Part shown: piece after piece, positions 1 through 64,000 of the stretch | How the letters are laid out: every line of letters begins with the position of its first letter | How positions within the stretch are numbered: position 1 is the first letter of the stretch | Assembly: GCA_965277715.1 (NCBI GenBank) | Contig: OZ255836.1 | Location: 704,001-768,000 of the forward strand | From: Gammaproteobacteria bacterium | Lineage (GTDB): Bacteria > Pseudomonadota > Gammaproteobacteria > JBCCGL01 | Direction of reading: 5' to 3' | DNA: 64,000 nt | The notes under the pieces: model-generated | Told to the model about the DNA's origin: nothing | Seen by the model: only the letters and a program-made list of their open reading frames with translations | Databases searched by the model: none | Program-made: the position numbers and the translations under genes

Positions 1-241
1 TGCCGATTGGACAGCATAAAAAAAGTGGCCAAGATGATAAAAACGCACATGCCGAACATATTGACATGGTTTAAGCACACAATAAGTAATGCCGTGTCAG
101 AGGGTTTGAATTCAAAAATTCAGACGGTCAAATCGAATGCAAGAGGGTTTCGTTCGTTTGAAAGTTACCGGCGGAGTATTTTGTTTTACTGCGGAAAGCT
201 GGATAGGGAACCAGTGGCTTCACAATAATCGGGGAAGAACC
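1..241 (+). mobile_element. Right end of ISL3-family IS (transposase C-terminus to 228; terminal IR ending ...GGGGAAGAACC at 241)
   Basis: Translation ILTWFKHTISNAVSEGLNSKIQTVKSNARGFRSF...ILFYCGKL matches the DDE_Tnp_ISL3 C-terminus; the end reads GGTTCTTC on the - strand, typical of ISL3 termini. Confidence 0.85.
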
Positions 242-415
242 AGTAAATTTGGGTCTGAAGCTATGTTCTATACTAATGGAAAGTTTGGTAAGGTTGAAAC
301 GGGCAAAAAATTAGTTTCGTCATGGAATCCAGCAACCGATGCAACCTTTGATACTGATGTAATAGTTATTTACGAAGAGATTGTTGGTTGTGTGTGGGTT
401 ATCGACGAAGATTAG
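242..415 (+). pseudogene. 3' remnant of an integron cassette ORF interrupted by the ISL3 element
   Basis: Open frame from the IS end to TAG at 413-415, immediately followed by attC1. Confidence 0.6.
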
Positions 416-519
416 TGCTAACAAGTGCCTGCATAGGACAAAGTACAGTTGTCACCTTTTGTGAAAAAACACTCACAAAAGTCGCCAACTGCACTTTGCC
501 CATGAGGCAGGCGTTATGT
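416..519 (+). mobile_element. attC site 1 (104 bp)
   Basis: TGCTAAC...GTTATGT ends; internal IRs (gcctgcat/atgaggc with extrahelical base, caaagtacagttg/caactgcactttg, cttttgtg/cacaaaag). Confidence 0.9.
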
Positions 520-566
520 TTCAGGGAGATTGAGCTATCGGCATTGAGTCCCTAATTCCGTTTGGT

Positions 567-1454
567 TTGCATCAAGAGTCAGGTGAACTTGTAGACGTTT
601 CAAGTGTTGCCCGGGGCCGTAAATGCGGATGTATCTGCCCCTCATGCGACACACCTTTGGTGGTTCGCCAGGGAGAACAGAAAGAGTGGCACTTCGCACA
701 CTGGAGTCGAAATTCTTATTTTGAGACAAAGAGCGAGTGCGAATATTCCTTCCTCGTCTCAGTTCGTCTGATGATTCGTCAGCTCTCAATGACTGGGCTG
801 CGGATTCGTACACCCAGCTTAATTGAAGAATTGAATGTCTATAGTGAGGTCTCTCATCAATATTTTTGCAATAGATTCGTTGTTACCGAAGAGTTAGTGA
901 TTGAATTGAAATCACCTTGTGTTGGAGCTACGTTCTCAAATGTGGAGGTCGATGTGGTCGGGAGCGTGAAAACCGTTCCATTTGCCGTATATTGCTCTTA
1001 TCCCGGAAGGGATGTGCCAGAATCGTTGTGCCAACCTGATATAGAACTAAGTGGCGTCATCGAGATCAGTTTGGTCGGAATAGCGCAAAGATTTAGGCAT
1101 GTGGTATCTGGCCGATACGTCGACGCGCTACGGTCATACATTGAAGAGTCTTCTGAAGGGAAATTCTGGATATATCATCCCCGATACAAGCGTAAAAAAG
1201 AACAAACCGAGATAGAAAATGCGTCATGGCTATCGCAGCAAAAACCACGAAGTAGGGTAAAAAAAGACTTCCAGTCGGAAGAAACGATTGCACCAAAGAA
1301 AAACATGCAAGCATCGTCTATGCCAAATCGAAGAGCGAGGAGCTATAAGTGTATAATCTGTGGCAATCAGTGGCATGGTATATCCCGAAACTGCACTGCC
1401 TGCAAAACGCACCTGTATACGACTGAAAGCGGGATGGGTGGTGATGAAACATAA
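567..1454 (+). CDS. Cassette protein, CoiA-like N-terminal Zn finger plus C-terminal CxxC-CxxC ribbon (start uncertain)
   Basis: GRKCGCICPSC...RQG...WHFAH motif; C-terminal CIIC...CTAC; stop overlaps attC2. Confidence 0.7.
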   Translation: MHQESGELVDVSSVARGRKCGCICPSCDTPLVVRQGEQKEWHFAHWSRNSYFETKSECEYSFLVSVRLMIRQLSMTGLRIRTPSLIEELNVYSEVSHQYFCNRFVVTEELVIELKSPCVGATFSNVEVDVVGSVKTVPFAVYCSYPGRDVPESLCQPDIELSGVIEISLVGIAQRFRHVVSGRYVDALRSYIEESSEGKFWIYHPRYKRKKEQTEIENASWLSQQKPRSRVKKDFQSEETIAPKKNMQASSMPNRRARSYKCIICGNQWHGISRNCTACKTHLYTTESGMGGDET

Positions 1455-1520
1455 CAAGCACATTTTGTCGGACTGGTTTTCCGCTGCGCTCCAAACCAGC
1501 CTCAAATGTGGGCGTTAGCA
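1449..1520 (+). mobile_element. attC site 2 (72 bp)
   Basis: ACATAAC...GTTAGCA; cacattt/aaatgtg and ctggttt/aaaccag IRs; ACATAAC is the exact complement of the preceding GTTATGT (513-519). Confidence 0.92.
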
Positions 1521-1525
1521 ATCTT

Positions 1526-2002
1526 ATGAATCGACGCAAGCTATTAGCAACATTAACTGGTTTAACTTTGATTGGTGGCCTTATTTTGGCGGCAACCCCG
1601 TTCGTGGGTTCTCTGAGTCCAAATAAAGTTGCAAAAAGTAACGCAAAAGTAAGGGTGAAAATTACTGACATCCCTGAAATTGGTGCTCTCGAAGTTGATT
1701 ACCGGTGGTACAAGGCTTTAGTCGTAAAAAAACCGGAAATGGCAGTCTTCCTAATGCCATATTACGACAACGCATACCGCTTGCCTGATCCAACATGGGA
1801 AAGGCCGTTTGTTCCGTGCCATAACTTCATTACCGATGAGAAAGGTTTTTCCTGCAAAGATCCAAGTTTGCATGAAAGCTGGAATGCGCAAGCAACATGG
1901 GATTTCACGGGCAAAACTAAAGGAACCTGGATGCCAAACCTGCGACAAGCTAAATTTATAATAGAAGGTAAGCATCTTGTTCTTAGCCCGGAGTACAACT
2001 AA
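1526..2002 (+). CDS. Cassette protein, Tat signal/TM anchor, PetA(Rieske)-like but lacking canonical 2Fe-2S boxes
   Basis: MNRRKLL twin-Arg, ATPFVGSLSP, C-terminal WDFTGK...MPNL; ATG 1526 lies just after attC2. Confidence 0.6.
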   Translation: MNRRKLLATLTGLTLIGGLILAATPFVGSLSPNKVAKSNAKVRVKITDIPEIGALEVDYRWYKALVVKKPEMAVFLMPYYDNAYRLPDPTWERPFVPCHNFITDEKGFSCKDPSLHESWNAQATWDFTGKTKGTWMPNLRQAKFIIEGKHLVLSPEYN

Positions 2003-2003
2003 T

Positions 2004-2114
2004 TGCTAACAAAGCAGTCAAATTGACAGCTTTTCCGTCACTTGTTTATGTGGCGGTCGCTACGCTGCCACAACACAATCAACTACAAAGCTGCAATTTA
2101 CTGCGGCGTTAGAG
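2004..2114 (+). mobile_element. attC site 3 (111 bp)
   Basis: TGCTAAC...GTTAGAG; gcagtcaaattg/caatttactgc, cagcttt/aaagctg; TGCTAAC complements GTTAGCA (1514-1520). Confidence 0.92.
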
Positions 2115-2133
2115 GGCAAAAATAGGAAATACT

Positions 2134-3231
2134 ATGCCAAAGTTTTATGAAGTTTATGGGCGTGATGTTTATGATCAGTCTGAAGTAGCAGTAGCAGAGA
2201 GAAAGGCTGCTTATTGTCCTTTTACTGAAAATGTTTGTGATGGTGGAGGTAATAGGCATCAAACAAAAATAAAACTAGCCGGATCTGAATTACGAGAATT
2301 CTTTAATGATGAACTATCATCAGTTATTCCTGGGATATGCTCTATTCAATATGGTGATGAGACTTGGGTGGTGTGCCCTAGAAGATTGTTTGGTTTCTTT
2401 TCAAGGAGGAATGAAGTTCCTAATATAAATGAATCGTTACATCCTCATGAGCGTGAGGCATTAATTGAGGCTGGAGTACCGAAGGGTGTAGAGTTGGGAG
2501 TATGGCCTGAGGTTTATTTGCAATATGGAGATGAAGACACATCCATAAATTATCATTTTGATTTCGTTATTGCCCCAATACAACGAAACAAACCATTCTC
2601 ATGGTTGTTAGAGTCATACAATATTGGTGATGACGAAGTTGAGGCTTTTAAAGCAGCAGCTAAAACAGGAAAGTATTTAGAAGGTAGATATTCTCCAGAT
2701 AAAGAGCTGGAAATTTTGCCTGATCTCAATTCTCCGATAGTGATCGAAGTGATGACTGCAAGCACTTCGGGTTCAGATAAAGAGGCGAGCACAGATATCG
2801 CTGCTTCATTTACCGATGCAATCAAAGGAAACGACCACAATTGTCCCGGCATTAATAAAAGACAGGTATGGGGTCGCATGGCAACACAACTTTTTGCTAA
2901 ATCTGCTTTGGCTGAAGAGTGGGGAGGAAAAACTATCTGGCTAGTTCAAGATCAACTATTAAAAAATATTGAATTAACGACAAAGTTGAATCTTGATATT
3001 CCAAGTCCAGATTCCTCGGGTACCATTAATTTTCTAAGCATGTCTTATGCGGATGGGCAAAAAGGTACTGAATCACTGCGGTTCCTTAAATACTCAGAGA
3101 AAAGTGCAGGTTTGGATTTTCAAGGCAATCAAATGGCAACTGATATTTTGTTGCCAAAGGTAAATCCAGATAAAAAAGTATTATTGAAAGCTGTCTTACG
3201 CAGAAAACTTTCGGCCATAATTTCTTTATAG
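2134..3231 (+). CDS. NotI-family type II restriction endonuclease
   Basis: Four-Cys N-terminal metal motif (YCPF..CDGGG..GICS..VVCPRR) and FDFVI..IEVMT nuclease core; paired with a C5-MTase. Confidence 0.8.
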   Translation: MPKFYEVYGRDVYDQSEVAVAERKAAYCPFTENVCDGGGNRHQTKIKLAGSELREFFNDELSSVIPGICSIQYGDETWVVCPRRLFGFFSRRNEVPNINESLHPHEREALIEAGVPKGVELGVWPEVYLQYGDEDTSINYHFDFVIAPIQRNKPFSWLLESYNIGDDEVEAFKAAAKTGKYLEGRYSPDKELEILPDLNSPIVIEVMTASTSGSDKEASTDIAASFTDAIKGNDHNCPGINKRQVWGRMATQLFAKSALAEEWGGKTIWLVQDQLLKNIELTTKLNLDIPSPDSSGTINFLSMSYADGQKGTESLRFLKYSEKSAGLDFQGNQMATDILLPKVNPDKKVLLKAVLRRKLSAIISL

Positions 3232-3235
3232 AAAA

Positions 3236-4360
3236 TCAGGCTGCATTTTTCTTTTTGTTGCCAAATAGAGCAAAGTAAATTGCTTTACCCATGGCCTCTG
3301 CAAGAGGCGGTGGTACAGCATTTGCCACTTGCCTGTGCCGGTCTAAATCTTTGACAGTTCCGCTTCTGGCCCGAATAGGGCCTGAAAGTATGTGCGTATC
3401 TGGAAACCCATGTAGCCTAAGATATTCTCTAGGCGTTAGGTAGCGATTTTCCTCCGGATGATAAAACGCTTCACCACCACGAAGTGTAAGAGCCGGAAGG
3501 TCCCACGCCAATCTTCGAAATTTTGTCGTGTCTTTTTCTGGGTTCAATCTTTGCCTTTGGTCGGCAGGTAAGTGTAATTGTCTAGCCAAGCACTCGCCTT
3601 CAGGAACACCGTTTATCCGCTCTCTATCTCGCGGAGGAGTAATATCTAAGTGGCTTGGTATGTTTTCGATACGGCCTTTAAGTACAGGAGACGGGAGGTC
3701 ACCAATAGCGTCTTTCACAGATATATATGGAGCTTTGTCAGTTGAAAAAATATCTTTCTGTTTACTTTTCTTTTTCGGATCAAAGTGAGTTGGGGAGGGA
3801 AATTCAAATTCTCCCCCTTTTACTACACCAACAATAAATACCCTGTCACGTAGCTGAGGCACCCCATAATCTGCTGCTCTCAGAAGTCGAAAAGAAACGT
3901 CGTAACCAATATCTTGAAGGTCGGAGATAACCACTTTTAATGCAGAGCCGCCTATACCATCAGCACCTTTTGCGCTAAGCAACCCTTTGACTTGCTCGAT
4001 CAATACGGCTTTAGGTTTTAAAACTTTTGCGAATTCAATCATTTTATGAAGAAGTAAACCACGGTCATCATCAAGCGATTTTCGATTGCCAATTAAAGAG
4101 AAAGATTGGCATGGTGGCCCACCTGCTAACAAATCTAATTCGCCAACTTTTAAGCCAAGCTGCTTCTTTAAAGAGTGAGGTGATATATCGTTGATATCGG
4201 TTGCTAAGATAGGGTTAACAGATCTTCTGCTACACCAGTTTCTCAATGATTCATGTGCATGCTTATCAATCTCTGAGCAAAAAAGAGGGGTAAAGCCTGC
4301 ATTGTGCAAGCCCTCATCTAGGCCGCCAATGCCGCTGAAGAGTGAAACTAATGTTTTCAT
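3236..4360 (-). CDS. DNA (cytosine-5)-methyltransferase
   Basis: Motifs LFSGIGG, GGPPCQSFS, EQV (ENV variant), PQLRDRVF, RQVANAVPP; likely start MKTLVSLF at 4360. Confidence 0.95.
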   Translation of the reverse strand: MKTLVSLFSGIGGLDEGLHNAGFTPLFCSEIDKHAHESLRNWCSRRSVNPILATDINDISPHSLKKQLGLKVGELDLLAGGPPCQSFSLIGNRKSLDDDRGLLLHKMIEFAKVLKPKAVLIEQVKGLLSAKGADGIGGSALKVVISDLQDIGYDVSFRLLRAADYGVPQLRDRVFIVGVVKGGEFEFPSPTHFDPKKKSKQKDIFSTDKAPYISVKDAIGDLPSPVLKGRIENIPSHLDITPPRDRERINGVPEGECLARQLHLPADQRQRLNPEKDTTKFRRLAWDLPALTLRGGEAFYHPEENRYLTPREYLRLHGFPDTHILSGPIRARSGTVKDLDRHRQVANAVPPPLAEAMGKAIYFALFGNKKKNAA

Positions 4361-4420
4361 AGAAGACCAATTATGGAGATTTTCAAGGAGTATACTCAAG
4401 CTTAATTGATAACGCAAGCG

Positions 4421-4621
4421 TTAGAACATATCTGTTTTTGGTCTTCCTGTTCGCTCCCTTGGCCTAGCAGCAAACTCTCTGACTTTGTCTGGTTCAAGCA
4501 GTTGATCACGGCCAATTTTGGTGGACTCCAGTCTACCCTCGATTATCAACTGCCTTACCCTTGAAGCCGAAACGCCTAATATTGAAGCTGCCTCGCTGGT
4601 TGAAATTAGTTTTTCCGTCAT
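4421..4621 (-). CDS. Small excisionase/HTH_17-like DNA-binding protein, probable R-M controller
   Basis: ISTSEAASILGVSASRVRQLIIEGRL...KIGR wHTH pattern, directly upstream of the MTase. Confidence 0.8.
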   Translation of the reverse strand: MTEKLISTSEAASILGVSASRVRQLIIEGRLESTKIGRDQLLEPDKVREFAARPRERTGRPKTDMF

Positions 4622-4654
4622 TTCAAATTTTGCTCAAAATTGATTTTAACTTGT

Positions 4655-4683
4655 AGTATATTGATCTCTAACAAGCGGTTCAA
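4655..4683 (-). promoter_or_regulatory. Sigma70-like promoter for HTH-MTase: TTGAAC-17bp-TATACT, with the -35 inside attC4
   Basis: + strand AGTATA 4655-4660, 17-bp spacer, GTTCAA 4678-4683. Confidence 0.65.
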
Positions 4684-4783
4684 CGCGGACAGCCAAAACT
4701 CCAGTTGTTTTGTGTATTTCGCTTCGCTCAATTATCACACAAAACAACTTCCGTTTCAGCTGCCGGTTAACCGAGCGTTAGGC
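4666..4783 (+). mobile_element. attC site 4 (118 bp)
   Basis: CTCTAAC...GTTAGGC; cggttcaac/gttaaccg, agttgttttgtgt/acacaaaacaact; CTCTAAC complements GTTAGAG (2108-2114). Confidence 0.92.
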
Positions 4784-4789
4784 AATACA

Positions 4790-5485
4790 ATGAACTGTCC
4801 TCATTCAAAAATAGAAGCTGCACTTGATCGTTGGTCTGAATGTCATTGGCATATTCACCAAATCGAGAGCAACTATCATTCTCCGGGTCTATTTCGCTAC
4901 TCTTTGAACTCATTTATTCGTGCCATTAAAGAGATTCCTCAAATATTAAAAATGGAACTTCAAAACAGCCCGAAATACAGGAAGGTATGTAAGCCTATAA
5001 TCGATGCTCTAAAGTCGGATGAACTACTATCTTTGCTGTCAAAGAAACGTGATTTTATAGTTCATCAGGGCATGTTAAATGTTCTAAGCTCAGGGGTGGC
5101 TGGTACTACTGAAGATCGAGGAATAAAAATGGCTGTAGGCTTTAAAGTTGAGCTATACGAAACAACTGAAGAAGCATATAAAAAATTTAAATATTTGCTT
5201 CGTAAAAATCCCGTAGTAAGAGGTGCAGTTGGACCTGACTGCGATTCATGGCCAATGATTCGCCGAGAGTGGAAAGTTCCTGAGTTAGATAATGAGTTAT
5301 TGGAAGTCGCAATCACGGCCTGGAGATTGTGCGGTGAAGCTATTTCTAAGATAGTTGTAAAACTTGGTGGAGAACCCTTGGATTTATCTTTCCCTTGCAG
5401 GCACGACCCAGAGCGCGTAAAAACTATGGAATTTAGCCAGCAAGAGTTTTTTGATTCAGTAGGTGGCGTGAAAGAAAATGCCTAA
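4790..5485 (+). CDS. Cassette hypothetical protein with HEPN-like RxxxxH motif
   Basis: ATG 4790 just after attC4; helical N-terminus, RDFIVH at 5048-5065; stop within attC5. Confidence 0.6.
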   Translation: MNCPHSKIEAALDRWSECHWHIHQIESNYHSPGLFRYSLNSFIRAIKEIPQILKMELQNSPKYRKVCKPIIDALKSDELLSLLSKKRDFIVHQGMLNVLSSGVAGTTEDRGIKMAVGFKVELYETTEEAYKKFKYLLRKNPVVRGAVGPDCDSWPMIRREWKVPELDNELLEVAITAWRLCGEAISKIVVKLGGEPLDLSFPCRHDPERVKTMEFSQQEFFDSVGGVKENA

Positions 5486-5556
5486 CAAGGCCAGCCAGAG
5501 GGAACAAAAAATCGCCGCTTCGCTCTGGTTTTCGTCCCCTGCTGGCGGCGTTATGC
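5480..5556 (+). mobile_element. attC site 5 (77 bp)
   Basis: GCCTAAC...GTTATGC; gccagccag/ctgctggc; GCCTAAC complements GTTAGGC (4777-4783). Confidence 0.9.
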
Positions 5557-5600
5557 AAAATAAGTTGTGAATCGTACTAATAATTGAATTGGAGAAATGA

Positions 5601-6503
5601 ATGAAGAAAATTTATATGCTTTCAATGTTAGTGGCTGGGTTGCTAATTTCGACATTAGCCACTGCAGTTCCTAAATTTCCGATACAAGAGTCCATGGGCG
5701 GGAAGGCCTTTGGTCATAGCGTAAAAAATATTGGTAATGGGTTGTATGTATTTCGCTGGTGGGTTTATCGAAATATTTTTCTTGTCACTGATGAGGGAGT
5801 TATTGTTACCGACCCAATGAACCCCAAGGCGGCAAAATTATTACGAAACGAGATTCGTAAGGTAACAGACAAGCCGGTGAAATATGTTGTTTATAGCCAT
5901 AATCATCATGATCATATTTCAGGTGGGAATATTTTTGAGGCAGAGGGTGCAAAATTTGTGGGCCATGAGAACCTGCTAAAGGAATTGGGCGATCATCCGA
6001 GTCCAGTAATACCATTGCCAAGTATCACATTTTCAGACAAGCACACATTGACACTGGGTGGTAGAACTTTGGAATTATCCTACTTCGGGCCAAACCATGG
6101 TGAAAGCTTGGTTGTTATGCGGCTTCCGAAAGAGAAGATATTATTTACGGTAGATATTGTCACGCCGCGTAGAGTGGCCTTTCGTGGCATGCCCGATTTT
6201 TGGCCTGATGAGTGGGTAAGATCACTGAAAGAAATAGAGCAGATGGATTTTGACTATGTCATCTCGGGCCACGGGCCAGAAAATCAACCTGCAATAGATC
6301 CTGCCTCAATTGTTGCAGAGCAACGCATATATTTAGAAGATTTGATGGCAGCTGTAAAAAAAGCAATGGATTCAGGAACTCACAGCCCTGATGCATTAAG
6401 AAAAACCGTTAAGCTTCCTAAGTATGAAAACTGGCAATACTACAAAGAATGGCTCCCAATGAATATTGAGCGCATATGGGCTTATTATCATATGGGATGG
6501 TGA
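5601..6503 (+). CDS. Secreted MBL-fold metallo-hydrolase (cassette)
   Basis: Signal peptide; SHNHHDH, NHG, D, GHG metal ligands. Confidence 0.9.
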   Translation: MKKIYMLSMLVAGLLISTLATAVPKFPIQESMGGKAFGHSVKNIGNGLYVFRWWVYRNIFLVTDEGVIVTDPMNPKAAKLLRNEIRKVTDKPVKYVVYSHNHHDHISGGNIFEAEGAKFVGHENLLKELGDHPSPVIPLPSITFSDKHTLTLGGRTLELSYFGPNHGESLVVMRLPKEKILFTVDIVTPRRVAFRGMPDFWPDEWVRSLKEIEQMDFDYVISGHGPENQPAIDPASIVAEQRIYLEDLMAAVKKAMDSGTHSPDALRKTVKLPKYENWQYYKEWLPMNIERIWAYYHMGW

Positions 6504-6512
6504 TAGCCAATC

Positions 6513-6561
6513 GCATAACAATGCATTGCACCGGACTTCGCCGGTGAATGCGGCGTTAGAA
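6513..6561 (+). mobile_element. attC site 6 (49 bp, very short)
   Basis: GCATAAC aat gcattGcaccgg acttcg ccggtgaatgc ggc GTTAGAA; GCATAAC complements GTTATGC (5550-5556). Confidence 0.88.
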
Positions 6562-6576
6562 ACCTTGGAGAGTTAA

Positions 6577-6996
6577 GTGACAGACCGAAAACGTACCGTC
6601 GGTAGCGTAAAATCTGAACTGATCTCCAAGCCTTGGGAGACTGCGTTCGCTGCGATCAAGATTTTCAATGATCCATTAATATCTTTTAAGTGCGAAGCAT
6701 TTATTATCTTAATGGTCATTGCTTGGACCTATCTTCTACATGCATATTATCGGGCTAATGGAATTGAATACCGTTACTACCGGTAAGGCCCAAAACGCAA
6801 TATTTTTGATCGTACCAAGAAAAATGTGCACAAATATTGGGAGTTGGAACGCTGTCTTAATTGCAATAAATCTCCAATTGACCAAAGCACGGCAAACAAT
6901 CTCAGATTTTTAATCGGGCTTAGGCACAAGATTGAACATCAAATGACGAAATCGCTTGATTCATACTTGAGCGTGTTTGAAAGTGTCTGTCCCTGA
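6577..6996 (+). pseudogene. DUF3644 (HEPN-like) protein pseudogene, last cassette
   Basis: FNDPLISFK..FIILMVIAWTYLLHAYYR; in-frame TAA at 6784-6786, frame continues GPKRNIFDRT..YWELERCLN..NLRFLIGLRHKIEHQMT, truncated near 6972. Confidence 0.8.
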
Positions 6997-7286
6997 CACT
7001 CTTGGGAGAAATGCTACAAACAATAATTGATCGAAATGACATGAATATAGTGCCATGACGGTACAAAAAAATTTAATTTATTGTTTTTATTATATTCTTT
7101 AAGGATCAGTATCAAAGATGAGTTAGGGAAGTACCATTCGGTACTGAGTTCTTTAACGTACAGATAATTTGCCAGTCCAAACCCTCATAACTATAACTCA
7201 ACACCGCATCGCCACATCTGTGCTTCGGCACATTTTCCATGCCGTTAACTCGTTGGCATTATGAACGTGTAGCACCAAAGGATAAG

Positions 7287-7339
7287 AGGGGCAAATCTAT
7301 AAGCTTCCATAAAAATAATTAAATAATAGATTTGCCCCT
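7287..7339. repeat. Perfect 14-bp inverted repeat AGGGGCAAATCTAT with AT-rich loop (REP-like or terminator)
   Basis: 7287-7300 and 7326-7339, just downstream of the mgdA-like stop. Confidence 0.6.
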
Positions 7340-7352
7340 TATTTCTACCCAA

Positions 7353-8696
7353 TCAGCTCCAGGGAAACGGGCTATTTGAAACAGGGTGCAGTCTACCTTC
7401 AGCGTAACGTGAGAACCGGAATGGATCGAGTAGCTTCGTTGCACCGCCTGAAGCAATTTCTTCAGCAACCAGCTTACCGACACCAAGCATTTTGTAACCG
7501 TGGTTAGAGTCGGCGATTAAATACAGGTTGTCGCAAAATACATCGAATACGGGGAAGCTGTCTGGGGTGAATGCACCGATGCCACCAGATGGCTCGTTTT
7601 TGTACACATCCAGCGTGCCTTCAAAACGTTTTTGGCAATGCGCCAATGCCGATACCCACATATGGGCAAAGTCGGGGCCGACAATAAATTCTGGCGATTC
7701 AGGGCCATAGGGGTCGACAGCGACTTTGTCTGGATCAGTAGGCACTTTGAAAGGCGCTGCGCCACCTTGAATGCCACCGAAATGGAAGTCGGGTTTGTAG
7801 TAAATGCCCCACATTTCATCGGTAATAAGTGAACCATCTTCGGTTGAGTAGAGCGGGGCATTGGAGTCGACGTGAATAACCGGCGGCATTTTGCCATCGT
7901 TGGTTTTTTGTACTTCGGGGTCGACACCCAGGGTGCCTTCTTGTAATGACCAGTAAACCCACATGGGGATATTGTCGTGCATGCTGCCATCTGCACCTTT
8001 GATTGAAACCGTTTTGGGCAGATCCAGCATGTCCCACACGGTCTTGGCCCAGGGACCTACACCGGCGACAACGTAATCACAGGCAATGTTGCCCTTGCTG
8101 GTTTCGACATGGGTGATCGCGCCGCTGGCATCACGTGTAAATCCGTTGACCGGGACACCTGTGATGATGCGCACACCTGCCGCTTCTGCTTTGGTGGCGA
8201 GGCCGTAAATGGCTACCGTGTTATTGGCATAGCCGCCACGCTTTTCGTGCAATACCGAGGTAATGCCCTGTGCCTGCCAATCGTGAAAAATATTTTTCAT
8301 GTACGCCATGCTGTCGGCCTCGCCTTCGATAAAGGTGGATTCGTAGCCGATTTCCTTTTGTTCTCTGGCGATTTGTGCCACATCAGAGTGCATGCTTTCT
8401 GGGCTGATTTGCATATAACCCACGGGGTGGTAGCCGAAGTCGCTGGCATTTTCTTCCCACACACCCACGCTGTGGGCCATTAACTCACGCATGGCGGGCT
8501 GAAAGTAATTGTTGCGCACCACTCCGCAGGCGATGCCGGAGGCGCCCGCAGCAATGGCGGTTTTGTCGATGACGAGGATGTCGCTGCCATCGCCGGTACC
8601 CTTGGCTTTCAGTTGTTGCGCCAGGTGCCAGGCGGTGCTGAGACCGTGGATACCCGCGCCGATAATGACGTATTTGGATGACTCTGGAAATGCCAT
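7353..8696 (-). CDS. FAD-dependent oxidoreductase, N-methylglutamate dehydrogenase subunit A / sarcosine oxidase beta-like
   Basis: IIGAGIHGLSTAWHLA, GASGIACGVVRNNY, ADSNHGYKM. Confidence 0.8.
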   Translation of the reverse strand: MAFPESSKYVIIGAGIHGLSTAWHLAQQLKAKGTGDGSDILVIDKTAIAAGASGIACGVVRNNYFQPAMRELMAHSVGVWEENASDFGYHPVGYMQISPESMHSDVAQIAREQKEIGYESTFIEGEADSMAYMKNIFHDWQAQGITSVLHEKRGGYANNTVAIYGLATKAEAAGVRIITGVPVNGFTRDASGAITHVETSKGNIACDYVVAGVGPWAKTVWDMLDLPKTVSIKGADGSMHDNIPMWVYWSLQEGTLGVDPEVQKTNDGKMPPVIHVDSNAPLYSTEDGSLITDEMWGIYYKPDFHFGGIQGGAAPFKVPTDPDKVAVDPYGPESPEFIVGPDFAHMWVSALAHCQKRFEGTLDVYKNEPSGGIGAFTPDSFPVFDVFCDNLYLIADSNHGYKMLGVGKLVAEEIASGGATKLLDPFRFSRYAEGRLHPVSNSPFPWS

Positions 8697-8979
8697 GATG
8701 TTCTCCCGTTGCATGAGTGCCGGACAGCGTTTGTGTCAGTGGCGTGTTGGGCAATTTGTAAATGGTGGGCAGTATGTGAAGTTAAGCATTATGTATGCCC
8801 CGAAAAAACGACGTTATTTGTCATCACCTCGCCGATAAGGTGCAGCATAAAACCACACACAGAATGGCAAAACATAACGATCTGGTGTATTGGTTTAGGT
8901 TAAAAACAGGTCGAAGTTGTAGCACTGTATGGGGTTTCTGTGTGCCAACATCGGTTCAAATAACGTCGGAAATAACTCC

Positions 8980-10338
8980 ATGAATCAAACGGTCAATTTT
9001 ATCCACCACTGTGAATTCGATACGTTGCCAGAGGCGGTGGTTGCACAAACGTTGCGTTGCTTACTCGATCTTGTGGGGGTCGCGGCAGGCGGTATGACGA
9101 CACCCGCCGCCAATATTATGTGCGAACACGTTACCCAGCAATATCTGAGTGCTTCCCAGGGGGCGCGTATTCTATTTGATGGGCGTCGGGTTAGTCCATC
9201 GGGCGCCGCTTTGGCGGGGGGCATTGCCATCGATAGCCTCGATGCGCACGATGGCCACCAGCTTACCAAGGGGCACGCCGGAGTGGCGCTGTTACCCGCC
9301 TTATTGGCGTTTGTCGATGCAGGCCGGGCTGGTGCGGGACAGGTTGGTACAGGGCAGTCGCTCACAGGTAAATCGTTTATTGGCACCCTGGCGATGAGTT
9401 ATGAGTTTGCCTGCCGCGCCGGTATGGCGCTGCACGATAGTGTGTGTGACTACCACACGTCTGGCGCGTGGAATGCCATTGCCTGCGCCGCGATGGGTGC
9501 GCGTTTAATGGGGTTGAGCGAAACACAAACCCGCGAGGCGATGGGGATTGCCGAATACTACGGCCCGCGCAGCCAGATGATGCGCTGTATCGATCATCCC
9601 ACGATGGTCAAAGATGGATCGGGTTGGGGGGCGATGACGGGCGTTGGTGCCGCCTACCTGGCCGCCTCGGGCTATACCGGCGCGCCTGCCATTACTGTCG
9701 AATACGACAATGTGCAGGCATTTTGGCACGACTTAGGTGACCGTTGGCATATGCTTGAACAGAATTTCAAGGCTTACCCAGTGTGCCGCTGGGCGCAACC
9801 CGCTGTCGAAGCGGCGCTGAATTTACAGCGTGAGCACGGTGTTGCGCACAATGACATTGAGTATATTGAAGTATTTACCTTTCACGAGGGGATGCGTTTG
9901 GCTGCGGCCAGCCCCGAAAATACGGAGCAGGCGCAGTATAGCTTGCCGTTTCCGGTGGCGACGGCGTTGGTTTCCGGCCAGTTGGCGGCGCAAGAGGTCA
10001 CGGGTGATGCGCTGAGTAATCCAGACGTATTGCGGTTGAGCCAATCGATGCAGCTCAATGATCTACCCGCCTACAGCGAGCAGTTTCCAGTGGTGCGCCA
10101 GGCGCATGTGTGCTTTGTTATGCATGATGGCAGTCGCCTGGTATCACAACCTGAATCGGCACGTGGCAATTACGATAATCCTATTCCCGACCAGGAACTG
10201 CGGCGTAAGTACCGCCTGTTGACAGAGCCTGTATTGGGTGAGGCACGCAGTAGTGCAATTGAAACCGCTGTCGATGCACTGCCCGGTGCGGTCAGCACGG
10301 ATGCGTTATGTGATTTATTACTTAATGGGCGTACATAG
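8980..10338 (+). CDS. MmgE/PrpD family protein
   Basis: DSLDAHDGH..GH, FKAYPVCRWAQP, AQYSLPF. Confidence 0.9.
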   Translation: MNQTVNFIHHCEFDTLPEAVVAQTLRCLLDLVGVAAGGMTTPAANIMCEHVTQQYLSASQGARILFDGRRVSPSGAALAGGIAIDSLDAHDGHQLTKGHAGVALLPALLAFVDAGRAGAGQVGTGQSLTGKSFIGTLAMSYEFACRAGMALHDSVCDYHTSGAWNAIACAAMGARLMGLSETQTREAMGIAEYYGPRSQMMRCIDHPTMVKDGSGWGAMTGVGAAYLAASGYTGAPAITVEYDNVQAFWHDLGDRWHMLEQNFKAYPVCRWAQPAVEAALNLQREHGVAHNDIEYIEVFTFHEGMRLAAASPENTEQAQYSLPFPVATALVSGQLAAQEVTGDALSNPDVLRLSQSMQLNDLPAYSEQFPVVRQAHVCFVMHDGSRLVSQPESARGNYDNPIPDQELRRKYRLLTEPVLGEARSSAIETAVDALPGAVSTDALCDLLLNGRT

Positions 10339-10344
10339 CAACCC

Positions 10345-11070
10345 ATGAATGGCACAACAGATGGGCAGTCGATTGCAGAGGGTCGTCAGTTTCTCATTGA
10401 TAGCGGTTTGAATCTGTTTGCTGTACTGGATTGCGCTGCATTGCCAGAGGATGTGTGTGCATTGATGTCCACATCGATTCACTTATCGGACTACGCAAGG
10501 CTTGTGGTTATCGGCAATACGGGGAGGAAATTCTGGCACGCGCTGCAAGGTGAGAGTATGTCTGTCGCGGATCCCATCGATTCACTGAGTAAAAAACTGA
10601 CACATAGGTTTTGCACTGAGTTTATACAGGATCCAGCGTATCAATTGCTCTTTCCAAGTGATCTGTCGATCCCGTTACAGCGCATTGGTGCGCTGTTGGG
10701 GTGGGGGCAGGTATCGCCATTGGGAGTCGGTATTAGCGGTGAATACGGTTTGTGGTTTGCGTATCGCAGTGCGTTTTTAACCCATGTTGCACTGCCGGTT
10801 TCAGAAAATACACCACCGTTATCTCCGTGTGATGCCTGTGTCGATAAGCCTTGCATAAGCCACTGTCCGGCGGCGGCGGTCAGTGTGGATAATGCATTCG
10901 ATATTTCAGCTTGTTTTAATTTTCGCTTGCGGGATCATTCGCCCTGCCTGGATCGCTGTGTGGCGAGGATGGCCTGCCCTGTCGGTGTTCAGTACCAATA
11001 CCCCCTGGAAATGATTCAGTATATTTATACATTTTCGATGGCGACGGTGCGGCGTTATCGCTCTCTATAA
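10345..11070 (+). CDS. QueG/CblC-like protein with C-terminal Fe-S cysteine cluster
   Basis: DPID, YGLWFAYRSA, CDACVDKPCISHCP...C...CLDRCVARMACPVG. Confidence 0.6.
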   Translation: MNGTTDGQSIAEGRQFLIDSGLNLFAVLDCAALPEDVCALMSTSIHLSDYARLVVIGNTGRKFWHALQGESMSVADPIDSLSKKLTHRFCTEFIQDPAYQLLFPSDLSIPLQRIGALLGWGQVSPLGVGISGEYGLWFAYRSAFLTHVALPVSENTPPLSPCDACVDKPCISHCPAAAVSVDNAFDISACFNFRLRDHSPCLDRCVARMACPVGVQYQYPLEMIQYIYTFSMATVRRYRSL

Positions 11071-11198
11071 GTTGGGTTAAGTAGTGGGAAAATACAGCGT
11101 AGGTATTTGAACAATGGCCATGATGAGTTGGCTTGGATAACCCTAAACGACGTTAATTATCTCGATTCATGGATGGGGAAGTACTCGTGCGGTTAAGA

Positions 11199-11227
11199 TT
11201 GAATCAACTGGGTGGATTAGGTAGAAT
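11199..11227 (+). promoter_or_regulatory. Putative rpsF promoter TTGAAT-17-TAGAAT with GC-rich discriminator
   Basis: Near-consensus spacing upstream of rpsF. Confidence 0.55.
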
Positions 11228-11263
11228 TCCCCGCCTGCCGCTATTGGGCGGCAGTACAATTCG

Positions 11264-11319
11264 ATTCTCCTTGTCTCACCGCCTTCTGGTGGTAGGCTAA
11301 ACCCGTAAGGAGCTCTTAG
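11264..11319 (+). promoter_or_regulatory. S6:S18 ribosomal protein leader
   Basis: ctccttg...hairpin...CCCGTAAGGAG, conserved CCG before the SD as in gammaproteobacterial rpsF leaders. Confidence 0.65.
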
Positions 11320-11742
11320 ATGAGACACTACGAAGTCGTGTTTCTGGTCCACCCTGACCAGAGTGAACAAGTTCCGGCAATGGTCGAACGCTACCGTTCG
11401 ATGATTGAAAATGCCGATGGCATTATCCACCGACAGGAAGACTGGGGACGCCGCCAACTCGCTTACCCCATTAATAAAGTCGTTAAAGCCCACTACGTCT
11501 GCTTGAATATTGAGTGTGGCACAGAGGCGCTTGAAGAATTGACCAGTGCATTTCGGTTTAACGATGCGGTTATTCGCAACATGGTCATGTCGTGTAAACG
11601 GGCGATGACAGAACCCTCGCCATTGCTCAAAAAAGATGACGACAAACCTGCACCGCGATCAACCGGTGGCGATGCACCCGAAACAGTGGCAAATGCTACT
11701 GCCGATGAACCATCGACCGCCCCGGCGGCTAATGCAGAGTAG
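11320..11742 (+). CDS. rpsF: 30S ribosomal protein S6
   Basis: [30 protein letters not shown]. Confidence 0.99.
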
Positions 11743-11753
11743 AGGATAACCTT

Positions 11754-11978
11754 ATGTCACGCCATTTTAGACGTAGAAAATACTGCCGTTTCACCGCCGA
11801 AGGCATCACCGAAGTCGATTATAAAGATATAGAGTTGCTCAAGGCATTTGTTACCGAAACGGGAAAAATTGTGCCCAGTCGCATCACCGGCACTAAAGCA
11901 AAATACCAACGACAACTGTCTACCGCGATTAAACGCGCACGCTACTTGTCGTTGTTGCCTTATACAGACCAACATTAA
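11754..11978 (+). CDS. rpsR: 30S ribosomal protein S18
   Basis: [23 protein letters not shown]. Confidence 0.99.
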
Positions 11979-12017
11979 ACAACCTTATTGGCATAACCAC
12001 TATTTAGCAATAACAAA

Positions 12018-12914
12018 GTGTCAAGGTTGGCTCACTACGCCTTAAAGGGCGTGCCACAAGCGGGTTTGTTAGCGGCAACGTTTCTTACATTGTCGCTATT
12101 GTTCCCCCCATTAGCCTGGTTGAGTAGTGCCATTATTGCGTTGGTAACATTGCGTAAAGGGTGGCAACACGGGCTGACTGTACTCGCTGCTGCCACACTG
12201 GGTGCCACATTATTGTTTTATGTGTGCTTTGGTGGCTGGCAATCGGCACTGATGCTGGAATCGATGTTCTGGTTGCCGGTTTTTTTAATGGCATTGGCGT
12301 TGCGCGCTACGATCAGGCTGGAGGTTGGTATGCTGGTGGCATCGGCAATTGGTTTTGCCGCGTTATCCGTGATGTATATTATTCAGGATGACCCGACTGC
12401 AGTGTGGTTGGCATTGTTGCGCGAGGTAATGCAGGTAGAGGTATGGGCATCGCGGTTTAATGTGCCGCCAGCAGAATATGATGCCTTCCTGTTGGGTGTG
12501 TCGCGTTTAATGCCCGGCAGTACCAGTGCCTGTTTAGTGTTTAGCGCTATAGTGAGTTTGTTATTGGCGCGCCGCTGGCAGGCGAAGCTGTTTAATCCAG
12601 GTGGGTTCCAGTCCGAATACCACCAGCTTCGCTACGGTCGACAGGCTGCGATTGTGGCATTGCTTGTCGCGGGTGCCGGGTTGTTGATTCAATCGAGTTA
12701 CACACTGGGTTTGGTGGCCATAGTGGTGGTGACTTATTTGTTCCAGGGGGTTGCTCTGGCGCATGCGGTGGTTAAATTAAAGTCGCTGAATACCACCTGG
12801 CTGGTGGGCATGTATGCGCTTTGTGCCATGTTGCCGCAAATGTTAGTGATTTTAGGGGGTATCGGCCTATTCGATGCCTGGTGGGATTTGAGAAAACGCG
12901 TGGCAACCACCTAA
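12018..12914 (+). CDS. DUF2232/YybS-like membrane protein
   Basis: Polytopic; ARRWQAKLFNPGGF; usual position between rpsR and rplI. Confidence 0.85.
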   Translation: MSRLAHYALKGVPQAGLLAATFLTLSLLFPPLAWLSSAIIALVTLRKGWQHGLTVLAAATLGATLLFYVCFGGWQSALMLESMFWLPVFLMALALRATIRLEVGMLVASAIGFAALSVMYIIQDDPTAVWLALLREVMQVEVWASRFNVPPAEYDAFLLGVSRLMPGSTSACLVFSAIVSLLLARRWQAKLFNPGGFQSEYHQLRYGRQAAIVALLVAGAGLLIQSSYTLGLVAIVVVTYLFQGVALAHAVVKLKSLNTTWLVGMYALCAMLPQMLVILGGIGLFDAWWDLRKRVATT

Positions 12915-12974
12915 ATCAGTGCTTGTTTGTCGCGCAGTAAAGTCAACGAATTGATGTAGAGGTAGGGTATTACT

Positions 12975-13427
12975 ATGCAAGTTATATTGCTGGATAAAGT
13001 AGAAAACCTGGGTGGGCTTGGCGAGTTGGTCGAAGTGAAACCAGGGTATGCGCGCAATTTTCTGTTACCTGGTGGCCATGCGAAAATGGCGACACCAGCC
13101 AATGTAGAAGAGTTTGAGAAGCGCCGCGCTGAACTGGAGAAGGCTTCAGCAGACCGTTTGACGGTTGCCCAGGGACGCGCCAGGCAACTGGCTGAAACGT
13201 CGGTGACAATTACGGCAAAAGCGGGAACGGAAGGTAAGTTATTCGGCTCAATCAGTGCCGAAATGATTGCCGATGCACTCACCAGCAGTGGTGTTGAGGT
13301 GGAAAAACGCGAAGTGCGTTTGCCGGAAGGCCCGCTGCGTAGTTTGGGCGAACACACAGTAGGCGTACACCTGCATACAGATGTCGACGCCAGTGCTGTG
13401 GTTATGGTCGTTGCAGAACAAGAATAG
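12975..13427 (+). CDS. rplI: 50S ribosomal protein L9
   Basis: [32 protein letters not shown]. Confidence 0.99.
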
Positions 13428-13448
13428 CGGCGTACCCTTCTTGGGCTT

Positions 13449-14855
13449 ATGGTAATGGTAGAATTGGCACATAACCTGGGCGCCGACGACCGGCTGATTC
13501 AGAATACCAAAATTCCACCGCACTCAATTGAGGCAGAGCAGGCGGTTCTGGGTGGTTTGATGCTCAGTGGCAAAGCCTGGGATGATATTGCTGATCGCGT
13601 TGCCGAACAGGATTTTTACCGACGCGATCACCGCTTAATATTTCGTGCATTTGGTGGTCTTGTCGATGCACAAAAACCCCGTGATGTCGTGACCGTCAGT
13701 GAATGGCTTAGCCACTCAGCGCTGCTGGAAGATGCCGGTGGCCTATCTTATCTCGCTGCATTGGCACAGGAAACACCGAGTGCCGCGAATATCGTTGCCT
13801 ACGCCGAAATTGTGCGCGAACGGGCGGTGCTGCGTAAACTGATCGAAACCGGTACCGATATTGCCAATTCCGCCTATTTTCCCGAAGGGCGGGATAGTAA
13901 AACATTGCTCGATTATGCGGAAAGCCAGGTATTCAGTATTGCCGACGAGAGCAGTCGAACCCGGCAGGGATTTGCCAATATCAGCACTGTGCTCGGTGCA
14001 GCGGTCGAGCGTATCCACCACATTTTTGAAAGCGGTGCCTCGATTACCGGCGTGCCCACGGGCTACGATAAATTTGACGAGTTAACCTCGGGCTTACAGC
14101 CTGCTGATCTGATAATTATCGCTGGTCGACCCTCAATGGGAAAAACCACTTTTGCTATGAATATTGCCGAGCACACGGCAATGAGCCAAAACGAGGCAGT
14201 GGCTATTTTTAGTATGGAAATGCCCGGCGAACAACTCGCTATGCGTATATTGGCATCACTGGGGCGTGTCGAACTACAGAAACTGCGCACCGGGAAAATG
14301 AGTGACCCCGATTGGAGTCGTATCAACAGCGCAGTGAGTATGTTGGTACAGAAACAAAACCTGTTTATCGATGACACCCCGGCGCTGACCCCCACTGAAT
14401 TGCGGGCGCGTGCCAGGCGTTTAAAACGTGAGCACGGTATCTCCCTAATCGTTATCGATTACCTGCAATTGATGCAGGTCTCTGGCAATGGTGAAAACCG
14501 CGCTACGGAAATTTCTGAAATATCCCGCTCGCTAAAAGCGTTGGGAAAAGAACTTAATGTACCGATTGTCGCCCTGTCACAGCTCAACCGCAGTCTGGAG
14601 CAACGTACTGACAAACGCCCCATTATGTCTGACTTGCGTGAATCGGGTGCTATCGAGCAGGATGCTGATTTAATTGCCTTTATCTACCGTGATGAAGTCT
14701 ATGATGCCGAGAGCCCAGATAAAGGCACTGCAGAAGTATTAATCAGAAAACAACGTAACGGCCCGATTGGTTCGGTGCGTTTAGCCTTTTTGGGTGAATT
14801 TACCCGTTTTGAAAACCTCTCTCCTGAGATGTACAGCAATAATATGCCGTTATAA
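13449..14855 (+). CDS. dnaB: Replicative DNA helicase
   Basis: PPHSIEAEQ, GRPSMGKT, IDYLQL, LRESGAIEQDAD. Confidence 0.99.
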   Translation: MVMVELAHNLGADDRLIQNTKIPPHSIEAEQAVLGGLMLSGKAWDDIADRVAEQDFYRRDHRLIFRAFGGLVDAQKPRDVVTVSEWLSHSALLEDAGGLSYLAALAQETPSAANIVAYAEIVRERAVLRKLIETGTDIANSAYFPEGRDSKTLLDYAESQVFSIADESSRTRQGFANISTVLGAAVERIHHIFESGASITGVPTGYDKFDELTSGLQPADLIIIAGRPSMGKTTFAMNIAEHTAMSQNEAVAIFSMEMPGEQLAMRILASLGRVELQKLRTGKMSDPDWSRINSAVSMLVQKQNLFIDDTPALTPTELRARARRLKREHGISLIVIDYLQLMQVSGNGENRATEISEISRSLKALGKELNVPIVALSQLNRSLEQRTDKRPIMSDLRESGAIEQDADLIAFIYRDEVYDAESPDKGTAEVLIRKQRNGPIGSVRLAFLGEFTRFENLSPEMYSNNMPL

Positions 14856-14911
14856 TCGTGCACGCATTGGCTGTGTGACAATAAAGAGGCCGCTGTGCAA
14901 TTGAGAATACT

Positions 14912-15997
14912 ATGATTAAAAATAGCACTCTTCTCATCATTCTCACATTGCTGTGTGGCTGTGGCGCGAACCTGCAATCCACGATGTTTATGCGCAATGC
15001 CAGCCACTCTGGGTATTACGCTGGCAAAGACATCAGCGCAGAAAGCCGTGAAATTTGGTCTTTCCAGGCACAAGGCGCCGGGTATTCTACGCCTGTGGTG
15101 CATCGGGGGATTATCTACTTTGGCAATAACGATGGGAATTTGTATGCGTTGCAAGCCAGTACAGGGAGGGAGTTATGGCGTTTTAAAACACAGGGAAAAA
15201 TTGAATCATCACCAGCGGTTGCCAATAACGTCGTGTATTTCGGTAGTTGGGATAAACACCTGTATGCGGTTTCAGCAAAAACAGGCGCGTTGCAGTGGAA
15301 ATTTAAAACAGGTGGGCCAATCTACGCGGCACCAACGGTGGTTGAAACAGCCGTTTTAATTGGCAGTACCGACAAGCATCTGTATGCCATTGATCGACAG
15401 TCGGGACAATTACAGTGGCGTTTTACTTCGCGTGGAGCTATTTACAGTGCACCGGCCGTTCATGCAGGTTATGTTTACATGGGTAGTACGGACAGTTTTG
15501 TTTATGCACTCAGTTTAGTTGATGGCAAAGAAATCTGGCGGTTTCAAATGGGAAAACCTGTTTTCCCGTCACCTGCTATTGAAGTATCGGCCGTCCTGGT
15601 GGGGGCGGACAATGGTGTTATACGCGCATTAAACAGCGCTACAGGTAGAATGCTATGGCAATTTCGTGCCGATAACAAAATTTACACCAGTCCGGCGGTT
15701 AATCAAAATCGTGTGGTATTCGCCAGCACAGAGGGGCATGTCTATGCCCTTAGCCGGGGAGGTGGGCGGAAACGCTGGGAATTTAAAGCCAATAGAGAAA
15801 TATTTGCCTCGCCATTGCTTACTGAAAGCGTAGCGTATATAGCCAGCACTGACGGTACGCTCTATGCGCTCAAGCTGAATTCAGGCGTGCTATTGTGGCG
15901 CAAATCGTTGAAAGCCAGTGTCATTGCCAGCCCGGTAATTGATGATGGTGTGCTTTATATACAGGATATAAACGGGAAACTTAGCGCTTATCGTTGA
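14912..15997 (+). CDS. PQQ-like beta-propeller repeat lipoprotein (BamB-like)
   Basis: Lipobox-like LLCGC; about 8 repeats of SSPAV..VYFGS.D..LYA..TG..LW.F. Confidence 0.88.
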   Translation: MIKNSTLLIILTLLCGCGANLQSTMFMRNASHSGYYAGKDISAESREIWSFQAQGAGYSTPVVHRGIIYFGNNDGNLYALQASTGRELWRFKTQGKIESSPAVANNVVYFGSWDKHLYAVSAKTGALQWKFKTGGPIYAAPTVVETAVLIGSTDKHLYAIDRQSGQLQWRFTSRGAIYSAPAVHAGYVYMGSTDSFVYALSLVDGKEIWRFQMGKPVFPSPAIEVSAVLVGADNGVIRALNSATGRMLWQFRADNKIYTSPAVNQNRVVFASTEGHVYALSRGGGRKRWEFKANREIFASPLLTESVAYIASTDGTLYALKLNSGVLLWRKSLKASVIASPVIDDGVLYIQDINGKLSAYR

Positions 15998-16034
15998 GGT
16001 GGGCTCGCACAATAATAACGAAATGTCACACCGT

Positions 16035-16364
16035 TTAACCTCCTTGATCAAGGTACTGTAATTTATCAGCCACGCCATCCCATTGCTCGGCATCTTCCGG
16101 TGGTGTACCCATTTCACTGATTACAGGCCACTTTAGCGATAGCTCGGCGTTTAGCTGAGTGAAGTGTTGCATACCATCGGGTAGATCCTCTTCGGCATAA
16201 ATAGCATTGGCCGGACACTCTGGTTCACACAGTGAGCAATCGATGCACTCGTCAGGATCGATAACCAGATAATTTGGCCCTTCGTGAAAGCAATCGACAG
16301 GGCAAACTTCCACGCAATCCATATATTTGCAAAGAATACAGTTTTCAACTACAACGAATGTCAT
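16035..16364 (-). CDS. fdxA: 7Fe ferredoxin
   Basis: [38 protein letters not shown]. Confidence 0.95.
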
Positions 16365-16526
16365 CGTAACCTCGGATGTTTTTCCAGTTTCAAAAAGGTA
16401 ATTAACATGTCCAATTACCACGAGGTTATTTCTGAACAACCTCGCGAGGCAGTATACTGCACTCCTGTCTTATACTAAATTACGTTTTGCACTATTGATA
16501 GAGTATTCACTTATGCTGGACGCGTT

Positions 16527-17411
16527 ATGCGCACGATAAAAAAAGTGGTTTTCCCCGTTGCCGGGATGGGCACCCGTTTTCTCCCGGCAACGAAAGCCAA
16601 CCCCAAAGAAATGCTACCCGTTGTCGATAAGCCACTGATTCAATATGCAGCAGAAGAAGCCGTTGCAGCGGGTATCGATACGTTGATTTTTGTGACGGGC
16701 CGCAATAAACGCTCGATTGAAGATCACTTTGATAAAGCCTACGAACTGGAAATGGCGCTAGAGGAAAAAGGCAAGTTGGATATGCTCAAGGTAGTGCGTA
16801 ATGTACTGCCATCGCATGTCGATTGTGTCTTTATTCGCCAATCGCAAACATTAGGCCTGGGGCATGCCGTGTTGTGTGCAAAACCTGTTGTCGGCGATGA
16901 ACCTTTCGCGGTTATCCTTGCCGATGACCTTATTGGTTTTAGTGACGAACCCGTTTTAAAACAAATGATCGATGTATACAACCGCCACCACTGCGCTGTG
17001 CTCGGTGCTGAAACGGTTCCCAGGGAAGACGTAAGTGCTTATGGGATTGTCGATGGCGAATCGCAGCAGGATAATACCGTTAAAGTCAGGAGTATTATCG
17101 AAAAACCCACCGTTGAAGAGGCACCGGGTAATCTCGCGGTAGTGGGCCGCTATCTGCTGACACCACGTATCTTCTCTCTGCTGGAAACCACTGGCCGTGG
17201 AGCCGGTGGGGAAATTCAGCTCACTGATGCAATTGCCAGTTTGTTAATTGAGGAACAGGTGCTCGCCTATAAATTCCACGGCAAGCGTTTCGATTGTGGA
17301 AGTAAACTGGGATATTTACAGGCGCAAGTCGAATATGCATTGGTACACGACGAATTGAAAACCGAGTTTCGTGAATACCTCCACCATTTTCACCTAACAA
17401 TCAATAAATGA
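16527..17411 (+). CDS. galU: UTP-glucose-1-phosphate uridylyltransferase
   Basis: [30 protein letters not shown]. Confidence 0.97.
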
Positions 17412-17508
17412 TCCTGTGTTTAATAAAAGTCCCCTTTATAGCGTGCTGGAAAATGTTGTGAGGCAAGGTAAAAGTAACAAAAATTGCAGTAATTTTCCGG
17501 CCTTTCCA

Positions 17509-17540
17509 GGGAGTGTTTTCAAGTAACTGAGAACACCCCC
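17509..17540. repeat. Collapsed MITE remnant (two termini joined)
   Basis: gggagtgttttcaagtaacTGAGAACACCCC shares its terminus with the elements at 20592 and 31760. Confidence 0.55.
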
Positions 17541-17568
17541 AATCTATGTTAAGTATGGCGTCAAATTA

Positions 17569-18384
17569 ATGGCAAAACTATCGGCAAACCTGGGGTTTCT
17601 ATGGCCGGAACTGAGCCTTTGTGAGTCCATTGGCGCAGCCGCTAAAGCGGGGTTTGATGCCGTGGAATGTCATTGGCCTTATGCTGTCCCATCGAGCCAG
17701 GTGGCGATCATACTGCAAGCCGTCAATTTGCCTATGCTGGGCCTGAATACCCGGCTGGGTGAACAGTCCGGTGACTTCGGTTTGGCCGCTGTATTAGGGC
17801 GTGAAGCGCAGGTACGTTCGTATATCGACGAAGCGGTTCTCTACGCCCAGTCCATCGGTTGTTGCAATGTGCATGTTATGGCGGGTAAAACAAATGGCAG
17901 TCAGCGAGCCGAGGCGGTCTATCAGGCAAACCTGGCCTATGCCTGTGACCTGGCAGCACCTTATGGCATCACGGTGCTAATTGAACCAATCAATCATCGC
18001 GATGTACCTGGTTATCACCTCAGTACTGTTGAAGCGGCAATAGCCACAATTGATGCAGTGGGTAAACCCAATCTTAAACTGATGTTCGATTGTTACCATA
18101 CGCAGATCATGCAGGGCGATGTATGCATGCGTTTGCACATGTCTCTAAATTACATAGGGCACATTCAAATCGCCGCTGTACCCGATAGAAGTGAACCCAA
18201 CAACGGAGAGCTGGACTACACCTATGTAATCAATGCCCTCGATACTATGGGTTATGACGGTTTTATCGGGGCTGAATACAGACCCAGAGAATCGACAGAA
18301 AGTGGTTTATCGTGGATGAATACAGTGCAGCGTAATGCTGAACCCGACAGACTCCTGGACGACCGCAATCAGGATTCCCGCTAA
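17569..18384 (+). CDS. Hydroxypyruvate isomerase family TIM-barrel protein
   Basis: SANLGFL, LIEPIN, MFDCYHTQ, HIQIA.VPDR.EP, GAEY. Confidence 0.9.
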   Translation: MAKLSANLGFLWPELSLCESIGAAAKAGFDAVECHWPYAVPSSQVAIILQAVNLPMLGLNTRLGEQSGDFGLAAVLGREAQVRSYIDEAVLYAQSIGCCNVHVMAGKTNGSQRAEAVYQANLAYACDLAAPYGITVLIEPINHRDVPGYHLSTVEAAIATIDAVGKPNLKLMFDCYHTQIMQGDVCMRLHMSLNYIGHIQIAAVPDRSEPNNGELDYTYVINALDTMGYDGFIGAEYRPRESTESGLSWMNTVQRNAEPDRLLDDRNQDSR

Positions 18385-18459
18385 ACTATCTGACTGTGTG
18401 ATATAAATCATTCGCTTATTCACACAGGTTTTATGCTATTAAATTGAGATAAATTTGAC

Positions 18460-19245
18460 ATGAACCAACTGTTGAGTGATGTAATTAATCTGCAACAATA
18501 CCCTCTGCGCAGTGTTGGTTTTCGCGCCCAGTGTAAACGTGTACTAGACGAAAAAGGTGCGCTGGTTATGCACAATTTTCTACCGCCGTCGGTTATTGCT
18601 TCTGTTCAAAAAGAAGGCGAACAGAACCAGCATCTCGCCTATTACACGGTGAAGAACCACAACATCTACCTTAAATCCTCTGACCCGGTATATCCGGCCA
18701 ATCATCCCCGCAACCGAGAGGTCGCCTCGTCAAAAGGGTGTATCACTACCGACCAGATTCCCAGCGATTCTGCATTGCACACGCTTTATAACGCCGCCGA
18801 ATTTCGTTCGTTTTTGTGTGAGGTACTTAACGAGGCCGAGTTGTTTGAATACGGTGATAACTTATCTTCAATTAATCTGCACTATGCCAGCGAGGGGCAG
18901 GAGTTGGGCTGGCACTTCGACAATTCATCTTTTGCTATTACCCTAATGATCCAGAACCCCGAAGGTGGTGGGGAGTTTGAATACGTGAAGGATGTGCGCG
19001 ATGCTGATAATGGCGAGATGAACTACACATTTTCAGGGAAAATCCTCGATGGAGAAGTGTCAACAAAAACGTTGTCGATGAGTGCTGGCACGCTTGTATT
19101 ATTTCGCGGTCGTAATTCGATGCACCGTGTCACCCCGGTAAAAGGCACTCAAACCCGCATGTTGGTGGTATTGGCCTACAACACCGAACCGGGTATATCG
19201 CTGTCTGAGTCGGCGCGCATGACATTCTATGGGCGGCTTGGGTAG
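18460..19245 (+). CDS. 2OG-Fe(II) oxygenase, BesD/HalD-like family with HxD
   Basis: LGWHFD, GGEFEY, FRGRNSMHRVTPV..R. Confidence 0.8.
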   Translation: MNQLLSDVINLQQYPLRSVGFRAQCKRVLDEKGALVMHNFLPPSVIASVQKEGEQNQHLAYYTVKNHNIYLKSSDPVYPANHPRNREVASSKGCITTDQIPSDSALHTLYNAAEFRSFLCEVLNEAELFEYGDNLSSINLHYASEGQELGWHFDNSSFAITLMIQNPEGGGEFEYVKDVRDADNGEMNYTFSGKILDGEVSTKTLSMSAGTLVLFRGRNSMHRVTPVKGTQTRMLVVLAYNTEPGISLSESARMTFYGRLG

Positions 19246-19627
19246 GGCATGGAAATACTTAAATAGTTGTTTTAAAACAGTACTGAATAGAGCGATCTAA
19301 TCAGGTTTTTTTAGTACTAATAAGTGTTTGACTTTAGAATAATTTCCCTGTGTCAGGCTATAGCTCTTCTATGGTCAGATGGAGTGTAGGTATTAAAATA
19401 GCGGTAAACTGGACTGGTAGTAAGTATTTACTTTGCTTGCGACCAGTTGAATTTTGTAAAAACGCATATTTTGACTGGTGTTAACATCTTCAGCAGTATT
19501 GTAAGAAACACTGCGTTAACCTCATTGTGACGGCTAACTTTGGTGTATTGACTCTGGTCAATTGGACATTTTACACAATAAAGTTCACTATTATCTGTAC
19601 TCTGCACCAAACTATTAAAGATACGGT

Positions 19628-20524
19628 ATGACCCATAAACTGGTTCGCTTTGACTGGGCAATAAAAAAGCTTCTTCGTGATAAAGCTAATTTCGATATTC
19701 TGGAAGGCTTTCTGACGGTAGTGTTGTCGGAACCGGTAGTGATTGAGCAGATTCTGGAAAGCGAATCCAATCAGGAAGCCGGAGGTGATAAGTTTAATAA
19801 AGTCGATTTGTTGGTTAGAAATAGCCGGGACGAGTTGATTATCATTGAAGTTCAGAACAACAAGGAATACGACTACTTCCAGAGAATGCTCTACGGCACG
19901 GCCAAGGTCATTACCGAGTATGTCGAATTGGGGCAGGCCTATGCCCAGGTTAAAAAAGTGTACTCTATTACTGTGGCATACTTTGATTTAGGACAGGGGG
20001 ATGATTATGTATACCATGGTAAAACCGAATTTCGGGGTATTCATAATAAGGAACAGCTACAACTTGCGGCCAAACAAGTAGAACTGTTCAATAAAAACCA
20101 AGTACATGAAATTTACCCCGAATACTGGATTATTAAGGCGGATAAGTTCAATGACCAGGTAGGTGATAATCTGGATGAATGGGTCTATTTTCTAAAACAC
20201 AGTAAAATACCAGAAGAGTTTGATGCGCCTGGATTGTCGGCGGCTAGGGAGAAACTCCACGAGCTGCGTTTATCTGACGCAGAGCGACAACAATATCTGG
20301 CATTTCAAAAGCGCCTTCATGATCTGGCTAGTGAGCGTTTTACCCAGGAAGTTGATTTTGCTGATTTGCTCAAAAAACGTGAACAACAGGGAATAAAGCA
20401 AGGTATTGAACAAGTTGCGATTAGTGGTATAAAAACAGGTTTGGATAATCCAACCATCATGCAACTGACCGGTCTCACAGAAAAACGGGTTAACGCTTTG
20501 AGAACCGGGTTGGAAAAATCGTAA
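19628..20524 (+). CDS. Rpn family PD-(D/E)XK nuclease / putative transposase
   Basis: FDWAIKKLL, DKFNKVDLLV..IIIEVQN, QGIKQGIEQ C-terminal repeats. Confidence 0.88.
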   Translation: MTHKLVRFDWAIKKLLRDKANFDILEGFLTVVLSEPVVIEQILESESNQEAGGDKFNKVDLLVRNSRDELIIIEVQNNKEYDYFQRMLYGTAKVITEYVELGQAYAQVKKVYSITVAYFDLGQGDDYVYHGKTEFRGIHNKEQLQLAAKQVELFNKNQVHEIYPEYWIIKADKFNDQVGDNLDEWVYFLKHSKIPEEFDAPGLSAAREKLHELRLSDAERQQYLAFQKRLHDLASERFTQEVDFADLLKKREQQGIKQGIEQVAISGIKTGLDNPTIMQLTGLTEKRVNALRTGLEKS

Positions 20525-20591
20525 ATAGTAATATACGGTTAAGGTGTTAGAAATTTTCAATAAAAAATCCATTGTCACTGGCTAAAATCTA

Positions 20592-20848
20592 GGGGTGTTC
20601 TCAATTACCTAGGCAAGGATCGATTGTGAGGTCTTTTTTGTGCTGGCAAGGCGTAATAAGGAGTAATAGTGGTTCTATTGCGACGAATTCTAATGCAGTT
20701 AGCGCGGCAAATAAGTGCGGTTTGGCTGGTGTTAGCACCCGATGCTTCACTGATTAATTCAGACTGAATATTCGCAGGTATTGTAGGACAGACTATATCT
20801 CTATTCTGTCCCTGTAGCCTCTTCGTTATAGCGCTTTTGGCACACCCT
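20592..20848. mobile_element. MITE-like repeat, copy A
   Basis: First ~93 nt match the reverse complement of 31669-31759; imperfect TIRs GGGGTGTTCTCAA / TTGGCACACCCT. Confidence 0.7.
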
Positions 20849-20849
20849 G

Positions 20850-22355
20850 TTACTGTGTTTTTCTGGGGTAGAAAAATTCCAATGGCTCCGGTATTCCACA
20901 ACTGTTGATTATGCGTGCATGTTCACGCCGAAGCGACCGGGGTTCTCTGGCACCACACGAATGGGCGATAATCTCCACTTCCTTGGTCATATTCAGCGCA
21001 TAGGCTTTAACCCGCTCTGCTTTATTGGTGGGATCCAAGCCTTTCTGCAATTTCTTGTTATGCGTGGTGATCCCGGTAGGGCAGGTGTTTTTGTTGCATT
21101 GCAGGGCTTGGATACAACCCAGTGAAAACATGAAACCACGGGCGGTGTTGACAAAATCGACACCAACGCAAAGCGCCCATGCCACTGCAGAGGGGTTAAT
21201 CAACTTGCCTGATGCAATGAGTTTTATCCGGCCCTTGAGATCGTGATCCACTAGCGTATCCACGACCAGCGGTAGACTGATTTTGAGCGGCATGCCCATA
21301 AAATCCATCAGGCTCTGCGGCGCAGCTCCCGTGCCACCATCGGCGCTATCGACAGTGATAAAATCTGGAGCGGATTGTTTACCGCGCTCGTTAATCTTGA
21401 CACATAACGCTTCCAGCCAGCCGATATCGCCAATAACGGTTTTGAAACCAACCGGTTTGCCAGTTATTTCACGAATATGATGAATTTTGTCCAGTAAGTT
21501 ATCCAGGCTGCGAATATCGGTATGACCATTGGGGCTGATAGAATCTTCGCCTATCGGGATACCGCGAATAGCGGAGATTTCTGGCGTTACCTTACCGCCG
21601 GGAAGAATGCCACCTTTACCGGGTTTAGCCCCCTGGCTGAGTTTGATTTCAAACATCCGAATCTGCTCATGTGCAGCGATGATTTTTAAGCGCTCGTCCG
21701 ACAAATTGCCCGCCTCATCCCGCACACCGTATTTAGCGGTGCCGATCTGAAAAATAACATCACACCCCCCAGCCAGGTGATGATCGGATAGGCCACCTTC
21801 TCCCGTGTTCATCCAGATCCCCGCTGCTTTCGCACCGTTTGACAAAGCCAGCACCGCAGGTGTTGAAAGTGCGCCGTAGCTCATCGCGGATATGTTGATA
21901 ATAGCGTTAGTGGTAAAAGGCGTGCGCGCCACGCCCTCGCCAACCGTCACACTGGCCGGCGGGATGATCTCCTTTTTCAGTACCGGAAAAATATCGTTCA
22001 CGAAAATAACGTCACCGGGGCGGTCTAAGGGGTGGGTGGAACCGAAGGCCACTGTGGTATCAGTATTTTTTGCAGCGCGGTATGCCCAGGACCTTTCGGC
22101 GCGGTTAAACGGTAGCTCCTCACGATCCATAGCAAAAAAATACTGGCGAAAAAATTCACCCATATGTTCAAAAAAGTAGCGAAATCGACCGATAACAGGG
22201 TAATTTCTGCGTATCGTTTGGTCTTTCTGGGTTACATCGACAATATAGAGATACAGTATAAACAGCAGCGCCAAGCCGAAGCAAAATACCAGTAAGAGTG
22301 AGGAAAACTCTATTATGTCCATCGACCAACGTTGAAATACATCTAAGTGCTGCAT
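20850..22355 (-). CDS. FMN-binding glutamate synthase family protein (membrane-anchored)
   Basis: SAMSYGALS, NTGEGG, EIKLSQGAKPGKGG, CIQALQCNKNTCPTGITT. Confidence 0.93.
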   Translation of the reverse strand: MQHLDVFQRWSMDIIEFSSLLLVFCFGLALLFILYLYIVDVTQKDQTIRRNYPVIGRFRYFFEHMGEFFRQYFFAMDREELPFNRAERSWAYRAAKNTDTTVAFGSTHPLDRPGDVIFVNDIFPVLKKEIIPPASVTVGEGVARTPFTTNAIINISAMSYGALSTPAVLALSNGAKAAGIWMNTGEGGLSDHHLAGGCDVIFQIGTAKYGVRDEAGNLSDERLKIIAAHEQIRMFEIKLSQGAKPGKGGILPGGKVTPEISAIRGIPIGEDSISPNGHTDIRSLDNLLDKIHHIREITGKPVGFKTVIGDIGWLEALCVKINERGKQSAPDFITVDSADGGTGAAPQSLMDFMGMPLKISLPLVVDTLVDHDLKGRIKLIASGKLINPSAVAWALCVGVDFVNTARGFMFSLGCIQALQCNKNTCPTGITTHNKKLQKGLDPTNKAERVKAYALNMTKEVEIIAHSCGAREPRSLRREHARIINSCGIPEPLEFFYPRKTQ

Positions 22356-22545
22356 ATCAAACCTCTTTATCTTTTGTTATCAGCATTCTACCGCTTCTCT
22401 AAGCAGAAGTATTAACGTATTTATATAGTTTAGCGGGAATAACCCGTAACGGTAGAGGGCGTGATTAAAACTTGAAAGTAGTTTAACTGTTTGAAAAATA
22501 TGGATTTTTTTATGAATTATTTGGTTGAAGTGGCCTCTGTCAGGG

Positions 22546-24366
22546 CTACCCCCAATTACCTAAAGTATGTCGGCGGTCATCTGTGCTTAACGGTATAACC
22601 GCTTGATGAGGCACTGCCTGTGTACTGCGTACCAGTTGCGGCGCCAGCGCGAGAAACCCAGCTTTCGTCTGTTCGTCTTTAATCGCTTGGTTAAACATCG
22701 CCGGGCTTACCCAGCTTATTTTGCCCGATTCCATGCAGGCGTAAATCACCGCTGTATCGCGGTCGACGAAGTTCAGTTTTGGAATTTTTTGCGCACAGCG
22801 TTTCAGAAAACAGGTGTTGTGCTTCGCCAACATGGCCTCTTTATTCAGATACACTTGCTCTGGGCTGGCGGCATCGATATTGATTTTTGTGTAGCGGTCG
22901 ATGTCGATCATGCATTTGAAGTCGAGAATGTTCATTTCGTCGTTGAAGCCAAAAGCGATAGTGCGTGGTTGATCGCCTTTGCCTACGCTGTTGTCGAGAA
23001 ATTCGTAGTGCACAGATTTGTCCTTGCGTTGCGCCCAGGTAAAAAATAGCCGTGGTATGCCCGTAAAAGCTTCAATGTTGTGGTCTAGTAGATCATCTAC
23101 GGCTTTGTAACGCCCCACCTGATTGCCGCGTTTCCAGGCGCGCTCTACGGTGGCTTCAGGCGGCGTTATCATAAACACCAGATAAACAGTGTGGCCAAAC
23201 CGGGTGAGTAGGTTGCTGCCTGTTTCGGTCTGTGGTTCAGAGGGGTGACGACCAGAGGCAAAGCTATCAAATCGAAAGCGGTCGATAAGTAAGTGAGACA
23301 TTCGCCTCTGTTTGGCTTTGTTACTCATATAGCGGTCAAGTTTTTTATCGACAATCGGCAACTCATCGCCGGTCAGGGTGCCTGCATATTTGCCTATATC
23401 GCCCAACGAGGCGTAGTCCAGCAAATACTTACGCCATATGTCCGGGCTTATCAGGGCGAAATCCTCCCATTTAATACCCAACTCTTTGGCAAGCATTTTT
23501 TGCCTGGGGCGCATGGTGCTTTTTCCCGATGCAGATGCACCTTTTATATTGATGACTACCGGCTGCGGTTGTACTGGCAGTAGGCGATAGTCGGCTTCTT
23601 TATTGACAGCCTCGTAAATGTAGGGAGCGATAGTACGGCCAATCGCGTCGCTGCCGTAGTCATTGCTGACCAGTGTTGTGGCCAGCTTTACCAATAGTGT
23701 CCTGTCGCCACACAAGCGCCCATGTTTTATACAAATTGCTTTGGCTATTTTGTTTAATGCGCGGTAGATCGCTTTGTTGAGCGGCCCATCCCCGGTTTTG
23801 GCTTTTTGCTGCCACCGGTCGAGGATGCGCTGTTCACGTAACTCAGGCGGCTCGGCTTTAGTCGCTTTTTTTGTTTTAAACAGCCCAAACAGATACCCGG
23901 TTGCTTGGTTGTTTTGAGGCTTGACTGGCTGTGCAAATAAGCTGGTGGATAATTCAGTATCAAGCAGAGACTGAATTTGTTGGTTCAGTTGTTTGTGCGA
24001 TTGCACAATGTCTGGCATATGTGGGTCTATATAGGCTGATAATATTCTACTGACTACAGCGCGAAAGTTGACTCCCAGGTCTTCGTATTTGCAACCATCT
24101 GATACAAACAGGTCGGCTGATACGCGAATTAATAGCTCGTGTACAACCAGCCGCTGTGGTTGAAACTGAACCAGTTCCTGGAGGGGAAGCCCGGTAAAAT
24201 CACTTAATTCCTTTGCGGTTTGAATTGATGTGCTGACATTTTCTTTGCGAAATATCGTCGATAGTGGCAAGTAATTTACGGGGAGTTGCGACTGGATACC
24301 TGGATTCCAGGGGCCATATTGTTCTTCTTGGCTGAGTTCTATGGTCATAACACATAATCGAGACAC
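22546..24366 (-). CDS. Hypothetical P-loop NTPase (zeta-toxin/kinase-like C-terminal domain)
   Basis: NIKGASASGKST Walker A, ISPDIWRK, VERAWKRG lid. Confidence 0.7.
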   Translation of the reverse strand: MSRLCVMTIELSQEEQYGPWNPGIQSQLPVNYLPLSTIFRKENVSTSIQTAKELSDFTGLPLQELVQFQPQRLVVHELLIRVSADLFVSDGCKYEDLGVNFRAVVSRILSAYIDPHMPDIVQSHKQLNQQIQSLLDTELSTSLFAQPVKPQNNQATGYLFGLFKTKKATKAEPPELREQRILDRWQQKAKTGDGPLNKAIYRALNKIAKAICIKHGRLCGDRTLLVKLATTLVSNDYGSDAIGRTIAPYIYEAVNKEADYRLLPVQPQPVVINIKGASASGKSTMRPRQKMLAKELGIKWEDFALISPDIWRKYLLDYASLGDIGKYAGTLTGDELPIVDKKLDRYMSNKAKQRRMSHLLIDRFRFDSFASGRHPSEPQTETGSNLLTRFGHTVYLVFMITPPEATVERAWKRGNQVGRYKAVDDLLDHNIEAFTGIPRLFFTWAQRKDKSVHYEFLDNSVGKGDQPRTIAFGFNDEMNILDFKCMIDIDRYTKINIDAASPEQVYLNKEAMLAKHNTCFLKRCAQKIPKLNFVDRDTAVIYACMESGKISWVSPAMFNQAIKDEQTKAGFLALAPQLVRSTQAVPHQAVIPLSTDDRRHTLGNWG

Positions 24367-24435
24367 AGTTGTTAAACGAAGCCGCTACGTATGGCCTGTC
24401 TTTATTTGTTATGTATAGCCCTTATATGTGGAGAT

Positions 24436-25356
24436 TTAACCACCGAGTGACTCACCGATGTTAAACCCACTGCTGATGGCATAATCTGAGGCGCTGATTT
24501 TGCCTGCACCGGTGGGCCGTACACGGCTTATCAACACGCCTTGTGTATCACCTGTAGCAATCAAAATACCCGCATCACTGATATTAACGATAGTGCCAGG
24601 CTTTCCCTGTACATCGTCAACACAACGGCTGTCGTAAATTTGCAGGGTTGTGCCCTGGTGTGTTGTCCAGGCGCCCGGTTGCGGGTTGGCAGCGCGAATT
24701 GTGTTGTAGATGGTCGTTGCCGGTTTGTGCCAGTCAACTTCTGCCTGTGCCTTGCCAAACCAGGATTCGTAGCTGCCTTCATCAAGGTTTTGTTTGATGC
24801 GGGGTGCGGTGCCCGCTTTAACCTGATCGAGGGATTCGATCATGGCGTCCACACCCATGGGGAACAGTTTTTTGAAATAGACATCGCCGAGTGTTTCATC
24901 CGGGCCAATCTCACAGGTTTTTTGCATCAATATCTCACCTTCATCAAGACCCTCGTTAGGCCAGAATATCGATAGGCCGGTGTGTGTTGACCCCATCGCT
25001 ATGGGCCAGTTGATCGATGAGGGGCCACGGTGTAGGGGAAGCAGGGAAGGGTGGTATTGAAAAGAACCCAGTTTGGGGGCGTCGAGCACCGATTGAGGAA
25101 TGAATAATAGTACATAGGCCATGATGCATATATCCGCATCAAAAGACTGCATCAACGCCAGGGATTCAGGTGCTTTCCAGGAAGCGGGCTGGTGCACTGG
25201 CAGGCCTTTTTCCAGTGCCAGTTCTTTTAGCGGGTCGAGCGGCCTGCCTTCTTTATCGGGTGCGGTGCATACCGCAACGATATTTTCATCGCGTTCCAGC
25301 AGGCGCTCTAATACGCCACGCCCAAAAGCCTGTTGCCCATGTATGACGATACGCAT
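24436..25356 (-). CDS. Formyltransferase, Fmt fold, ALDH1L1 hydrolase-domain-like
   Basis: GQQAFG, PDKEG..DPL, QYHPSLLPLHRGPSSINW, IFWPNEGLDEG, LFPMGV. Confidence 0.85.
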   Translation of the reverse strand: MRIVIHGQQAFGRGVLERLLERDENIVAVCTAPDKEGRPLDPLKELALEKGLPVHQPASWKAPESLALMQSFDADICIMAYVLLFIPQSVLDAPKLGSFQYHPSLLPLHRGPSSINWPIAMGSTHTGLSIFWPNEGLDEGEILMQKTCEIGPDETLGDVYFKKLFPMGVDAMIESLDQVKAGTAPRIKQNLDEGSYESWFGKAQAEVDWHKPATTIYNTIRAANPQPGAWTTHQGTTLQIYDSRCVDDVQGKPGTIVNISDAGILIATGDTQGVLISRVRPTGAGKISASDYAISSGFNIGESLGG

Positions 25357-25368
25357 AGTGATTCGCTC

Positions 25369-26619
25369 CTAAACGGCGCCAGAAGAGTGGATTTCAGCAA
25401 TTTCATCATCGCTGTATTCCAGTACCTGGCTGAGGATTTCATCGGTGTGTTCACCGAGCAGTGGGGAGCGCGTTACCTCCACATCGGAGTCCGATAGTTT
25501 AATTGGACAACCAACACTCAGGTAGCTGCCACGCTCGGGGTGGTCGACTTCGACGATAGTGCCGGTCTCACGCAGTGAAGGTTCCTCGGCGATTTCCTTC
25601 ATGGATAGAATTGGCCCCACCGGAATATCCAGCGGGTTGCAAATATCCATGACCTCGTATTTGGTTTTTGTCATGGTCCATGCTTCGATAGCTGCGAATA
25701 CTTCATTGAGACGCGATAGGCGGGCGGGTGGGGTCGCGTAATCCGGGGCTTCCCGCCATTCAGGCTTACCAATGACATCGCAGATTTTGCCCCAGACGGC
25801 GGCTTGGGTAATAAAGTAGGTATAGGCGTTTGCGTCTGTCTCCCAGCCCTTGCATTTGAGAATACGGCCCGGTTGGCCACCGCCTGAGTCATTGCCGGCA
25901 CGCGGAGTCGCATCATCAAAGGGAATACCTTCACCGTATTGTGAATATTCTTTTAATGGGCCGTGTTTCAGGCGTTGTTGGTCGCGCAGTTTAACCCGGC
26001 ACAGATTGAGCACACCATCCTGCATTGGGGCGAGTACACGCTGCCCACGCCCGGTTTTTTCGCGTTGTAATAGGGCTGCGGTGATCCCCAATGCGAGGTG
26101 TAGGCCAGTACCGGAGTCACCGATTTGCGCACCGGTTACCATGGGTACACCGCCCAGTGCACCTGTGGTCGAGGCGGCGCCTCCAGCACACTGTGCAACG
26201 TTTTCGTAGACTTTGCAGTCTTCGTAAGGGCCGGGGCCGAAGCCTTTGACTGAGGCCATGATCATGCGTGGGTTGAGTGCCTGAATACGCTCCCAGCTAA
26301 ACCCCATGCGATCCAGTGCGCCGGGGGCAAAATTTTCCACCAATACATCGCACTTCCTGACCAGCCGTTCGAGCACTTGTTTGCCGGTTTCATTTTTAGA
26401 GTTGAGTGTGAGCGAACGTTTATTGTGGTTGAGCATAGTGAAATAGAGACTGTCTGCACCTTCAACATCGACCAATTGCTTGCGAGTGGCATCGCCAACA
26501 CCAGGGCGCTCCACTTTAATCACATCGGCGCCCATCCAGGCCAATAACTGGGTACAGGTAGGGCCGGACTGGACATGGGTAAAGTCCAGAATTCTTAAAC
26601 CATCGAGTGCTTTAGACAT
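25369..26619 (-). CDS. frc: Formyl-CoA transferase
   Basis: [52 protein letters not shown] loop. Confidence 0.95.
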
Positions 26620-26670
26620 TGCTTACCTCTATAAAAATTACGCTGAATAAATACTAGGCGCTACCGGTAC

Positions 26671-28425
26671 TTATTTATACATTGTTTGCGCTTTGGTGCC
26701 GGGCGCGTATTCATTCGGGTCGACCCAGACATTGACCACAGCACATTTGCCGGTTTTGGCGATGGCTTCGCGGGCGCGCAGCAGGGCGGGTTGAATATCT
26801 TTTGCCTCGTGCACCTCTTCACCGTAACCGCCAATCATTTTTCCAAATTGCGAAAAGGGCACGTCACCCAGTTTGTTACCCACATCGCCACGTTCCTGGC
26901 CGTATTTCGCCAGTTGTCCATAGCGAATCTGATTCATCGCTGAGTTGTTACCGACAACAGCCAGATAGGGTGCGCCAAAACGCTGGGCGGTTTCCATATC
27001 AAATGCCGTCATACCAAACGCCCCATCCCCGTAGAGGCACACCACCTCTTTATTTGGGTGTGCCAGCTTGGCCGCCATTGAAAAACCTGTACCAACACCC
27101 AGCGAGCCGAGTGCGCCCGGATCCATCCACTGGCCGGGGTTACGTGGCCGCACGGCCTGGGCAGAGATGGTCACAATATCACCACCATCACCAATGTAAA
27201 TGGTGTCTTCACCCAGAAATTCATTTATTTCGTAGGCGAGCCGGTAAGGGTGGATTGGGCTCTGATCGGTGGTAAACATCGGCATTAGCTTTTCCCGTTT
27301 TGCCGCTTCGATTTTGCGCAGTTCGGCCATCCAGTTTTGACGGTCTTGCCGTGCGCCCTGATCAATGCGCCCAGAGGCCGCCTGTTCAACGGCGGCCAAA
27401 ATAGCGCCGGGATCACCGACTAACCCCAGGCTAATGTCCCGGTTTTTACCAACAGTGGCGTAGCTTTGATCAATCTGTACCAGTGTCGCTTGCGGGGAGA
27501 TTCGCTTGCCATACCCCATTCTGAAGTCGAAGGGGGTGCCGACGATAAGAATGACATCGGCATTTTTAAACGCATCACTGCGGGTACGGTCAAAATGATG
27601 CGCATCACCCTGCGGCAGCATGCCCCGGCTGGCGCCATTCATATAGGCGGGAATATCCAGGGCGCGCACACAGCTAATCGCCGCCTCGTGCCCTTGCGCT
27701 GCCCACACCTGCTGCCCCAACAGTACAGCCGGTCGTTTGGCTTTGACCAATATATCGGCCAGTTTTTCAATATCGGCGGGGTCGCCAATCGCATTAACCG
27801 ATGCCCGATACCTGCCGGGCTTAGGAATGACAGCCGACTCGGTTGGAATTTCACGGTCGAGAATATCGCGTGGAATTTCCAAGTAGGAGGGACCGTAGGC
27901 ACCATTGAAGCACTCGCGTGCCGCCATCGAAACCATATCGGCAACACGCTCGGTGGAGAAAACACCCGAAGCGAATTTGGTGATGGGGGTCATCATATCG
28001 ACGTGAGGTAAGTCTTGTAGTGAACCCATTTTGTGTTGACCGAGTGAACTTTGACCACCGATGTGGAGTATCGGACTCTCCGAGCGAAAGGCGGTCGCCA
28101 CGCCGGTAACGGCATTAGTGCAACCGGGACCCGCTGTGGTGACAACACAACCTAGTTTACCTGTTTGGCGAGCGTAGCCGTCTGCGGCGTGGGCAGCGGT
28201 TTGCTCGTGGCGCACATCGACAATACGGATGCCTTCATCGAGGCAGCCATCGTAGATGTCGATAATATGGCCGCCACACAGGGTGAAAACAGTATCCACA
28301 CCTTCGGCTTTAAGGGCCTTGGCTACCAGATGACCACCGGAGATAACCGAGCCGTCCTTGTTTTTTTGTTTCAGGGTGTCGCTGGCCGTATCTGACATTG
28401 ATTTGTTTTCATTGCCTGTAGTCAT
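26671..28425 (-). CDS. TPP-dependent enzyme (oxalyl-CoA decarboxylase / 2-hydroxyacyl-CoA lyase superfamily)
   Basis: VRHEQ, TTAGPG, GDGAFG..VGNN TPP motif; adjacent to frc. Confidence 0.85.
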   Translation of the reverse strand: MTTGNENKSMSDTASDTLKQKNKDGSVISGGHLVAKALKAEGVDTVFTLCGGHIIDIYDGCLDEGIRIVDVRHEQTAAHAADGYARQTGKLGCVVTTAGPGCTNAVTGVATAFRSESPILHIGGQSSLGQHKMGSLQDLPHVDMMTPITKFASGVFSTERVADMVSMAARECFNGAYGPSYLEIPRDILDREIPTESAVIPKPGRYRASVNAIGDPADIEKLADILVKAKRPAVLLGQQVWAAQGHEAAISCVRALDIPAYMNGASRGMLPQGDAHHFDRTRSDAFKNADVILIVGTPFDFRMGYGKRISPQATLVQIDQSYATVGKNRDISLGLVGDPGAILAAVEQAASGRIDQGARQDRQNWMAELRKIEAAKREKLMPMFTTDQSPIHPYRLAYEINEFLGEDTIYIGDGGDIVTISAQAVRPRNPGQWMDPGALGSLGVGTGFSMAAKLAHPNKEVVCLYGDGAFGMTAFDMETAQRFGAPYLAVVGNNSAMNQIRYGQLAKYGQERGDVGNKLGDVPFSQFGKMIGGYGEEVHEAKDIQPALLRAREAIAKTGKCAVVNVWVDPNEYAPGTKAQTMYK

Positions 28426-28540
28426 TGTTTATCTCCCGATAAATACGTGTTGTTGGCCGTGTCATTGAACAGCCAAAATAAATAAAAGACCTATGTGGCA
28501 ATACGGTGGCTGTTCACCGCAAACCAGGCCATCGGTGATG

Positions 28541-29227
28541 CTATTTAAGATAGTCCACGTATTTTTCAACGTGTTTCGCCAGCTCCAGTGCGTGGTCGCG
28601 CACCAGTTGCTCTGCGTGGTAGGCGTCCCGTTCTTCAATCGCCTCGATAATCCGAATGTGATCGATCACTGAACGCGATACCCTGTCGCGCTCTTTAATT
28701 GTGCTGGTGCGGATAGCGCGCATATGAAAAAACAATTGATCCGACATTTGTTTAATGAGGGGGGATTTCCCCAGTTTGATAATCGTTTGGTGAAAGTTGA
28801 TATTGGTATCGGAGTACTCATCGATATGGGCGCGTACCTCATCGGTATCGTCAAAGGTGGCAAATACCGTGCGTAGATGGGCTATTTCCGCATCGCTGGA
28901 GCGCACTGTTGCCAGCCTTGCCGCCATACTTTCCAGGGCGGCCCAGACGTCAATTATGTCCAGTACTTCGTCTTTGGTTTTGCGTACCACGAAGGCCCCA
29001 CGGCGGGGAATGGTTTTTACCAGGCCCTCTTGCTCAAGCCGGGATATAGCCTCGCGGACGGGGGTTCGGCTAACCCCAAGTTGATCTCCGAGCGCACGCT
29101 CATCCAGCCGGGGGGGTTCATGGTTGGAGTAAATATCCATATGGCTAATGACTTCCTTGAGTGCATCATAGACACGTGCCTTAAGCACTTTTGTTGGTTC
29201 CAGCGGTAAAATGGCTACTGTCATCAC
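28541..29227 (-). CDS. GntR (FCD) family regulator
   Basis: LGVSRTPVREAISRLEQEGLV, NINFH..DH..H. Confidence 0.95.
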   Translation of the reverse strand: MMTVAILPLEPTKVLKARVYDALKEVISHMDIYSNHEPPRLDERALGDQLGVSRTPVREAISRLEQEGLVKTIPRRGAFVVRKTKDEVLDIIDVWAALESMAARLATVRSSDAEIAHLRTVFATFDDTDEVRAHIDEYSDTNINFHQTIIKLGKSPLIKQMSDQLFFHMRAIRTSTIKERDRVSRSVIDHIRIIEAIEERDAYHAEQLVRDHALELAKHVEKYVDYLK

Positions 29228-29373
29228 TCAATTTCCAGCCAGTAAGCTTTCATCAATCGGTTAACCAACTAAGAATGACTCACACACTGAAAATAAAATG
29301 CTTTACCTTCAGTGTTATAAAACACGCTCGTGGCAACTCAAACGATTGTTAAGTTAAAAGGTGTTATGTGTAT

Positions 29374-29392
29374 TTGGTATACAATATACCAA
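29374..29392. promoter_or_regulatory. Putative GntR operator TTGGTATA-CAA-TATACCAA
   Basis: Perfect 8-bp IR upstream of gntR; 17/19 copy at 33081-33099. Confidence 0.7.
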
Positions 29393-29483
29393 TGCTTATT
29401 TTGAATCAAGAAAGACATGCCGCTATCCAGTTTTTATAAGCACTTAAAAATAGCGGTTGGCTTTTGATGTGCTTTTAGGCGTT

Positions 29484-31001
29484 TTAGGTACGGTTGCGTA
29501 TTTTACCGTAAAGCATCATAAACAAAGGCATGAAAAGCAATAACATTGCTATAACCATAATAGGCCCGGCGTAAGGGCGGTTAAAAAAGATCGAAAACGA
29601 TCCACCACTGATTAACAACGATTGACGCAGGGCAGGTTCAGCCAGTGGCCCCAAGACGATGGCCAGTACCGCAGGCGCCAGCGGGTAGTCGAGTTTGCGC
29701 ATGAGGTAGCCGACAATACCGAAGGTCAGCATCAGCCACAAATCGTGCATACTCTGTGTGGGGGCATAGCCGCCAATCAGGCATAGCACAAAAATGATCG
29801 GTGCAAGGATAGTGAACGGCGTTTTCAGTATTTTGATAAATACCGGAATAAACGCAACATTGATAATCACCGCAAACAGATTAGCAGCATATAAGGAGGC
29901 AATTAGCCCCCAAACAAAATTACTGTGTTCAACAAATAACAACGGCCCAGGCTCCAGTCCCCAGATAACCATGCCACCCAGTAAGATAGCGGTGGTCGGT
30001 GACCCCGGAATACCCAGCGTCAGCATCGGTAACATTGAACCCGTGCTGGCGGCATTGTTCGCCGCCTCTGGAGCGCATACCCCCTCAACGGCACCGTGGC
30101 CAAATTTCTCAGGCTCTTTGGAAATTTGTTTAGCAATACCGTAGGCCATCAGTGAGCCTGGTGTTGCCCCTGCTGCGGGTAAAATACCGACAAAGTAACC
30201 CAAAAATGAACCCATCACAGACGCTTTCCAGGTGCTCAACAACTCGCGCAGGTTATCCATTGTACGTTTGACGGTGACTGTGGCCTCAGACAACATGCTT
30301 TTACCGCCGCCCAGGCAGTGTTCTTCCACTGTCCAGAGCATTTCGCCAATACCGTAAATGCCAATGGCCAGCACCAAAAAATTAATGCCATGCAAAAAAC
30401 CGGTGATATCACCAAAGATCAGGCGGGGTTCGCCAGAGAGAATATCGAGCCCCACCGCGCTTAATACCAGGCCAATGCAGATGGAAAACAAGGTTTTGTA
30501 AAGGTCATCCCCACCCAACCCGACAAAGGTGGCAAAGGCCAACATCATCAGGGCAAACTCTTCTGGTGCACCAAATACCAGCGCAACGTGCGCCAGGGGC
30601 GGGGCAAAGAAGGTGAATAAAATGACAGAGATAGTGCCGCCGATGAAAGAAGCGACAGCGGCGGCGGTAAGTGCCTTGTCAGCCAGGCCCTGTTTAGCAA
30701 GTGGTCGTCCGTCGAATGTTGTTGCCACGGCAGTAGAGGCCCCGGGAATACCGAGCATCACCGAGGAAATAGCGCCGCCATACATTGCGCCGTAGTAAAT
30801 AGCGGCGAGAAATATAATCGCACCGGTAGGTGGCACCAGAAATGTCAGGGGCAGTAGTATGGCTACGCCGTTAACTGAACCCAGGCCCGGCATTGCGCCG
30901 ATAAATAGCCCCAGTGCACAGCCAACGAAGATCAGCATTAAATTCAACGGTTCAAATACTGTGACAAAACCGTCTGCCAGGAATCCCAGAATTTCAAACA
31001 T
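29484..31001 (-). CDS. tctA: Tripartite tricarboxylate transporter permease TctA
   Basis: GAMPGLG, YYGAMYGG, APEAANNA, LTLGIPGS. Confidence 0.93.
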   Translation of the reverse strand: MFEILGFLADGFVTVFEPLNLMLIFVGCALGLFIGAMPGLGSVNGVAILLPLTFLVPPTGAIIFLAAIYYGAMYGGAISSVMLGIPGASTAVATTFDGRPLAKQGLADKALTAAAVASFIGGTISVILFTFFAPPLAHVALVFGAPEEFALMMLAFATFVGLGGDDLYKTLFSICIGLVLSAVGLDILSGEPRLIFGDITGFLHGINFLVLAIGIYGIGEMLWTVEEHCLGGGKSMLSEATVTVKRTMDNLRELLSTWKASVMGSFLGYFVGILPAAGATPGSLMAYGIAKQISKEPEKFGHGAVEGVCAPEAANNAASTGSMLPMLTLGIPGSPTTAILLGGMVIWGLEPGPLLFVEHSNFVWGLIASLYAANLFAVIINVAFIPVFIKILKTPFTILAPIIFVLCLIGGYAPTQSMHDLWLMLTFGIVGYLMRKLDYPLAPAVLAIVLGPLAEPALRQSLLISGGSFSIFFNRPYAGPIMVIAMLLLFMPLFMMLYGKIRNRT

Positions 31002-31073
31002 ATTCTTATCTCTTTAGCTAATGCAGCAAATCAGTGTAAACCTGACTTTTCACTGTTTATAAATAACGGGTAC

Positions 31074-31577
31074 TTATAAAAACAGCTTGTACAGTGGGTA
31101 AAACAGGGGTTCGGTAATACCTTTGGGTAGTGTGATGTTCAGGGTTATTTCAAAAAAGTAAAAGGTGATTATGGGTGTGAGAATCGACACAGCCACCGAC
31201 AACGTCCAGGAATGCTTACCCAGATAACGCAAATAAAACAGCAGGAATAAAGGCAGGGCGGCGTAGAGGCCAATAAATGAAAACAACCCAACTGTTACAA
31301 TCAGGGAAATGGCAACTGCGCCGACATCCATTAATACCGGTGTCTGGATAAAGGCTTTGTCCGAGGTGGCAACCGGGCCGTGTTTGCGAAACCAGTTAAA
31401 CAGGATACCAATACACGAAACCAGCATAATGGCCGATAACCAGAAAGGCCAGGCACCACCGCCCGGTCCTTCGTCTTCAATCCACCCTATGGGTAATTCG
31501 GCACTCTTATACATTAAGTAAATGGAGAAAACCCCCATCAACAGGCCCATTAACAATTCAGCCGTTCGAACCGTCAT
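31074..31577 (-). CDS. tctB: TctB small membrane subunit
   Basis: 4-5 TM, GPGGGAWP, LPKG; between tctC and tctA. Confidence 0.88.
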   Translation of the reverse strand: MTVRTAELLMGLLMGVFSIYLMYKSAELPIGWIEDEGPGGGAWPFWLSAIMLVSCIGILFNWFRKHGPVATSDKAFIQTPVLMDVGAVAISLIVTVGLFSFIGLYAALPLFLLFYLRYLGKHSWTLSVAVSILTPIITFYFFEITLNITLPKGITEPLFYPLYKLFL

Positions 31578-31602
31578 GATGAAAAATTCCCCTGGTTACC
31601 TA

Positions 31603-31760
31603 AGGGATGCTCTCAATCACTTGGGCAGACCGATTGTGACCCTTTCCGCACTGGCTGTGCTGCAACTTGTCGCAATAGAACCGCTATTACGCCTCATTAA
31701 GCCTTGCCAGCACAAAAAAGGCCTCACAATCGACCTCCCCAGGTAATTGAGAACACCCCC
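31603..31760. mobile_element. MITE-like repeat, copy B (long hairpin)
   Basis: TIRs GGGATGCTCTCAATCAC / GTAATTGAGAACACCCC; about 50-nt imperfect arms; homologous to copy A. Confidence 0.75.
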
Positions 31761-31792
31761 TGACACATAAAAATGCTTGTTTACAAAAGTGC

Positions 31793-32782
31793 TTACTTAA
31801 TAACGCCCATTTCTTTGAGCATTTCACCGTGTATATCGCGCTCACGTTTCCAGTAGGCCATTAATTCATCACCGGTCAACAGGTCACCCTGAAGGCTCTT
31901 TTTGTTGCGGTATTCCTGCCATTTATCTGAGTTAAATACGCGGGTGAACAAATCGGTGTAATACGCTGCTGCTTCATCACTCATGCCCGGCGCGCCGACA
32001 ACGGTGCGCTGCATAAAGTACACAAAATCCTGATCCAGCTCACGGAAAGTGGGTGTATCCGGAAACAGGGGCAGACGATTAGGGGTAAATGCCGCGAGGG
32101 CTTTGGTTTTACCCGCTTCATAGAAGCCGAGTTGTTCAGAAGGGTTGTTAACGGTTGAATCGGCGTTGTTACCTGCCAGCTCTTTGGCTACCTTGCCGCC
32201 CCCTTTGTAGGGGACATACTTCATATCCAGGTCATAGGCGGTATTCAGGAAGTCGGTTAGCAGGTTATCTTCAGAGTTCTTACCTGTACCGGCCATAATC
32301 CATTTATTGCCTTTGGATTTTGCCGCTTTGACAAAGTCGGCCACGTTGTTAATGTCTTTGCGGTCTGAATTTACCCATAACAGAAAGGTGTCTTCTGCCA
32401 TGCGGGCAACCGGCGTGAAGGTGGCAATATCGATACCGAGCTTCGGTTGGCGTAGCGGCGTGGTGTAAAAGCTGTTTAGCGTAAACATGATGGTGTGATC
32501 GTCACCGTCCTTACCTTTCATGTGCACCAGCGCTTCAGCACCGGAGCCACCGGGCTTATTGACAGGGGTAAATGGCACAGGTGCCATATTTTCTGAGGCA
32601 ATAATACTCTGCATCAGGCGCACAGCTTTATCAGCGCCGCCGCCTTTGCCTGCCATAACCACAAACTCGACGGGTTTTTTAGGTTCCCAGGCGGCTTGTA
32701 CTATGGCGGGCAGGCTGATCAGCATAGTGCTGACACCCACCGCACAGACCAGTTTTTTCAAGGTGTGTTTCGATTTAAACAT
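31793..32782 (-). CDS. tctC: TctC/Bug substrate-binding protein
   Basis: Signal peptide, AGKGGGAD, NKPGGSG, VPYKGGG. Confidence 0.92.
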   Translation of the reverse strand: MFKSKHTLKKLVCAVGVSTMLISLPAIVQAAWEPKKPVEFVVMAGKGGGADKAVRLMQSIIASENMAPVPFTPVNKPGGSGAEALVHMKGKDGDDHTIMFTLNSFYTTPLRQPKLGIDIATFTPVARMAEDTFLLWVNSDRKDINNVADFVKAAKSKGNKWIMAGTGKNSEDNLLTDFLNTAYDLDMKYVPYKGGGKVAKELAGNNADSTVNNPSEQLGFYEAGKTKALAAFTPNRLPLFPDTPTFRELDQDFVYFMQRTVVGAPGMSDEAAAYYTDLFTRVFNSDKWQEYRNKKSLQGDLLTGDELMAYWKRERDIHGEMLKEMGVIK

Positions 32783-33080
32783 TAGGATTTTTCCTCCACT
32801 TGTTAATGGATCTGTTGACGATCCAAAAAATCGGCATTTCAGTGTGTAATACACTCAAACACCGCTTGTCGGGTTCCAGCGAGGGCGCCCGAACACTAGA
32901 ATGCCGTATCAAGGCATTGTATTTATCGTATACCACGTTCTTTTCGCCATGGGCAATAAGTGCTCTTTAGAAAGCGCTAAACCGACCGAAGCATTTTCCA
33001 GGCGTAAACGCTTTATTGGCAAATTAACGATGATCGTCAGTTTGTCCGCCGTGCTGAATGTATTTTTATTTATGACAGAT

Positions 33081-33099
33081 TTTGTATATTGTATACCAT
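33081..33099. promoter_or_regulatory. Second putative GntR operator TTTGTATATTGTATACCAT
   Basis: 17/19 identical to the reverse complement of 29374-29392, in the tctC/FAH divergent region. Confidence 0.65.
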
Positions 33100-33250
33100 C
33101 TTGTCAAGATCAGACTCACAGACAAATGATCAATGACATAGCGATGTGCTGTTTTTCTAGTATAGAGTACATCTAAAAAACTTTTCGATTTTCAGATGTT
33201 TAAACCTGAAAACACAGTAATCAATAACTTTAAACAATGCGGAAGCGGCA

Positions 33251-34033
33251 GTGATGATAAAAAAATGGGTGCGTTATGAACACGCTGGCCAACAAGGTTT
33301 TGGGCTGTTTGATGGTGAAATAATTCACTGTCACAGTGGCAGTATGTTTGATAACCCACACGCTGACGGAACAACACTGCGGTGTGAGGACGTGCGTCTA
33401 TTGTCACCCTGTCGGCCTGGAAAGATTGTCGCCATGTGGAATAACTTCCATCAGTTGGCAGCGGCACAGAACTGGGAACTACCGGAATTCCCTTTCTATT
33501 TTATTAAGCCAGGTAGCTGTGTTATAGGCCACCAAGGGGAAATCATTCACCCACAGGGTTACGATGGCCGGGTTATCTACGAAGGTGAATTGGGTATTGT
33601 GATGGGCAAAGCCTGCAAAGGTGTGAGTCGTGATGAGGCAGCCGATTATGTGCTCGGCTACACCTGTGTGAACGATGTGACAGCTATCCACCTGCTTTAC
33701 AAGTATGCTGCCTTCCCACAGTGGACCCGCTCAAAGAGCTTTGATACGTTTGGCGCGATTGGCCCCTGTATTACGGCACTGGACAACCCTGATTCACTGA
33801 TTGTAAAGACGCAGGTGAATGGCGAAGAACGCCAAAACTACCCTGTTTCTGATATGGTATTTTCACCTTTGGATCTGGTGAGTTTAGTATCCGGGGATAT
33901 GACGTTAAACCCAGGGGACGTGATTGCCTGTGGAACATCCTTAGGCGTAAAAACGATGAAACCCGATACCACGGTCGACGTGGTTATTGAAGGGGTTGGC
34001 ACGTTGACTAATTATTATATGACTGCTAGTTAG
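33251..34033 (+). CDS. Fumarylacetoacetate hydrolase family protein
   Basis: YEGEL, GYTCVNDVT, KSFDTF, GDVIACGT. Confidence 0.93.
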   Translation: MMIKKWVRYEHAGQQGFGLFDGEIIHCHSGSMFDNPHADGTTLRCEDVRLLSPCRPGKIVAMWNNFHQLAAAQNWELPEFPFYFIKPGSCVIGHQGEIIHPQGYDGRVIYEGELGIVMGKACKGVSRDEAADYVLGYTCVNDVTAIHLLYKYAAFPQWTRSKSFDTFGAIGPCITALDNPDSLIVKTQVNGEERQNYPVSDMVFSPLDLVSLVSGDMTLNPGDVIACGTSLGVKTMKPDTTVDVVIEGVGTLTNYYMTAS

Positions 34034-34063
34034 CACATTAAGCAATGTAGAGGTATAAAGATA

Positions 34064-35653
34064 ATGAGAGATTATCAACTACCTGGCCGTTCGGCGGTGA
34101 TGAGCACTGAAGTTATGGCGGCGACCAGCCAGCCGATGGCAACCCAGGTAGCACTGCAAATCCTTCGCGATGGTGGTAATGCGTTGGATGCGGCGATTGC
34201 AGCGAGTGCGACTTTATCGGTAGTCGAGAGCTACTCTTCAGGGATTGGCGGGGATTGCTTTATTTTGTACCACGAGGCGGCGAGCGGTAAGTTGCACGCA
34301 TTGAACGGCAGCGGTCGATCACCCGCTGCGGCAACGCCTGATGCGATGCATTCACGCGGGCACACCAGTATGCCGGACAGTGGTATTTTACCGGTGACGG
34401 TACCCGGTGCTATCGATGCCTGGTATACGGCAAATCAGGCACTCGGCAGGCTCGATTTTGCCGAACTGCTGCAAGCGGCTATTGGCTACGCTGAACAGGG
34501 TTACGTGGTCAGCCCGGTGATTGCACACAACTGGCAAACCAGCGAATCGTTACTGGCACAAACCCCGGAAGCGGCCGCAGCCTATTTGGTTAATGGGAAA
34601 GCCCCTATGGTAGGGAGTGTACACCGGCAACCTGATTTAGCGAGAAGCCTGCAGGCGATTGCCAAACAAGGCCGCGATGCTTTGTATTGTGGTGAGATTG
34701 CCGAGGAGATTGTCCGCTTCAGCAATAGCCACAATGGTCTGTTGAGCCTGGATGATTTTTCCCAACACCGTTCTGAATGGGTCGAGCCAATCAGTAGTGA
34801 TTACCGGGGGTACACTGTTTGCGAGATTCCGCCAAACGGGCAGGGCATCACCACACTAATGGCATTGAATATAATGGCGCAAACCAATGTTGCCGATTTC
34901 GCGCATCTGGGTGCTGACCATGTACAGCTTCTCAGTGAGGCATTTTCATTGGCGATGGCCGAGCGTGACCGGTTTGTCAGTGATTCAGCCTTTAATACAT
35001 TGCCAGTGGAAAAACTGCTATCGGATGCATTTGCGGCGCAGCAGTTTGGCCGGATCAACTTTGCTCAGGCGTTATCCCAACCGGTAGCGTCTGCTCTACC
35101 TAACCATAAAGACACCGTTTACCTGACGGTGGTCGACAAAGACCGCAATGCGTGCTCCTTTATTAACAGTGTGTTCTATTCTTGGGGAAGCGGATTGGTG
35201 GCGGGTAATACGGGCATTAATCTACAAAATCGCGGGGGCGGTTTCACACTTGAAGAAGGGCATTTCAATCAGCTTGAACCAGGTAAAAGGCCGATGCATA
35301 CAATTATCCCGGCAATGGTATACAAGGCGGGAAAACCGGTGCTTAGCTTTGGCGTAATGGGGGGGCAGTACCAGGCGATGGGGCAGGCCTATGTATTGTC
35401 AAACTGGATTGATTACGCAATGGATATGCAGGCATCACTGGATGCTGCACGATTCTTTCTCTACGACGGTGAACTGTCAGTTGAGACCGGCGTACCGCAG
35501 GAAACGCGCCGTTTACTGGCTGAACGTGGCCACCGGTTGGTCGACGCAGATTCACCGCACGGGGGAGGGCAGGCCATCTGTATCGATTGGGAAAACGGTG
35601 TTTTACAAGGTGGTTCAGACCCCAGAAAGGATGGCCTGGCGGCAGGGTATTGA
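34064..35653 (+). CDS. Gamma-glutamyltransferase family Ntn-hydrolase
   Basis: GGNALDAAIA, GIGGD, KD|TVY autocleavage Thr, KRPMHTIIP, GGSDPRKDG. Confidence 0.92.
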   Translation: MRDYQLPGRSAVMSTEVMAATSQPMATQVALQILRDGGNALDAAIAASATLSVVESYSSGIGGDCFILYHEAASGKLHALNGSGRSPAAATPDAMHSRGHTSMPDSGILPVTVPGAIDAWYTANQALGRLDFAELLQAAIGYAEQGYVVSPVIAHNWQTSESLLAQTPEAAAAYLVNGKAPMVGSVHRQPDLARSLQAIAKQGRDALYCGEIAEEIVRFSNSHNGLLSLDDFSQHRSEWVEPISSDYRGYTVCEIPPNGQGITTLMALNIMAQTNVADFAHLGADHVQLLSEAFSLAMAERDRFVSDSAFNTLPVEKLLSDAFAAQQFGRINFAQALSQPVASALPNHKDTVYLTVVDKDRNACSFINSVFYSWGSGLVAGNTGINLQNRGGGFTLEEGHFNQLEPGKRPMHTIIPAMVYKAGKPVLSFGVMGGQYQAMGQAYVLSNWIDYAMDMQASLDAARFFLYDGELSVETGVPQETRRLLAERGHRLVDADSPHGGGQAICIDWENGVLQGGSDPRKDGLAAGY

Positions 35654-35771
35654 CGCACAGGCATTGAACTACTAACGGTGAGTTCAAACGGCAGGTAATT
35701 TCGCGAATGCTACGAAGGCTATGCGTGAGCGCCGGTACTGCAACATAAATTTGCCGCACTACATTGAAGTA

Positions 35772-35921
35772 TGCTATAAAGCGCCCGCGCAAAAGGCGCC
35801 TATTTTCCCCTGGTTGAAACACACCAGGTATTTCACACGCACACCAGCAAGATTTAGCCGGGTGCCAACAGTGCTTCGGGACGGTTGGTTGGTTGTAATC
35901 GGTGTGCGGAGGTCTAACCCA
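35772..35921 (+). promoter_or_regulatory. rpsB extended -10 promoter (TGCTATAAA) and S2/t44 leader RNA
   Basis: TGcTATAAA-GCGCCCGC; cacacgcacacc...gggtg...ggtgtgcggaggtctaaccc pattern as in the t44 leader. Confidence 0.7.
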
Positions 35922-35939
35922 TACTAATGAGGTAATTTC

Positions 35940-36833
35940 ATGGCGAAAGTCAGCATGCGCCAAATGCTTGAAGCAGGCGTACACTTCGGTCACCAAACCC
36001 GTTATTGGTGCCCAAAAATGGCTCCCTATATTTATGGCGAGCGCAATAAAATTCATATCTTCAACCTCGAAAGCACCCTGCCGATGTTTGAGGATTCACT
36101 CAACTTCCTCGGTAAACTGGCATCCCGCCACGGTCGCATTATGTTCGTTGGCACTAAGCGTGCTGCGCGTGATGCCGTGCAGGAGGCCGCCCGTTCCTGC
36201 GGTATGCCGTATGTCAATCGACGCTGGCTCGGTGGCATGATGACCAACTTCAAAACCGTGCGTCAATCGATTAAGCGCTTAAAGGAAATTGAGGAAATGC
36301 TGGCCGATGGCGCTGTCGACCGCTTGAGCAAAAAAGAATCGTTGAGCCTGAGTCGCGAGCTGGAAAAGCTTGAACGCAGCCTGGGGGGTATCAAAGAGAT
36401 GGAAAGACTGCCAGATGCCCTGTTTGTTGTCGATGTCGGCCATGAAAAAATCGCTATTGCCGAAGCCCGCAAACTGGGCATTCCGATTGTGGCGGTTGTC
36501 GACAGTAATAGCCCTCCCGATAATATCGATTACCTGATCCCCGGTAACGATGATGCTATCCGCGCTATTCAGTTGTATGTAAGCGCAGCGGCAGAGGCGA
36601 TTCAGGAAGGCAAGGCATCGGTCAATGTACCTGGTAGTGATGAGTTTGTCGAAATAGACCCGGATCAGGAAGCCGCTACAAATAAAACCAGTACGAAAAA
36701 AGTCACGGTGAAATCAAAAAAAGTAACTGACGAGGTCGCCGCCTCAAGTGAGGAAGCAGCGGTTGAAGAAGTGCCTGAAGTTGCCGGGGCGACAGATGAT
36801 ACCGATGTTGAACAAGGTCGTGTCGAAGCGTAA
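35940..36833 (+). CDS. rpsB: 30S ribosomal protein S2
   Basis: [33 protein letters not shown]. Confidence 0.99.
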
Positions 36834-36884
36834 AAACAGACGTTTCCACTCCTCAGTTAGTTGATTAAATTTAGAGGCTTATAC

Positions 36885-37772
36885 ATGCAAATTACGGCTG
36901 GAATGGTCAAAGAACTGCGCGAACGTACTGGCGCAGGTATGATGGAATGTAAAAAGGCATTGGTTGAAACCGACGGTGATATCGATGTCGCTATTGAGCA
37001 GATGCGCATAGCGGGTCTTGCCAGGGCGGATAAGAAATCGGGGCGTATAGCGGCCGATGGCACTATCGCTATTTGTATCGCGGAGGATGGGAAATCGGCG
37101 TCGATGCTCGAAGTCAATTGCGAAACTGATTTTGTGTCAAAGGGCGATGGTTTTTGTGCTTTCGCGGGCGATATTGCCAGTCGGATACTCTCTGATGCCC
37201 CTAGTGATGTCGAGCGTTTGCTTGAACTGCCGATGGGCGGTGGTGAGCAAATCATCAATACGGCACGCCAGGCACTGGTTACTAAAGTTGGTGAAAATAT
37301 TCAGGTGCGTCGTTTCGTTCGCGAATCCACCGATAGCGGTGTGTTTGGTAGTTACTCGCACGGTGCGCGTATCGGGGTAATTGTCTGTGTGGAAGGTGGT
37401 GGCGATGCTGCACTGGCAAAAGATATCGCCATGCATGTCGCGGCCAGCAAACCGGAATGTATCTCCGAAGAAGGTGTACCCGCTGAATTACTGGCGAAAG
37501 AAAAAGCGATTTTAATCGCTGAGGCACAGGAGAGTGGTAAGCCGGATAATATCATTGAGAAAATGGTTGAAGGGCGTATCAAAAAATATCTGGCCGAAAT
37601 AACGTTGGTCGGGCAGCCGTTTGTCAAGAACCCCGATGTGACTGTGGGTCAGTTGTTGGCATCGTCTGGCGCCACCGTTGCCTTTTTCAAACGTTTTGAG
37701 GTGGGTGAAGGCATTGAGAAAAAGGAAGAGAATTTTGCCGATGAAGTTATGGCACAGGTGCATGGAAGTTAA
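36885..37772 (+). CDS. tsf: Elongation factor Ts
   Basis: VKELRERTGAGMMECKKAL, EVNCETDFV. Confidence 0.99.
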   Translation: MQITAGMVKELRERTGAGMMECKKALVETDGDIDVAIEQMRIAGLARADKKSGRIAADGTIAICIAEDGKSASMLEVNCETDFVSKGDGFCAFAGDIASRILSDAPSDVERLLELPMGGGEQIINTARQALVTKVGENIQVRRFVRESTDSGVFGSYSHGARIGVIVCVEGGGDAALAKDIAMHVAASKPECISEEGVPAELLAKEKAILIAEAQESGKPDNIIEKMVEGRIKKYLAEITLVGQPFVKNPDVTVGQLLASSGATVAFFKRFEVGEGIEKKEENFADEVMAQVHGS

Positions 37773-37800
37773 ACTTTCCACTGTGACAGAATAAGTGACG

Positions 37801-37826
37801 AAAAGCCGGGGTCTCCCCGGCTTTTT
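37801..37826 (+). terminator. Rho-independent terminator after tsf
   Basis: AAAAGCCGGGG-tct-CCCCGGCTTTTT. Confidence 0.85.
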
Positions 37827-37944
37827 AGTGTATGTAATAAAAATTTCTGAGTTAAAGCGTCACAAAACCGCGTAACAGGTCGCACCGGGAGGCTTAATTC
37901 AGTAAACTCCGAACAGTTTTTTTGAAGGTATTGAACACTATCTA

Positions 37945-38676
37945 ATGCGTGAATCAACAGATGGAAAATACAAGCGGTTATTGCTCAAACTGAGCGGTGA
38001 GGCATTGATGGGGGGTGAGAATTACGGCATCGATCCCGCCTATATCAAACGTATTGCCAATGAAATCAAACAGTTGGTGGAAATGGAGTTTGAAGTGGCG
38101 ATTGTTATTGGCGGTGGCAATATTTTTCGTGGTGCCGGTTTGGCTGAAGCGGGAATGGACCGGGTGACGGGTGATCATATCGGTATGTTAGCCACAGTGA
38201 TCAACAGCTTGTCACTACAGGATGCCCTGGAGCAGCTCGGTGTGTTTTGCCGCGTTATGTCAGCGCTGAAGATCAATGAGGTGTGTGAGGATTACCTCCG
38301 CCGCCGGGCCATACGCCATCTACAAAAAGGGCGTGTGGTTATTTTTGCCGCAGGCACGGGCAACCCGTTTTTTACCACCGATACTGCTGCCAGTTTACGG
38401 GCCGTGGAAATCGGGGCAGATTTGATGTTGAAAGCCACCAAGGTCGATGGCATATACTCTGCCGATCCGATGCAGGATGAACAGGCAGTACGCTACTCGC
38501 GTATCACCTATGCTCAGGTACTGACCGATAATTTGCAGGTGATGGATACGACAGCAATTGTCATGTGCCGGGATCACGACATCCCACTGTATATTTTTAA
38601 TTTGAACAATGAAGGTGATTTGATCCGCGCTGTGAACGGTGAAAGTGTTGGGTCCATCGTTGAACGAGGTGAGTAA
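37945..38676 (+). CDS. pyrH: UMP kinase
   Basis: [25 protein letters not shown]. Confidence 0.99.
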
Positions 38677-39233
38677 TGATTGACGATATTATCGAAGATA
38701 CAAAGCTGCGCATGGGAAAAAGTGTCGCCTCTCTGAGTCAGGATTTTGACCGTGTGCGCACAGGGCGTGCGCACACCAGCTTACTGGATCATATTACGGT
38801 TGAATATTACGGTAGTCTTGTGCCGCTCAATCAGGTCGCCAATGTGGGGGTCGATGATGCGCGCACACTATCGGTGACACCCTGGGAAAAGCCTATGGTA
38901 TCGGTCGTGGAAAAAGCCATTATCAACTCCGACCTTGGGCTCAACCCGACAACGGCGGGCACGGTTATCCGCATTCCACTGCCGCCGTTGACGGAAGAGC
39001 GCCGTAAAGACCTGGTTAAGGTGGTTAAGCACGAGGCGGAAAATGGCCGGGTGGCCGTGCGCAATATTCGCCGCGATGCAAACAGTGACCTGAAAACCCT
39101 GCTCAAAGACAAGAATATTTCTGAAGATGAAGAGCGCCGTGCGCAGGACAACGTACAGAAACTCACCGATAAACATATAAAACAAGTGGATGGCGCGCTG
39201 GCAGAGAAAGAGAAGGAATTGATGGACTTTTAG
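38676..39233 (+). CDS. frr: Ribosome recycling factor
   Basis: [21 protein letters not shown]. Confidence 0.99.
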
Positions 39234-39280
39234 CGGTTTTTCAATCGATTTTACCTGTCATTCATAACCAGACCGAATTA

Positions 39281-40033
39281 ATGCAATTTACCCAGGGCAT
39301 AACGCCATTGCCGCGACATATCGCCATTATCATGGATGGCAATGGCCGCTGGGCCAGGCACCAGGGTAAACCCAGAACTGCGGGCCATCAGGCGGGGCTT
39401 AAAGCGACCCGCAATGTGGTGCAAAACTGCGTTGAACTCGGCGTTGAATCGCTCACGCTGTTTGCGTTTAGCAGTGAAAACTGGCGCCGCCCGGATCAGG
39501 AGGTGAGCATATTGATGGACTTGTTTTTGCGCGCCTTGAAAAGCGAGGTTGAGCAGCTACACCAGAATGGTGTTCGCATACGGTTTATCGGTGACCTCAG
39601 CGCGTTTTCGACGAAACTACAAAAACAAATGCACACGGCTGAAAAAACCACCTGTGACAATACCGTGTTAAATTTATCGATTGCGGTTAATTACGGTGGG
39701 CGTTGGGATATTGTTCAGGCAACTAAACAAATCGCACTACTCGTTAAATCCGGTGATTTACTGCTGGAACAGATAGATACTGAGGCGCTGGGCAATCAGA
39801 TTATGCTGAATGATTTACCTGACCCGGATTTACTGATCCGCACCAGTGGAGAACGGCGTATCAGTAATTACCTGCTGTGGCAGATGGCTTATACCGAACT
39901 TTATTTTACCGACACACTGTGGCCAGATTTTGATAAACACGCGCTGCAACAGGCCATTGCCTGGTTTGCTCAGTGCGAGCGGCGCTATGGAAAAACAGGT
40001 GAACAAATGCAACAGGTGAGTCACCATGCTTAA
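39281..40033 (+). CDS. uppS: Undecaprenyl diphosphate synthase
   Basis: HIAIIMDGNGRWA, FSSENWRRP, IRTSGE.RISN. Confidence 0.98.
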   Translation: MQFTQGITPLPRHIAIIMDGNGRWARHQGKPRTAGHQAGLKATRNVVQNCVELGVESLTLFAFSSENWRRPDQEVSILMDLFLRALKSEVEQLHQNGVRIRFIGDLSAFSTKLQKQMHTAEKTTCDNTVLNLSIAVNYGGRWDIVQATKQIALLVKSGDLLLEQIDTEALGNQIMLNDLPDPDLLIRTSGERRISNYLLWQMAYTELYFTDTLWPDFDKHALQQAIAWFAQCERRYGKTGEQMQQVSHHA

Positions 40034-40841
40034 ACACCGGGTTATTACCGCCTGCTGCCTGGCATCGACGTTGCTATGGGCTGTCTATTATTGGTCATTT
40101 AATGCGTTTGCGGGTTTGCTTGCCCTGGTATCACTGGTGTCTTCGTGGGAGTGGTCACGCCTATGTGGTTTGCGCTCCAGTGTGCACCGTGGATTATATG
40201 CGCTGGTTGTGGGCACATTATCGGTTGCACCGGTCTTTTTTTTAATACGCGATCCTGCGCCGTTGTATGTGGCAGGTCCCGGTTTTTTGTTGTGGCTTAT
40301 TATCAGCCTGTTTTTACTGGGTGACCGGGTTCCACAACCGCTTAAAGACCGTATTGATCGCTGGAAAATGCTGTTTGCTGTGCCGTTGTTCTCTGTCGTG
40401 GTATGGGGGTTGGCATGGCTGCGCGATGGCGAACTGGGTAGCCCGCTGCTGTTTATTTACGTTTTCTGTATTGTCTGGCTCGCCGATATAGGGGCTTATT
40501 TTGTAGGCAAACGCTGGGGAAAACACAAACTTGCCCCCAATATCAGCCCTGGGAAAAGCTGCGAAGGCGCACTCGGTGGACTATTGGCCGTGGCTGTATG
40601 GGCCGTGTTATTTGTGTTGATTAATCCATTTCCTTTTTCTGGGGCGGCGCTGTTTTTGGCTTCGATGGTTGCGGCGGTCTTCTCGGTGTTTGGTGACTTG
40701 TTCGAGAGCTATATGAAACGCGCTGCGGGTGTCAAGGACAGTGGTGCAATTCTACCGGGGCACGGGGGCATTTTGGATCGCATTGACAGCTTGCTTGCAG
40801 CGGTGCCCGTGTTTATTTTTATTGTTGTTCTGGGTATTTAA
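40026..40841 (+). CDS. cdsA: Phosphatidate cytidylyltransferase
   Basis: [27 protein letters not shown]. Confidence 0.97.
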
Positions 40842-42058
40842 TGCACACCCCGGAAACACAAGGCGCGAAAATGCAAGGTATTGCCATTCTCGGCGCAACC
40901 GGCTCAGTGGGGCTTAGTACGCTGGAGGTTATCGCCCGTCACCCACAGTTGTATCGGGTCGTTGGTTTAGCCGCCAATCGACAGGTTGAGCGTTTATTTC
41001 AACAGTGTGTGGCATTTCAGCCGGATTTTGCTGTTATGCAGGACGCCGATGCCGCCGAACAACTCCGCCGTAAACTGCAATCAGCCGGTATTGCCACGTG
41101 TGTGCAAAGCGGTGATACAGCGCTGTGTGATTTGGCTGCACATCAATCAGTGGACATTGTGATGGCGGCAATTGTCGGTGCGGCGGGCCTGATGTCGACA
41201 CTGTGTGCTGCCCGGGCCGGTAAACGGTTGTTGCTGGCCAATAAAGAAGCCCTGGTTATGTCAGGCCAGTTATTAATGGATGAAGTCGCTGCAAATGATG
41301 CCTGTTTACTGCCTATTGATAGTGAACATAACGCGATTTTTCAATGTGTGTCGCAAGCACAGAGTACGCCTGCGCTCAACGGCGTAAAAAAAATACTGTT
41401 AACCGCCTCTGGTGGGCCGTTTCGCACACTCAATGCAGCGGCACTGCAGCGGGTTACCCCTGAACAGGCGTGTGCACACCCAAATTGGGTGATGGGGCGC
41501 AAAATATCGGTGGACTCATCGACCCTGATGAACAAGGGGTTGGAGGTTATCGAAGCCTGTTGGTTGTTCGCTGTGGATGTCGACAGAATAGAGGTCATAT
41601 TGCACCCGCAAAGTGTTATTCATTCGATGGTGTCCTATGTCGATGGGTCGGTATTAGCCCAACTCGGCAACCCGGATATGCGCACACCGATTGCACACGC
41701 ACTGGCGTGGCCTAAACGCATTGAATCGGGGGTGGAACCTCCCGACTTTCTAACGCTTTCAGCCCTGACCTTCGATACACCTGACACGGATCGGTTTCCC
41801 TGTTTAAGATTGGCCATTGAGACGATGCGGGTAGGCGGTACGGCAACCACCATATTAAATGCCGCGAATGAAGTGGCGGTAGCCGCATTTTTGGATGGTC
41901 GCCTGGCTTTTACCGGGATTCCCGCCCTGATTGAAGATGTGTTGGGGCGAGTGCCTAACCGTGCCCAGCTTACCCTGGAAAATGTGCTGGAAGTGGATCG
42001 GCAAACGCGTGAAGTTGCTGAGGCGCGCCTAACCATTCGACCTGGACGTGTAGCCTGA
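40841..42058 (+). CDS. dxr: 1-deoxy-D-xylulose-5-phosphate reductoisomerase
   Basis: [29 protein letters not shown]. Confidence 0.98.
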
Positions 42059-42060
42059 AT

Positions 42061-43431
42061 ATGTTCGATATTATTTTCAACACTATCGCTTTTATTATTG
42101 CACTCGGGGTGTTGATCACCTTCCATGAATTTGGTCATTATTGGGTGGCGCGTAAAGCCGGTGTCAAAGTACTGCGATTCTCAGTTGGTTTTGGCACACC
42201 GCTGTGGAAACGCACCGCTGGGGCAGACAATACGGAGTATGTGCTCGCGGCCATCCCTTTGGGTGGCTATGTGAAGATGCTGGATGAGCGTGAGGGTGAG
42301 GTTGCCGAGGATGAGCGGCACCGCGCATTTAACAATAAATCTGTGCTGAGCCGTTGTGCGATTGTCGTCGCTGGCCCTCTTGCCAATTTTCTGCTCGCCA
42401 TCGTCACCTACTGGTTGATGTTTGTGATTGGCATCAGCGGCATTGTACCGATTGTCGGTGAGATCGAACCGCATAGCATCGCAGCCAGAGCAGGGTTTGC
42501 TGAGCAGGACCGTATTGTCTCTATGGATGGTAAAACAGTGACTACCTGGGAGAGTGTTCGCTTTACGCTGCTCGACAGTAGCCTGGGCGGCGATGGAACA
42601 CGCGTTGCACTGGATGTTGTCGACGAACAGGGCCTGGCACAAACGCGTTATATCAATGAGGATTTCTCCCATCTGTTGGAACAACGGGGCGATCTGGTTA
42701 AAAATATCGGGTTGAGCTATTGGTGGCCACCAGTCGTGCCGGTGATTGCCAGTGTTCAGGCGGGTAGCCCGGCCGATGCAGCGGGTTTACAGGCCGGTGA
42801 TCGCTTTGTTGAACTCAATAAGCAAGCAATTCCAGGTTGGTCTGATCTGGTTAGGTTGGTACGTGCGCAACCTGGCCAACAGGTTGATGTTGTCATTGAG
42901 CGAAATGGTCAGTTGGAAACACTGGCGCTCACCATCGGTGAGCGTGATATTAACGGGGTGAAAACGGGTTTTATTGGCGCCCTGGTAGACCAATCCTCTG
43001 ATGCGCGTGAAAAAATGCGCGCCACAACACGCTATGGTTTAATTGATAGCCTGTCTGCCGCGTTACAGCGCAGTTGGGAAATGTCTGTATTGACGTTGCA
43101 CATGTTGGCAAAACTGGTTACCGGGCAGGCTTCGCTGAGCAATATCAGTGGCCCGTTGACGATAGCGCAATTTGCAGGTCAGTCTGCCGCTATTGGTTTT
43201 GACCACTACCTTAATTTTATTGCCATTATCAGTATTAGCCTCGGTATCCTCAATTTGTTACCCATTCCCGTATTGGACGGTGGGCACTTACTGTTCTATA
43301 TCATCGAATGGGTTAAAGGTGCTCCCTTATCTGAAAAAGTACAGTTATTTGGCCAGCAACTGGGTATTGCGTTATTGGTTGGATTGATGAGCCTGGCTTT
43401 TTATAATGACATTTGGCGCCTGATGCAATGA
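42061..43431 (+). CDS. rseP: RIP metalloprotease RseP
   Basis: HEFGH, two PDZ domains, NLLPIPVLDGG. Confidence 0.98.
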   Translation: MFDIIFNTIAFIIALGVLITFHEFGHYWVARKAGVKVLRFSVGFGTPLWKRTAGADNTEYVLAAIPLGGYVKMLDEREGEVAEDERHRAFNNKSVLSRCAIVVAGPLANFLLAIVTYWLMFVIGISGIVPIVGEIEPHSIAARAGFAEQDRIVSMDGKTVTTWESVRFTLLDSSLGGDGTRVALDVVDEQGLAQTRYINEDFSHLLEQRGDLVKNIGLSYWWPPVVPVIASVQAGSPADAAGLQAGDRFVELNKQAIPGWSDLVRLVRAQPGQQVDVVIERNGQLETLALTIGERDINGVKTGFIGALVDQSSDAREKMRATTRYGLIDSLSAALQRSWEMSVLTLHMLAKLVTGQASLSNISGPLTIAQFAGQSAAIGFDHYLNFIAIISISLGILNLLPIPVLDGGHLLFYIIEWVKGAPLSEKVQLFGQQLGIALLVGLMSLAFYNDIWRLMQ

Positions 43432-43555
43432 CAACAACGTATCGATATAGTAATGGCATTGCAGGGGGGATTACCTCACGCTGGCGAGTGTCTTTTCAGC
43501 GGGCACTGTTGAAAAGCGCCACTCAATATACTACACACGAATCAGAAGCAGCCTT

Positions 43556-45850
43556 ATGAAAAAAAATAAACTGTGGCTACTGTTTGTCGCAATGGGGTTA
43601 CTCAGTGTGTCCCTGTTGGTCACTGCATCCGATACCTTTATTATTTCCACTATTGAAGTGCGTGGCAATACCCGTACCGATGTGGGTACCGTGTTGAACT
43701 ATCTGCCAGTAAAGAGCGGTGATGCCTTTGACGTCAGGGCAGATACCGGTCGGTCTATCCGGGCACTCTATGAAACAGGGTTGTTCGACGACATCAGCCT
43801 ACACCGAAATGGCGATACGTTGATCGTTGAATTGAGCGAGAGGCCGGTAATTGCGACAATCGATATCGAGGGCAATGAAAAAATAGACGATGATGCGCTG
43901 GAAGAATCCCTGAGAAATGAAGGTATCTTTCGTGGGCGCGTATTCAATCGGTCTGTGTTGGAAACAGTGCAGCGCGAATTGCGCCGTTTGTATGCCAGTG
44001 CCGGGAATTATTCGATGCGTATGGAAACCACCGTTGAAAAACTGGAGCGTAACCGGGTCGCTATTTCCATCAATATTTCTGAAGGCAAGGTGGCGACGAT
44101 TCGACACATTAATATCGTCGGCAATACAGTTTTCGAGGACGATGAGTTATTGGATCTGCTCGAATCAGGCCTTGAATCCTCAAACCCTTTCTCCAGTGCG
44201 GATGAGTATTCGCGTATCAAGCTTGAAGGTGATCTGGAGATCCTTCGCTCGTATTACCTCGATAGGGGGTATATCAATTTCACCATCAGCTCGACCCAGG
44301 TATCTATCTCCGCCGATAAAAAGGCGATTTACGTTACGATTAATATCGAGGAAGGGGAGCGCTACACGATTAATCAGGCTTCGCTGTCCGGTGATTTTTC
44401 TGTGCCCAGGGCTGAGCTTGAGTCACTGCTGGAATTCAGCGCGGGCGATACCTTCTCCCGACAGAATGTTATCCGCACGCGAGACGCGATTATCGATAGG
44501 CTTGGTGAGGATTCCTATGCGTTTGCCAACGTCAACGTCTCTACGGATATAGAGCCGGAGAGCAACGCGGTTGATATCACTTTTTTTATTGATGCGGGTA
44601 AGCGTGTTTATATCAACAGGATTGTTTTTACCGGGCACAGTGGCACCAGCGATTATGTTTTTCGGCGGGAAATGCGCCTGGTTGAGGGCGGGCGGTACTC
44701 GCCGAAACACCTGGATCGCTCGCGCATACGCCTGCAAAGGCTCGCCTTTATCAGTGAAGTCAATGTGGAAACCTCTCGTGTTGTCGGCAGTGACGACTTA
44801 ATTGATATTTATATACATTTGCAGGAAGGGGCCAGCGGTTCATTTACAGTCGGCCTGGGGGTTGGTTCCAATGGCCTGATATTCAATGCGGGTATCAGTC
44901 AGGATAATTTTCTGGGCACGGGTAACCGGGTCAGCTTTAATGTCAACAATTCCCGTAGCAACCGGCAATTGTCTGCTGAATATGGCGAATCATTCTATAC
45001 CGTTGACGGCATCAGCCGCACAATCAATGCGTTTCTGCGCGAACGGGATGCCACCGAGATCACCTCGACAACCGATTTTGTCGCCGATAGCTATGGCTTA
45101 GGTTTACGCTATGGTATTCCCTTAACTGAATTTTCTTCAATGAGTGCTGGTTTTAATTTTACTAATACACAGATTACTGCAACAGCGGGCACGTCAAATG
45201 AAATCAGAGCAGAACTCAGCCGGGAGGGCAACGATTTCGATATTTTTACCGTGGATCTCAGCTATGCATTTGATGATCGCAATCGTACCGTTTTTGCTGA
45301 AACAGGTAGCCTTCATCGCATATCCTTATCAGTGGCGGTACCTGGGAGTGATTCGGAGTTTTATAAACTTGGGTATCGTTTGGAATACTATTATCCATTG
45401 ACCAAAAAGCTGGTTTTTTCATTGAATAACCGCACGGATTTTGGCGATGGGTATGGCAGCGATCAGGAACAATTGCCTTTCTTTGAACGGTTTTTTGCTG
45501 GCGGTGTGCGTTCTTTACGGGGTTATCGACAGGGTAGCCTTGGACCACGGGATTCTACCAATGATGCTGCCGGTGGCGACTTTCGTTTCCTGAATACGAT
45601 TGAATTGATTTTTCCACCCACATTTTCGGATATTGAAGGCCAGACACGGGCGAGTTTTTTCACTGATTTTGGCAATGTCTATAACGATATTGATAATTTT
45701 AGATCCAGCGAGTTTCGCGCTACATACGGTTTTTCCTTTGTGTGGCTGGCGCCGATTGGCCCCTTAACATTCAGTCTGGCAAGACCCTACCAGAGTGAAC
45801 CCGGTGACTCGCTACAGACCTTTCAGTTTACCCTTGGGTCAGTTTTTTAG
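43556..45850 (+). CDS. bamA: Outer membrane protein assembly factor BamA
   Basis: POTRA repeats, LRGY motif, C-terminal FQFTLGSVF. Confidence 0.97.
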   Translation: MKKNKLWLLFVAMGLLSVSLLVTASDTFIISTIEVRGNTRTDVGTVLNYLPVKSGDAFDVRADTGRSIRALYETGLFDDISLHRNGDTLIVELSERPVIATIDIEGNEKIDDDALEESLRNEGIFRGRVFNRSVLETVQRELRRLYASAGNYSMRMETTVEKLERNRVAISINISEGKVATIRHINIVGNTVFEDDELLDLLESGLESSNPFSSADEYSRIKLEGDLEILRSYYLDRGYINFTISSTQVSISADKKAIYVTINIEEGERYTINQASLSGDFSVPRAELESLLEFSAGDTFSRQNVIRTRDAIIDRLGEDSYAFANVNVSTDIEPESNAVDITFFIDAGKRVYINRIVFTGHSGTSDYVFRREMRLVEGGRYSPKHLDRSRIRLQRLAFISEVNVETSRVVGSDDLIDIYIHLQEGASGSFTVGLGVGSNGLIFNAGISQDNFLGTGNRVSFNVNNSRSNRQLSAEYGESFYTVDGISRTINAFLRERDATEITSTTDFVADSYGLGLRYGIPLTEFSSMSAGFNFTNTQITATAGTSNEIRAELSREGNDFDIFTVDLSYAFDDRNRTVFAETGSLHRISLSVAVPGSDSEFYKLGYRLEYYYPLTKKLVFSLNNRTDFGDGYGSDQEQLPFFERFFAGGVRSLRGYRQGSLGPRDSTNDAAGGDFRFLNTIELIFPPTFSDIEGQTRASFFTDFGNVYNDIDNFRSSEFRATYGFSFVWLAPIGPLTFSLARPYQSEPGDSLQTFQFTLGSVF

Positions 45851-45937
45851 TGGTTAAATTAACAATACAGTCTTTCATCGACAACACTTTGCCTTATAAT
45901 TATGGTCTTATAGTGCGCGATTGACAGGAGTATAGGT

Positions 45938-46450
45938 TTGAGAACAATTTTTATTATTGGCCTGATTTGCGGTCTTTTTTCGACTCCGATAATGGCAAAA
46001 GAACTTGTTATTGGCTTTGTCGATGTGCCGCGCCTTATTGACAAATCACCTCAGTCACTGGCGGCGGGTACACGGCTTGAAAAAGAGTTTGCACCGCGTC
46101 AAAACCGGCTTAAGGCCGAACGTAGCAAACTCAAGAAAATGAGTGATAAGCTGGAAAAAGAAGCACTGGTGATGACCAATACCCAGCGCTCACAGTTGGA
46201 GCTGGATATTCGCAAGCTTGAGCGGAGTCTAAAACGCGACGAACAGGATTTTCGTGAAGAGCTGAATATCAAGAAGAATAATGAATTTAAAAAGGTGCGC
46301 CAACTGGTACTGAAATCGATCCTACAGTTCGCCAAAAGAGACGAATACGATTTGATTCTGAGTGAAGGCGTGGTATTTGCGCACAAACGCATTGATATCA
46401 CTGAACAGATTATCAAAATAATGACGGAACTTGATCGATCGGGTAGCTAG
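45938..46450 (+). CDS. skp: Skp/OmpH chaperone
   Basis: Signal peptide, IGFVD, coiled coil, DIT; position after bamA. Confidence 0.93.
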   Translation: MRTIFIIGLICGLFSTPIMAKELVIGFVDVPRLIDKSPQSLAAGTRLEKEFAPRQNRLKAERSKLKKMSDKLEKEALVMTNTQRSQLELDIRKLERSLKRDEQDFREELNIKKNNEFKKVRQLVLKSILQFAKRDEYDLILSEGVVFAHKRIDITEQIIKIMTELDRSGS

Positions 46451-46511
46451 TGTCTCGCAACCGGTTTATCCACAGTGATCGAGAGCACTCCCTAGGTTAG
46501 CCGAAAAAAAA

Positions 46512-47549
46512 ATGTCTATTACCAGCGGTGATATTGCCAACAAACTGGGTGTTTCACTGGTAGGTGATAAATCGGTAGAAATCACGCATGTTGCGCCACT
46601 CTATCGGGCGGGGGCGCAGTCGCTCACTTTTATTAATCATTCACGCTTTATACCTCAGCTCCAAAGCACTGGCGCCTCGCTGGTTATACTCAAACCTGAA
46701 TGGGCATTACACAATAGCAATGCCAGTATTATTGTCGATAACCCCTATGCGTATTACGCACGGGCCGCAACCATTCTCTATCCACGTGAGCGCCCTTCTA
46801 CGGGCATTCACCCCAGTGCGGTCATTGCCCCCAGTGCGACTATAAGCGGGCAGGTTTCTGTCGGTGTTAATAGCTCTATTGCCGATGGGGTCTCTATTGG
46901 TAAGGGTGTTGTGATTGGCGCTGGCTGCCGTATTAGTGAAAATGTGCGTATAGGTGACAATACTGTACTCAGAGGCAATGTCGTGGTCGAGCATGAGTGT
47001 CAGATTGGGCAGCAGTGCTTATTGCAGTCCGGTGTCGTCATCGGTAGTGATGGGTTTGGTTATGCACAAGACAACGGGCAGTGGGTGCCTATACCGCAGG
47101 TGGGTCGCGTATTAATCGGCGACCGGGTTGAAATTGGTGCGAACACCACGATTGATCGTGGCGCATTAGACGATACGGTGATTGAAGAAGGCGTGATACT
47201 CGATAACCAGATTCAAGTGGCGCACAATGTCTGTATCGGGAAAAACACAGCGATTGCTGGCTGCGTGGGCATTGCCGGCAGTGCAAAAATAGGCCAACGC
47301 TGTACTATAGGCGGCGCAAGCACGGTGCTGGGTCACTTGGAGATTGTTGACGATGTGCATATCAATGCGATGTCACTGGTGGCTTCATCAATTAAACAGC
47401 CGGGGTGTTACTCATCGAGTACCCCCCATGATGAAGCGAATCAATGGCGGAAAAATTTTGCACGTTTTCGCCACCTCGACAAAATGGCAAAACGCCTTAA
47501 AGCGGTTGAAAAAAAGTCGCAACAACTTGAACAAAAATTTAATTTATAG
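46512..47549 (+). CDS. lpxD: UDP-3-O-acylglucosamine N-acyltransferase
   Basis: Hexapeptide repeats, IGSDGFG, TIDRG, QVAHN. Confidence 0.98.
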   Translation: MSITSGDIANKLGVSLVGDKSVEITHVAPLYRAGAQSLTFINHSRFIPQLQSTGASLVILKPEWALHNSNASIIVDNPYAYYARAATILYPRERPSTGIHPSAVIAPSATISGQVSVGVNSSIADGVSIGKGVVIGAGCRISENVRIGDNTVLRGNVVVEHECQIGQQCLLQSGVVIGSDGFGYAQDNGQWVPIPQVGRVLIGDRVEIGANTTIDRGALDDTVIEEGVILDNQIQVAHNVCIGKNTAIAGCVGIAGSAKIGQRCTIGGASTVLGHLEIVDDVHINAMSLVASSIKQPGCYSSSTPHDEANQWRKNFARFRHLDKMAKRLKAVEKKSQQLEQKFNL

Positions 47550-47638
47550 CGTGAGTTTGTAGACTGTTATTTGCCTGAATGCCAGTTAATTCAGCATTCT
47601 TAGTCATGGCTTCAGACGCAGGTTTTAGGGGACACAAT

Positions 47639-48088
47639 TTGCCAGATTTTACGATAAACGAAGTACTGAAATATCTGCCTCACCGCTACCCGTTTTTGTT
47701 AATTGACCGGGTGATGGAATACGAGCAGGGGGTTCGGCTCAAAGCGGTTAAAAATGTCACCTATAATGAGCCATTTTTTCAAGGACATTTTCCTATCAAA
47801 CCTATTTTTCCGGGTGTGATGATTATTGAGGCGATGGCTCAGGCAACGGCAATCCTCTCATTGCGCACACGTGGTGGGTATCCGGCTGAAGGCGAATTAT
47901 ATTTATTGGTTGGCATCGACAATGCACGCTTTAAACGCCAGGTGGAGCCGGGTGATCAACTGACTATCGATGTCAATATTGTGCGTGGAAAACGCGGTAT
48001 ATGGTGTTATCAGGGAGTGGCCAGTGTCGATGGGCAATTAGCCTGCTCGGCAGATTTAATGGGTGCATTTAAAAAGGTTGAGGTTTGA
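47639..48088 (+). CDS. fabZ: 3-hydroxyacyl-ACP dehydratase
   Basis: LPHRYPFLLIDRV, GHFP..PGV.IIEAMAQ; probable TTG start at 47639. Confidence 0.97.
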   Translation: MPDFTINEVLKYLPHRYPFLLIDRVMEYEQGVRLKAVKNVTYNEPFFQGHFPIKPIFPGVMIIEAMAQATAILSLRTRGGYPAEGELYLLVGIDNARFKRQVEPGDQLTIDVNIVRGKRGIWCYQGVASVDGQLACSADLMGAFKKVEV

Positions 48089-48855
48089 TTCACGCCTCCG
48101 CCATTGTCGACGCCACTGCAATTGTTGCCGATGATTGTGATATCGGACCGTTTTGCACAATTGGCGCAGGTGTGGAAATTGGCAGTGGTACAACAATACA
48201 TTCGCACGTGGTGATCAAAGGGCCGACCACCATTGGCAGGAACAATACCATCTATCAATTTGCCTCAGTGGGCGAAGCGCCACAGGACTTGAAATACGCA
48301 GGCGAACCAACGCGATTGATCATAGGGGACAATAATGTCATTCGCGAATACGTGACCTTACACCGTGGCACGGTGGATGGCGGGGGGGTTACCCGCCTTG
48401 GCAATGGCAACCTGTTAATGGCCTACGCCCATGTGGCGCACGATTGCATCATCGGCGACGGTGTTATTATGTCAAACGCCGCCTCGATTGCCGGGCATGT
48501 AACATTGGGAGACCAGGCCATTCTTGGTGGTTTTACCTGTGTCCACCAGTTTACCCGGATCGGCCCGCACAGTTTTTCTGGATTGGGCACAGTGATTAAC
48601 CGTGATGTCCCACCGTTTATTAGCGTTGCAGGCAACCATGCGCGTGCCGTTAGTATTAACAAAAAAGGGCTACAGAGGCGGGGTTTTAGCGATGAGACAA
48701 TTGCCGCTCTACACAAAGCATTCAGAGCGTTGATAAAATCGCGTTCGTCGCGTGTTCTGGCTTTAGAACAGCTTGACGCACTAATAACAACATTTCCCGA
48801 GGTTCGCCAGTTTGTCGACTTTATTGTCTCAAGCCAACGCAGCGTTGTGCGTTAA
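48085..48855 (+). CDS. lpxA: Acyl-ACP:UDP-GlcNAc(3N) acyltransferase
   Basis: PQDLKY, HVAHDC, VHQF. Confidence 0.97.
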   Translation: MIHASAIVDATAIVADDCDIGPFCTIGAGVEIGSGTTIHSHVVIKGPTTIGRNNTIYQFASVGEAPQDLKYAGEPTRLIIGDNNVIREYVTLHRGTVDGGGVTRLGNGNLLMAYAHVAHDCIIGDGVIMSNAASIAGHVTLGDQAILGGFTCVHQFTRIGPHSFSGLGTVINRDVPPFISVAGNHARAVSINKKGLQRRGFSDETIAALHKAFRALIKSRSSRVLALEQLDALITTFPEVRQFVDFIVSSQRSVVR

Positions 48856-48879
48856 CACACCCTATCGGCACCCCATTGC

Positions 48880-49833
48880 GTGAAAACACAAGCGCTTTCG
48901 AACATTCGAACGGCTGTTATTGGCGCGGGTTATCTCGGTAAATTTCACGCTGAAAAGTACGCAACACTACCACAGGCTTCACTGGTTGGTATTGCCGATA
49001 CGAATGCGGATAATGCGCGAAAGATTGCCGGTCAATATACCGTTCCCGCCTATACCGACTACCGCGATTTATTGGGTAAAGTTGATGCCGTCAGTATTGC
49101 TGCACCCACCACATTGCATTTTGAAATAGCCGAGGCCTGTCTACTCAGTGGTGTGCATGTATTGGTTGAGAAGCCGATTACAGTGACAATTGATGAAGCC
49201 GATGCCCTGATCGACATTGCGCGTCAAAAAAAATGCATACTGCAGGTTGGGCATATGCAGCGCTTTCACCCGGCCTTGTTGGAACTGGATACGCTGTTGT
49301 GCCGCCCTACATTTATTGAAACGCATCGTCTGGCACCGTTCAATCCGCGTGGTACTGACGTTAATGTGGTGTTGGACCTGATGATTCACGATATCGATAT
49401 AGTCTTGAATCTGGTCGATGCCGGTGTTGCCAGCATTGCCGCCAGTGGTGCCTGTGTTTTATCTGACTCTATCGATATTGCCAATGTGCGGCTCAATTTT
49501 GACGATGGTTGCGTGGCCAATATTACGGCCAGCCGGGTTAGCCAGAAGACCGAGCGCAAGATGCGTATTTTTCAGCAGCACCAATGCCTTTCGGTGGATC
49601 TGTACCAACACCGGCTGACGAATTATTTTCGCAGCCATCACCCGGATTCAGCGCAAACTGCCACGATTGCCAGCCACACCAGTGAATACCAAAACAATGA
49701 TGCGCTGAAAGTACAAATAGCGTCTTTTCTCGATTGTGTGCGGCATACCCGCAGGCCCTTAGTCGCTGGAGAGGATGGCCGTCGTGCGCTGGCGACGGCT
49801 ATGGAAATTACCCGTATGATTTCAGCGGATTAA
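48880..49833 (+). CDS. gnnA: Gfo/Idh/MocA oxidoreductase, probable UDP-GlcNAc 3-dehydrogenase
   Basis: GAGYLGKFH, VEKP, DLMIHD, TASRVS; between lpxA and lpxB. Confidence 0.8.
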   Translation: MKTQALSNIRTAVIGAGYLGKFHAEKYATLPQASLVGIADTNADNARKIAGQYTVPAYTDYRDLLGKVDAVSIAAPTTLHFEIAEACLLSGVHVLVEKPITVTIDEADALIDIARQKKCILQVGHMQRFHPALLELDTLLCRPTFIETHRLAPFNPRGTDVNVVLDLMIHDIDIVLNLVDAGVASIAASGACVLSDSIDIANVRLNFDDGCVANITASRVSQKTERKMRIFQQHQCLSVDLYQHRLTNYFRSHHPDSAQTATIASHTSEYQNNDALKVQIASFLDCVRHTRRPLVAGEDGRRALATAMEITRMISAD

Positions 49834-49845
49834 CTGGATATTACT

Positions 49846-50940
49846 ATGATCCCGATGGTCGACCTGCAAGGTCAATATCAAATACTGAAAACTGAAATAG
49901 ATGCGGCACTTGCCGTGGTGTTGGATAATGCCCATTACATCCTCGGCCCCAATGTCACTGCTTTTGAACAAGAAGCCGCCGCATACATTGGCTGCAAACA
50001 TGCCATTAGCTGTGCCTCCGGAACAGATGCGCTACAACTGGCACTATGCGCTGCGGGCATCGGTCCAGGCGATGAAGTGATTACCACACCGTTTACGTTT
50101 ATTGCGACAGCCGAAGCCATTTGTTACACCGGCGCTACACCCGTATTTGTCGATATTCTGCCGGGCACCTTTAATATTGACCCCGAGGCTGTTGCCGCAG
50201 CGATTACACCGAGAACGCGTGCAGTGCTCCCTGTACACTTATTTGGACAACCCGCTGATTTACTGGCGATCCAGGCAGTGTGTGAACAACACCAACTGCT
50301 ACTTATTGAAGATTGTGCCCAATCGTTTGGGGCTGCCATCAATGGCAGGATGACAGGTGCGTTTGGTTTATTTGGATGCTATAGCTTTTTTCCAAGCAAA
50401 AACCTCGGTTGCTATGGAGACGGTGGCCTACTGGTCTGCGATGATGATGATATGGCTGAGCAGTGCCGGGTGTTGCGCAACCACGGGAGTAAACAGCGTT
50501 ATTACCACGATGTGATTGGCTACAACAGCCGTCTTGACGAGATTCAGGCGGCGGTGTTGCGGATTAAATTACAACGAATCGATGCATATAACGCGCAGCG
50601 TCGCAGAGTGGCGGCCCGCTATACTGAAAAATTGACATCGGCTAATGTAGTGGCGCCGCTTGAAGACGGTATAGGGGTACATGTTTACCATCAATACACA
50701 CTATTGAGTGAGCGGCGCGAAAGGATCATATCGGCATTGCGCCATGCGGATATTGCCAGCGCGATTTACTACCCGGTGCCATTGCATCAACAACGTGCGT
50801 TTGCCGATAGTGCTATCACCGCGCAGGGTTTTGAGCATACAGAATATACCGCATCCCATTGCGTTTCCCTGCCGATGTACCCTGAATTAACTGAACAGCA
50901 GATTGAACAAATTACCGATCTAGTCGTAGCGTCTGCCTGA
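49846..50940 (+). CDS. gnnB: DegT/DnrJ aminotransferase, probable GnnB
   Basis: EDCAQ, SFFPSKNLG, NSRLDEIQAA; lpxA-gnnA-gnnB-lpxB synteny. Confidence 0.8.
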   Translation: MIPMVDLQGQYQILKTEIDAALAVVLDNAHYILGPNVTAFEQEAAAYIGCKHAISCASGTDALQLALCAAGIGPGDEVITTPFTFIATAEAICYTGATPVFVDILPGTFNIDPEAVAAAITPRTRAVLPVHLFGQPADLLAIQAVCEQHQLLLIEDCAQSFGAAINGRMTGAFGLFGCYSFFPSKNLGCYGDGGLLVCDDDDMAEQCRVLRNHGSKQRYYHDVIGYNSRLDEIQAAVLRIKLQRIDAYNAQRRRVAARYTEKLTSANVVAPLEDGIGVHVYHQYTLLSERRERIISALRHADIASAIYYPVPLHQQRAFADSAITAQGFEHTEYTASHCVSLPMYPELTEQQIEQITDLVVASA

Positions 50941-50952
50941 CGGCCTGCTCGC

Positions 50953-52110
50953 ATGTTGCCGTTAACTGCCAATGTTATGGTGCTCGCCGGAGAGGCGTCC
51001 GGTGACTTGCATGCCGCCCGTATGGTGCAGGCTTTGCAGCAATGCGGCCAGGATATTCGCCTGCGCGGCATGGGAAGTGATCAGCTACGTGCCGTCGGCG
51101 TCGACTTACTCTTCGACTGCAAAAGCATCGCTGTCGTAGGTTTATTTGAAATACTCAGACACTGGCCGCAAATCAAACGTGCGCTGCACACCATCGAAGC
51201 GGCCATTGTGGAAGACCCGCCCGATTTATTGATATTGGTCGATTATGTCGAATTTAATCTACGTATGGCCGCTGTTGCCAAACGGCTGGGGGTTAAAGTG
51301 TTGTTCTACGTCAGCCCACAAATTTGGGCGTGGCGACCTGAGCGTATCAACAAAATTGGCACCCTGGTTGACATGATGGCGGTGATATTTCCCTTTGAAG
51401 TCAGCTATTACCAGCGTGCGAAGATTCCGGTTCGCTATGTTGGGCACCCCTTGAGTGGTCATGTTATGCCAGGCTGTTCTCGCGATGCGTTTATGCGTGA
51501 GCACAACATCCCCTCAGAAAAAAAAATTATTGGCCTGTTACCTGGCAGTCGTGCCAGTGAAATTCGCTATATCTTACCCGTATTGCTCGATACGGCGCGT
51601 TGCCTTAATCGCAATAGAGACGATATTGTTTTTGCCCTGCCACTGGCACCTAGCTTATCCCAGAGCGATATTGAACAATATATAAACAAGAGCGGTATAA
51701 AGAATATACTGTTGTTGGATGGCCGGGCCTACGATGTGATGCACTGTGCCGATAGCATCGCTATCGCCTCTGGCACCGCCACGCTTGAAGCGGCAATAAT
51801 CGGTGTGCCAATGGCCATAGTGTACAAAGTCAATGCACTGTCCTGGTTATGGATGAAACGCAAGCTGCAAATTGCACACGTCGGCCTGGCAAATATTGTC
51901 GCACAACGTGAAATTGTGCCCGAGTTTATTCAAACGAACTGTCGGGGAGAACTGATCGCCAAAGAGATCACCCGCCAATTGGACGAATCTGGTTACCGGA
52001 ATACCATGCTAAAGGCCCTGTCATCGGTCAGTACTTTATTGGGTGGCAAGGATACGGCGCAGGAAGTTGCGGCGTTAGTACTGGATATGTTGAAGGGATG
52101 TGAAGGGTGA
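50953..52110 (+). CDS. lpxB: Lipid-A-disaccharide synthase
   Basis: AGEASGD, YVSPQIWAWR, LLPGSR, SGTATLE. Confidence 0.98.
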   Translation: MLPLTANVMVLAGEASGDLHAARMVQALQQCGQDIRLRGMGSDQLRAVGVDLLFDCKSIAVVGLFEILRHWPQIKRALHTIEAAIVEDPPDLLILVDYVEFNLRMAAVAKRLGVKVLFYVSPQIWAWRPERINKIGTLVDMMAVIFPFEVSYYQRAKIPVRYVGHPLSGHVMPGCSRDAFMREHNIPSEKKIIGLLPGSRASEIRYILPVLLDTARCLNRNRDDIVFALPLAPSLSQSDIEQYINKSGIKNILLLDGRAYDVMHCADSIAIASGTATLEAAIIGVPMAIVYKVNALSWLWMKRKLQIAHVGLANIVAQREIVPEFIQTNCRGELIAKEITRQLDESGYRNTMLKALSSVSTLLGGKDTAQEVAALVLDMLKGCEG

Positions 52111-52129
52111 AGGGGGAGACAATGCGCTT

Positions 52130-52462
52130 TTATGGTTTCCATAGGAGTTCGTCCAGTGATTCGTGCCAGCCAAATCGATTCAATGATACTTTTCCGCCGA
52201 TAAACGCTACGCCTTCTTGAGTCAGTAATTTCTTTTGTAGTGCGTATTGTTCAGAATCTACCGGAAACGCCGATTCACCTTTCGCATTGACTATCCGGTG
52301 CCAGGGAAGGCGCATATGATCGGGCGTATGGCGCAATGCATAGCCGACTAAACGGGCGTGCCGGGGCAGGCCAACCATAGCCGCTATTTGCCCGTAAGTT
52401 GCGACGCTTCCATAGGGCACTTCGCCGATTTTGGCCCAGATTTTTTCATATTCAGCCTGCAT
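52130..52462 (-). CDS. atl: Alkyltransferase-like protein (ATL/YbaZ)
   Basis: TYGQIA, ARLVG, PWHR (Trp replacing the catalytic Cys). Confidence 0.88.
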   Translation of the reverse strand: MQAEYEKIWAKIGEVPYGSVATYGQIAAMVGLPRHARLVGYALRHTPDHMRLPWHRIVNAKGESAFPVDSEQYALQKKLLTQEGVAFIGGKVSLNRFGWHESLDELLWKP

Positions 52463-52478
52463 AGTTATATCTGACTAT

Positions 52479-53033
52479 CTATGTGTCAAAACGCGGTGTT
52501 AATGTGGCCAGAAAATGGCCCAGGTCGTTAGCAATAATGCGCTCGACTTTACTCCCGGCCTGTTCCAGTACAACCTCACCTGATTGATTGTCGATGGCCA
52601 GGCAATATTCACTTTCAGGTAGGGTAGTGGCAAAAAATACGGTGAAAGGGAGTTTTTGTTTGCGTTGCTGTAGAGCATGACCAATGATATTGCGCTGCAA
52701 ATTGTCATAATCATCCAGGTTCCAGATGCCGATTAAATTGAGGTCACCGTCAGATGATGTCGCTCCCAGTGTTGGAAACCAAAACTGACCGTAGTAAGTT
52801 TTAATATCGGGGTGCAGGGTGACTTCCAGTGCGCGTTCAAGCCCGTCAAATGATGTATGACTCTGGGGGGTTATCTGCCAGGTGATCTGGCCCTGATCAT
52901 CTGCTGTGCCGGTTTCACAGAGCGAGCGCCAATCTGGATCATAGTCAACGCGCGCAGGCGAATTGAAGCGGTTGATATGGTGTTGCTGGTAGTCGTGAAG
53001 AAATTGTTTAAGTGAGGTAGCCGTCGTAGTCAC
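52479..53033 (-). CDS. syd: SecY-interacting protein Syd
   Basis: YDPDWRSLC, LERALE..LHPD, WN..D..LQ.NIIGH..QRK.KL..TVF. Confidence 0.88.
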   Translation of the reverse strand: MTTTATSLKQFLHDYQQHHINRFNSPARVDYDPDWRSLCETGTADDQGQITWQITPQSHTSFDGLERALEVTLHPDIKTYYGQFWFPTLGATSSDGDLNLIGIWNLDDYDNLQRNIIGHALQQRKQKLPFTVFFATTLPESEYCLAIDNQSGEVVLEQAGSKVERIIANDLGHFLATLTPRFDT

Positions 53034-53081
53034 ATTTTATTCGCGGTGAAAACACAGCGTACAGTTTACATGAAACCAGGA

Positions 53082-54800
53082 CTATTCAGTATCGCCTCTT
53101 AGTGCACGAAATAAACCGATAAGCAGTAATAGCACCGACAGACTGCCGATTGATATTATGCCGCCGCCACCACCGCCACCACTGCTACTACTGTTGCTGC
53201 TACTTGTATTATTGGATGGGCTGGTAGCCGCTGGCTGTGTATCCTGCAGGCGGATAGTAATGTTTGTACTACTGGATGTTGCCATACCATCTGAGACAGT
53301 CACGCCGAGGGTAAATTCTGGTGTTTCGTCAATATCCAGTAGTTGGTTGTTAGCGATGGATAACTCACCTGTTTGTGGGTTAATGTTGATGGCCTGTTGC
53401 AGCGCCCCGCTGTCGATGTTGAATCCACTTAACGGGTCATTATTAAAATCATTTGCCTGCACAATGCCTATTACAGTGCCATTTGAACTGAGGTGATAAA
53501 CATCAAATACCTGGCCGGTAGTAATGATGGGTGCAAAATTCGCCGAATTAATAATAACCTCAGCACTGTCGGCGTTGTTGCTACTGTTGGTATCCAAAGC
53601 GATATTGTTAACATGTGCTGTGAGCACCAGGGGCAGACCATTCGGTGGTGCAGATAAAAATATATCGAGGCTGGTATTGGCACTTCCAGATAACAGATTG
53701 CGTTCGCAGATAACGTACCCGGATATAGGCAGGCAATACCACTGGTCACCATCACCATTTAGATACACACTATCTTCGGGAATAGGCATTATCAGCGTCA
53801 CCTCGCGTGCGCTAACACCCTGTAAATTGGTGATATGTGCCGATAGGGTGATCATTTCACCGGGATTGACCAGTGACGGCGTAACCTGTAAGGCCAATGA
53901 TAAATCAGTGGCATAGAGTAGCTCCAAAGCTTGTGAATCACCACTGCTAAGGCTAATTCGCTGACCGATGATGGCATTGGAAGGGTTGATTGGTGTAATC
54001 GTAGGGCTGCCGTTACTGGAAAAGAAAAACCGACCATAGTGCATGATAGAATCATAATCGTAGTTGCCAATATCGGCTGCATTGGAGAGCTGTTGCTGAA
54101 AATTGATTTCGGCGCCGCTGGTAATATTTTCCCAGTGAACGGTAATATAGCTGTTACGGTCACTGCGTGACTGCTCATGGTAGAGTCCCAACGCGTGGCC
54201 TATTTCGTGAATAATATTGCCTGTCGAACAACTATCGGCAAGCCAGATATTTTGTCGGCCACCCTGTTTACCGATAAATGATGCACACCCTGTCGACGGG
54301 ATAAATTCTATAAAGTCGGGGTATTGTGAGGCGTTAGTAGCTGTTCGCTCAATGAAGGTCATCGAGGTTCTACTCTCGATATGATCGATAGCGGTAGCGA
54401 TGCGTTGAGGGATAGGCCCACCAACAAGGCCGCTGTCGATCTGGTATGGCATGATATTTTCCCGCCATACAGAACCAATACTGGTCACCGCGATAGCCTG
54501 TGCGAAAAGATCCGGGTCGAGGCCATCAAATTGACTATTCAATTGTGCAGCGGTACCCAACACAATATCGCCTTCGACAACTGCCATTTCGTCGACAACA
54601 GTATAAATAACCGATGTTGTTTTACCCGTATTGGCGTGCCTCACCCAACCCTGGTTACTGACACCGGTCCCCCCATTGGCGAATTGCTCTGCGCTGGCAT
54701 CACTCGGCGATTCTGTTGCGTGAGCGCCCGTTATAAAGCAACCCAAAAGTAACGATACAGAAGACCACGCAAATTTGCGCATAAAAAACAACACCATCAA
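53082..54800 (-). CDS. Astacin (M12A) metalloprotease with DUF11-like and cadherin-like domains and GlyGly-CTERM anchor
   Basis: VEGDI propeptide, HEIGHALGLYHEQSR.DR, SIMHY Met-turn; Ser/Gly tract + TM + basic tail. Confidence 0.9.
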   Translation of the reverse strand: MMVLFFMRKFAWSSVSLLLGCFITGAHATESPSDASAEQFANGGTGVSNQGWVRHANTGKTTSVIYTVVDEMAVVEGDIVLGTAAQLNSQFDGLDPDLFAQAIAVTSIGSVWRENIMPYQIDSGLVGGPIPQRIATAIDHIESRTSMTFIERTATNASQYPDFIEFIPSTGCASFIGKQGGRQNIWLADSCSTGNIIHEIGHALGLYHEQSRSDRNSYITVHWENITSGAEINFQQQLSNAADIGNYDYDSIMHYGRFFFSSNGSPTITPINPSNAIIGQRISLSSGDSQALELLYATDLSLALQVTPSLVNPGEMITLSAHITNLQGVSAREVTLIMPIPEDSVYLNGDGDQWYCLPISGYVICERNLLSGSANTSLDIFLSAPPNGLPLVLTAHVNNIALDTNSSNNADSAEVIINSANFAPIITTGQVFDVYHLSSNGTVIGIVQANDFNNDPLSGFNIDSGALQQAININPQTGELSIANNQLLDIDETPEFTLGVTVSDGMATSSSTNITIRLQDTQPAATSPSNNTSSSNSSSSGGGGGGGIISIGSLSVLLLLIGLFRALRGDTE

Positions 54801-55073
54801 GTGACTCTTTGTATCTATCGTCCTCTCTGGTATTTTCTTTAGCGTTTAGTACTGATTACGAGCGGATAACTGGTATTGGCCACGCGTAGCACAGCTAAAT
54901 AAATATACAATTTACTTTATATAAACATAGTAATTTTTTGAAAAAATTAAAAATGTAAACATTTGGCAATATAGCCATTTAACAATACAACAAGCGATTA
55001 ATTTTCCCTCTGGCAGGTGAGCTTTTTTACCAGGTATTGTAAGCTGTATACACATCGCCGGATAATTGTACTT

Positions 55074-55715
55074 ATGTGCCAATTTAATCAGCCCCCCCAC
55101 CTTTTGATTGCAGGTGTCGATGAAGCGGGGCGCGGGCCACTCGCGGGGCCAGTAGTGGCGGCGGCGGTGATACTCAACCCGGCTGCGCCGATTGAAGGGC
55201 TTGCCGATTCAAAAAAAATATCAGAAAAACGTCGTAACACATTGAACCAAGTAATAAAGAATCAATCGTCTGCCTGGTCTATCGGCATTGCCAGTGTGGC
55301 TGAAATTGATCAATTGAATATTCTATGGGCTTCCATGTTGGCGATGCAGCGCGCTGTGGCGGGGCTGTCAATACGGGCCGATTGGGTGAAGGTCGATGGT
55401 AACCGTTGCCCGGATATTGATATAGAATGCGAAGCGATTATCGGTGGTGATGCGCGGGTGGCGGAAATCAGCGCTGCGTCCATCGTCGCCAAGGTCGAGC
55501 GCGACAGATTGATGTATCTACTGCACACCGACTATCCCGACTATGGGTTTGATCGGCACAAAGGTTATCCCACACGTGCGCATCGCCAGGCGCTTTATGA
55601 TTTTGGCGTAACCCCTCATCACCGTAGCAGTTTTTCACCGGTCAACCAGATCATCGAGCAATCCACCCCTACACGCCAACAGACAATACCCCAACCGACA
55701 AAGGCCACAGAATAA
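55074..55715 (+). CDS. rnhB: Ribonuclease HII
   Basis: [24 protein letters not shown]. Confidence 0.98.
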
Positions 55716-55719
55716 TACG

Positions 55720-58700
55720 ATGGAAGCACGCTTCGTTCACTTGCATGTACACACAGGCTATTCACTGGTCGACAGTGTGATGCGCATCAAGCCTCTGATG
55801 CAGGCGGTTGCCCGTGACGCCCCCGCCGTGGCGTTGACAGACCTCAGCAATATGTTTGCCATGGTCAAGTTTTACCGTGCGGCAATTGCCGCCGGAGTGA
55901 AACCACTGATTGGCGTCGAAGTATGGGTGGCCGGGGAAGAACCCGCCGCCATACCGGACCGCATGGTGTTGTTATGCCAGAATGATACAGGTTATCGCCA
56001 TGTGACCGAATTGGTTTCACGCAGCTATCAGGAAGGGCAGATCAATGGTCGTGCGGTTGTACAAAAAGCCTGGTTCAGTGGCAAGACCGAGGGCGTGATT
56101 GCACTTTCAGGTGCGCGTTTTGGCGATGTGGGCAAAGCGATTCTCGCCGGTAACCGTGAAGATGCGCTAAAAAGACTGGCCGCCTGGATGGGGCTGTTCC
56201 CGGACCGTTTCTACCTCGAATTGCAGCGCACAGGGCGCGACAGTGAAGAGATGTACCTGCGAGGTGCAATGGCGCTTGGCAATATCATGCAGTGCCCGGT
56301 GGTAGCGACTAACGATGTCCGCTTTATTGAGTCGAGCGATTTTGAGGCACACGAGGCACGCGTCTGTATCCACGAAGGACGTACCCTGACCGACCCCCGC
56401 CGCCCCCACAACTACAGCAATCAACAATACCTGCGTTCCAGCGACGAAATGTTGCAGCTGTTTGCCGATATTCCCGAAGCCCTGCGCAATTCAGTTGAAA
56501 TTGCCAAACGCTGCAACTTGCATATTACTCTGGGAGAATCGGTGTTACCCGATTTCCCCGTGCCCCAGGGTATGACTGAAAGCGATTATTTTCGACAGCA
56601 GGCACAAGCCGGTCTGGAGCAACGTTTGATAGAATTGTTTGATACAAAATCAAATAATTTCAATGAATTAAGAGTTAATTATGATAAAAGACTTGAAGAA
56701 GAGCTTAACGTCATCCTCTCTATGGGGTTCCCCGGCTACTTTCTGATTGTCGCCGATTTTATCGATTGGGCGCGCAACAACGATGTCCCGGTGGGGCCGG
56801 GGCGTGGTTCTGGCGCGGGTTCACTGGTGGCCTACGCCCTGCGCATTACCGACCTGGACCCACTCGAATACGACTTGCTGTTTGAACGCTTTCTCAACCC
56901 TGAGCGCGTTTCCCTGCCAGACTTTGATGTGGATTTCTGCATGGAGGGCCGCGATCGTGTCATCAACTATGTATCAGAGAAATACGGCGTTGAGAGAGTT
57001 TCACAAATTATCACCTACGGCTCGATGGCCGCCAAGGCGGTGGTGCGTGATGTCGGCCGGGCTTTAGGCCACCCTTACGGGTTTGTCGACAGCATTGCCA
57101 AACAAGTGCCCTTTGAACTGGGCATGACATTGGGAAAGGCACTGCGCGAATCTGAAGACCTAAAATCCAGCTACGACACCAATGACGAAGTGCACGCGCT
57201 CATTGACCTTGCGCTGTCGTTGGAAGGCCTGCCGCGCAATGCGGGCAAACACGCGGGTGGCGTGGTGATCGCACCCTCCCGCTTGACCGATTTTGCCCCG
57301 CTCTATTGCGAGGCAGATGGTGCGGGTCTGGTAACGCAATTCGATAAGGACGATGTCGAATCTGTCGGTTTGGTCAAGTTCGATTTTTTGGGGTTGCGCA
57401 CCCTCACCATCATCGATAAAGCGATGAAAACGATTAACGCCGACAAAGCCGCCGGGCACACTATCGACATCAACCGCGTGCCATTAAACGATGCCAAAAC
57501 CTTTGCACTGTTGCAGCGCTACGAAACAACGGCTGTGTTTCAGCTTGAGTCACGCGGCATGAAAGATCTGATAAAACGCCTGCAACCGGATTGCTTTGAA
57601 GACATTATCGCCCTGGTTGCCCTGTTTCGGCCGGGGCCACTGCAATCTGGCATGGTCGATGACTTTATCGTACGCAAGAAAAACGAACGCAAAGGGGATA
57701 CCGGCAAGGTCGATTACCTGCACCCCAGCCTGGAGCAGGTACTCAAGCCCACCTATGGGGTGATTCTGTACCAGGAACAGGTCATGCAGATTGCCCAGGT
57801 ATTATCCGGCTATACCCTCGGCGGTGCCGATATGCTGCGCCGGGCGATGGGCAAGAAAAAGCCGGAAGTGATGGCACAGATGCGCAGCTCATTTGTGGAG
57901 GGTGCGATTGACAATGGCGTCGAGGGTGGCGAAGCGGGGCACATCTTTGACCTGATCGAAAAATTTGCCGGTTATGGCTTTAACAAATCGCACTCGGCCG
58001 CTTACGCCCTGCTGTCTTACCAAACAGCCTGGTTAAAGGCGCACTATCCCGCTGAATTTATGTGCGCGGTACTGTCAGCCGATATGGACAACACCGACAA
58101 AGTGGTGACCTTAATTGACGAGTGCCAGCACATGGGGTTGAGCATTGTACCGCCCGACGTCAACACCTCCGACTTTTCATTTACCGCCGTCAATGCCGAT
58201 ACTGTGCAATATGGCCTCGGTGCGATCAAAGGCATCGGTGAGGCGGCACTGACGCACCTACTCGAAGACCGCAAAGCCAATGGTCACTATCGGGATATGG
58301 ACGATTTTTGTCGGCGTATGGATCTTGGCCGTGTTAACAAACGCGTTATGGAGGCGCTGGTACGCTCGGGTGGTATGGATAGTCTGGGGGCAAATCGGGC
58401 CACTCTGATGAAACGCCTGCCCGATGCATTAAAAGCGGCCGAGCAGTACCACCACAACCAATCGGCAGGGCAGCATGACCTGTTTGGTGGTGCGTCCACA
58501 GATGAGGTCGTTTTTTCCTCGGCAACCGTTTGTGCAGCGGTGCCCGAATGGCAAGAGGCAATGCGCCTGGATGCCGAGCGGGAAACCCTGGGTCTCTACC
58601 TCACCGGGCACCCTATTGAACAGTTTATCGATGAATTATCTGCCTTCACCCACGGGCGGATTAAAGCGCAGTGTGAAAAAATAGACGATTCAGGTAGTCA

Positions 58701-59247
58701 CTCAGGCAGCCACTCAGGCAATAAGCGCCGTAAACGCGATACCGAGACAGTCGTCGCTGGCCTGGTCATTGCCGTGCGCAGCAAAAACCTCAGTGCTGGC
58801 GGCAAAATGGGCTTTGCCACACTGGATGACCGCAGTGGCCGCCTTGATGTTGTGATTGGTTCTGAGCTCTATGAAACCAGTAGCACCCTGCTGGTCAAAG
58901 ATACGGTACTGGTGGTGTGTGGTGATTTAGGGTACGACGACTTCAGCGGTGGCTACCGCGTGCGCGCCAAACAAATAATGGACATCAACGCAGCGCGGCA
59001 GCGCTTTGCCCGGCAACTGGTAGTGAATGTCGAACAGTCGCTATTTGGCAATGGTTTCCTCGATAAATTCCAGGAGACCATTACACCGTATACCGGTGGT
59101 GACTGCGCTATGGTGGTTCACTACACCAACGATACCGCCCGCGTGCCGCTGGCTTTAGGGGATGCCTGGCGTATTAAGCCGTGTGGTGAGTTGCTGGAAA
59201 AAATTGATGCACTGCATACCCGATGCAGTGCCAGGTTGGTGTATTAA
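55720..59247 (+). CDS. dnaE: DNA polymerase III alpha subunit
   Basis: HLHVH PHP domain, GRGSGAGS, PDFDVDF, YGFNKSH. Confidence 0.99.
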   Translation: MEARFVHLHVHTGYSLVDSVMRIKPLMQAVARDAPAVALTDLSNMFAMVKFYRAAIAAGVKPLIGVEVWVAGEEPAAIPDRMVLLCQNDTGYRHVTELVSRSYQEGQINGRAVVQKAWFSGKTEGVIALSGARFGDVGKAILAGNREDALKRLAAWMGLFPDRFYLELQRTGRDSEEMYLRGAMALGNIMQCPVVATNDVRFIESSDFEAHEARVCIHEGRTLTDPRRPHNYSNQQYLRSSDEMLQLFADIPEALRNSVEIAKRCNLHITLGESVLPDFPVPQGMTESDYFRQQAQAGLEQRLIELFDTKSNNFNELRVNYDKRLEEELNVILSMGFPGYFLIVADFIDWARNNDVPVGPGRGSGAGSLVAYALRITDLDPLEYDLLFERFLNPERVSLPDFDVDFCMEGRDRVINYVSEKYGVERVSQIITYGSMAAKAVVRDVGRALGHPYGFVDSIAKQVPFELGMTLGKALRESEDLKSSYDTNDEVHALIDLALSLEGLPRNAGKHAGGVVIAPSRLTDFAPLYCEADGAGLVTQFDKDDVESVGLVKFDFLGLRTLTIIDKAMKTINADKAAGHTIDINRVPLNDAKTFALLQRYETTAVFQLESRGMKDLIKRLQPDCFEDIIALVALFRPGPLQSGMVDDFIVRKKNERKGDTGKVDYLHPSLEQVLKPTYGVILYQEQVMQIAQVLSGYTLGGADMLRRAMGKKKPEVMAQMRSSFVEGAIDNGVEGGEAGHIFDLIEKFAGYGFNKSHSAAYALLSYQTAWLKAHYPAEFMCAVLSADMDNTDKVVTLIDECQHMGLSIVPPDVNTSDFSFTAVNADTVQYGLGAIKGIGEAALTHLLEDRKANGHYRDMDDFCRRMDLGRVNKRVMEALVRSGGMDSLGANRATLMKRLPDALKAAEQYHHNQSAGQHDLFGGASTDEVVFSSATVCAAVPEWQEAMRLDAERETLGLYLTGHPIEQFIDELSAFTHGRIKAQCEKIDDSGSHSGSHSGNKRRKRDTETVVAGLVIAVRSKNLSAGGKMGFATLDDRSGRLDVVIGSELYETSSTLLVKDTVLVVCGDLGYDDFSGGYRVRAKQIMDINAARQRFARQLVVNVEQSLFGNGFLDKFQETITPYTGGDCAMVVHYTNDTARVPLALGDAWRIKPCGELLEKIDALHTRCSARLVY

Positions 59248-59358
59248 CGCGTCGTTATCCAATATACCGGGGGTTTAGTGGGGCGCTGCAGGAACCTTAA
59301 CAGCAAAACCTCCGTACACCTCTAATCAGCACAAGCACTAAACCCGACAGGCGCTTGT

Positions 59359-59410
59359 TTGACAGTGTATATCGATACCAATATAGTAATACCAATGCTT
59401 TATCGATAAA
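59359..59410 (+). promoter_or_regulatory. vapBC promoter TTGACA-17-TATAGT with two TATCGATA palindromes
   Basis: TTGACA 59359, TATAGT 59382; TATCGATA at 59370 and 59401. Confidence 0.7.
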
Positions 59411-59417
59411 TATAACT

Positions 59418-59624
59418 ATGGTTGCTGTTACCGTTTCACCTAAATTTCAGGTGGTAATTCCCAAAGAGGTCAGAGAATCCATGGGCATTGTACCTGGACA
59501 AAAGGTGCAGATACTAACCTACAACAACTGTATTGAGCTTATACCCATCAAACCGATGGGCAAAATGAGGGGCTTCTTAAGAGGCATCGATGTCGTTATA
59601 GAACGAGACGATGACCGCTTGTGA
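59418..59624 (+). CDS. vapB: AbrB/MazE-type antitoxin
   Basis: VSPKFQVVIPKEVRE.MGI.PGQ; overlaps the PIN gene. Confidence 0.9.
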   Translation: MVAVTVSPKFQVVIPKEVRESMGIVPGQKVQILTYNNCIELIPIKPMGKMRGFLRGIDVVIERDDDRL

Positions 59625-59998
59625 ATGTAGTGGACTCTTCAGCCTGGCTATCTTATTTTGCCGATGATGCCAACGCCGGTATTTTTTCTAATCCTATTGA
59701 AGAGACAGGTAAATTAATTGTCCCCAGCATTACCCTTGTTGAAGTATTTAAATGCCTTTTGCGCCAATCCGAAAAAATGCTTGCTCTGGAAGCTATCGCT
59801 CACATGCAGCAGGGCAGGGTGATCGCGTTAGATGACATTCTGGCAGTTAAGGCGGCACACTATGGTATTGAGTACAAATTGCCTTTGGCAGACAGCATTA
59901 TCTATGCAACAGGGCGTGAGTTTGGCGCATTAATATGGACGCAGGATGCGGATTTTGAACAACTGGAGGGTGTTAGGTACTATAAAAAAAATCCATAG
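59621..59998 (+). CDS. vapC: PIN-domain toxin
   Basis: [27 protein letters not shown]. Confidence 0.92.
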
Positions 59999-60102
59999 AC
60001 CCGCTTAACAAAGCGCTATCACCACCCTTGTCCCTGCAAAATGTACTATCAGACACCCCCGCAGTGTATCATTGCCACCAAGTCTACTTACAATACTCAA
60101 CC

Positions 60103-61062
60103 ATGAATCCCAATTTCCTCGAATTTGAACAGCCCATCGCCGAACTCCAGGCCAAAATCGAAGCGCTACGCCACGCCAGTGACGACGCCAATATCAATAT
60201 CAATGAGGAAATCGCACGCCTGCAAAGCAAATGCCAATCGCTGACAGACAGCATCTTTGCCGACCTGACCCCCTGGCAAATCTCACAATTGGCACGCCAT
60301 CCACAGCGCCCCTATTCACTCGACTATATCCAACGTATCACCACCGACTTTCAGGTCTTGTGTGGTGATCGTGCCTACGCCGATGACGCCGCGATTGTCG
60401 CCGGGCTGGCGCGTATTGATGGTCGTGCCGTGGCCATCGTCGGTCATCAGAAAGGACGGGATACCAAAGAGAAACTCAAGCGCAACTTTGGTATGCCGCG
60501 CCCGGAAGGCTACCGCAAAGCCTTGCGCATTATGAAAATGGCAGAAAAATTTCATTTGCCGCTGATTACCTTTATCGATACACCGGGCGCCTACCCAGGT
60601 GTCGGTGCAGAAGAGCGTGGCCAGAGCGAGGCGATTGCACGCAATCTATTTGAGATGTCCAGCCTGCGCACGCCGATTATTTGCCTGGTGATTGGCGAGG
60701 GTGGTTCGGGCGGTGCGCTCGCCATCGGCGTCGGTGACCGGGTGATGATGATGGAGTACAGCACCTACTCGGTGATCTCCCCGGAAGGCTGTGCCTCGAT
60801 TTTATGGAAGAGCGCAGAAAAAGCCGCCGATGCCGCCGAGGCAATGGGGATCACCGCCGGTCGGCTGAAACAACTCAACCTGATCGACCATATTATCCCT
60901 GAGCCACTCGGTGGCGCCCACCGTGATATCGATACGGTAGCCGCGTCGATCAAACACGCCCTGCTGGATAACATTGAGCGGCTCAGCGCATTGCCCATTG
61001 ACGAACTGATCGAACAACGCCATAGGCGCCTGTCGTCTTACGGCAATTTCAAATCGACGTAG
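60103..61062 (+). CDS. accA: Acetyl-CoA carboxylase carboxyltransferase alpha
   Basis: [24 protein letters not shown]. Confidence 0.99.
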
Positions 61063-61119
61063 CGCCGTGGCGCACCATACATTCGATTAATAAGACATTC
61101 AACGGATTAACCTGGGCCG

Positions 61120-62439
61120 ATGCTGTCGATGGCGGTGTGCAACAAACAGCCTGTTCTCAGTGCTATACAGCAGGCTGTAGAAACATCACCCACGCTAAAA
61201 CGGCTCTGCATCGCTTACAGCGGTGGCGTCGACTCACACGTGCTATTGCATGCAAGCCATGCACTCATACGGGCGGGCACCGTATCAATCCCCCTGCGGG
61301 CTGTGCATATCAACCACCAGCTACAAACGCAAAGCCCTGCCTGGAAACGGCATTGTGCCGCAGTCTGCCAGCAGCTTGGCATCGATTTTACAGGGATTGA
61401 TGTCGATGCATCAGCCAGCACGGGGCAAAGCCCGGAGGAGGCCGCCCGCGAGGCACGCTATGCCGCGATAAACAGGCAACTGTGCGCCGGTGATGCGCTG
61501 TTGACGGCGCACCACCGCAACGACCAGGCTGAAACGGTGTTGTTGCAAATGCTGCGCGGCAGTGGTGTAGCGGGCCTGGCCGCGATGCCGTCACAACAGC
61601 CGAGGGGGGAGGGTGTGCATCTGCGCCCCTTTCTCGATTTGCCACAAACGGTATTGGCAGACTACGCCGACACGCACGGCCTGCAATGGATTGAAGACCC
61701 CAGTAACCAGGCGACACACTACCAGCGTAATTACCTGAGACAGACACTGTGGCCACTGATTACTGCGCGCTGGCCGTCGGCTGATGCAACCCTGGCGAGG
61801 GTCGCCCACCACAGCGCCGAGGCGGCGGGTCTGAACGCAACGCTGGCCAATAAAGATAGCGAACAGGTGATCGATCGAGATCATTGTATCCACTTGGCCA
61901 GTCTTCTACAGCTTGATGCACCACGGCAGAGAAATGTAGTGCGCCACTGGCTGAAGCAGGCCAGTGGGCGCTTTCCATCGCAACGGCTTATGCAGACACT
62001 GCTGACAACCGTTGTCAATGCAAAGGGCGATGCACAACCCGCCGTGCAGCATGACACACTGACGGTTCGGCGCTACCGGGGGCGTTTGTACGCGCTGCCC
62101 TCATTGCCGACCTTGCCCCCCCACTGGTCGCTGGTTTGGCAGAACACACAACAACCGTTGGAAATTCCGGCACTGGGGCTCACATTGCCTGTGTCTTTAT
62201 TGTCGACTAGCGACGATGAATCGCTGCATAAAGGGCGGGTTGAGGTTACATTACGCCGGGGCGGCGAAACCATTTCATTGGCAGGGCGACCGCGCAAATC
62301 GCTAAAAGCCCTGTTGCAGGAAAAGGGCGTACCGCCGTGGCAGCGCAGCCGGTCACCGCTAGTGTATGTGGATGGCGTATTGGTTTGCATTTATATAACG
62401 CCAGATATAATATTTTTTAATAGTAGTGAAAACAAATAG
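61120..62439 (+). CDS. tilS: tRNA(Ile)-lysidine synthetase
   Basis: AYSGGVDS, AHHRNDQAET, EDPSN, RNYLR. Confidence 0.97.
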   Translation: MLSMAVCNKQPVLSAIQQAVETSPTLKRLCIAYSGGVDSHVLLHASHALIRAGTVSIPLRAVHINHQLQTQSPAWKRHCAAVCQQLGIDFTGIDVDASASTGQSPEEAAREARYAAINRQLCAGDALLTAHHRNDQAETVLLQMLRGSGVAGLAAMPSQQPRGEGVHLRPFLDLPQTVLADYADTHGLQWIEDPSNQATHYQRNYLRQTLWPLITARWPSADATLARVAHHSAEAAGLNATLANKDSEQVIDRDHCIHLASLLQLDAPRQRNVVRHWLKQASGRFPSQRLMQTLLTTVVNAKGDAQPAVQHDTLTVRRYRGRLYALPSLPTLPPHWSLVWQNTQQPLEIPALGLTLPVSLLSTSDDESLHKGRVEVTLRRGGETISLAGRPRKSLKALLQEKGVPPWQRSRSPLVYVDGVLVCIYITPDIIFFNSSENK

Positions 62440-62571
62440 TTAATACTGTTTTAGCGGTTCTGTTACACGCGGCTTTATTGTTCTGGGCGGGACAATTCCG
62501 TATACTGTCTAACCGTCTTTTGCGCTCTCCTTTGAGGGTGTTTTAAAGCGTCACAAACGCAGTCGTTTTAA

Positions 62572-64000
<1,429 letters not shown>

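What the first reader, a model, noticed from the sequence alone, without database searches (positions are those of the whole stretch)
2109..4777. Whole R-M system in one integron cassette, with the MTase promoter built into attC and a promoterless REase
Seen: GTTAGAG (2108) and CTCTAAC (4666) are exact complements, so the NotI-like REase, C5-MTase and HTH form one ~2.67-kb cassette. The REase starts 25 bp into the cassette, leaving no room for a promoter. The inverted HTH-MTase unit has TTGAAC-17-TATACT, whose -35 sits in the attC left arm that travels with the cassette. The two genes converge with a 4-bp gap. Inference: the genome stays methylated while restriction switches on only when shuffling brings the cassette near Pc, i.e. 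a safely stored, inducible defence. The controller is an excisionase-type HTH, not a classical C protein.
Basis: partly seen in the sequence, partly recalled or inferred. Interest (0 to 1): 0.75.

Follow-up and report, generated by a model that had tools for sequence, protein, structure and literature searches.

The report
Restriction-modification system as one integron cassette
A complete DNA restriction-modification defence system travels as a single mobile integron cassette in which the protective methylase appears to carry its own promoter while the DNA-cutting enzyme has none, a neat variant of a known theme whose proposed on/off switching is still untested.

Summary
Window 2109-4777 is one 2,669-bp integron cassette with its own 118-nt attC. 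It carries a 365-aa restriction enzyme on the sense strand, starting 25 nt after the cassette edge, and a convergent 66-aa HTH plus 374-aa C5-methyltransferase unit on the antisense strand.

Homology to three other genomes starts or stops exactly at the cassette edges. The upstream neighbour differs in all six cassette-borne copies. In one metagenome locus the cassette is second behind a verified integron integrase.

The restriction enzyme is NotI-like by fold only (Z 10.8). It matches no Pfam or NCBIfam model and no PDB sequence.

The promoter TTGAAC-17-TATACT is a modest consensus match. However, TATACT is invariant in 7 of 7 homologous cassettes while the leader around it diverges. The -35 is the L'' core of the attC.

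New here: a second promoter-like site before the methylase, and a conserved palindrome (4410-4424), found only where the HTH is present, that is its likely operator.

"Restriction only near Pc" is not shown. The restriction gene is under purifying selection as strong as the methylase's, and integrons as stores of silent defence cassettes are already published. Verdict: a real, well-built new variant of a known kind.

The parts
2004..2114 (+). attC of the upstream cassette (R'' TGCTAAC 2004-2010, R' GTTAGAG 2108-2114). The crossover G2108|T2109 is the left edge of the R-M cassette.
   Evidence: Bottom strand folds at -24.1 kcal/mol, z -4.3, 0 of 200 shuffles as good.
2109..4777 (+). The R-M integron cassette, 2,669 bp.
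   Evidence: Homology to L001 starts at 2107, to L002 spans 2105-4780, and to L003 ends at 4784. R''/R' are complementary.
2124..2127 (+). AGGA ribosome-binding site of the REase, 6 nt before the ATG. The 25-nt leader 2109-2133 is the only cassette sequence upstream of the gene.
   Evidence: Read. A purine-rich block of the same kind lies before the start in L001, L002, L016, L019 and L050.
2134..3231 (+). Type II restriction endonuclease, 365 aa, NotI-like fold, four invariant Cys (C28, C35, C69, C81).
   Evidence: VIA-align Z 10.8, 236 residues aligned to NotI 3bvq/3c25; the next hit scores 5.8. Foldseek E 3.5e-6. Invariant columns. Paired with a C5 MTase in 41 of 50 related loci.
3236..4360 (-). 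C5 cytosine DNA methyltransferase, 374 aa, convergent with the REase (4-bp gap).
   Evidence: PF00145 E 4.2e-58; TIGR00675 202 bits. Start fixed at ATG 4360.
4389..4417 (-). Second promoter-like site in the 60-nt HTH-MTase spacer: TTGCGT-17-TATACT. The tool's own scan lists an overlapping TTGAGT-18-CATAAT at 4399->4370.
   Evidence: Read. Similar layout in L016 and L006. Inferred only, no TSS data.
4410..4424 (-). Palindrome CTAACGC-TT-GCGTTA over the HTH stop codon and the -35-like hexamer. Candidate operator of the HTH protein.
   Evidence: Unique exact site in the window. At the same place in all 8 HTH-bearing relatives, and no such motif seen before the MTase in the 4 convergent loci without HTH that were read.
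4421..4621 (-). 66-aa HTH_17 / excisionase-family DNA-binding protein, first gene of the antisense unit.
   Evidence: PF12728 E 3.9e-7; TIGR01764 40.1 bits (cut-off 28.8). dN/dS 0.17 against L003.
4655..4683 (-). Promoter P1: TTGAAC (4683-4678, which is the L'' core read on the bottom strand), a 17-nt spacer holding R'', and TATACT (4660-4655). It ends 33 nt before the HTH ATG.
   Evidence: TATACT is exact in 7 of 7 attC-linked homologues while the leaders diverge.
4666..4783 (+). attC of the R-M cassette: R'' CTCTAAC 4666-4672, L'' GTTCAAC 4678-4684, L' GTTAAC 4767-4772, R' GTTAGGC 4777-4783.
   Evidence: Bottom strand folds at -29.4 kcal/mol, z -6.94, with bulged bases on the R''/L'' arm.

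Best explanation
Window 2109-4777 is a genuine, laterally mobile integron gene cassette that packs a complete Type II restriction-modification system.

The protective half is a small HTH_17 protein plus a C5 methyltransferase. It is read antisense to the array from a sigma-70-type promoter that belongs wholly to the cassette. The -10 (TATACT) lies 5 nt inside the cassette body next to R''. R'' itself lies in the spacer. The -35 (TTGAAC) is the L'' core of the cassette's own attC read on the bottom strand. A second promoter-like site and a conserved palindrome in the HTH-MTase spacer suggest that the HTH dimer tunes methylase output.

The cutting half is a NotI-fold endonuclease in the sense orientation. 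It has a 25-nt leader with a ribosome-binding site but no promoter, so it can only be transcribed by RNA polymerase entering from upstream (Pc, an upstream cassette, or here an ISL3 element). That transcription must run head-on against the methylase transcription, because the two genes abut with no terminator.

The result is methylation that does not depend on position and restriction whose level is set by the array context. The effect is probably graded rather than all-or-none.

Shown: the cassette borders, its mobility, the gene families, and conservation of the -10 and of the palindrome. Inferred: promoter activity, HTH binding, and context dependence of restriction.
For: Borders and mobility.
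- The R''/R' complement rule holds in 5 of 5 cassettes, and all 6 attC sites fold in the classical form.
- Homology to L001, L002 and L003 starts or ends within 2-7 nt of the cassette edges.
- GTTAGAR lies 23-29 nt before the REase start in 6 of 20 sequences examined, and the sequence upstream of it is different in each.
- The cassette is 95% identical to L003 over 2,412 nt, while 19.6 kb of window backbone matches that genome only in 4 short patches of 71-74%.
- In L016 the cassette is second behind an integron integrase (TIGR02249, 381 bits, cut-off 265).

Gene identity.
- PF00145 E 4.2e-58 for the methylase.
- NotI fold for the REase, Z 10.8 against 5.8 for the next hit.
- REase and MTase co-occur in 41 of 50 related loci.

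Promoter.
- TATACT is exact in 7 of 7 attC-linked homologues, 28-33 nt before the HTH start, with divergent leaders.
- TTGAAC at 17 nt occurs in 4 of them and TTGAAA at 18 nt in 1.

Operator.
- The palindrome is in all 8 HTH-bearing relatives and in none of the 4 convergent loci without HTH that were read.

No REase promoter.
- No + strand promoter-like site lies between 993 and 3843.

No terminator between R and M.
- The 3' ends lie within -31 to +5 nt in 21 of 22 convergent loci. One search lists no terminator-like site at the junction.

Precedents.
- A sigma-70 promoter bridging an attC junction (PMC2945992, sections 29-30).
- An antisense cassette promoter that silences an upstream cassette gene (bioRxiv 10.1101/2023.11.21.568050, passages).
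Against: - P1 is only a 9-of-12 consensus match, and the scan of 1-7200 finds fewer sites than shuffles do (11 against 15.9).
- The -35 is weak in 2 of 7 homologues (L019 TTAATT, L050 TAGAGC).
- There are no TSS or strand-specific RNA data. The only RNA library found holds contigs of a 90-97% relative, and the tool itself says this does not show transcription.
- The REase is under purifying selection as strong as the MTase's (0.044 against 0.058 for W-L001; 0.163 against 0.092 for W-L003). It is intact in all 7 full-length cassette-type copies. That fits regular expression better than long silence, although the loci were found by searching with the REase, which biases towards intact copies.
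- My promoter scan upstream of the REase did not separate cassette-borne from other relatives (1 of 6, 0 of 2 and 1 of 10 with a hit).
- The window's own intI and Pc are not in the window, and no genome is held.
Confidence: 0.62

Rival explanations
1. Strict storage switch. At distal positions the REase is fully silent and the cell is merely methylated. Restriction appears only when the integrase moves the cassette next to Pc.
For: - The leader inside the cassette is only 25 nt, and no promoter-like site lies within 1.1 kb upstream on the + strand.
- An ISL3 transposase tail at 1-228 separates these cassettes from whatever lies upstream.
- Convergent methylase transcription with no terminator would further damp the REase.
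- In run X4 a 7,098-nt contig equals window 2083-4001 without a difference and then continues unlike the window. That is a form with an unchanged REase gene and a broken MTase gene. It would be tolerable if the REase were silent.
- Moving a defence cassette to first position activated it in Vibrio cholerae (bioRxiv 10.1101/2024.07.02.601686, passages read).
Against: - REase dN/dS is as low as the MTase's, and all full-length copies are intact.
- Genome G002 carries the intact cassette but no integron integrase above the cut-off (best 81 bits against 265).
- Large arrays are widely transcribed from internal promoters (PMC2945992 abstract; bioRxiv 10.1101/2023.11.21.568050 abstract).
- A cassette landing at attI in a naive cell would express the REase at once, so the design is not obviously 'safe'.
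- The X4 contig beyond 4001 could not be read, so a second protecting methylase or a rearranged copy is not excluded.
Confidence: 0.2
2. Ordinary constitutive R-M system. The REase is expressed at a working level wherever the cassette sits, from a promoter that consensus scans miss (for instance one bridging the upstream attC junction) or by read-through. The gene orientation is only an inherited trait of this R-M family.
For: - The convergent, abutting R/M layout is a family trait that also occurs outside integrons (21 of 22 convergent loci; L024, L005, L022, L023 and L026 show no GTTAGAR cassette edge before the REase).
- There is strong purifying selection on the REase.
- A junction-bridging promoter with its -35 in the neighbour's attC is documented (PMC2945992, sections 29-30).
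- In-silico promoter calls correlate poorly with measured activity in cassettes (bioRxiv 10.1101/2023.11.21.568050, passage in section 22).
Against: - The sequence upstream of the cassette edge is different in all 6 cassette-borne copies, so a junction promoter cannot be a constant feature.
- The 22-28 nt leaders share only an A-rich tract and a ribosome-binding site.
- No + strand promoter-like site was found within 200 nt in 5 of 6 cassette-borne copies.
Confidence: 0.2
3. The small HTH is not a transcription controller but an attC-binding accessory, akin to a recombination directionality factor, that affects excision or capture of its own cassette.
For: - It belongs to the excisionase family by domain (TIGR01764) and gives a weak match to a phage Xis-like Gp37 (4j2n, E 0.097).
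- The half-site TAACGC of the conserved palindrome equals the 5' end of the bottom strand of all 6 attC sites of the window array.
Against: - The palindrome and the HTH are also present in L024, where no attC follows the HTH gene.
- The palindrome sits over a promoter-like site directly before the MTase, the classical place for an operator.
- GCGTTA next to R' is common in attC sites of these arrays in any case, so the likeness may be chance.
Confidence: 0.06

Closest known systems
NotI restriction endonuclease (PDB 3bvq, 3c25)
   Same: - Best and only strong structural match: Z 10.8, rmsd 4.1-4.3 A, 236 residues aligned over model residues 3-326; Foldseek E 3.5e-6.
- Similar length.
- Four invariant cysteines in the N-terminal part. 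By my recollection NotI has a Cys4 iron site there.
   Different: - Only 15-16% identity.
- No match to any Pfam model in 0 of 22 family members, none in NCBIfam, and none in sequence or profile searches of the PDB.
- Recognition sequence unknown.
Defence cassettes of sedentary chromosomal integrons ('biobank' model; bioRxiv 10.1101/2024.07.02.601686, passages read)
   Same: - A defence system carried as one cassette in a chromosomal array.
- That paper states that type II and IV restriction systems are among the prevalent ones in cassettes.
- It also shows that relocation to first position activates a cassette.
   Different: In the passages I read, that work does not describe a split design in which the protective gene is antisense with its own attC-embedded promoter and the harmful gene is sense and promoterless. 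I did not read the whole text or its supplements.
R-M systems found in integron cassettes earlier (Vaisvila et al. 2001, Mol Microbiol 42:587, seen only as a reference-list entry in PMC12707154; details recalled, not read)
   Same: A whole R-M system inside an integron array has been reported since 2001.
   Different: I could not read that paper. Whether orientation and promoters were analysed there is unknown to me.
Promoter bridging an attC junction in the Vibrio sp. DAT722 array (PMC2945992, sections 29-30 read)
   Same: A sigma-70-type promoter that uses attC sequence as its -35, with the -10 directly beside the attC.
   Different: That promoter is on the sense strand and is split between two neighbouring cassettes, so it depends on the neighbour. 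Here both hexamers belong to one cassette, face antisense and travel with it.
Regulatory methyltransferases with an N-terminal HTH (SsoII type) and C-protein-controlled convergent systems such as AhdI (review PMC12707154, passages read; PMC2275141, abstract in a search listing)
   Same: An HTH element tied to the methylase, with a palindromic site over the methylase promoter, would give autorepression of the methylase as in the SsoII type. The convergent R and M units resemble AhdI.
   Different: - The HTH is a separate 66-aa HTH_17 protein, neither fused nor of the Xre type.
- It is co-oriented with M, not with R.
- The REase has no promoter of its own for a controller to act on.
- A search for fused longer forms found none (weak evidence).

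Membership tests
Integron gene cassette | Bounded by core sites GTTRRRY, with the crossover between G and TT. | tested here: met
   GTTAGAG at 2108 and GTTAGGC at 4777. Homology to L001, L002 and L003 breaks at these points.
Integron gene cassette | Own attC with R''-L''...L'-R', folding as an imperfect hairpin with extrahelical bases. | tested here: met
   4666-4783: -29.4 kcal/mol, z -6.94, R box, 2-nt spacers, and an L box with a bulged G in GTT[G]AAC.
Integron gene cassette | R'' complementary to the cassette's own 5' end (a trace of the circular form). | tested here: met
   CTCTAAC against GTTAGAG, 7 of 7. The same holds in 5 of 5 cassettes of the array.
Integron gene cassette | Found in different arrays with different neighbours. 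| tested here: met
   Six different upstream contexts. The downstream neighbour differs in L003, L002 and L016.
Integron gene cassette | Array linked to an integron integrase and attI. | tested here: inconclusive
   There is no intI in the window (the array is cut by ISL3 at 1-228) and no genome is held. In relative L016 the cassette is second after intI (TIGR02249, 381 bits).
Integron gene cassette | Excision and integration by IntI. | not testable with these tools
   Needs an attC x attI / attC x attC recombination assay.
Type II restriction-modification system | DNA methyltransferase with the C5 motifs. | tested here: met
   PF00145 over profile positions 3-322 of 324, E 4.2e-58; TIGR00675 202 bits against a cut-off of 100.65.
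Type II restriction-modification system | Separate endonuclease gene that keeps company with the methylase across relatives. | tested here: met
   Both genes are adjacent in 41 of 50 related loci, 21 convergent and 20 in tandem M->R. The 9 without an MTase hit are short contigs or are cut at the relevant side.
Type II restriction-modification system | Sequence-specific cleavage blocked by the cognate methylation. | not testable with these tools
   The recognition sequence is unknown. Needs a methylome and cleavage assays.
NotI family (Pfam NotI model, accession recalled as PF12183) | Significant match to the family profile. | tested here: not met
   No Pfam family at E <= 0.01 for the protein and none of the kind at E <= 1 in 0 of 22 aligned relatives. 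Sequence and profile searches of the PDB also miss NotI.
NotI family (Pfam NotI model, accession recalled as PF12183) | NotI fold over most of the chain. | tested here: met
   Z 10.8, 236 residues aligned, model residues 3-326 against chain 16-327. The next unrelated hit scores 5.8. The model has mean pLDDT 77 and pTM 0.80.
Classical C (controller) protein | Xre-type HTH (HTH_3), encoded before and co-transcribed with the REase, with C-boxes in its own promoter. | tested here: not met
   The HTH is HTH_17 / TIGR01764. It precedes the MTase on the strand opposite to the REase. The conserved palindrome lies after, not before, its gene.
Excisionase-family DNA-binding proteins (TIGR01764) | Domain match above the curated cut-off. 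| tested here: met
   40.1 bits against 28.8, residues 5-52.
Excisionase-family DNA-binding proteins (TIGR01764) | Acts as a recombination directionality factor beside an integrase and att site. | not testable with these tools
   There is no adjacent integrase gene. The context is an R-M operon, so a regulatory role is more likely (inference).

The most novel reading that the evidence does not exclude
The cassette is a self-contained 'antidote always, poison by position' module in which integron recombination sites double as transcription signals. The attC L'' core serves as the -35 and R'' lies in the promoter spacer.

In addition, the operator of the excisionase-type HTH (CTAACGC-TT-GCGTTA) mimics the R box shared by the attC sites of the array. 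The HTH could therefore also bind attC sites and couple the control of restriction-modification to cassette excision or capture, for instance by holding its own cassette in place.
Probability: 0.08. Interest if true: 0.8.

Novelty: new variant of a known kind. Interest (0 to 1): 0.5.

Why it matters
Integrons are now seen as stores of phage-defence genes. How a cell can carry a stored poison-antidote pair safely is not worked out.

This cassette family offers a concrete, conserved design to test: the antidote (methylase) is wired to a promoter made partly of the recombination site itself, and the poison (endonuclease) is left to the array context.

If the design works as inferred, restriction strength would be tunable by cassette shuffling without any risk of losing methylation. 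The same logic may apply to other two-part defence and toxin-antitoxin cassettes.

The work also adds two smaller items. One is an uncharted endonuclease family of NotI fold (636 relatives at E <= 0.001, with no Pfam model). The other is a non-classical HTH_17 regulator with a clear candidate operator.

Tried and rejected
- Sequence-family searches for the REase gave nothing useful. Pfam and NCBIfam had no hit. PADLOC had one marginal hit (E 0.001 over 30 residues). Single-sequence and profile searches of the PDB found no NotI.
- No whole genome is held for the window, so intI, Pc and the full array could not be examined.
- dN/dS among the more distant cassette copies failed because dS is saturated. 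Only the close pairs were usable.
- The promoter scan of 200 nt (or as far as the contig reached: 149 nt in L019, 84 nt in L021) upstream of the REase did not separate the groups. Hits were 1 of 6 in cassette-borne loci, 0 of 2 in ATTAGAG loci and 1 of 10 in other convergent loci. By eye some non-cassette relatives have TATAAT-like boxes (L004, L025, L051), but I do not count that as evidence.
- A search for longer proteins with this HTH fused to a methylase found none. The tool itself says this is weak evidence.
- My home-made attC scanner was noisy and missed known sites. I used it only to confirm the attC of L003, L016 and L019.
- RNA evidence. The one RNA library (X1, lake-water metatranscriptome) holds four contigs of a 90-97% relative, over 2107-2384, 2586-2765, 3994-4264 and 4237-4537. 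The tool warns that DNA may be present, so I do not take this as proof of transcription of either strand. Parts without cover in X1, and 4002-4076 in X4, say nothing.
- The 30-letter continuation of the X4 contig beyond 4001 is not in the window, so its nature (mobile element, deletion or rearrangement) stays open.
- The P1 region holds no conserved copy of the palindrome. A likeness between CGCTTGTTAG in P1 and the operator half-site is limited to the window and L003, and I dropped it.
- No complex-prediction job was run for an HTH dimer.


Full report
**1. What is in the sequence**

The left 7 kb of the window is the distal end of an integron cassette array on the + strand.

- It opens with the tail of an ISL3 transposase gene (1-228, PF01610).
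- Cassettes follow, each closed by an attC: 514-1514 (CoiA-like zinc-ribbon protein), 1515-2108 (164-aa protein), 2109-4777 (the finding), 4778-5550, and 5551-6555 (metallo-beta-lactamase-fold protein).
- The last cassette is a broken DUF3644 cassette starting at 6556. Ordinary chromosomal genes begin at 7353.

In 5 of 5 consecutive cassettes the R'' heptamer of the attC is the exact complement of the R' heptamer before the cassette. This is the mark left by the circular cassette form. All six attC bottom strands fold into the R box / 2-nt spacer / L box shape with bulged bases. The attC of the finding gives -29.4 kcal/mol, z -6.94, and 0 of 200 shuffles fold as well.

The REase starts at 2134, 25 nt after the crossover point. 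There is a 4-bp gap between the convergent stops (3231 and 3236). TTGAAC-17-TATACT is at 4683->4655. One correction: the methylase starts at ATG 4360 (374 aa), which leaves a 60-nt spacer after the HTH gene.

**2. The cassette is one unit and it moves**

A scan of one genome per species with the REase found seven loci.

- Nucleotide homology to L001 (85.5%) begins at window 2107.
- Homology to L002 (70%) spans 2105-4780.
- Homology to L003 (95% over 2,412 nt) ends at 4784. Beyond these points the sequences are unrelated.
- With the metagenome loci, six sequences have GTTAGAR 23-29 nt before the REase start: the window, L001, L002, L016, L019 and L050. The DNA upstream of that site is a different attC or context in each.
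- The chromosomal backbone of the window matches the genome of L003 only in four short patches of 71-74% out of 19.6 kb. DnaB is about 50-60% identical to the related genomes. The 95%-identical cassette has therefore crossed between distant hosts.
- In L016 the cassette lies second after a verified integron integrase (TIGR02249, 381 bits, cut-off 265), behind one 495-bp cassette.
- The genome of L002 has no integrase above the cut-off, so there the cassette sits in an integrase-less array.

**3. The genes**

- *Methylase.* A standard C5 enzyme (PF00145 E 4.2e-58, TIGR00675).
- *REase.* The 365-aa protein matches no Pfam or NCBIfam model and no PDB sequence. It has 636 relatives at E <= 0.001. 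An AlphaFold model from 22 of them (pLDDT 77, pTM 0.80) has NotI as its only strong match. Foldseek gives E 3.5e-6. VIA-align gives Z 10.8 with 236 residues aligned, against 5.8 for the next hit. Four cysteines are invariant in the N-terminal part.
- *R-M pairing.* REase and methylase are neighbours in 41 of 50 related loci: 21 convergent (mostly REase >= 50% identical) and 20 as a tandem M->R pair (REase <= 48%). This is therefore a real, old R-M family, and 'NotI-like' is right as a fold statement only.
- *HTH.* The 66-aa protein is HTH_17 / excisionase family. It has faint likeness to a prophage Cro and a phage Xis-like protein. It is present in 8 of the 50 loci, all convergent.

**4. The promoter**

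As a consensus match P1 is modest (9 of 12), and the scan of 1-7200 finds fewer sites than shuffled sequence does (11 against 15.9). Conservation is what supports it.

- In 7 of 7 homologues where the HTH gene is followed by an attC-like site, TATACT is exact and ends 28-33 nt before the HTH start, while the leaders between them are unalignable. The seven are the window, L002, L003 (identical to L020 there), L006, L016, L019 and L050.
- The -35 is TTGAAC at 17 nt in four of them and TTGAAA at 18 nt in L006. It is poor in L019 and L050.
- On the + strand TTGAAC is the L'' core GTTCAA(C), including the bulged base. R'' lies inside the spacer.
- The promoter thus straddles the junction of cassette body and attC, lies wholly within one cassette, and points away from the attC into the cassette.
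- A sigma-70 promoter with its -35 in an attC has been shown experimentally in a Vibrio array. There it was on the sense strand and split between two cassettes (PMC2945992, sections 29-30 read).

**5. New observations**

- The HTH-MTase spacer holds a second promoter-like site, TTGCGT-17-TATACT at 4417->4389. The tool lists an overlapping TTGAGT-18-CATAAT.
- Over its -35 and the HTH stop codon lies the palindrome CTAACGC-TT-GCGTTA (4410-4424), unique in the window.
- The same palindrome is at the same place in all 8 HTH-bearing relatives: exact in three, with 1-2 mismatches in the rest. This includes L024, which has no attC after the HTH gene. No such motif was seen before the methylase of the 4 convergent loci without HTH that I read.
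- The abutting 3' ends (-31 to +5 nt in 21 of 22 convergent loci) leave no room for a terminator. Each transcript must run antisense into the other gene.

**6. How it most likely works**

Methylase expression is autonomous, probably from P1 plus P2 and trimmed by the HTH at the palindrome. The REase can only be read by polymerase arriving from upstream, and it is opposed by head-on methylase transcription. An antisense cassette promoter has been shown to silence an upstream cassette gene (bioRxiv 10.1101/2023.11.21.568050, passages read). Restriction level would then depend on array context.

Whether this is an on/off switch tied to Pc is not shown. Several results argue against a strict version.

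- REase dN/dS is 0.044 (window against L001) and 0.163 (against L003, residues 80-365). The methylase gives 0.058 and 0.092.
- All seven full-length cassette-type REase ORFs are intact. My loci were, however, found with the REase itself, which biases towards intact copies.
- One host lacks an integron integrase.
- Large arrays are reported to be widely transcribed (PMC2945992 abstract; bioRxiv 10.1101/2023.11.21.568050 abstract).

One result favours silence at this position. In run X4 a 7,098-nt contig equals window 2083-4001 and then leaves it inside the methylase gene. That suggests a form with an unchanged REase and a broken methylase. I could not read the rest of that contig.

**7. Comparison with what is known**

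R-M systems in integron cassettes have been reported since 2001. I saw that reference only in a reference list, and the details are recalled. The idea that chromosomal integrons store silent defence cassettes which are activated at first position is published (bioRxiv 10.1101/2024.07.02.601686, passages read). That paper also notes that type II and IV restriction systems are prevalent in cassettes.

Three full-text searches and the passages I read did not turn up the specific asymmetric design, an HTH_17 controller with this operator, or this REase family. I did not read supplements or whole texts, so this is not proof of absence.

**8. Verdict**

This is a new variant of a known kind and of moderate interest. 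Its main value is a conserved, testable design for carrying a poison-antidote defence pair inside an integron.

Noticed in passing
window 1-240: Tail of an ISL3-family transposase gene (PF01610, E 7e-20) reading into the array, with a promoter-like site TGGATA-18-AATAAT at 200-229 on the + strand. The element cuts the array off from whatever lies upstream and could feed transcription into the cassettes.
   Followed up: partly
window 6556-7000: The last cassette holds a DUF3644 gene broken into two frames (6577-6786 and 6826-6996 match different parts of PF12358) and has no attC after it. The array ends here, before a FAD oxidoreductase gene on the - strand (7353-8714).
   Followed up: partly
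window 2083-4001 in run X4; window 2107-2384 in run X1: In X4, a 7,098-nt contig is identical to 2083-4001 and then unlike the window, breaking inside the MTase gene, while other contigs of that run cover 4077-5577. In X1 (an RNA library), a 1,969-nt contig of a 97% relative matches only 2107-2384 and is unlike the window on both sides, breaking inside the REase gene. These may be natural disrupted forms of the system.
   Followed up: partly
window 1510-2112 in runs X2 and X4: The contig of the cassette 1515-2108 has a second continuation after 2112 that is unlike the window, and other contigs join at 1510-1539 and 5548-5577. The same cassette or attC appears to occur in more than one context in the source population.
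   Followed up: no
window 4410-4424 and the six attC sites (416-519, 1449-1520, 2004-2114, 4666-4783, 5480-5556, 6513-6561): The half-site TAACGC of the HTH-MTase palindrome is the same as the first bases after the variable triplet at the 5' end of every attC bottom strand of the array (xxxTAACGC). This may be coincidence or mimicry of the R box.
   Followed up: partly
L003 2548-2600: Directly after the R-M cassette in this relative lies a unit of about 55 bp bounded by GTTAGAC and GTTAGGC with no ORF. It may be an empty or remnant cassette. It is followed by cassettes that include a small two-gene pair.
   Followed up: no
L024 1150-1181: In this non-integron relative a different palindrome, TTTTAAC-AGC-GTTAAAA, lies 13 nt before the REase start. 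It shares TAAC...GCGTTA with the HTH-MTase palindrome, so the HTH might also act on the REase there.
   Followed up: no
window 567-1454 and 5601-6503: Neighbouring cassettes encode a CoiA-N-like protein with a C-terminal zinc ribbon (PF25164, PF11682) and a metallo-beta-lactamase-fold protein (PF00753, E 2.9e-17). Their functions are unknown.
   Followed up: no

Follow-up and report, generated by a model that had tools for sequence, protein, structure and literature searches.

A stand-alone ALDH1L1-like formyltransferase encoded beside frc in proteobacterial oxalate operons is a candidate 10-formyl-THF:CoA formyltransferase

We analyzed a formyltransferase gene and its neighbors in a window of 64 kb, which is the whole stretch of DNA under analysis; all features described here lie on its minus strand. 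The gene, termed fmtL (24436..25356), encodes a stand-alone ALDH1L1-N-like formyltransferase of 306 aa (FmtL, P0001), a predicted 10-formyl-THF:CoA formyltransferase. Reading of the DNA bore out the original prediction that an Fmt-fold gene begins 12 bp after frc: the fmtL start codon, ATG at 25356, follows the frc stop codon after a 12-nt spacer (25357..25368), and a Shine-Dalgarno-like AGGAG overlaps this stop codon. A consensus scan of the minus strand detected no terminator-like sites between frc and fmtL. The frc gene (25369..26619) encodes a formyl-CoA:oxalate CoA-transferase of 416 aa (P0002) that scored 695 bits on TIGR03253 (cut-off 504) and 714 bits on NF003809 (cut-off 442) and is, judged by its sequence, a bona fide formyl-CoA transferase.

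The gene preceding frc (26671..28425) encodes a non-canonical TPP enzyme of the HACL/OXC superfamily with 584 aa (P0003). It fell under all NCBIfam cut-offs, with 455 bits on PRK05858 (cut-off 587), 364 on the HACL model (cut-off 600) and 225 on the Oxc model NF006721 (cut-off 557), and its best solved relative was an actinobacterial 2-hydroxyacyl-CoA lyase (E 2.4e-79). The premise that it is a plain, canonical Oxc (TIGR03254 / NF006721) was rejected on these scores and on its best solved relative; because the gene occupies the position of oxc in related operons, it probably encodes an alternative oxalyl-CoA decarboxylase. Gene order was compared over 80 loci, the best 80 of 229 FmtL relatives. 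In this sample canonical Oxc was present at 43 of 68 loci and the window-type TPP enzyme took its place at 22 of 68; the canonical enzymes of related operons scored 978-1028 bits, and none above the cut-off was found in genomes G001-G003.

Further along the window lie genes for a GntR/FCD-family regulator (28541..29227; Pfam GntR and FCD) and for a tripartite tricarboxylate-type transporter, consisting of the large membrane subunit TctA (29484..31001; Pfam TctA, E 6e-149), the small membrane subunit TctB (31074..31577; Pfam TctB) and the periplasmic binding protein TctC (31793..32854; Pfam TctC). Counterparts of these four were present at 59, 50, 41 and 46, respectively, of the best 80 of 229 loci. 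Directly downstream of fmtL is the gene for P606 (22546..24366), a conserved protein with a Zeta-toxin-like P-loop (Walker A, GASASGKST), which was found at 21 of the same best 80 of 229 loci. Its match to Pfam Zeta_toxin was weak (20.9 bits, under the cut-off of 22.3), and no solved relative was detected up to E 1. In sponge-symbiont loci AceK occupies a P606-like position; the two proteins showed no similarity (BLASTP E 0.66). Within the 64-kb window no fhs, PanE-like gene, def or second fmt was found. The window ORFs left no operon gap big enough for a carrier-protein gene, and domain and family profiles together with the ORFs revealed no amino-sugar, lipid A or carrier-protein genes in the operon.

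FmtL and its relatives were named methionyl-tRNA formyltransferase in all sources examined. In the search for relatives 7996 of 8000 scored candidates matched, ordinary Fmt-superfamily proteins among them, and close relatives were 73-81% identical to FmtL. Pfam matches to Formyl_trans_N (E 1.4e-26) and Formyl_trans_C (E 1.2e-21) were far beyond chance, and these two Fmt domains made up the whole domain content of the protein, with ACP-like, ALDH and ECH domains absent. The motifs listed in the original prediction were all recovered from the translation: GQQAFG at residues 7-12, PDKEG..DPL at 33-43, QYHPSLLPLHRGPSSINW at 100-117, IFWPNEGLDEG at 130-140 and LFPMG at 164-168. The canonical N-x-H, said to be missing, was indeed absent, with Gln100 in place of the Asn. 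H102, S104 and D138 were invariant across 48 sequences.

To place FmtL within the superfamily, it was compared with proteins of solved structure. Its best relatives were the hydrolase domains of ALDH1L1/FDH (1s3i; E 2e-55, 191 bits), and E. coli Fmt scored lower (1fmt; E 7e-46, 160 bits), which confirms the predicted likeness to the N-terminal domain of ALDH1L1. An AF2 model of FmtL (pLDDT 96.7) matched 4qpd (E 2.4e-37), 2cfi and 1s3i at the top of a Foldseek search. The TM-scores were 0.90-0.95 against Fmt structures and 0.85-0.89 against FDH, so that the fold does not decide between the two: Fmt is equal or better by TM-score, although FDH ranks first by E-value. The ALDH1L1 N-terminal domain (1s3i, 4qpd, 2cfi) shares with FmtL the fold, GQxxFG, the short PDKxG loop, xYHPSLLPxHRGxSxINW, LFPxG and the absence of the catalytic Asn.

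All six key residues of FDH are kept in FmtL as F85, H102, S104, R110, D138 and Y196; their FDH counterparts are Phe89, His106, Arg114, Asp142 and Tyr200 (PMC4388273) together with Ser108 (PMC6802093). FDH likewise lacks the catalytic Asn and has Ile104 instead (PMC4388273, PMC8748788), where FmtL has Gln100. FmtL also differs from ALDH1L1 in being bacterial, in lying in an oxalate operon and in standing alone, whereas the true fusions P0185 and P0202 bear PP-binding and Aldedh domains. In a quick tree rooted on the long HypX branch, FmtL and ALDH1L1 fell in one 58-row clade (SH-aLRT 81/94) and were not sisters, the ALDH1L1 group being nested among other stand-alone proteins. Residues and family matches place FmtL, as a protein that stands alone, among formyltransferases of the ALDH1L1-N/HypX-N type.

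The same comparisons separated FmtL from methionyl-tRNA formyltransferase. Fmt shares with FmtL the two-domain fold, about 30-35% identity, the HxSLLPxxRG core and presumably 10-formyl-THF as substrate. On the Fmt equivalog model TIGR00460, however, FmtL reached 170.4 bits, under the cut-off of 201.5. In the alignment all 50 rows of the Fmt clade had the catalytic Asn of N-x-H, whose role has been described (PMC4388273), and none of the 58 rows of the other clade did. The loop after PDK was 14 residues long in 49 of the 50 Fmt rows and at most nine in all 58 other rows; FmtL has nine, five fewer than Fmt. The long basic loop that follows the QPDRP motif of Fmt has a role in tRNA recognition. 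In the quick tree FmtL stood outside the 50-row Fmt clade (SH-aLRT 99), as the original prediction of a protein other than true Fmt had implied.

Members of the FmtL family are acidic (pI 4.9-5.7 in 10 of 11, the exception being the near-neutral L076), whereas the C-terminal domains of canonical Fmt from the same genomes are basic, with net charges of +1 to +8; this contrast is a suggestive pointer against an Fmt identity. The separate fmt that the prediction called for was present in all five genomes with a close FmtL homologue (266-283 bits on TIGR00460, above the cut-off), and def lay directly upstream of it in all four relatives' genomes tested. Fmt was rejected as an identity of FmtL on score, missing Asn, short loop, tree position and the separate fmt of relatives. 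FmtL and its family almost certainly have a function other than Met-tRNA formylation.

The N-domain of HypX/HoxX (PDB 6j0p and others) is a second relevant relative. It has the Fmt fold, keeps His and Asp, and bears a non-Asn residue (Ile) at N-x-H, as FmtL bears Gln. It is distant from FmtL (E 1.4e-11, 19% identity, TM 0.70) and has Asp80 where the FmtL triad has Ser. In HypX this domain is joined to a decarbonylase domain that resembles enoyl-CoA hydratase, and the protein functions in hydrogenase maturation, whereas FmtL has no ECH domain and lies in an oxalate context; a domain search recovered a true HypX-type protein, L099 (567 aa), with ECH_1. For the HypX N-domain, a reaction has been proposed in which free CoA accepts the formyl group of 10-formyl-THF and becomes formyl-CoA (PMC6802093). 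In the FDH N-terminal domain, hydrolysis in vitro requires millimolar thiol, which occupies the formyl position, and the thiol of 4'-phosphopantetheine is proposed to play the part of the added thiol (PMC4388273, PMC8748788). The chemistry predicted for this locus, in which formyl passes between 10-formyl-THF and the thiol of pantetheine, is that of the closest characterized relatives, ALDH1L1-N and the HypX N-domain (PMC6802093). The thiol partner of FmtL would be free CoA, whereas ALDH1L1 uses the tethered 4'-phosphopantetheine.

Gene order across relatives revealed a conserved proteobacterial cluster of GntR, oxc or the alternative TPP enzyme, frc, fmtL, often fhs, and tctCBA. The predicted tie to frc proved well beyond chance, with frc directly upstream of fmtL at 71 of 75 evaluable loci (best 80 of 229). 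The commonest gene directly downstream was fhs, which encodes formate-THF ligase (42 of 67 evaluable loci, best 80 of 229), and the fmtL-adjacent fhs was the sole fhs of the genome in three of five genomes checked. A PanE-like gene took this place at 11 of 67 loci (best 80 of 229), and a gene for a PanE-like putative oxalyl-CoA reductase adjoins fmtL in the closest relatives of the window. Three Paracoccaceae loci of the best 80 of 229 had FmtL without frc. Carriers of the operon include strains of Denitrobaculum (L037), Hyphomicrobium (L076), Aurantimonas (L045), Palleronia (L047) and Pelagibius (L041).

Co-occurrence was examined in two genome samples. Among 301 alphaproteobacterial genomes, 23 had an FmtL-like protein, 26 had Frc above the cut-off and 21 had both (Fisher p = 1.5e-25, kinship ignored); fmtL adjoined frc in 14 of these 21. 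Among 331 Pseudomonadota, FmtL was present in 7 of 18 Frc-positive genomes, in six of them adjacent to frc. Neither Frc nor Oxc nor Fhs was seen at 80 metagenome loci around relatives of P0149, which are 40-47% identical to FmtL. At 23 of these loci a gene for glutamyl-tRNA synthetase lay upstream, SucCD-like genes were present at seven (L114, L127, L132, L140, L145, L162; further off, others), and HpcH/CitE-like and GlcD-like genes occurred at some. Since distant relatives sit in such other contexts, the linkage to frc extends to about 44-48% identity and not to the whole clade.

Our tentative reading, which we consider plausible but short of probable, is that FmtL is a reversible 10-formyl-THF:CoA formyltransferase that ties the formyl-CoA pool of Frc and Oxc to folate C1 metabolism, with supply in partnership with Fhs. 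The reaction would be 10-formyl-THF + CoA-SH <-> formyl-CoA + THF; homology and gene context point to CoA as the substrate, and reversibility and net direction are presumptive. THF would be bound as in the ALDH1L1 N-terminal domain, and Asp138, positioned by His102 and Ser104, would activate the thiol for attack on the N10-formyl group. The enzyme may thereby connect folate C1 units with the formyl-CoA of the Frc/Oxc cycle, a pool that is small, labile and catalytic only. Fhs and FmtL together would form an ATP-driven route from formate through 10-formyl-THF to formyl-CoA, which could prime and replenish the cycle and, with Frc, would allow net activation of oxalate whenever oxalyl-CoA is drawn off, for example by the PanE-like putative reductase. 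Points against the reading are that the 64-kb window has neither fhs nor a PanE-like gene, that FmtL is not sister to ALDH1L1 in the quick tree, that the fold does not discriminate, that three Paracoccaceae loci have FmtL without frc and more distant relatives have other neighbors, and that transfer in the direction of formyl-CoA is probably unfavorable by several kJ/mol. The oxalate genes of M. extorquens were reportedly treated by Schneider et al. in 2012, a study cited in PMC13409138 and PMC8411744. PanE2 of that organism has been characterized as a putative oxalyl-CoA reductase (PMC8411744), and the half-life of formyl-CoA is given as 1.9 h (PMC3720670).

Because fhs is the commonest downstream gene and was the sole fhs in three of the five genomes, FmtL looks built for working with Fhs and not for replacing it. 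In the Frc/Oxc cycle exactly one formyl-CoA is regenerated per oxalate and is spent on activating the next oxalate; on balance, none remains that could be diverted. The original prediction had FmtL pass formyl-CoA into the folate pool without Fhs. Its chemical part, formyl transfer between folate and a thiol, is supported by the closest characterized relatives, and the bypass of Fhs is not supported as stated, given the lack of net formyl-CoA and the frequency of fhs downstream.

The same chemistry with net flow in the opposite direction, as originally predicted, is unlikely. Here formyl-CoA + THF would give 10-formyl-THF + CoA, bringing oxalate-derived C1 units into folate, and reversed Fhs could yield formate + ATP. 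This direction is probably downhill, and it would be sensible where a CoA-acylating dehydrogenase of the PanE/ApbA type makes net oxalyl-CoA from glyoxylate. Such a conversion has been proposed for C. necator (PMC7486775). The PanE-like genes that follow fmtL at some loci fit it, as do the glyoxylate/malyl-CoA genes near several loci, such as MtkA and a CitE-like gene in L070, and the GlcD-like and HpcH-like genes of the metagenome loci. On oxalate, however, the Frc/Oxc cycle supplies no net formyl-CoA; if it were diverted, further oxalate could be activated only at the cost of a different CoA donor, so that no ATP would be saved. The tight linkage within the best 80 of 229 loci is moreover to frc and fhs, not to a source of net oxalyl-CoA.

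There is a small chance that FmtL is instead a hydrolase releasing formate, either a 10-formyl-THF hydrolase resembling PurU or the isolated ALDH1L1 N-terminal domain, or a formyl-CoA hydrolase that works through THF, which would correspond to the orphan activity EC 3.1.2.10. The isolated domain does hydrolyze 10-formyl-THF in vitro (PMC8748788, PMC4388273), but this activity needs thiol at non-physiological levels and is doubted in vivo (PMC8748788); formyl-CoA hydrolase has been without an assigned gene since 1963 according to PMC10192776. Beside formate-THF ligase, as at the 42 of 67 loci (best 80 of 229), a 10-formyl-THF hydrolase would create an ATP-wasting futile cycle, and hydrolysis of formyl-CoA would drain the operon's own cycle.

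It is similarly improbable that FmtL formylates another acceptor, whether an amine metabolite, a sugar nucleotide or, on its pantetheine arm, a carrier protein whose gene lies elsewhere. The Fmt superfamily is rich in N-formyltransferases, of which ArnA, WbkC and FdtF match FmtL at lower scores, and the acceptor is not readable from sequence. Such enzymes, however, retain the catalytic Asn (PMC4388273) that FmtL lacks, the operon holds none of the amino-sugar, lipid A or carrier-protein genes looked for, and the co-occurrence is specific to frc. A second, specialized methionyl-tRNA formyltransferase, as the database names and the common two-domain fold (TM 0.90-0.95) would have it, is highly improbable in view of the sub-equivalog score, the lack of the Asn and of the 14-residue loop, the acidic pI and the separate fmt in five of five relatives' genomes.

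A search of the full-text literature, with most subscription journals outside its scope, found no link of frc or oxc to a formyltransferase and no stand-alone 10-formyl-THF:CoA formyltransferase. For annotation, a large family called 'methionyl-tRNA formyltransferase' almost certainly has another function. The genes frc and oxc serve as markers of oxalotrophy. A conserved third gene such as fmtL, which 21 of the 26 sampled alphaproteobacterial genomes with Frc contain, bears on where the first formyl-CoA comes from and how the thioester is replaced when oxalyl-CoA is drawn off. EC 2.8.3.2 and EC 3.1.2.10 are described as still without genes in PMC10192776. In synthetic C1 metabolism formyl-CoA is needed from formate, and promiscuous acyl-CoA synthetases have been screened (PMC8511477); formyl-CoA is brought into folate by FtfL after passing through free formate (PMC11961710). 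Such designs could make good use of a natural 10-formyl-THF:CoA formyltransferase.

A bolder form of the proposal, conceivable but doubtful, is that Fhs and FmtL act as a two-step reversible, ADP-forming 'formyl-CoA synthetase' via 10-formyl-THF. In the forward direction and with Frc, the pair would spend ATP on a net activation of oxalate for which formate and THF are needed only in catalytic amounts, and oxalate could be assimilated through reduction of oxalyl-CoA to glyoxylate. In the reverse direction, the formyl-CoA thioester would be recovered as ATP in glyoxylate/glycolate oxidation. Proteobacterial oxalotrophy would then have a widespread third component that has so far been missing, and FmtL would be a natural enzyme for the production of formyl-CoA from formate.

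YfdE, an acetyl-CoA:oxalate CoA-transferase of the E. coli yfdXWUVE operon, would be a functional analogue of FmtL only; it has an unrelated fold (family III CoA-transferase) and uses acetyl-CoA as the thioester source. For E. coli it has been put forward as a separate, accessory enzyme that starts the Frc/Oxc cycle when formyl-CoA is lacking, and no other primer is known to have been proposed (PMC3720670). YfdE above the cut-off was found in one of five Frc-positive, FmtL-negative genomes of the alphaproteobacterial sample and in none of the 11 of the phylum sample, nor in any of the 18 Frc-positive genomes of the latter. The expected complementarity of FmtL and YfdE was not seen, and the YfdE data are too sparse to support or reject a priming role. 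The single YfdE among the 301 alphaproteobacterial genomes was that of G074, which is Frc-positive and FmtL-negative and carries the gene about 1.4 kb from frc.

FmtL, a 306-aa Fmt-fold protein (24436-25356, minus strand), is encoded in an uninterrupted row of minus-strand genes that runs from tctC (31793-32854) through tctB (31074-31577), tctA (29484-31001), a GntR/FCD regulator (28541-29227), a non-canonical TPP enzyme of the HACL/OXC superfamily (26671-28425) and frc (25369-26619) to P606, a 606-aa P-loop protein (22546-24366). Judged by its TIGR03253 score of 695 bits against a cut-off of 504, frc is a bona fide formyl-CoA:oxalate CoA-transferase gene. The spacer between the frc stop and the FmtL start was 12 nt, and the motifs quoted for FmtL were all found in the translation, both as stated in the original prediction. 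Direct reading of the DNA revealed an AGGAG that overlaps the frc stop ahead of the FmtL start, and a consensus scan detected no terminator-like site between the two genes on the minus strand. No gap in the operon is large enough to hold a carrier-protein gene. Outside this row, the window consists of ordinary gammaproteobacterial chromosomal DNA (rpsB-tsf-pyrH-frr ... dnaE-accA-tilS), and fhs (formate-THF ligase), def, a second fmt and a PanE-like gene were absent from the 64 kb.

FmtL is not a methionyl-tRNA formyltransferase, although databases label its family as such. Its score on TIGR00460 was 170.4 bits, under the cut-off of 201.5. A tree of 109 rows was built with quick IQ-TREE (LG+G4, SH-aLRT support only) and rooted on the long HypX branch; it held those of the 150 best cluster representatives that were 290-345 aa long (87 rows), 11 FmtL proteins, five canonical Fmt, one other Fmt-fold ORF (L096), and the N-terminal parts of four ALDH1L1-type fusions and one HypX-type protein. 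All five canonical Fmt fell within an Fmt clade of 50 rows (support 99), whereas FmtL sat in the other clade of 58 rows (support 81, then 94), where the ALDH1L1-type fusions and numerous stand-alone proteins about 300 aa long were also placed. The two clades were cleanly separated by two sequence characters. The Asn of the N-x-H motif was present in 50/50 Fmt-clade rows and 0/58 of the others, which carried Gln (38), Cys (6), Ile (4), Glu (3) or other residues (7); the predicted lack of N-x-H was borne out, the residue in the window being Gln100. The loop behind the PDK/QPDRP motif had 14 residues in 49/50 Fmt-clade rows and at most nine in all 58 others. This Asn is described as crucial in FMT, ArnA and GART, with Ile104 in its place in FDH (PMC4388273). 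In addition, five genomes with close FmtL homologues (G001-G005, 66-73% identical) each harbored a separate fmt (266-283 bits), preceded by def in the four cases tested, and a PurN. FmtL proteins were acidic (pI 4.9-5.7 in 10 of 11), whereas the C-terminal domains of canonical Fmt from the same genomes had net charges of +1 to +8, a difference that is suggestive only but points away from a tRNA enzyme.

The proposed likeness to ALDH1L1 was confirmed by sequence comparison: the best solved relatives were ALDH1L1/FDH hydrolase domains (1s3i, E 2e-55, 191 bits), followed by E. coli Fmt (160 bits), ArnA (98 bits) and HypX (47 bits). An AlphaFold model from a 48-sequence alignment was confident (pLDDT 96.7), and FDH domains led the Foldseek hits when these were ordered by E-value (4qpd, 2.4e-37). 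The fold itself does not discriminate Fmt from FDH, because Fmt structures superposed equally well or better (TM-scores 0.90-0.95 vs 0.85-0.89). The key FDH residues Phe89, His106, Arg114, Asp142 and Tyr200 (PMC4388273) and Ser108 (PMC6802093) align with F85, H102, R110, D138, Y196 and S104 of FmtL. Across the 48 sequences, H102 and S104 showed no variation and D138 and R110 almost none. In vitro, the isolated FDH N-domain is reported to require millimolar thiol for hydrolysis of 10-formyl-THF; the thiol occupies the N10-formyl position, and the 4'-phosphopantetheine thiol has been proposed for the same role in the full enzyme (PMC4388273, PMC8748788). The N-domain of HypX, a more distant Fmt-fold relative that likewise lacks the Asn (Ile), has been proposed to transfer formyl from 10-formyl-THF to free CoA, yielding formyl-CoA (PMC6802093). 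On these proposals, both characterized Asn-less lineages therefore use a pantetheine thiol as acceptor, and FmtL has the same signature.

The strongest evidence on FmtL is its genomic context. Scanning one genome per species yielded 229 FmtL relatives, and the best 80 (65-78% identity), which are the nearest relatives and not a random sample, were examined. They came from Gammaproteobacteria (Arenicellales, Poriferihabitaceae, Granulosicoccaceae and unclassified marine MAGs) and Alphaproteobacteria (Puniceispirillales, Hyphomicrobiaceae, Kiloniellaceae, Aurantimonas, Paracoccaceae and others). Directly upstream of FmtL, 75 of these best 80 loci were evaluable and carried Frc (71), GntR (3) or a TPP enzyme (1). 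Directly downstream, the 67 evaluable loci carried formate-THF ligase (42; PF01268 894 bits, NF010030 939 bits), a PanE/ApbA-like reductase (11), a gene matching no query (11), or Usp, TctB or AceK (1 each). Anywhere in the best 80 of 229 loci, Frc was found in 75, GntR in 59, TctA in 50, Fhs in 49, P606 in 21 and PanE-like in 15. The window's nearest relatives (L001-L003, L006-L008, L010, L014) have the order FmtL, PanE-like (a putative oxalyl-CoA reductase), P606; in the window P606 directly follows FmtL. Each of G001-G005 had exactly one fhs, which in G003, G004 and G005 is the oxalate-operon copy directly after FmtL (L051, L037 and L076, about 8.9-10.7 kb).

The association with Frc was also seen in broader samples. 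Among 301 genomes drawn evenly from Alphaproteobacteria, 23 had an FmtL-like protein (E at most 1e-60, 41-67% identity; canonical Fmt gave about 1e-30 to 1e-40) and 26 had Frc over the cut-off; 21 had both, two FmtL only and five Frc only (Fisher p = 1.5e-25, shared ancestry not corrected for). One FmtL-only genome had its gene at a contig edge, and the other a sub-cut-off Frc-like gene. Excluding an unpublished genome (G245), Frc occurred in 20/22 FmtL-bearing genomes (p = 1.6e-24, again uncorrected for shared ancestry). The two genes were adjacent in 14 of the 21, about 10 kb apart in one and on different contigs of draft assemblies in six; adjacent cases included FmtL-like proteins only 48-57% identical to that of the window. 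In a Pseudomonadota sample of 331 genomes, 18 had Frc over the cut-off and seven of these an FmtL-like protein (44-73% identity), adjoining frc in six and about 8 kb away in one. In 80 metagenome loci with more distant relatives (40-47% identity), there was no linkage to frc, oxc or fhs.

The TPP enzyme of the window fell under every curated cut-off (PRK05858 455/587, actinobacterial HACL 364/600, Oxc 225/557). Among solved structures it matched an actinobacterial 2-hydroxyacyl-CoA lyase best (E 2.4e-79), and oxalyl-CoA decarboxylases ranked below this. In 68 evaluable loci, this operon slot held canonical Oxc in 43 (978-1028 bits on TIGR03254), a window-type enzyme 78-93% identical to that of the window in 22 (among them L009-L015, L017-L022, L051, L060, L070, L078 and L079) and neither in three. 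Frc identity was 75-90% throughout, whichever enzyme filled the slot, and no canonical Oxc over the cut-off was found anywhere in G001-G003, which all have the window-type enzyme. The simplest reading is that the latter is an isofunctional, non-canonical oxalyl-CoA decarboxylase, a candidate second type.

From homology, the predicted reaction of FmtL would be 10-formyl-THF + CoA-SH <-> formyl-CoA + THF, in which Asp138 would activate the thiol and His102 and Ser104 would position Asp138. Stoichiometry and context suggest a role. In the cycle run by Frc and the decarboxylase, the thioester serves only catalytically: each oxalate regenerates one formyl-CoA, which is consumed in activating the next. 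Formyl-CoA is a labile compound (reported half-life 1.9 h), and a separate primer, YfdE, has been proposed as needed in E. coli (PMC3720670). YfdE was present in 1/5 (alphaproteobacterial sample) and 0/11 (phylum sample) Frc-positive genomes lacking FmtL, giving no support for complementarity. Any withdrawal of oxalyl-CoA, such as PanE2-type reduction to glyoxylate (PMC8411744, PMC13409138), would break the cycle. Together, Fhs and FmtL would spend one ATP to turn formate, the abundant product, into formyl-CoA and, with Frc, would bring about net oxalate activation; fhs, fmtL and frc may lie side by side because Fhs and FmtL supply formyl-CoA from formate for Frc. We tentatively regard FmtL as a reversible valve, with the formyl-CoA-forming direction favored over the opposite. 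Energetically, moving formyl from 10-formyl-THF onto CoA probably costs several kJ/mol, and the reaction would need to be drawn forward by Frc and irreversible decarboxylation, as decarbonylation does for HypX.

The original prediction had formyl-CoA entering the folate pool without ATP-dependent Fhs. Such a net direction seems unlikely. With oxalate as substrate the Frc/decarboxylase cycle leaves no net formyl-CoA, so the ATP-free route would save nothing, and this part of the prediction was not upheld. It is plausible only where glyoxylate is the source of oxalyl-CoA, a route suggested for C. necator through ApbA2 (PMC7486775); Fhs could then run towards ATP. The chemistry predicted for FmtL has precedents in the ALDH1L1 N-terminal domain and HypX, and it is the stand-alone form, the place in oxalate catabolism and the pairing with Fhs that appear new. 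In the full-text literature searched, which left most subscription journals outside its scope, neither a formyltransferase within frc/oxc clusters nor a stand-alone 10-formyl-THF:CoA formyltransferase was mentioned.

Several further features of these loci were observed. The TctCBA tripartite tricarboxylate-type transporter (29484-32854, minus strand) belongs to the conserved cluster, TctA occurring in 50/80 loci; the inspected loci showed no OxlT-type antiporter, and TctCBA is a candidate oxalate uptake system. In three Paracoccaceae loci (L034, L065, L066), FmtL occurs without frc, with GntR upstream, beside divergent SucCD-like (ADP-forming CoA ligase) genes. FmtL-like genes without frc in metagenome loci L114, L127, L132, L140, L145 and L162 adjoin SucCD-like, HpcH/CitE-like lyase and GlcD-like oxidase genes. 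These surroundings are another CoA and glyoxylate-type context. AceK (isocitrate dehydrogenase kinase/phosphatase) follows FmtL and PanE-like in sponge-associated and Arenicellales genomes (L012, L017 and L021, about 10.0-11.8 kb; L019, L020, L049), which links the cluster to glyoxylate-shunt control. P606 is unrelated to AceK; its sequence contains the Walker-A motif GASASGKST and gives a weak match to a zeta-toxin-like P-loop, and a search found no solved relative. Across Alpha- and Gammaproteobacteria, its conservation at the oxalate cluster's end was seen in 21/80 loci, including at about 14.8-16.6 kb in L029, L030, L037, L041 and others.

After P606 on the same strand, a 501-aa stand-alone protein (20850-22355, minus strand) matched only the FMN-type 'conserved region in glutamate synthase'; it was not seen behind P606 in L001. 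A hydroxypyruvate isomerase/2-oxo-tetronate isomerase-like gene (17569-18384, plus strand), under both cut-offs, may reflect glyoxylate/glycerate-pathway metabolism near the oxalate operon. Positions 1-8000 had a GC content of 0.41-0.44, compared to about 0.50 elsewhere, and contain a dcm-type cytosine methyltransferase (3236-4417); this stretch and an Rpn-family PD-(D/E)XK recombination-promoting nuclease gene (19628-20524, plus strand) may represent mobile or island DNA flanking the operon. A 572-aa ORF (53082-54800, minus strand) scored 266.5 bits on the LegP zinc-metalloprotease model, under the cut-off of 300, in a single NCBIfam row.
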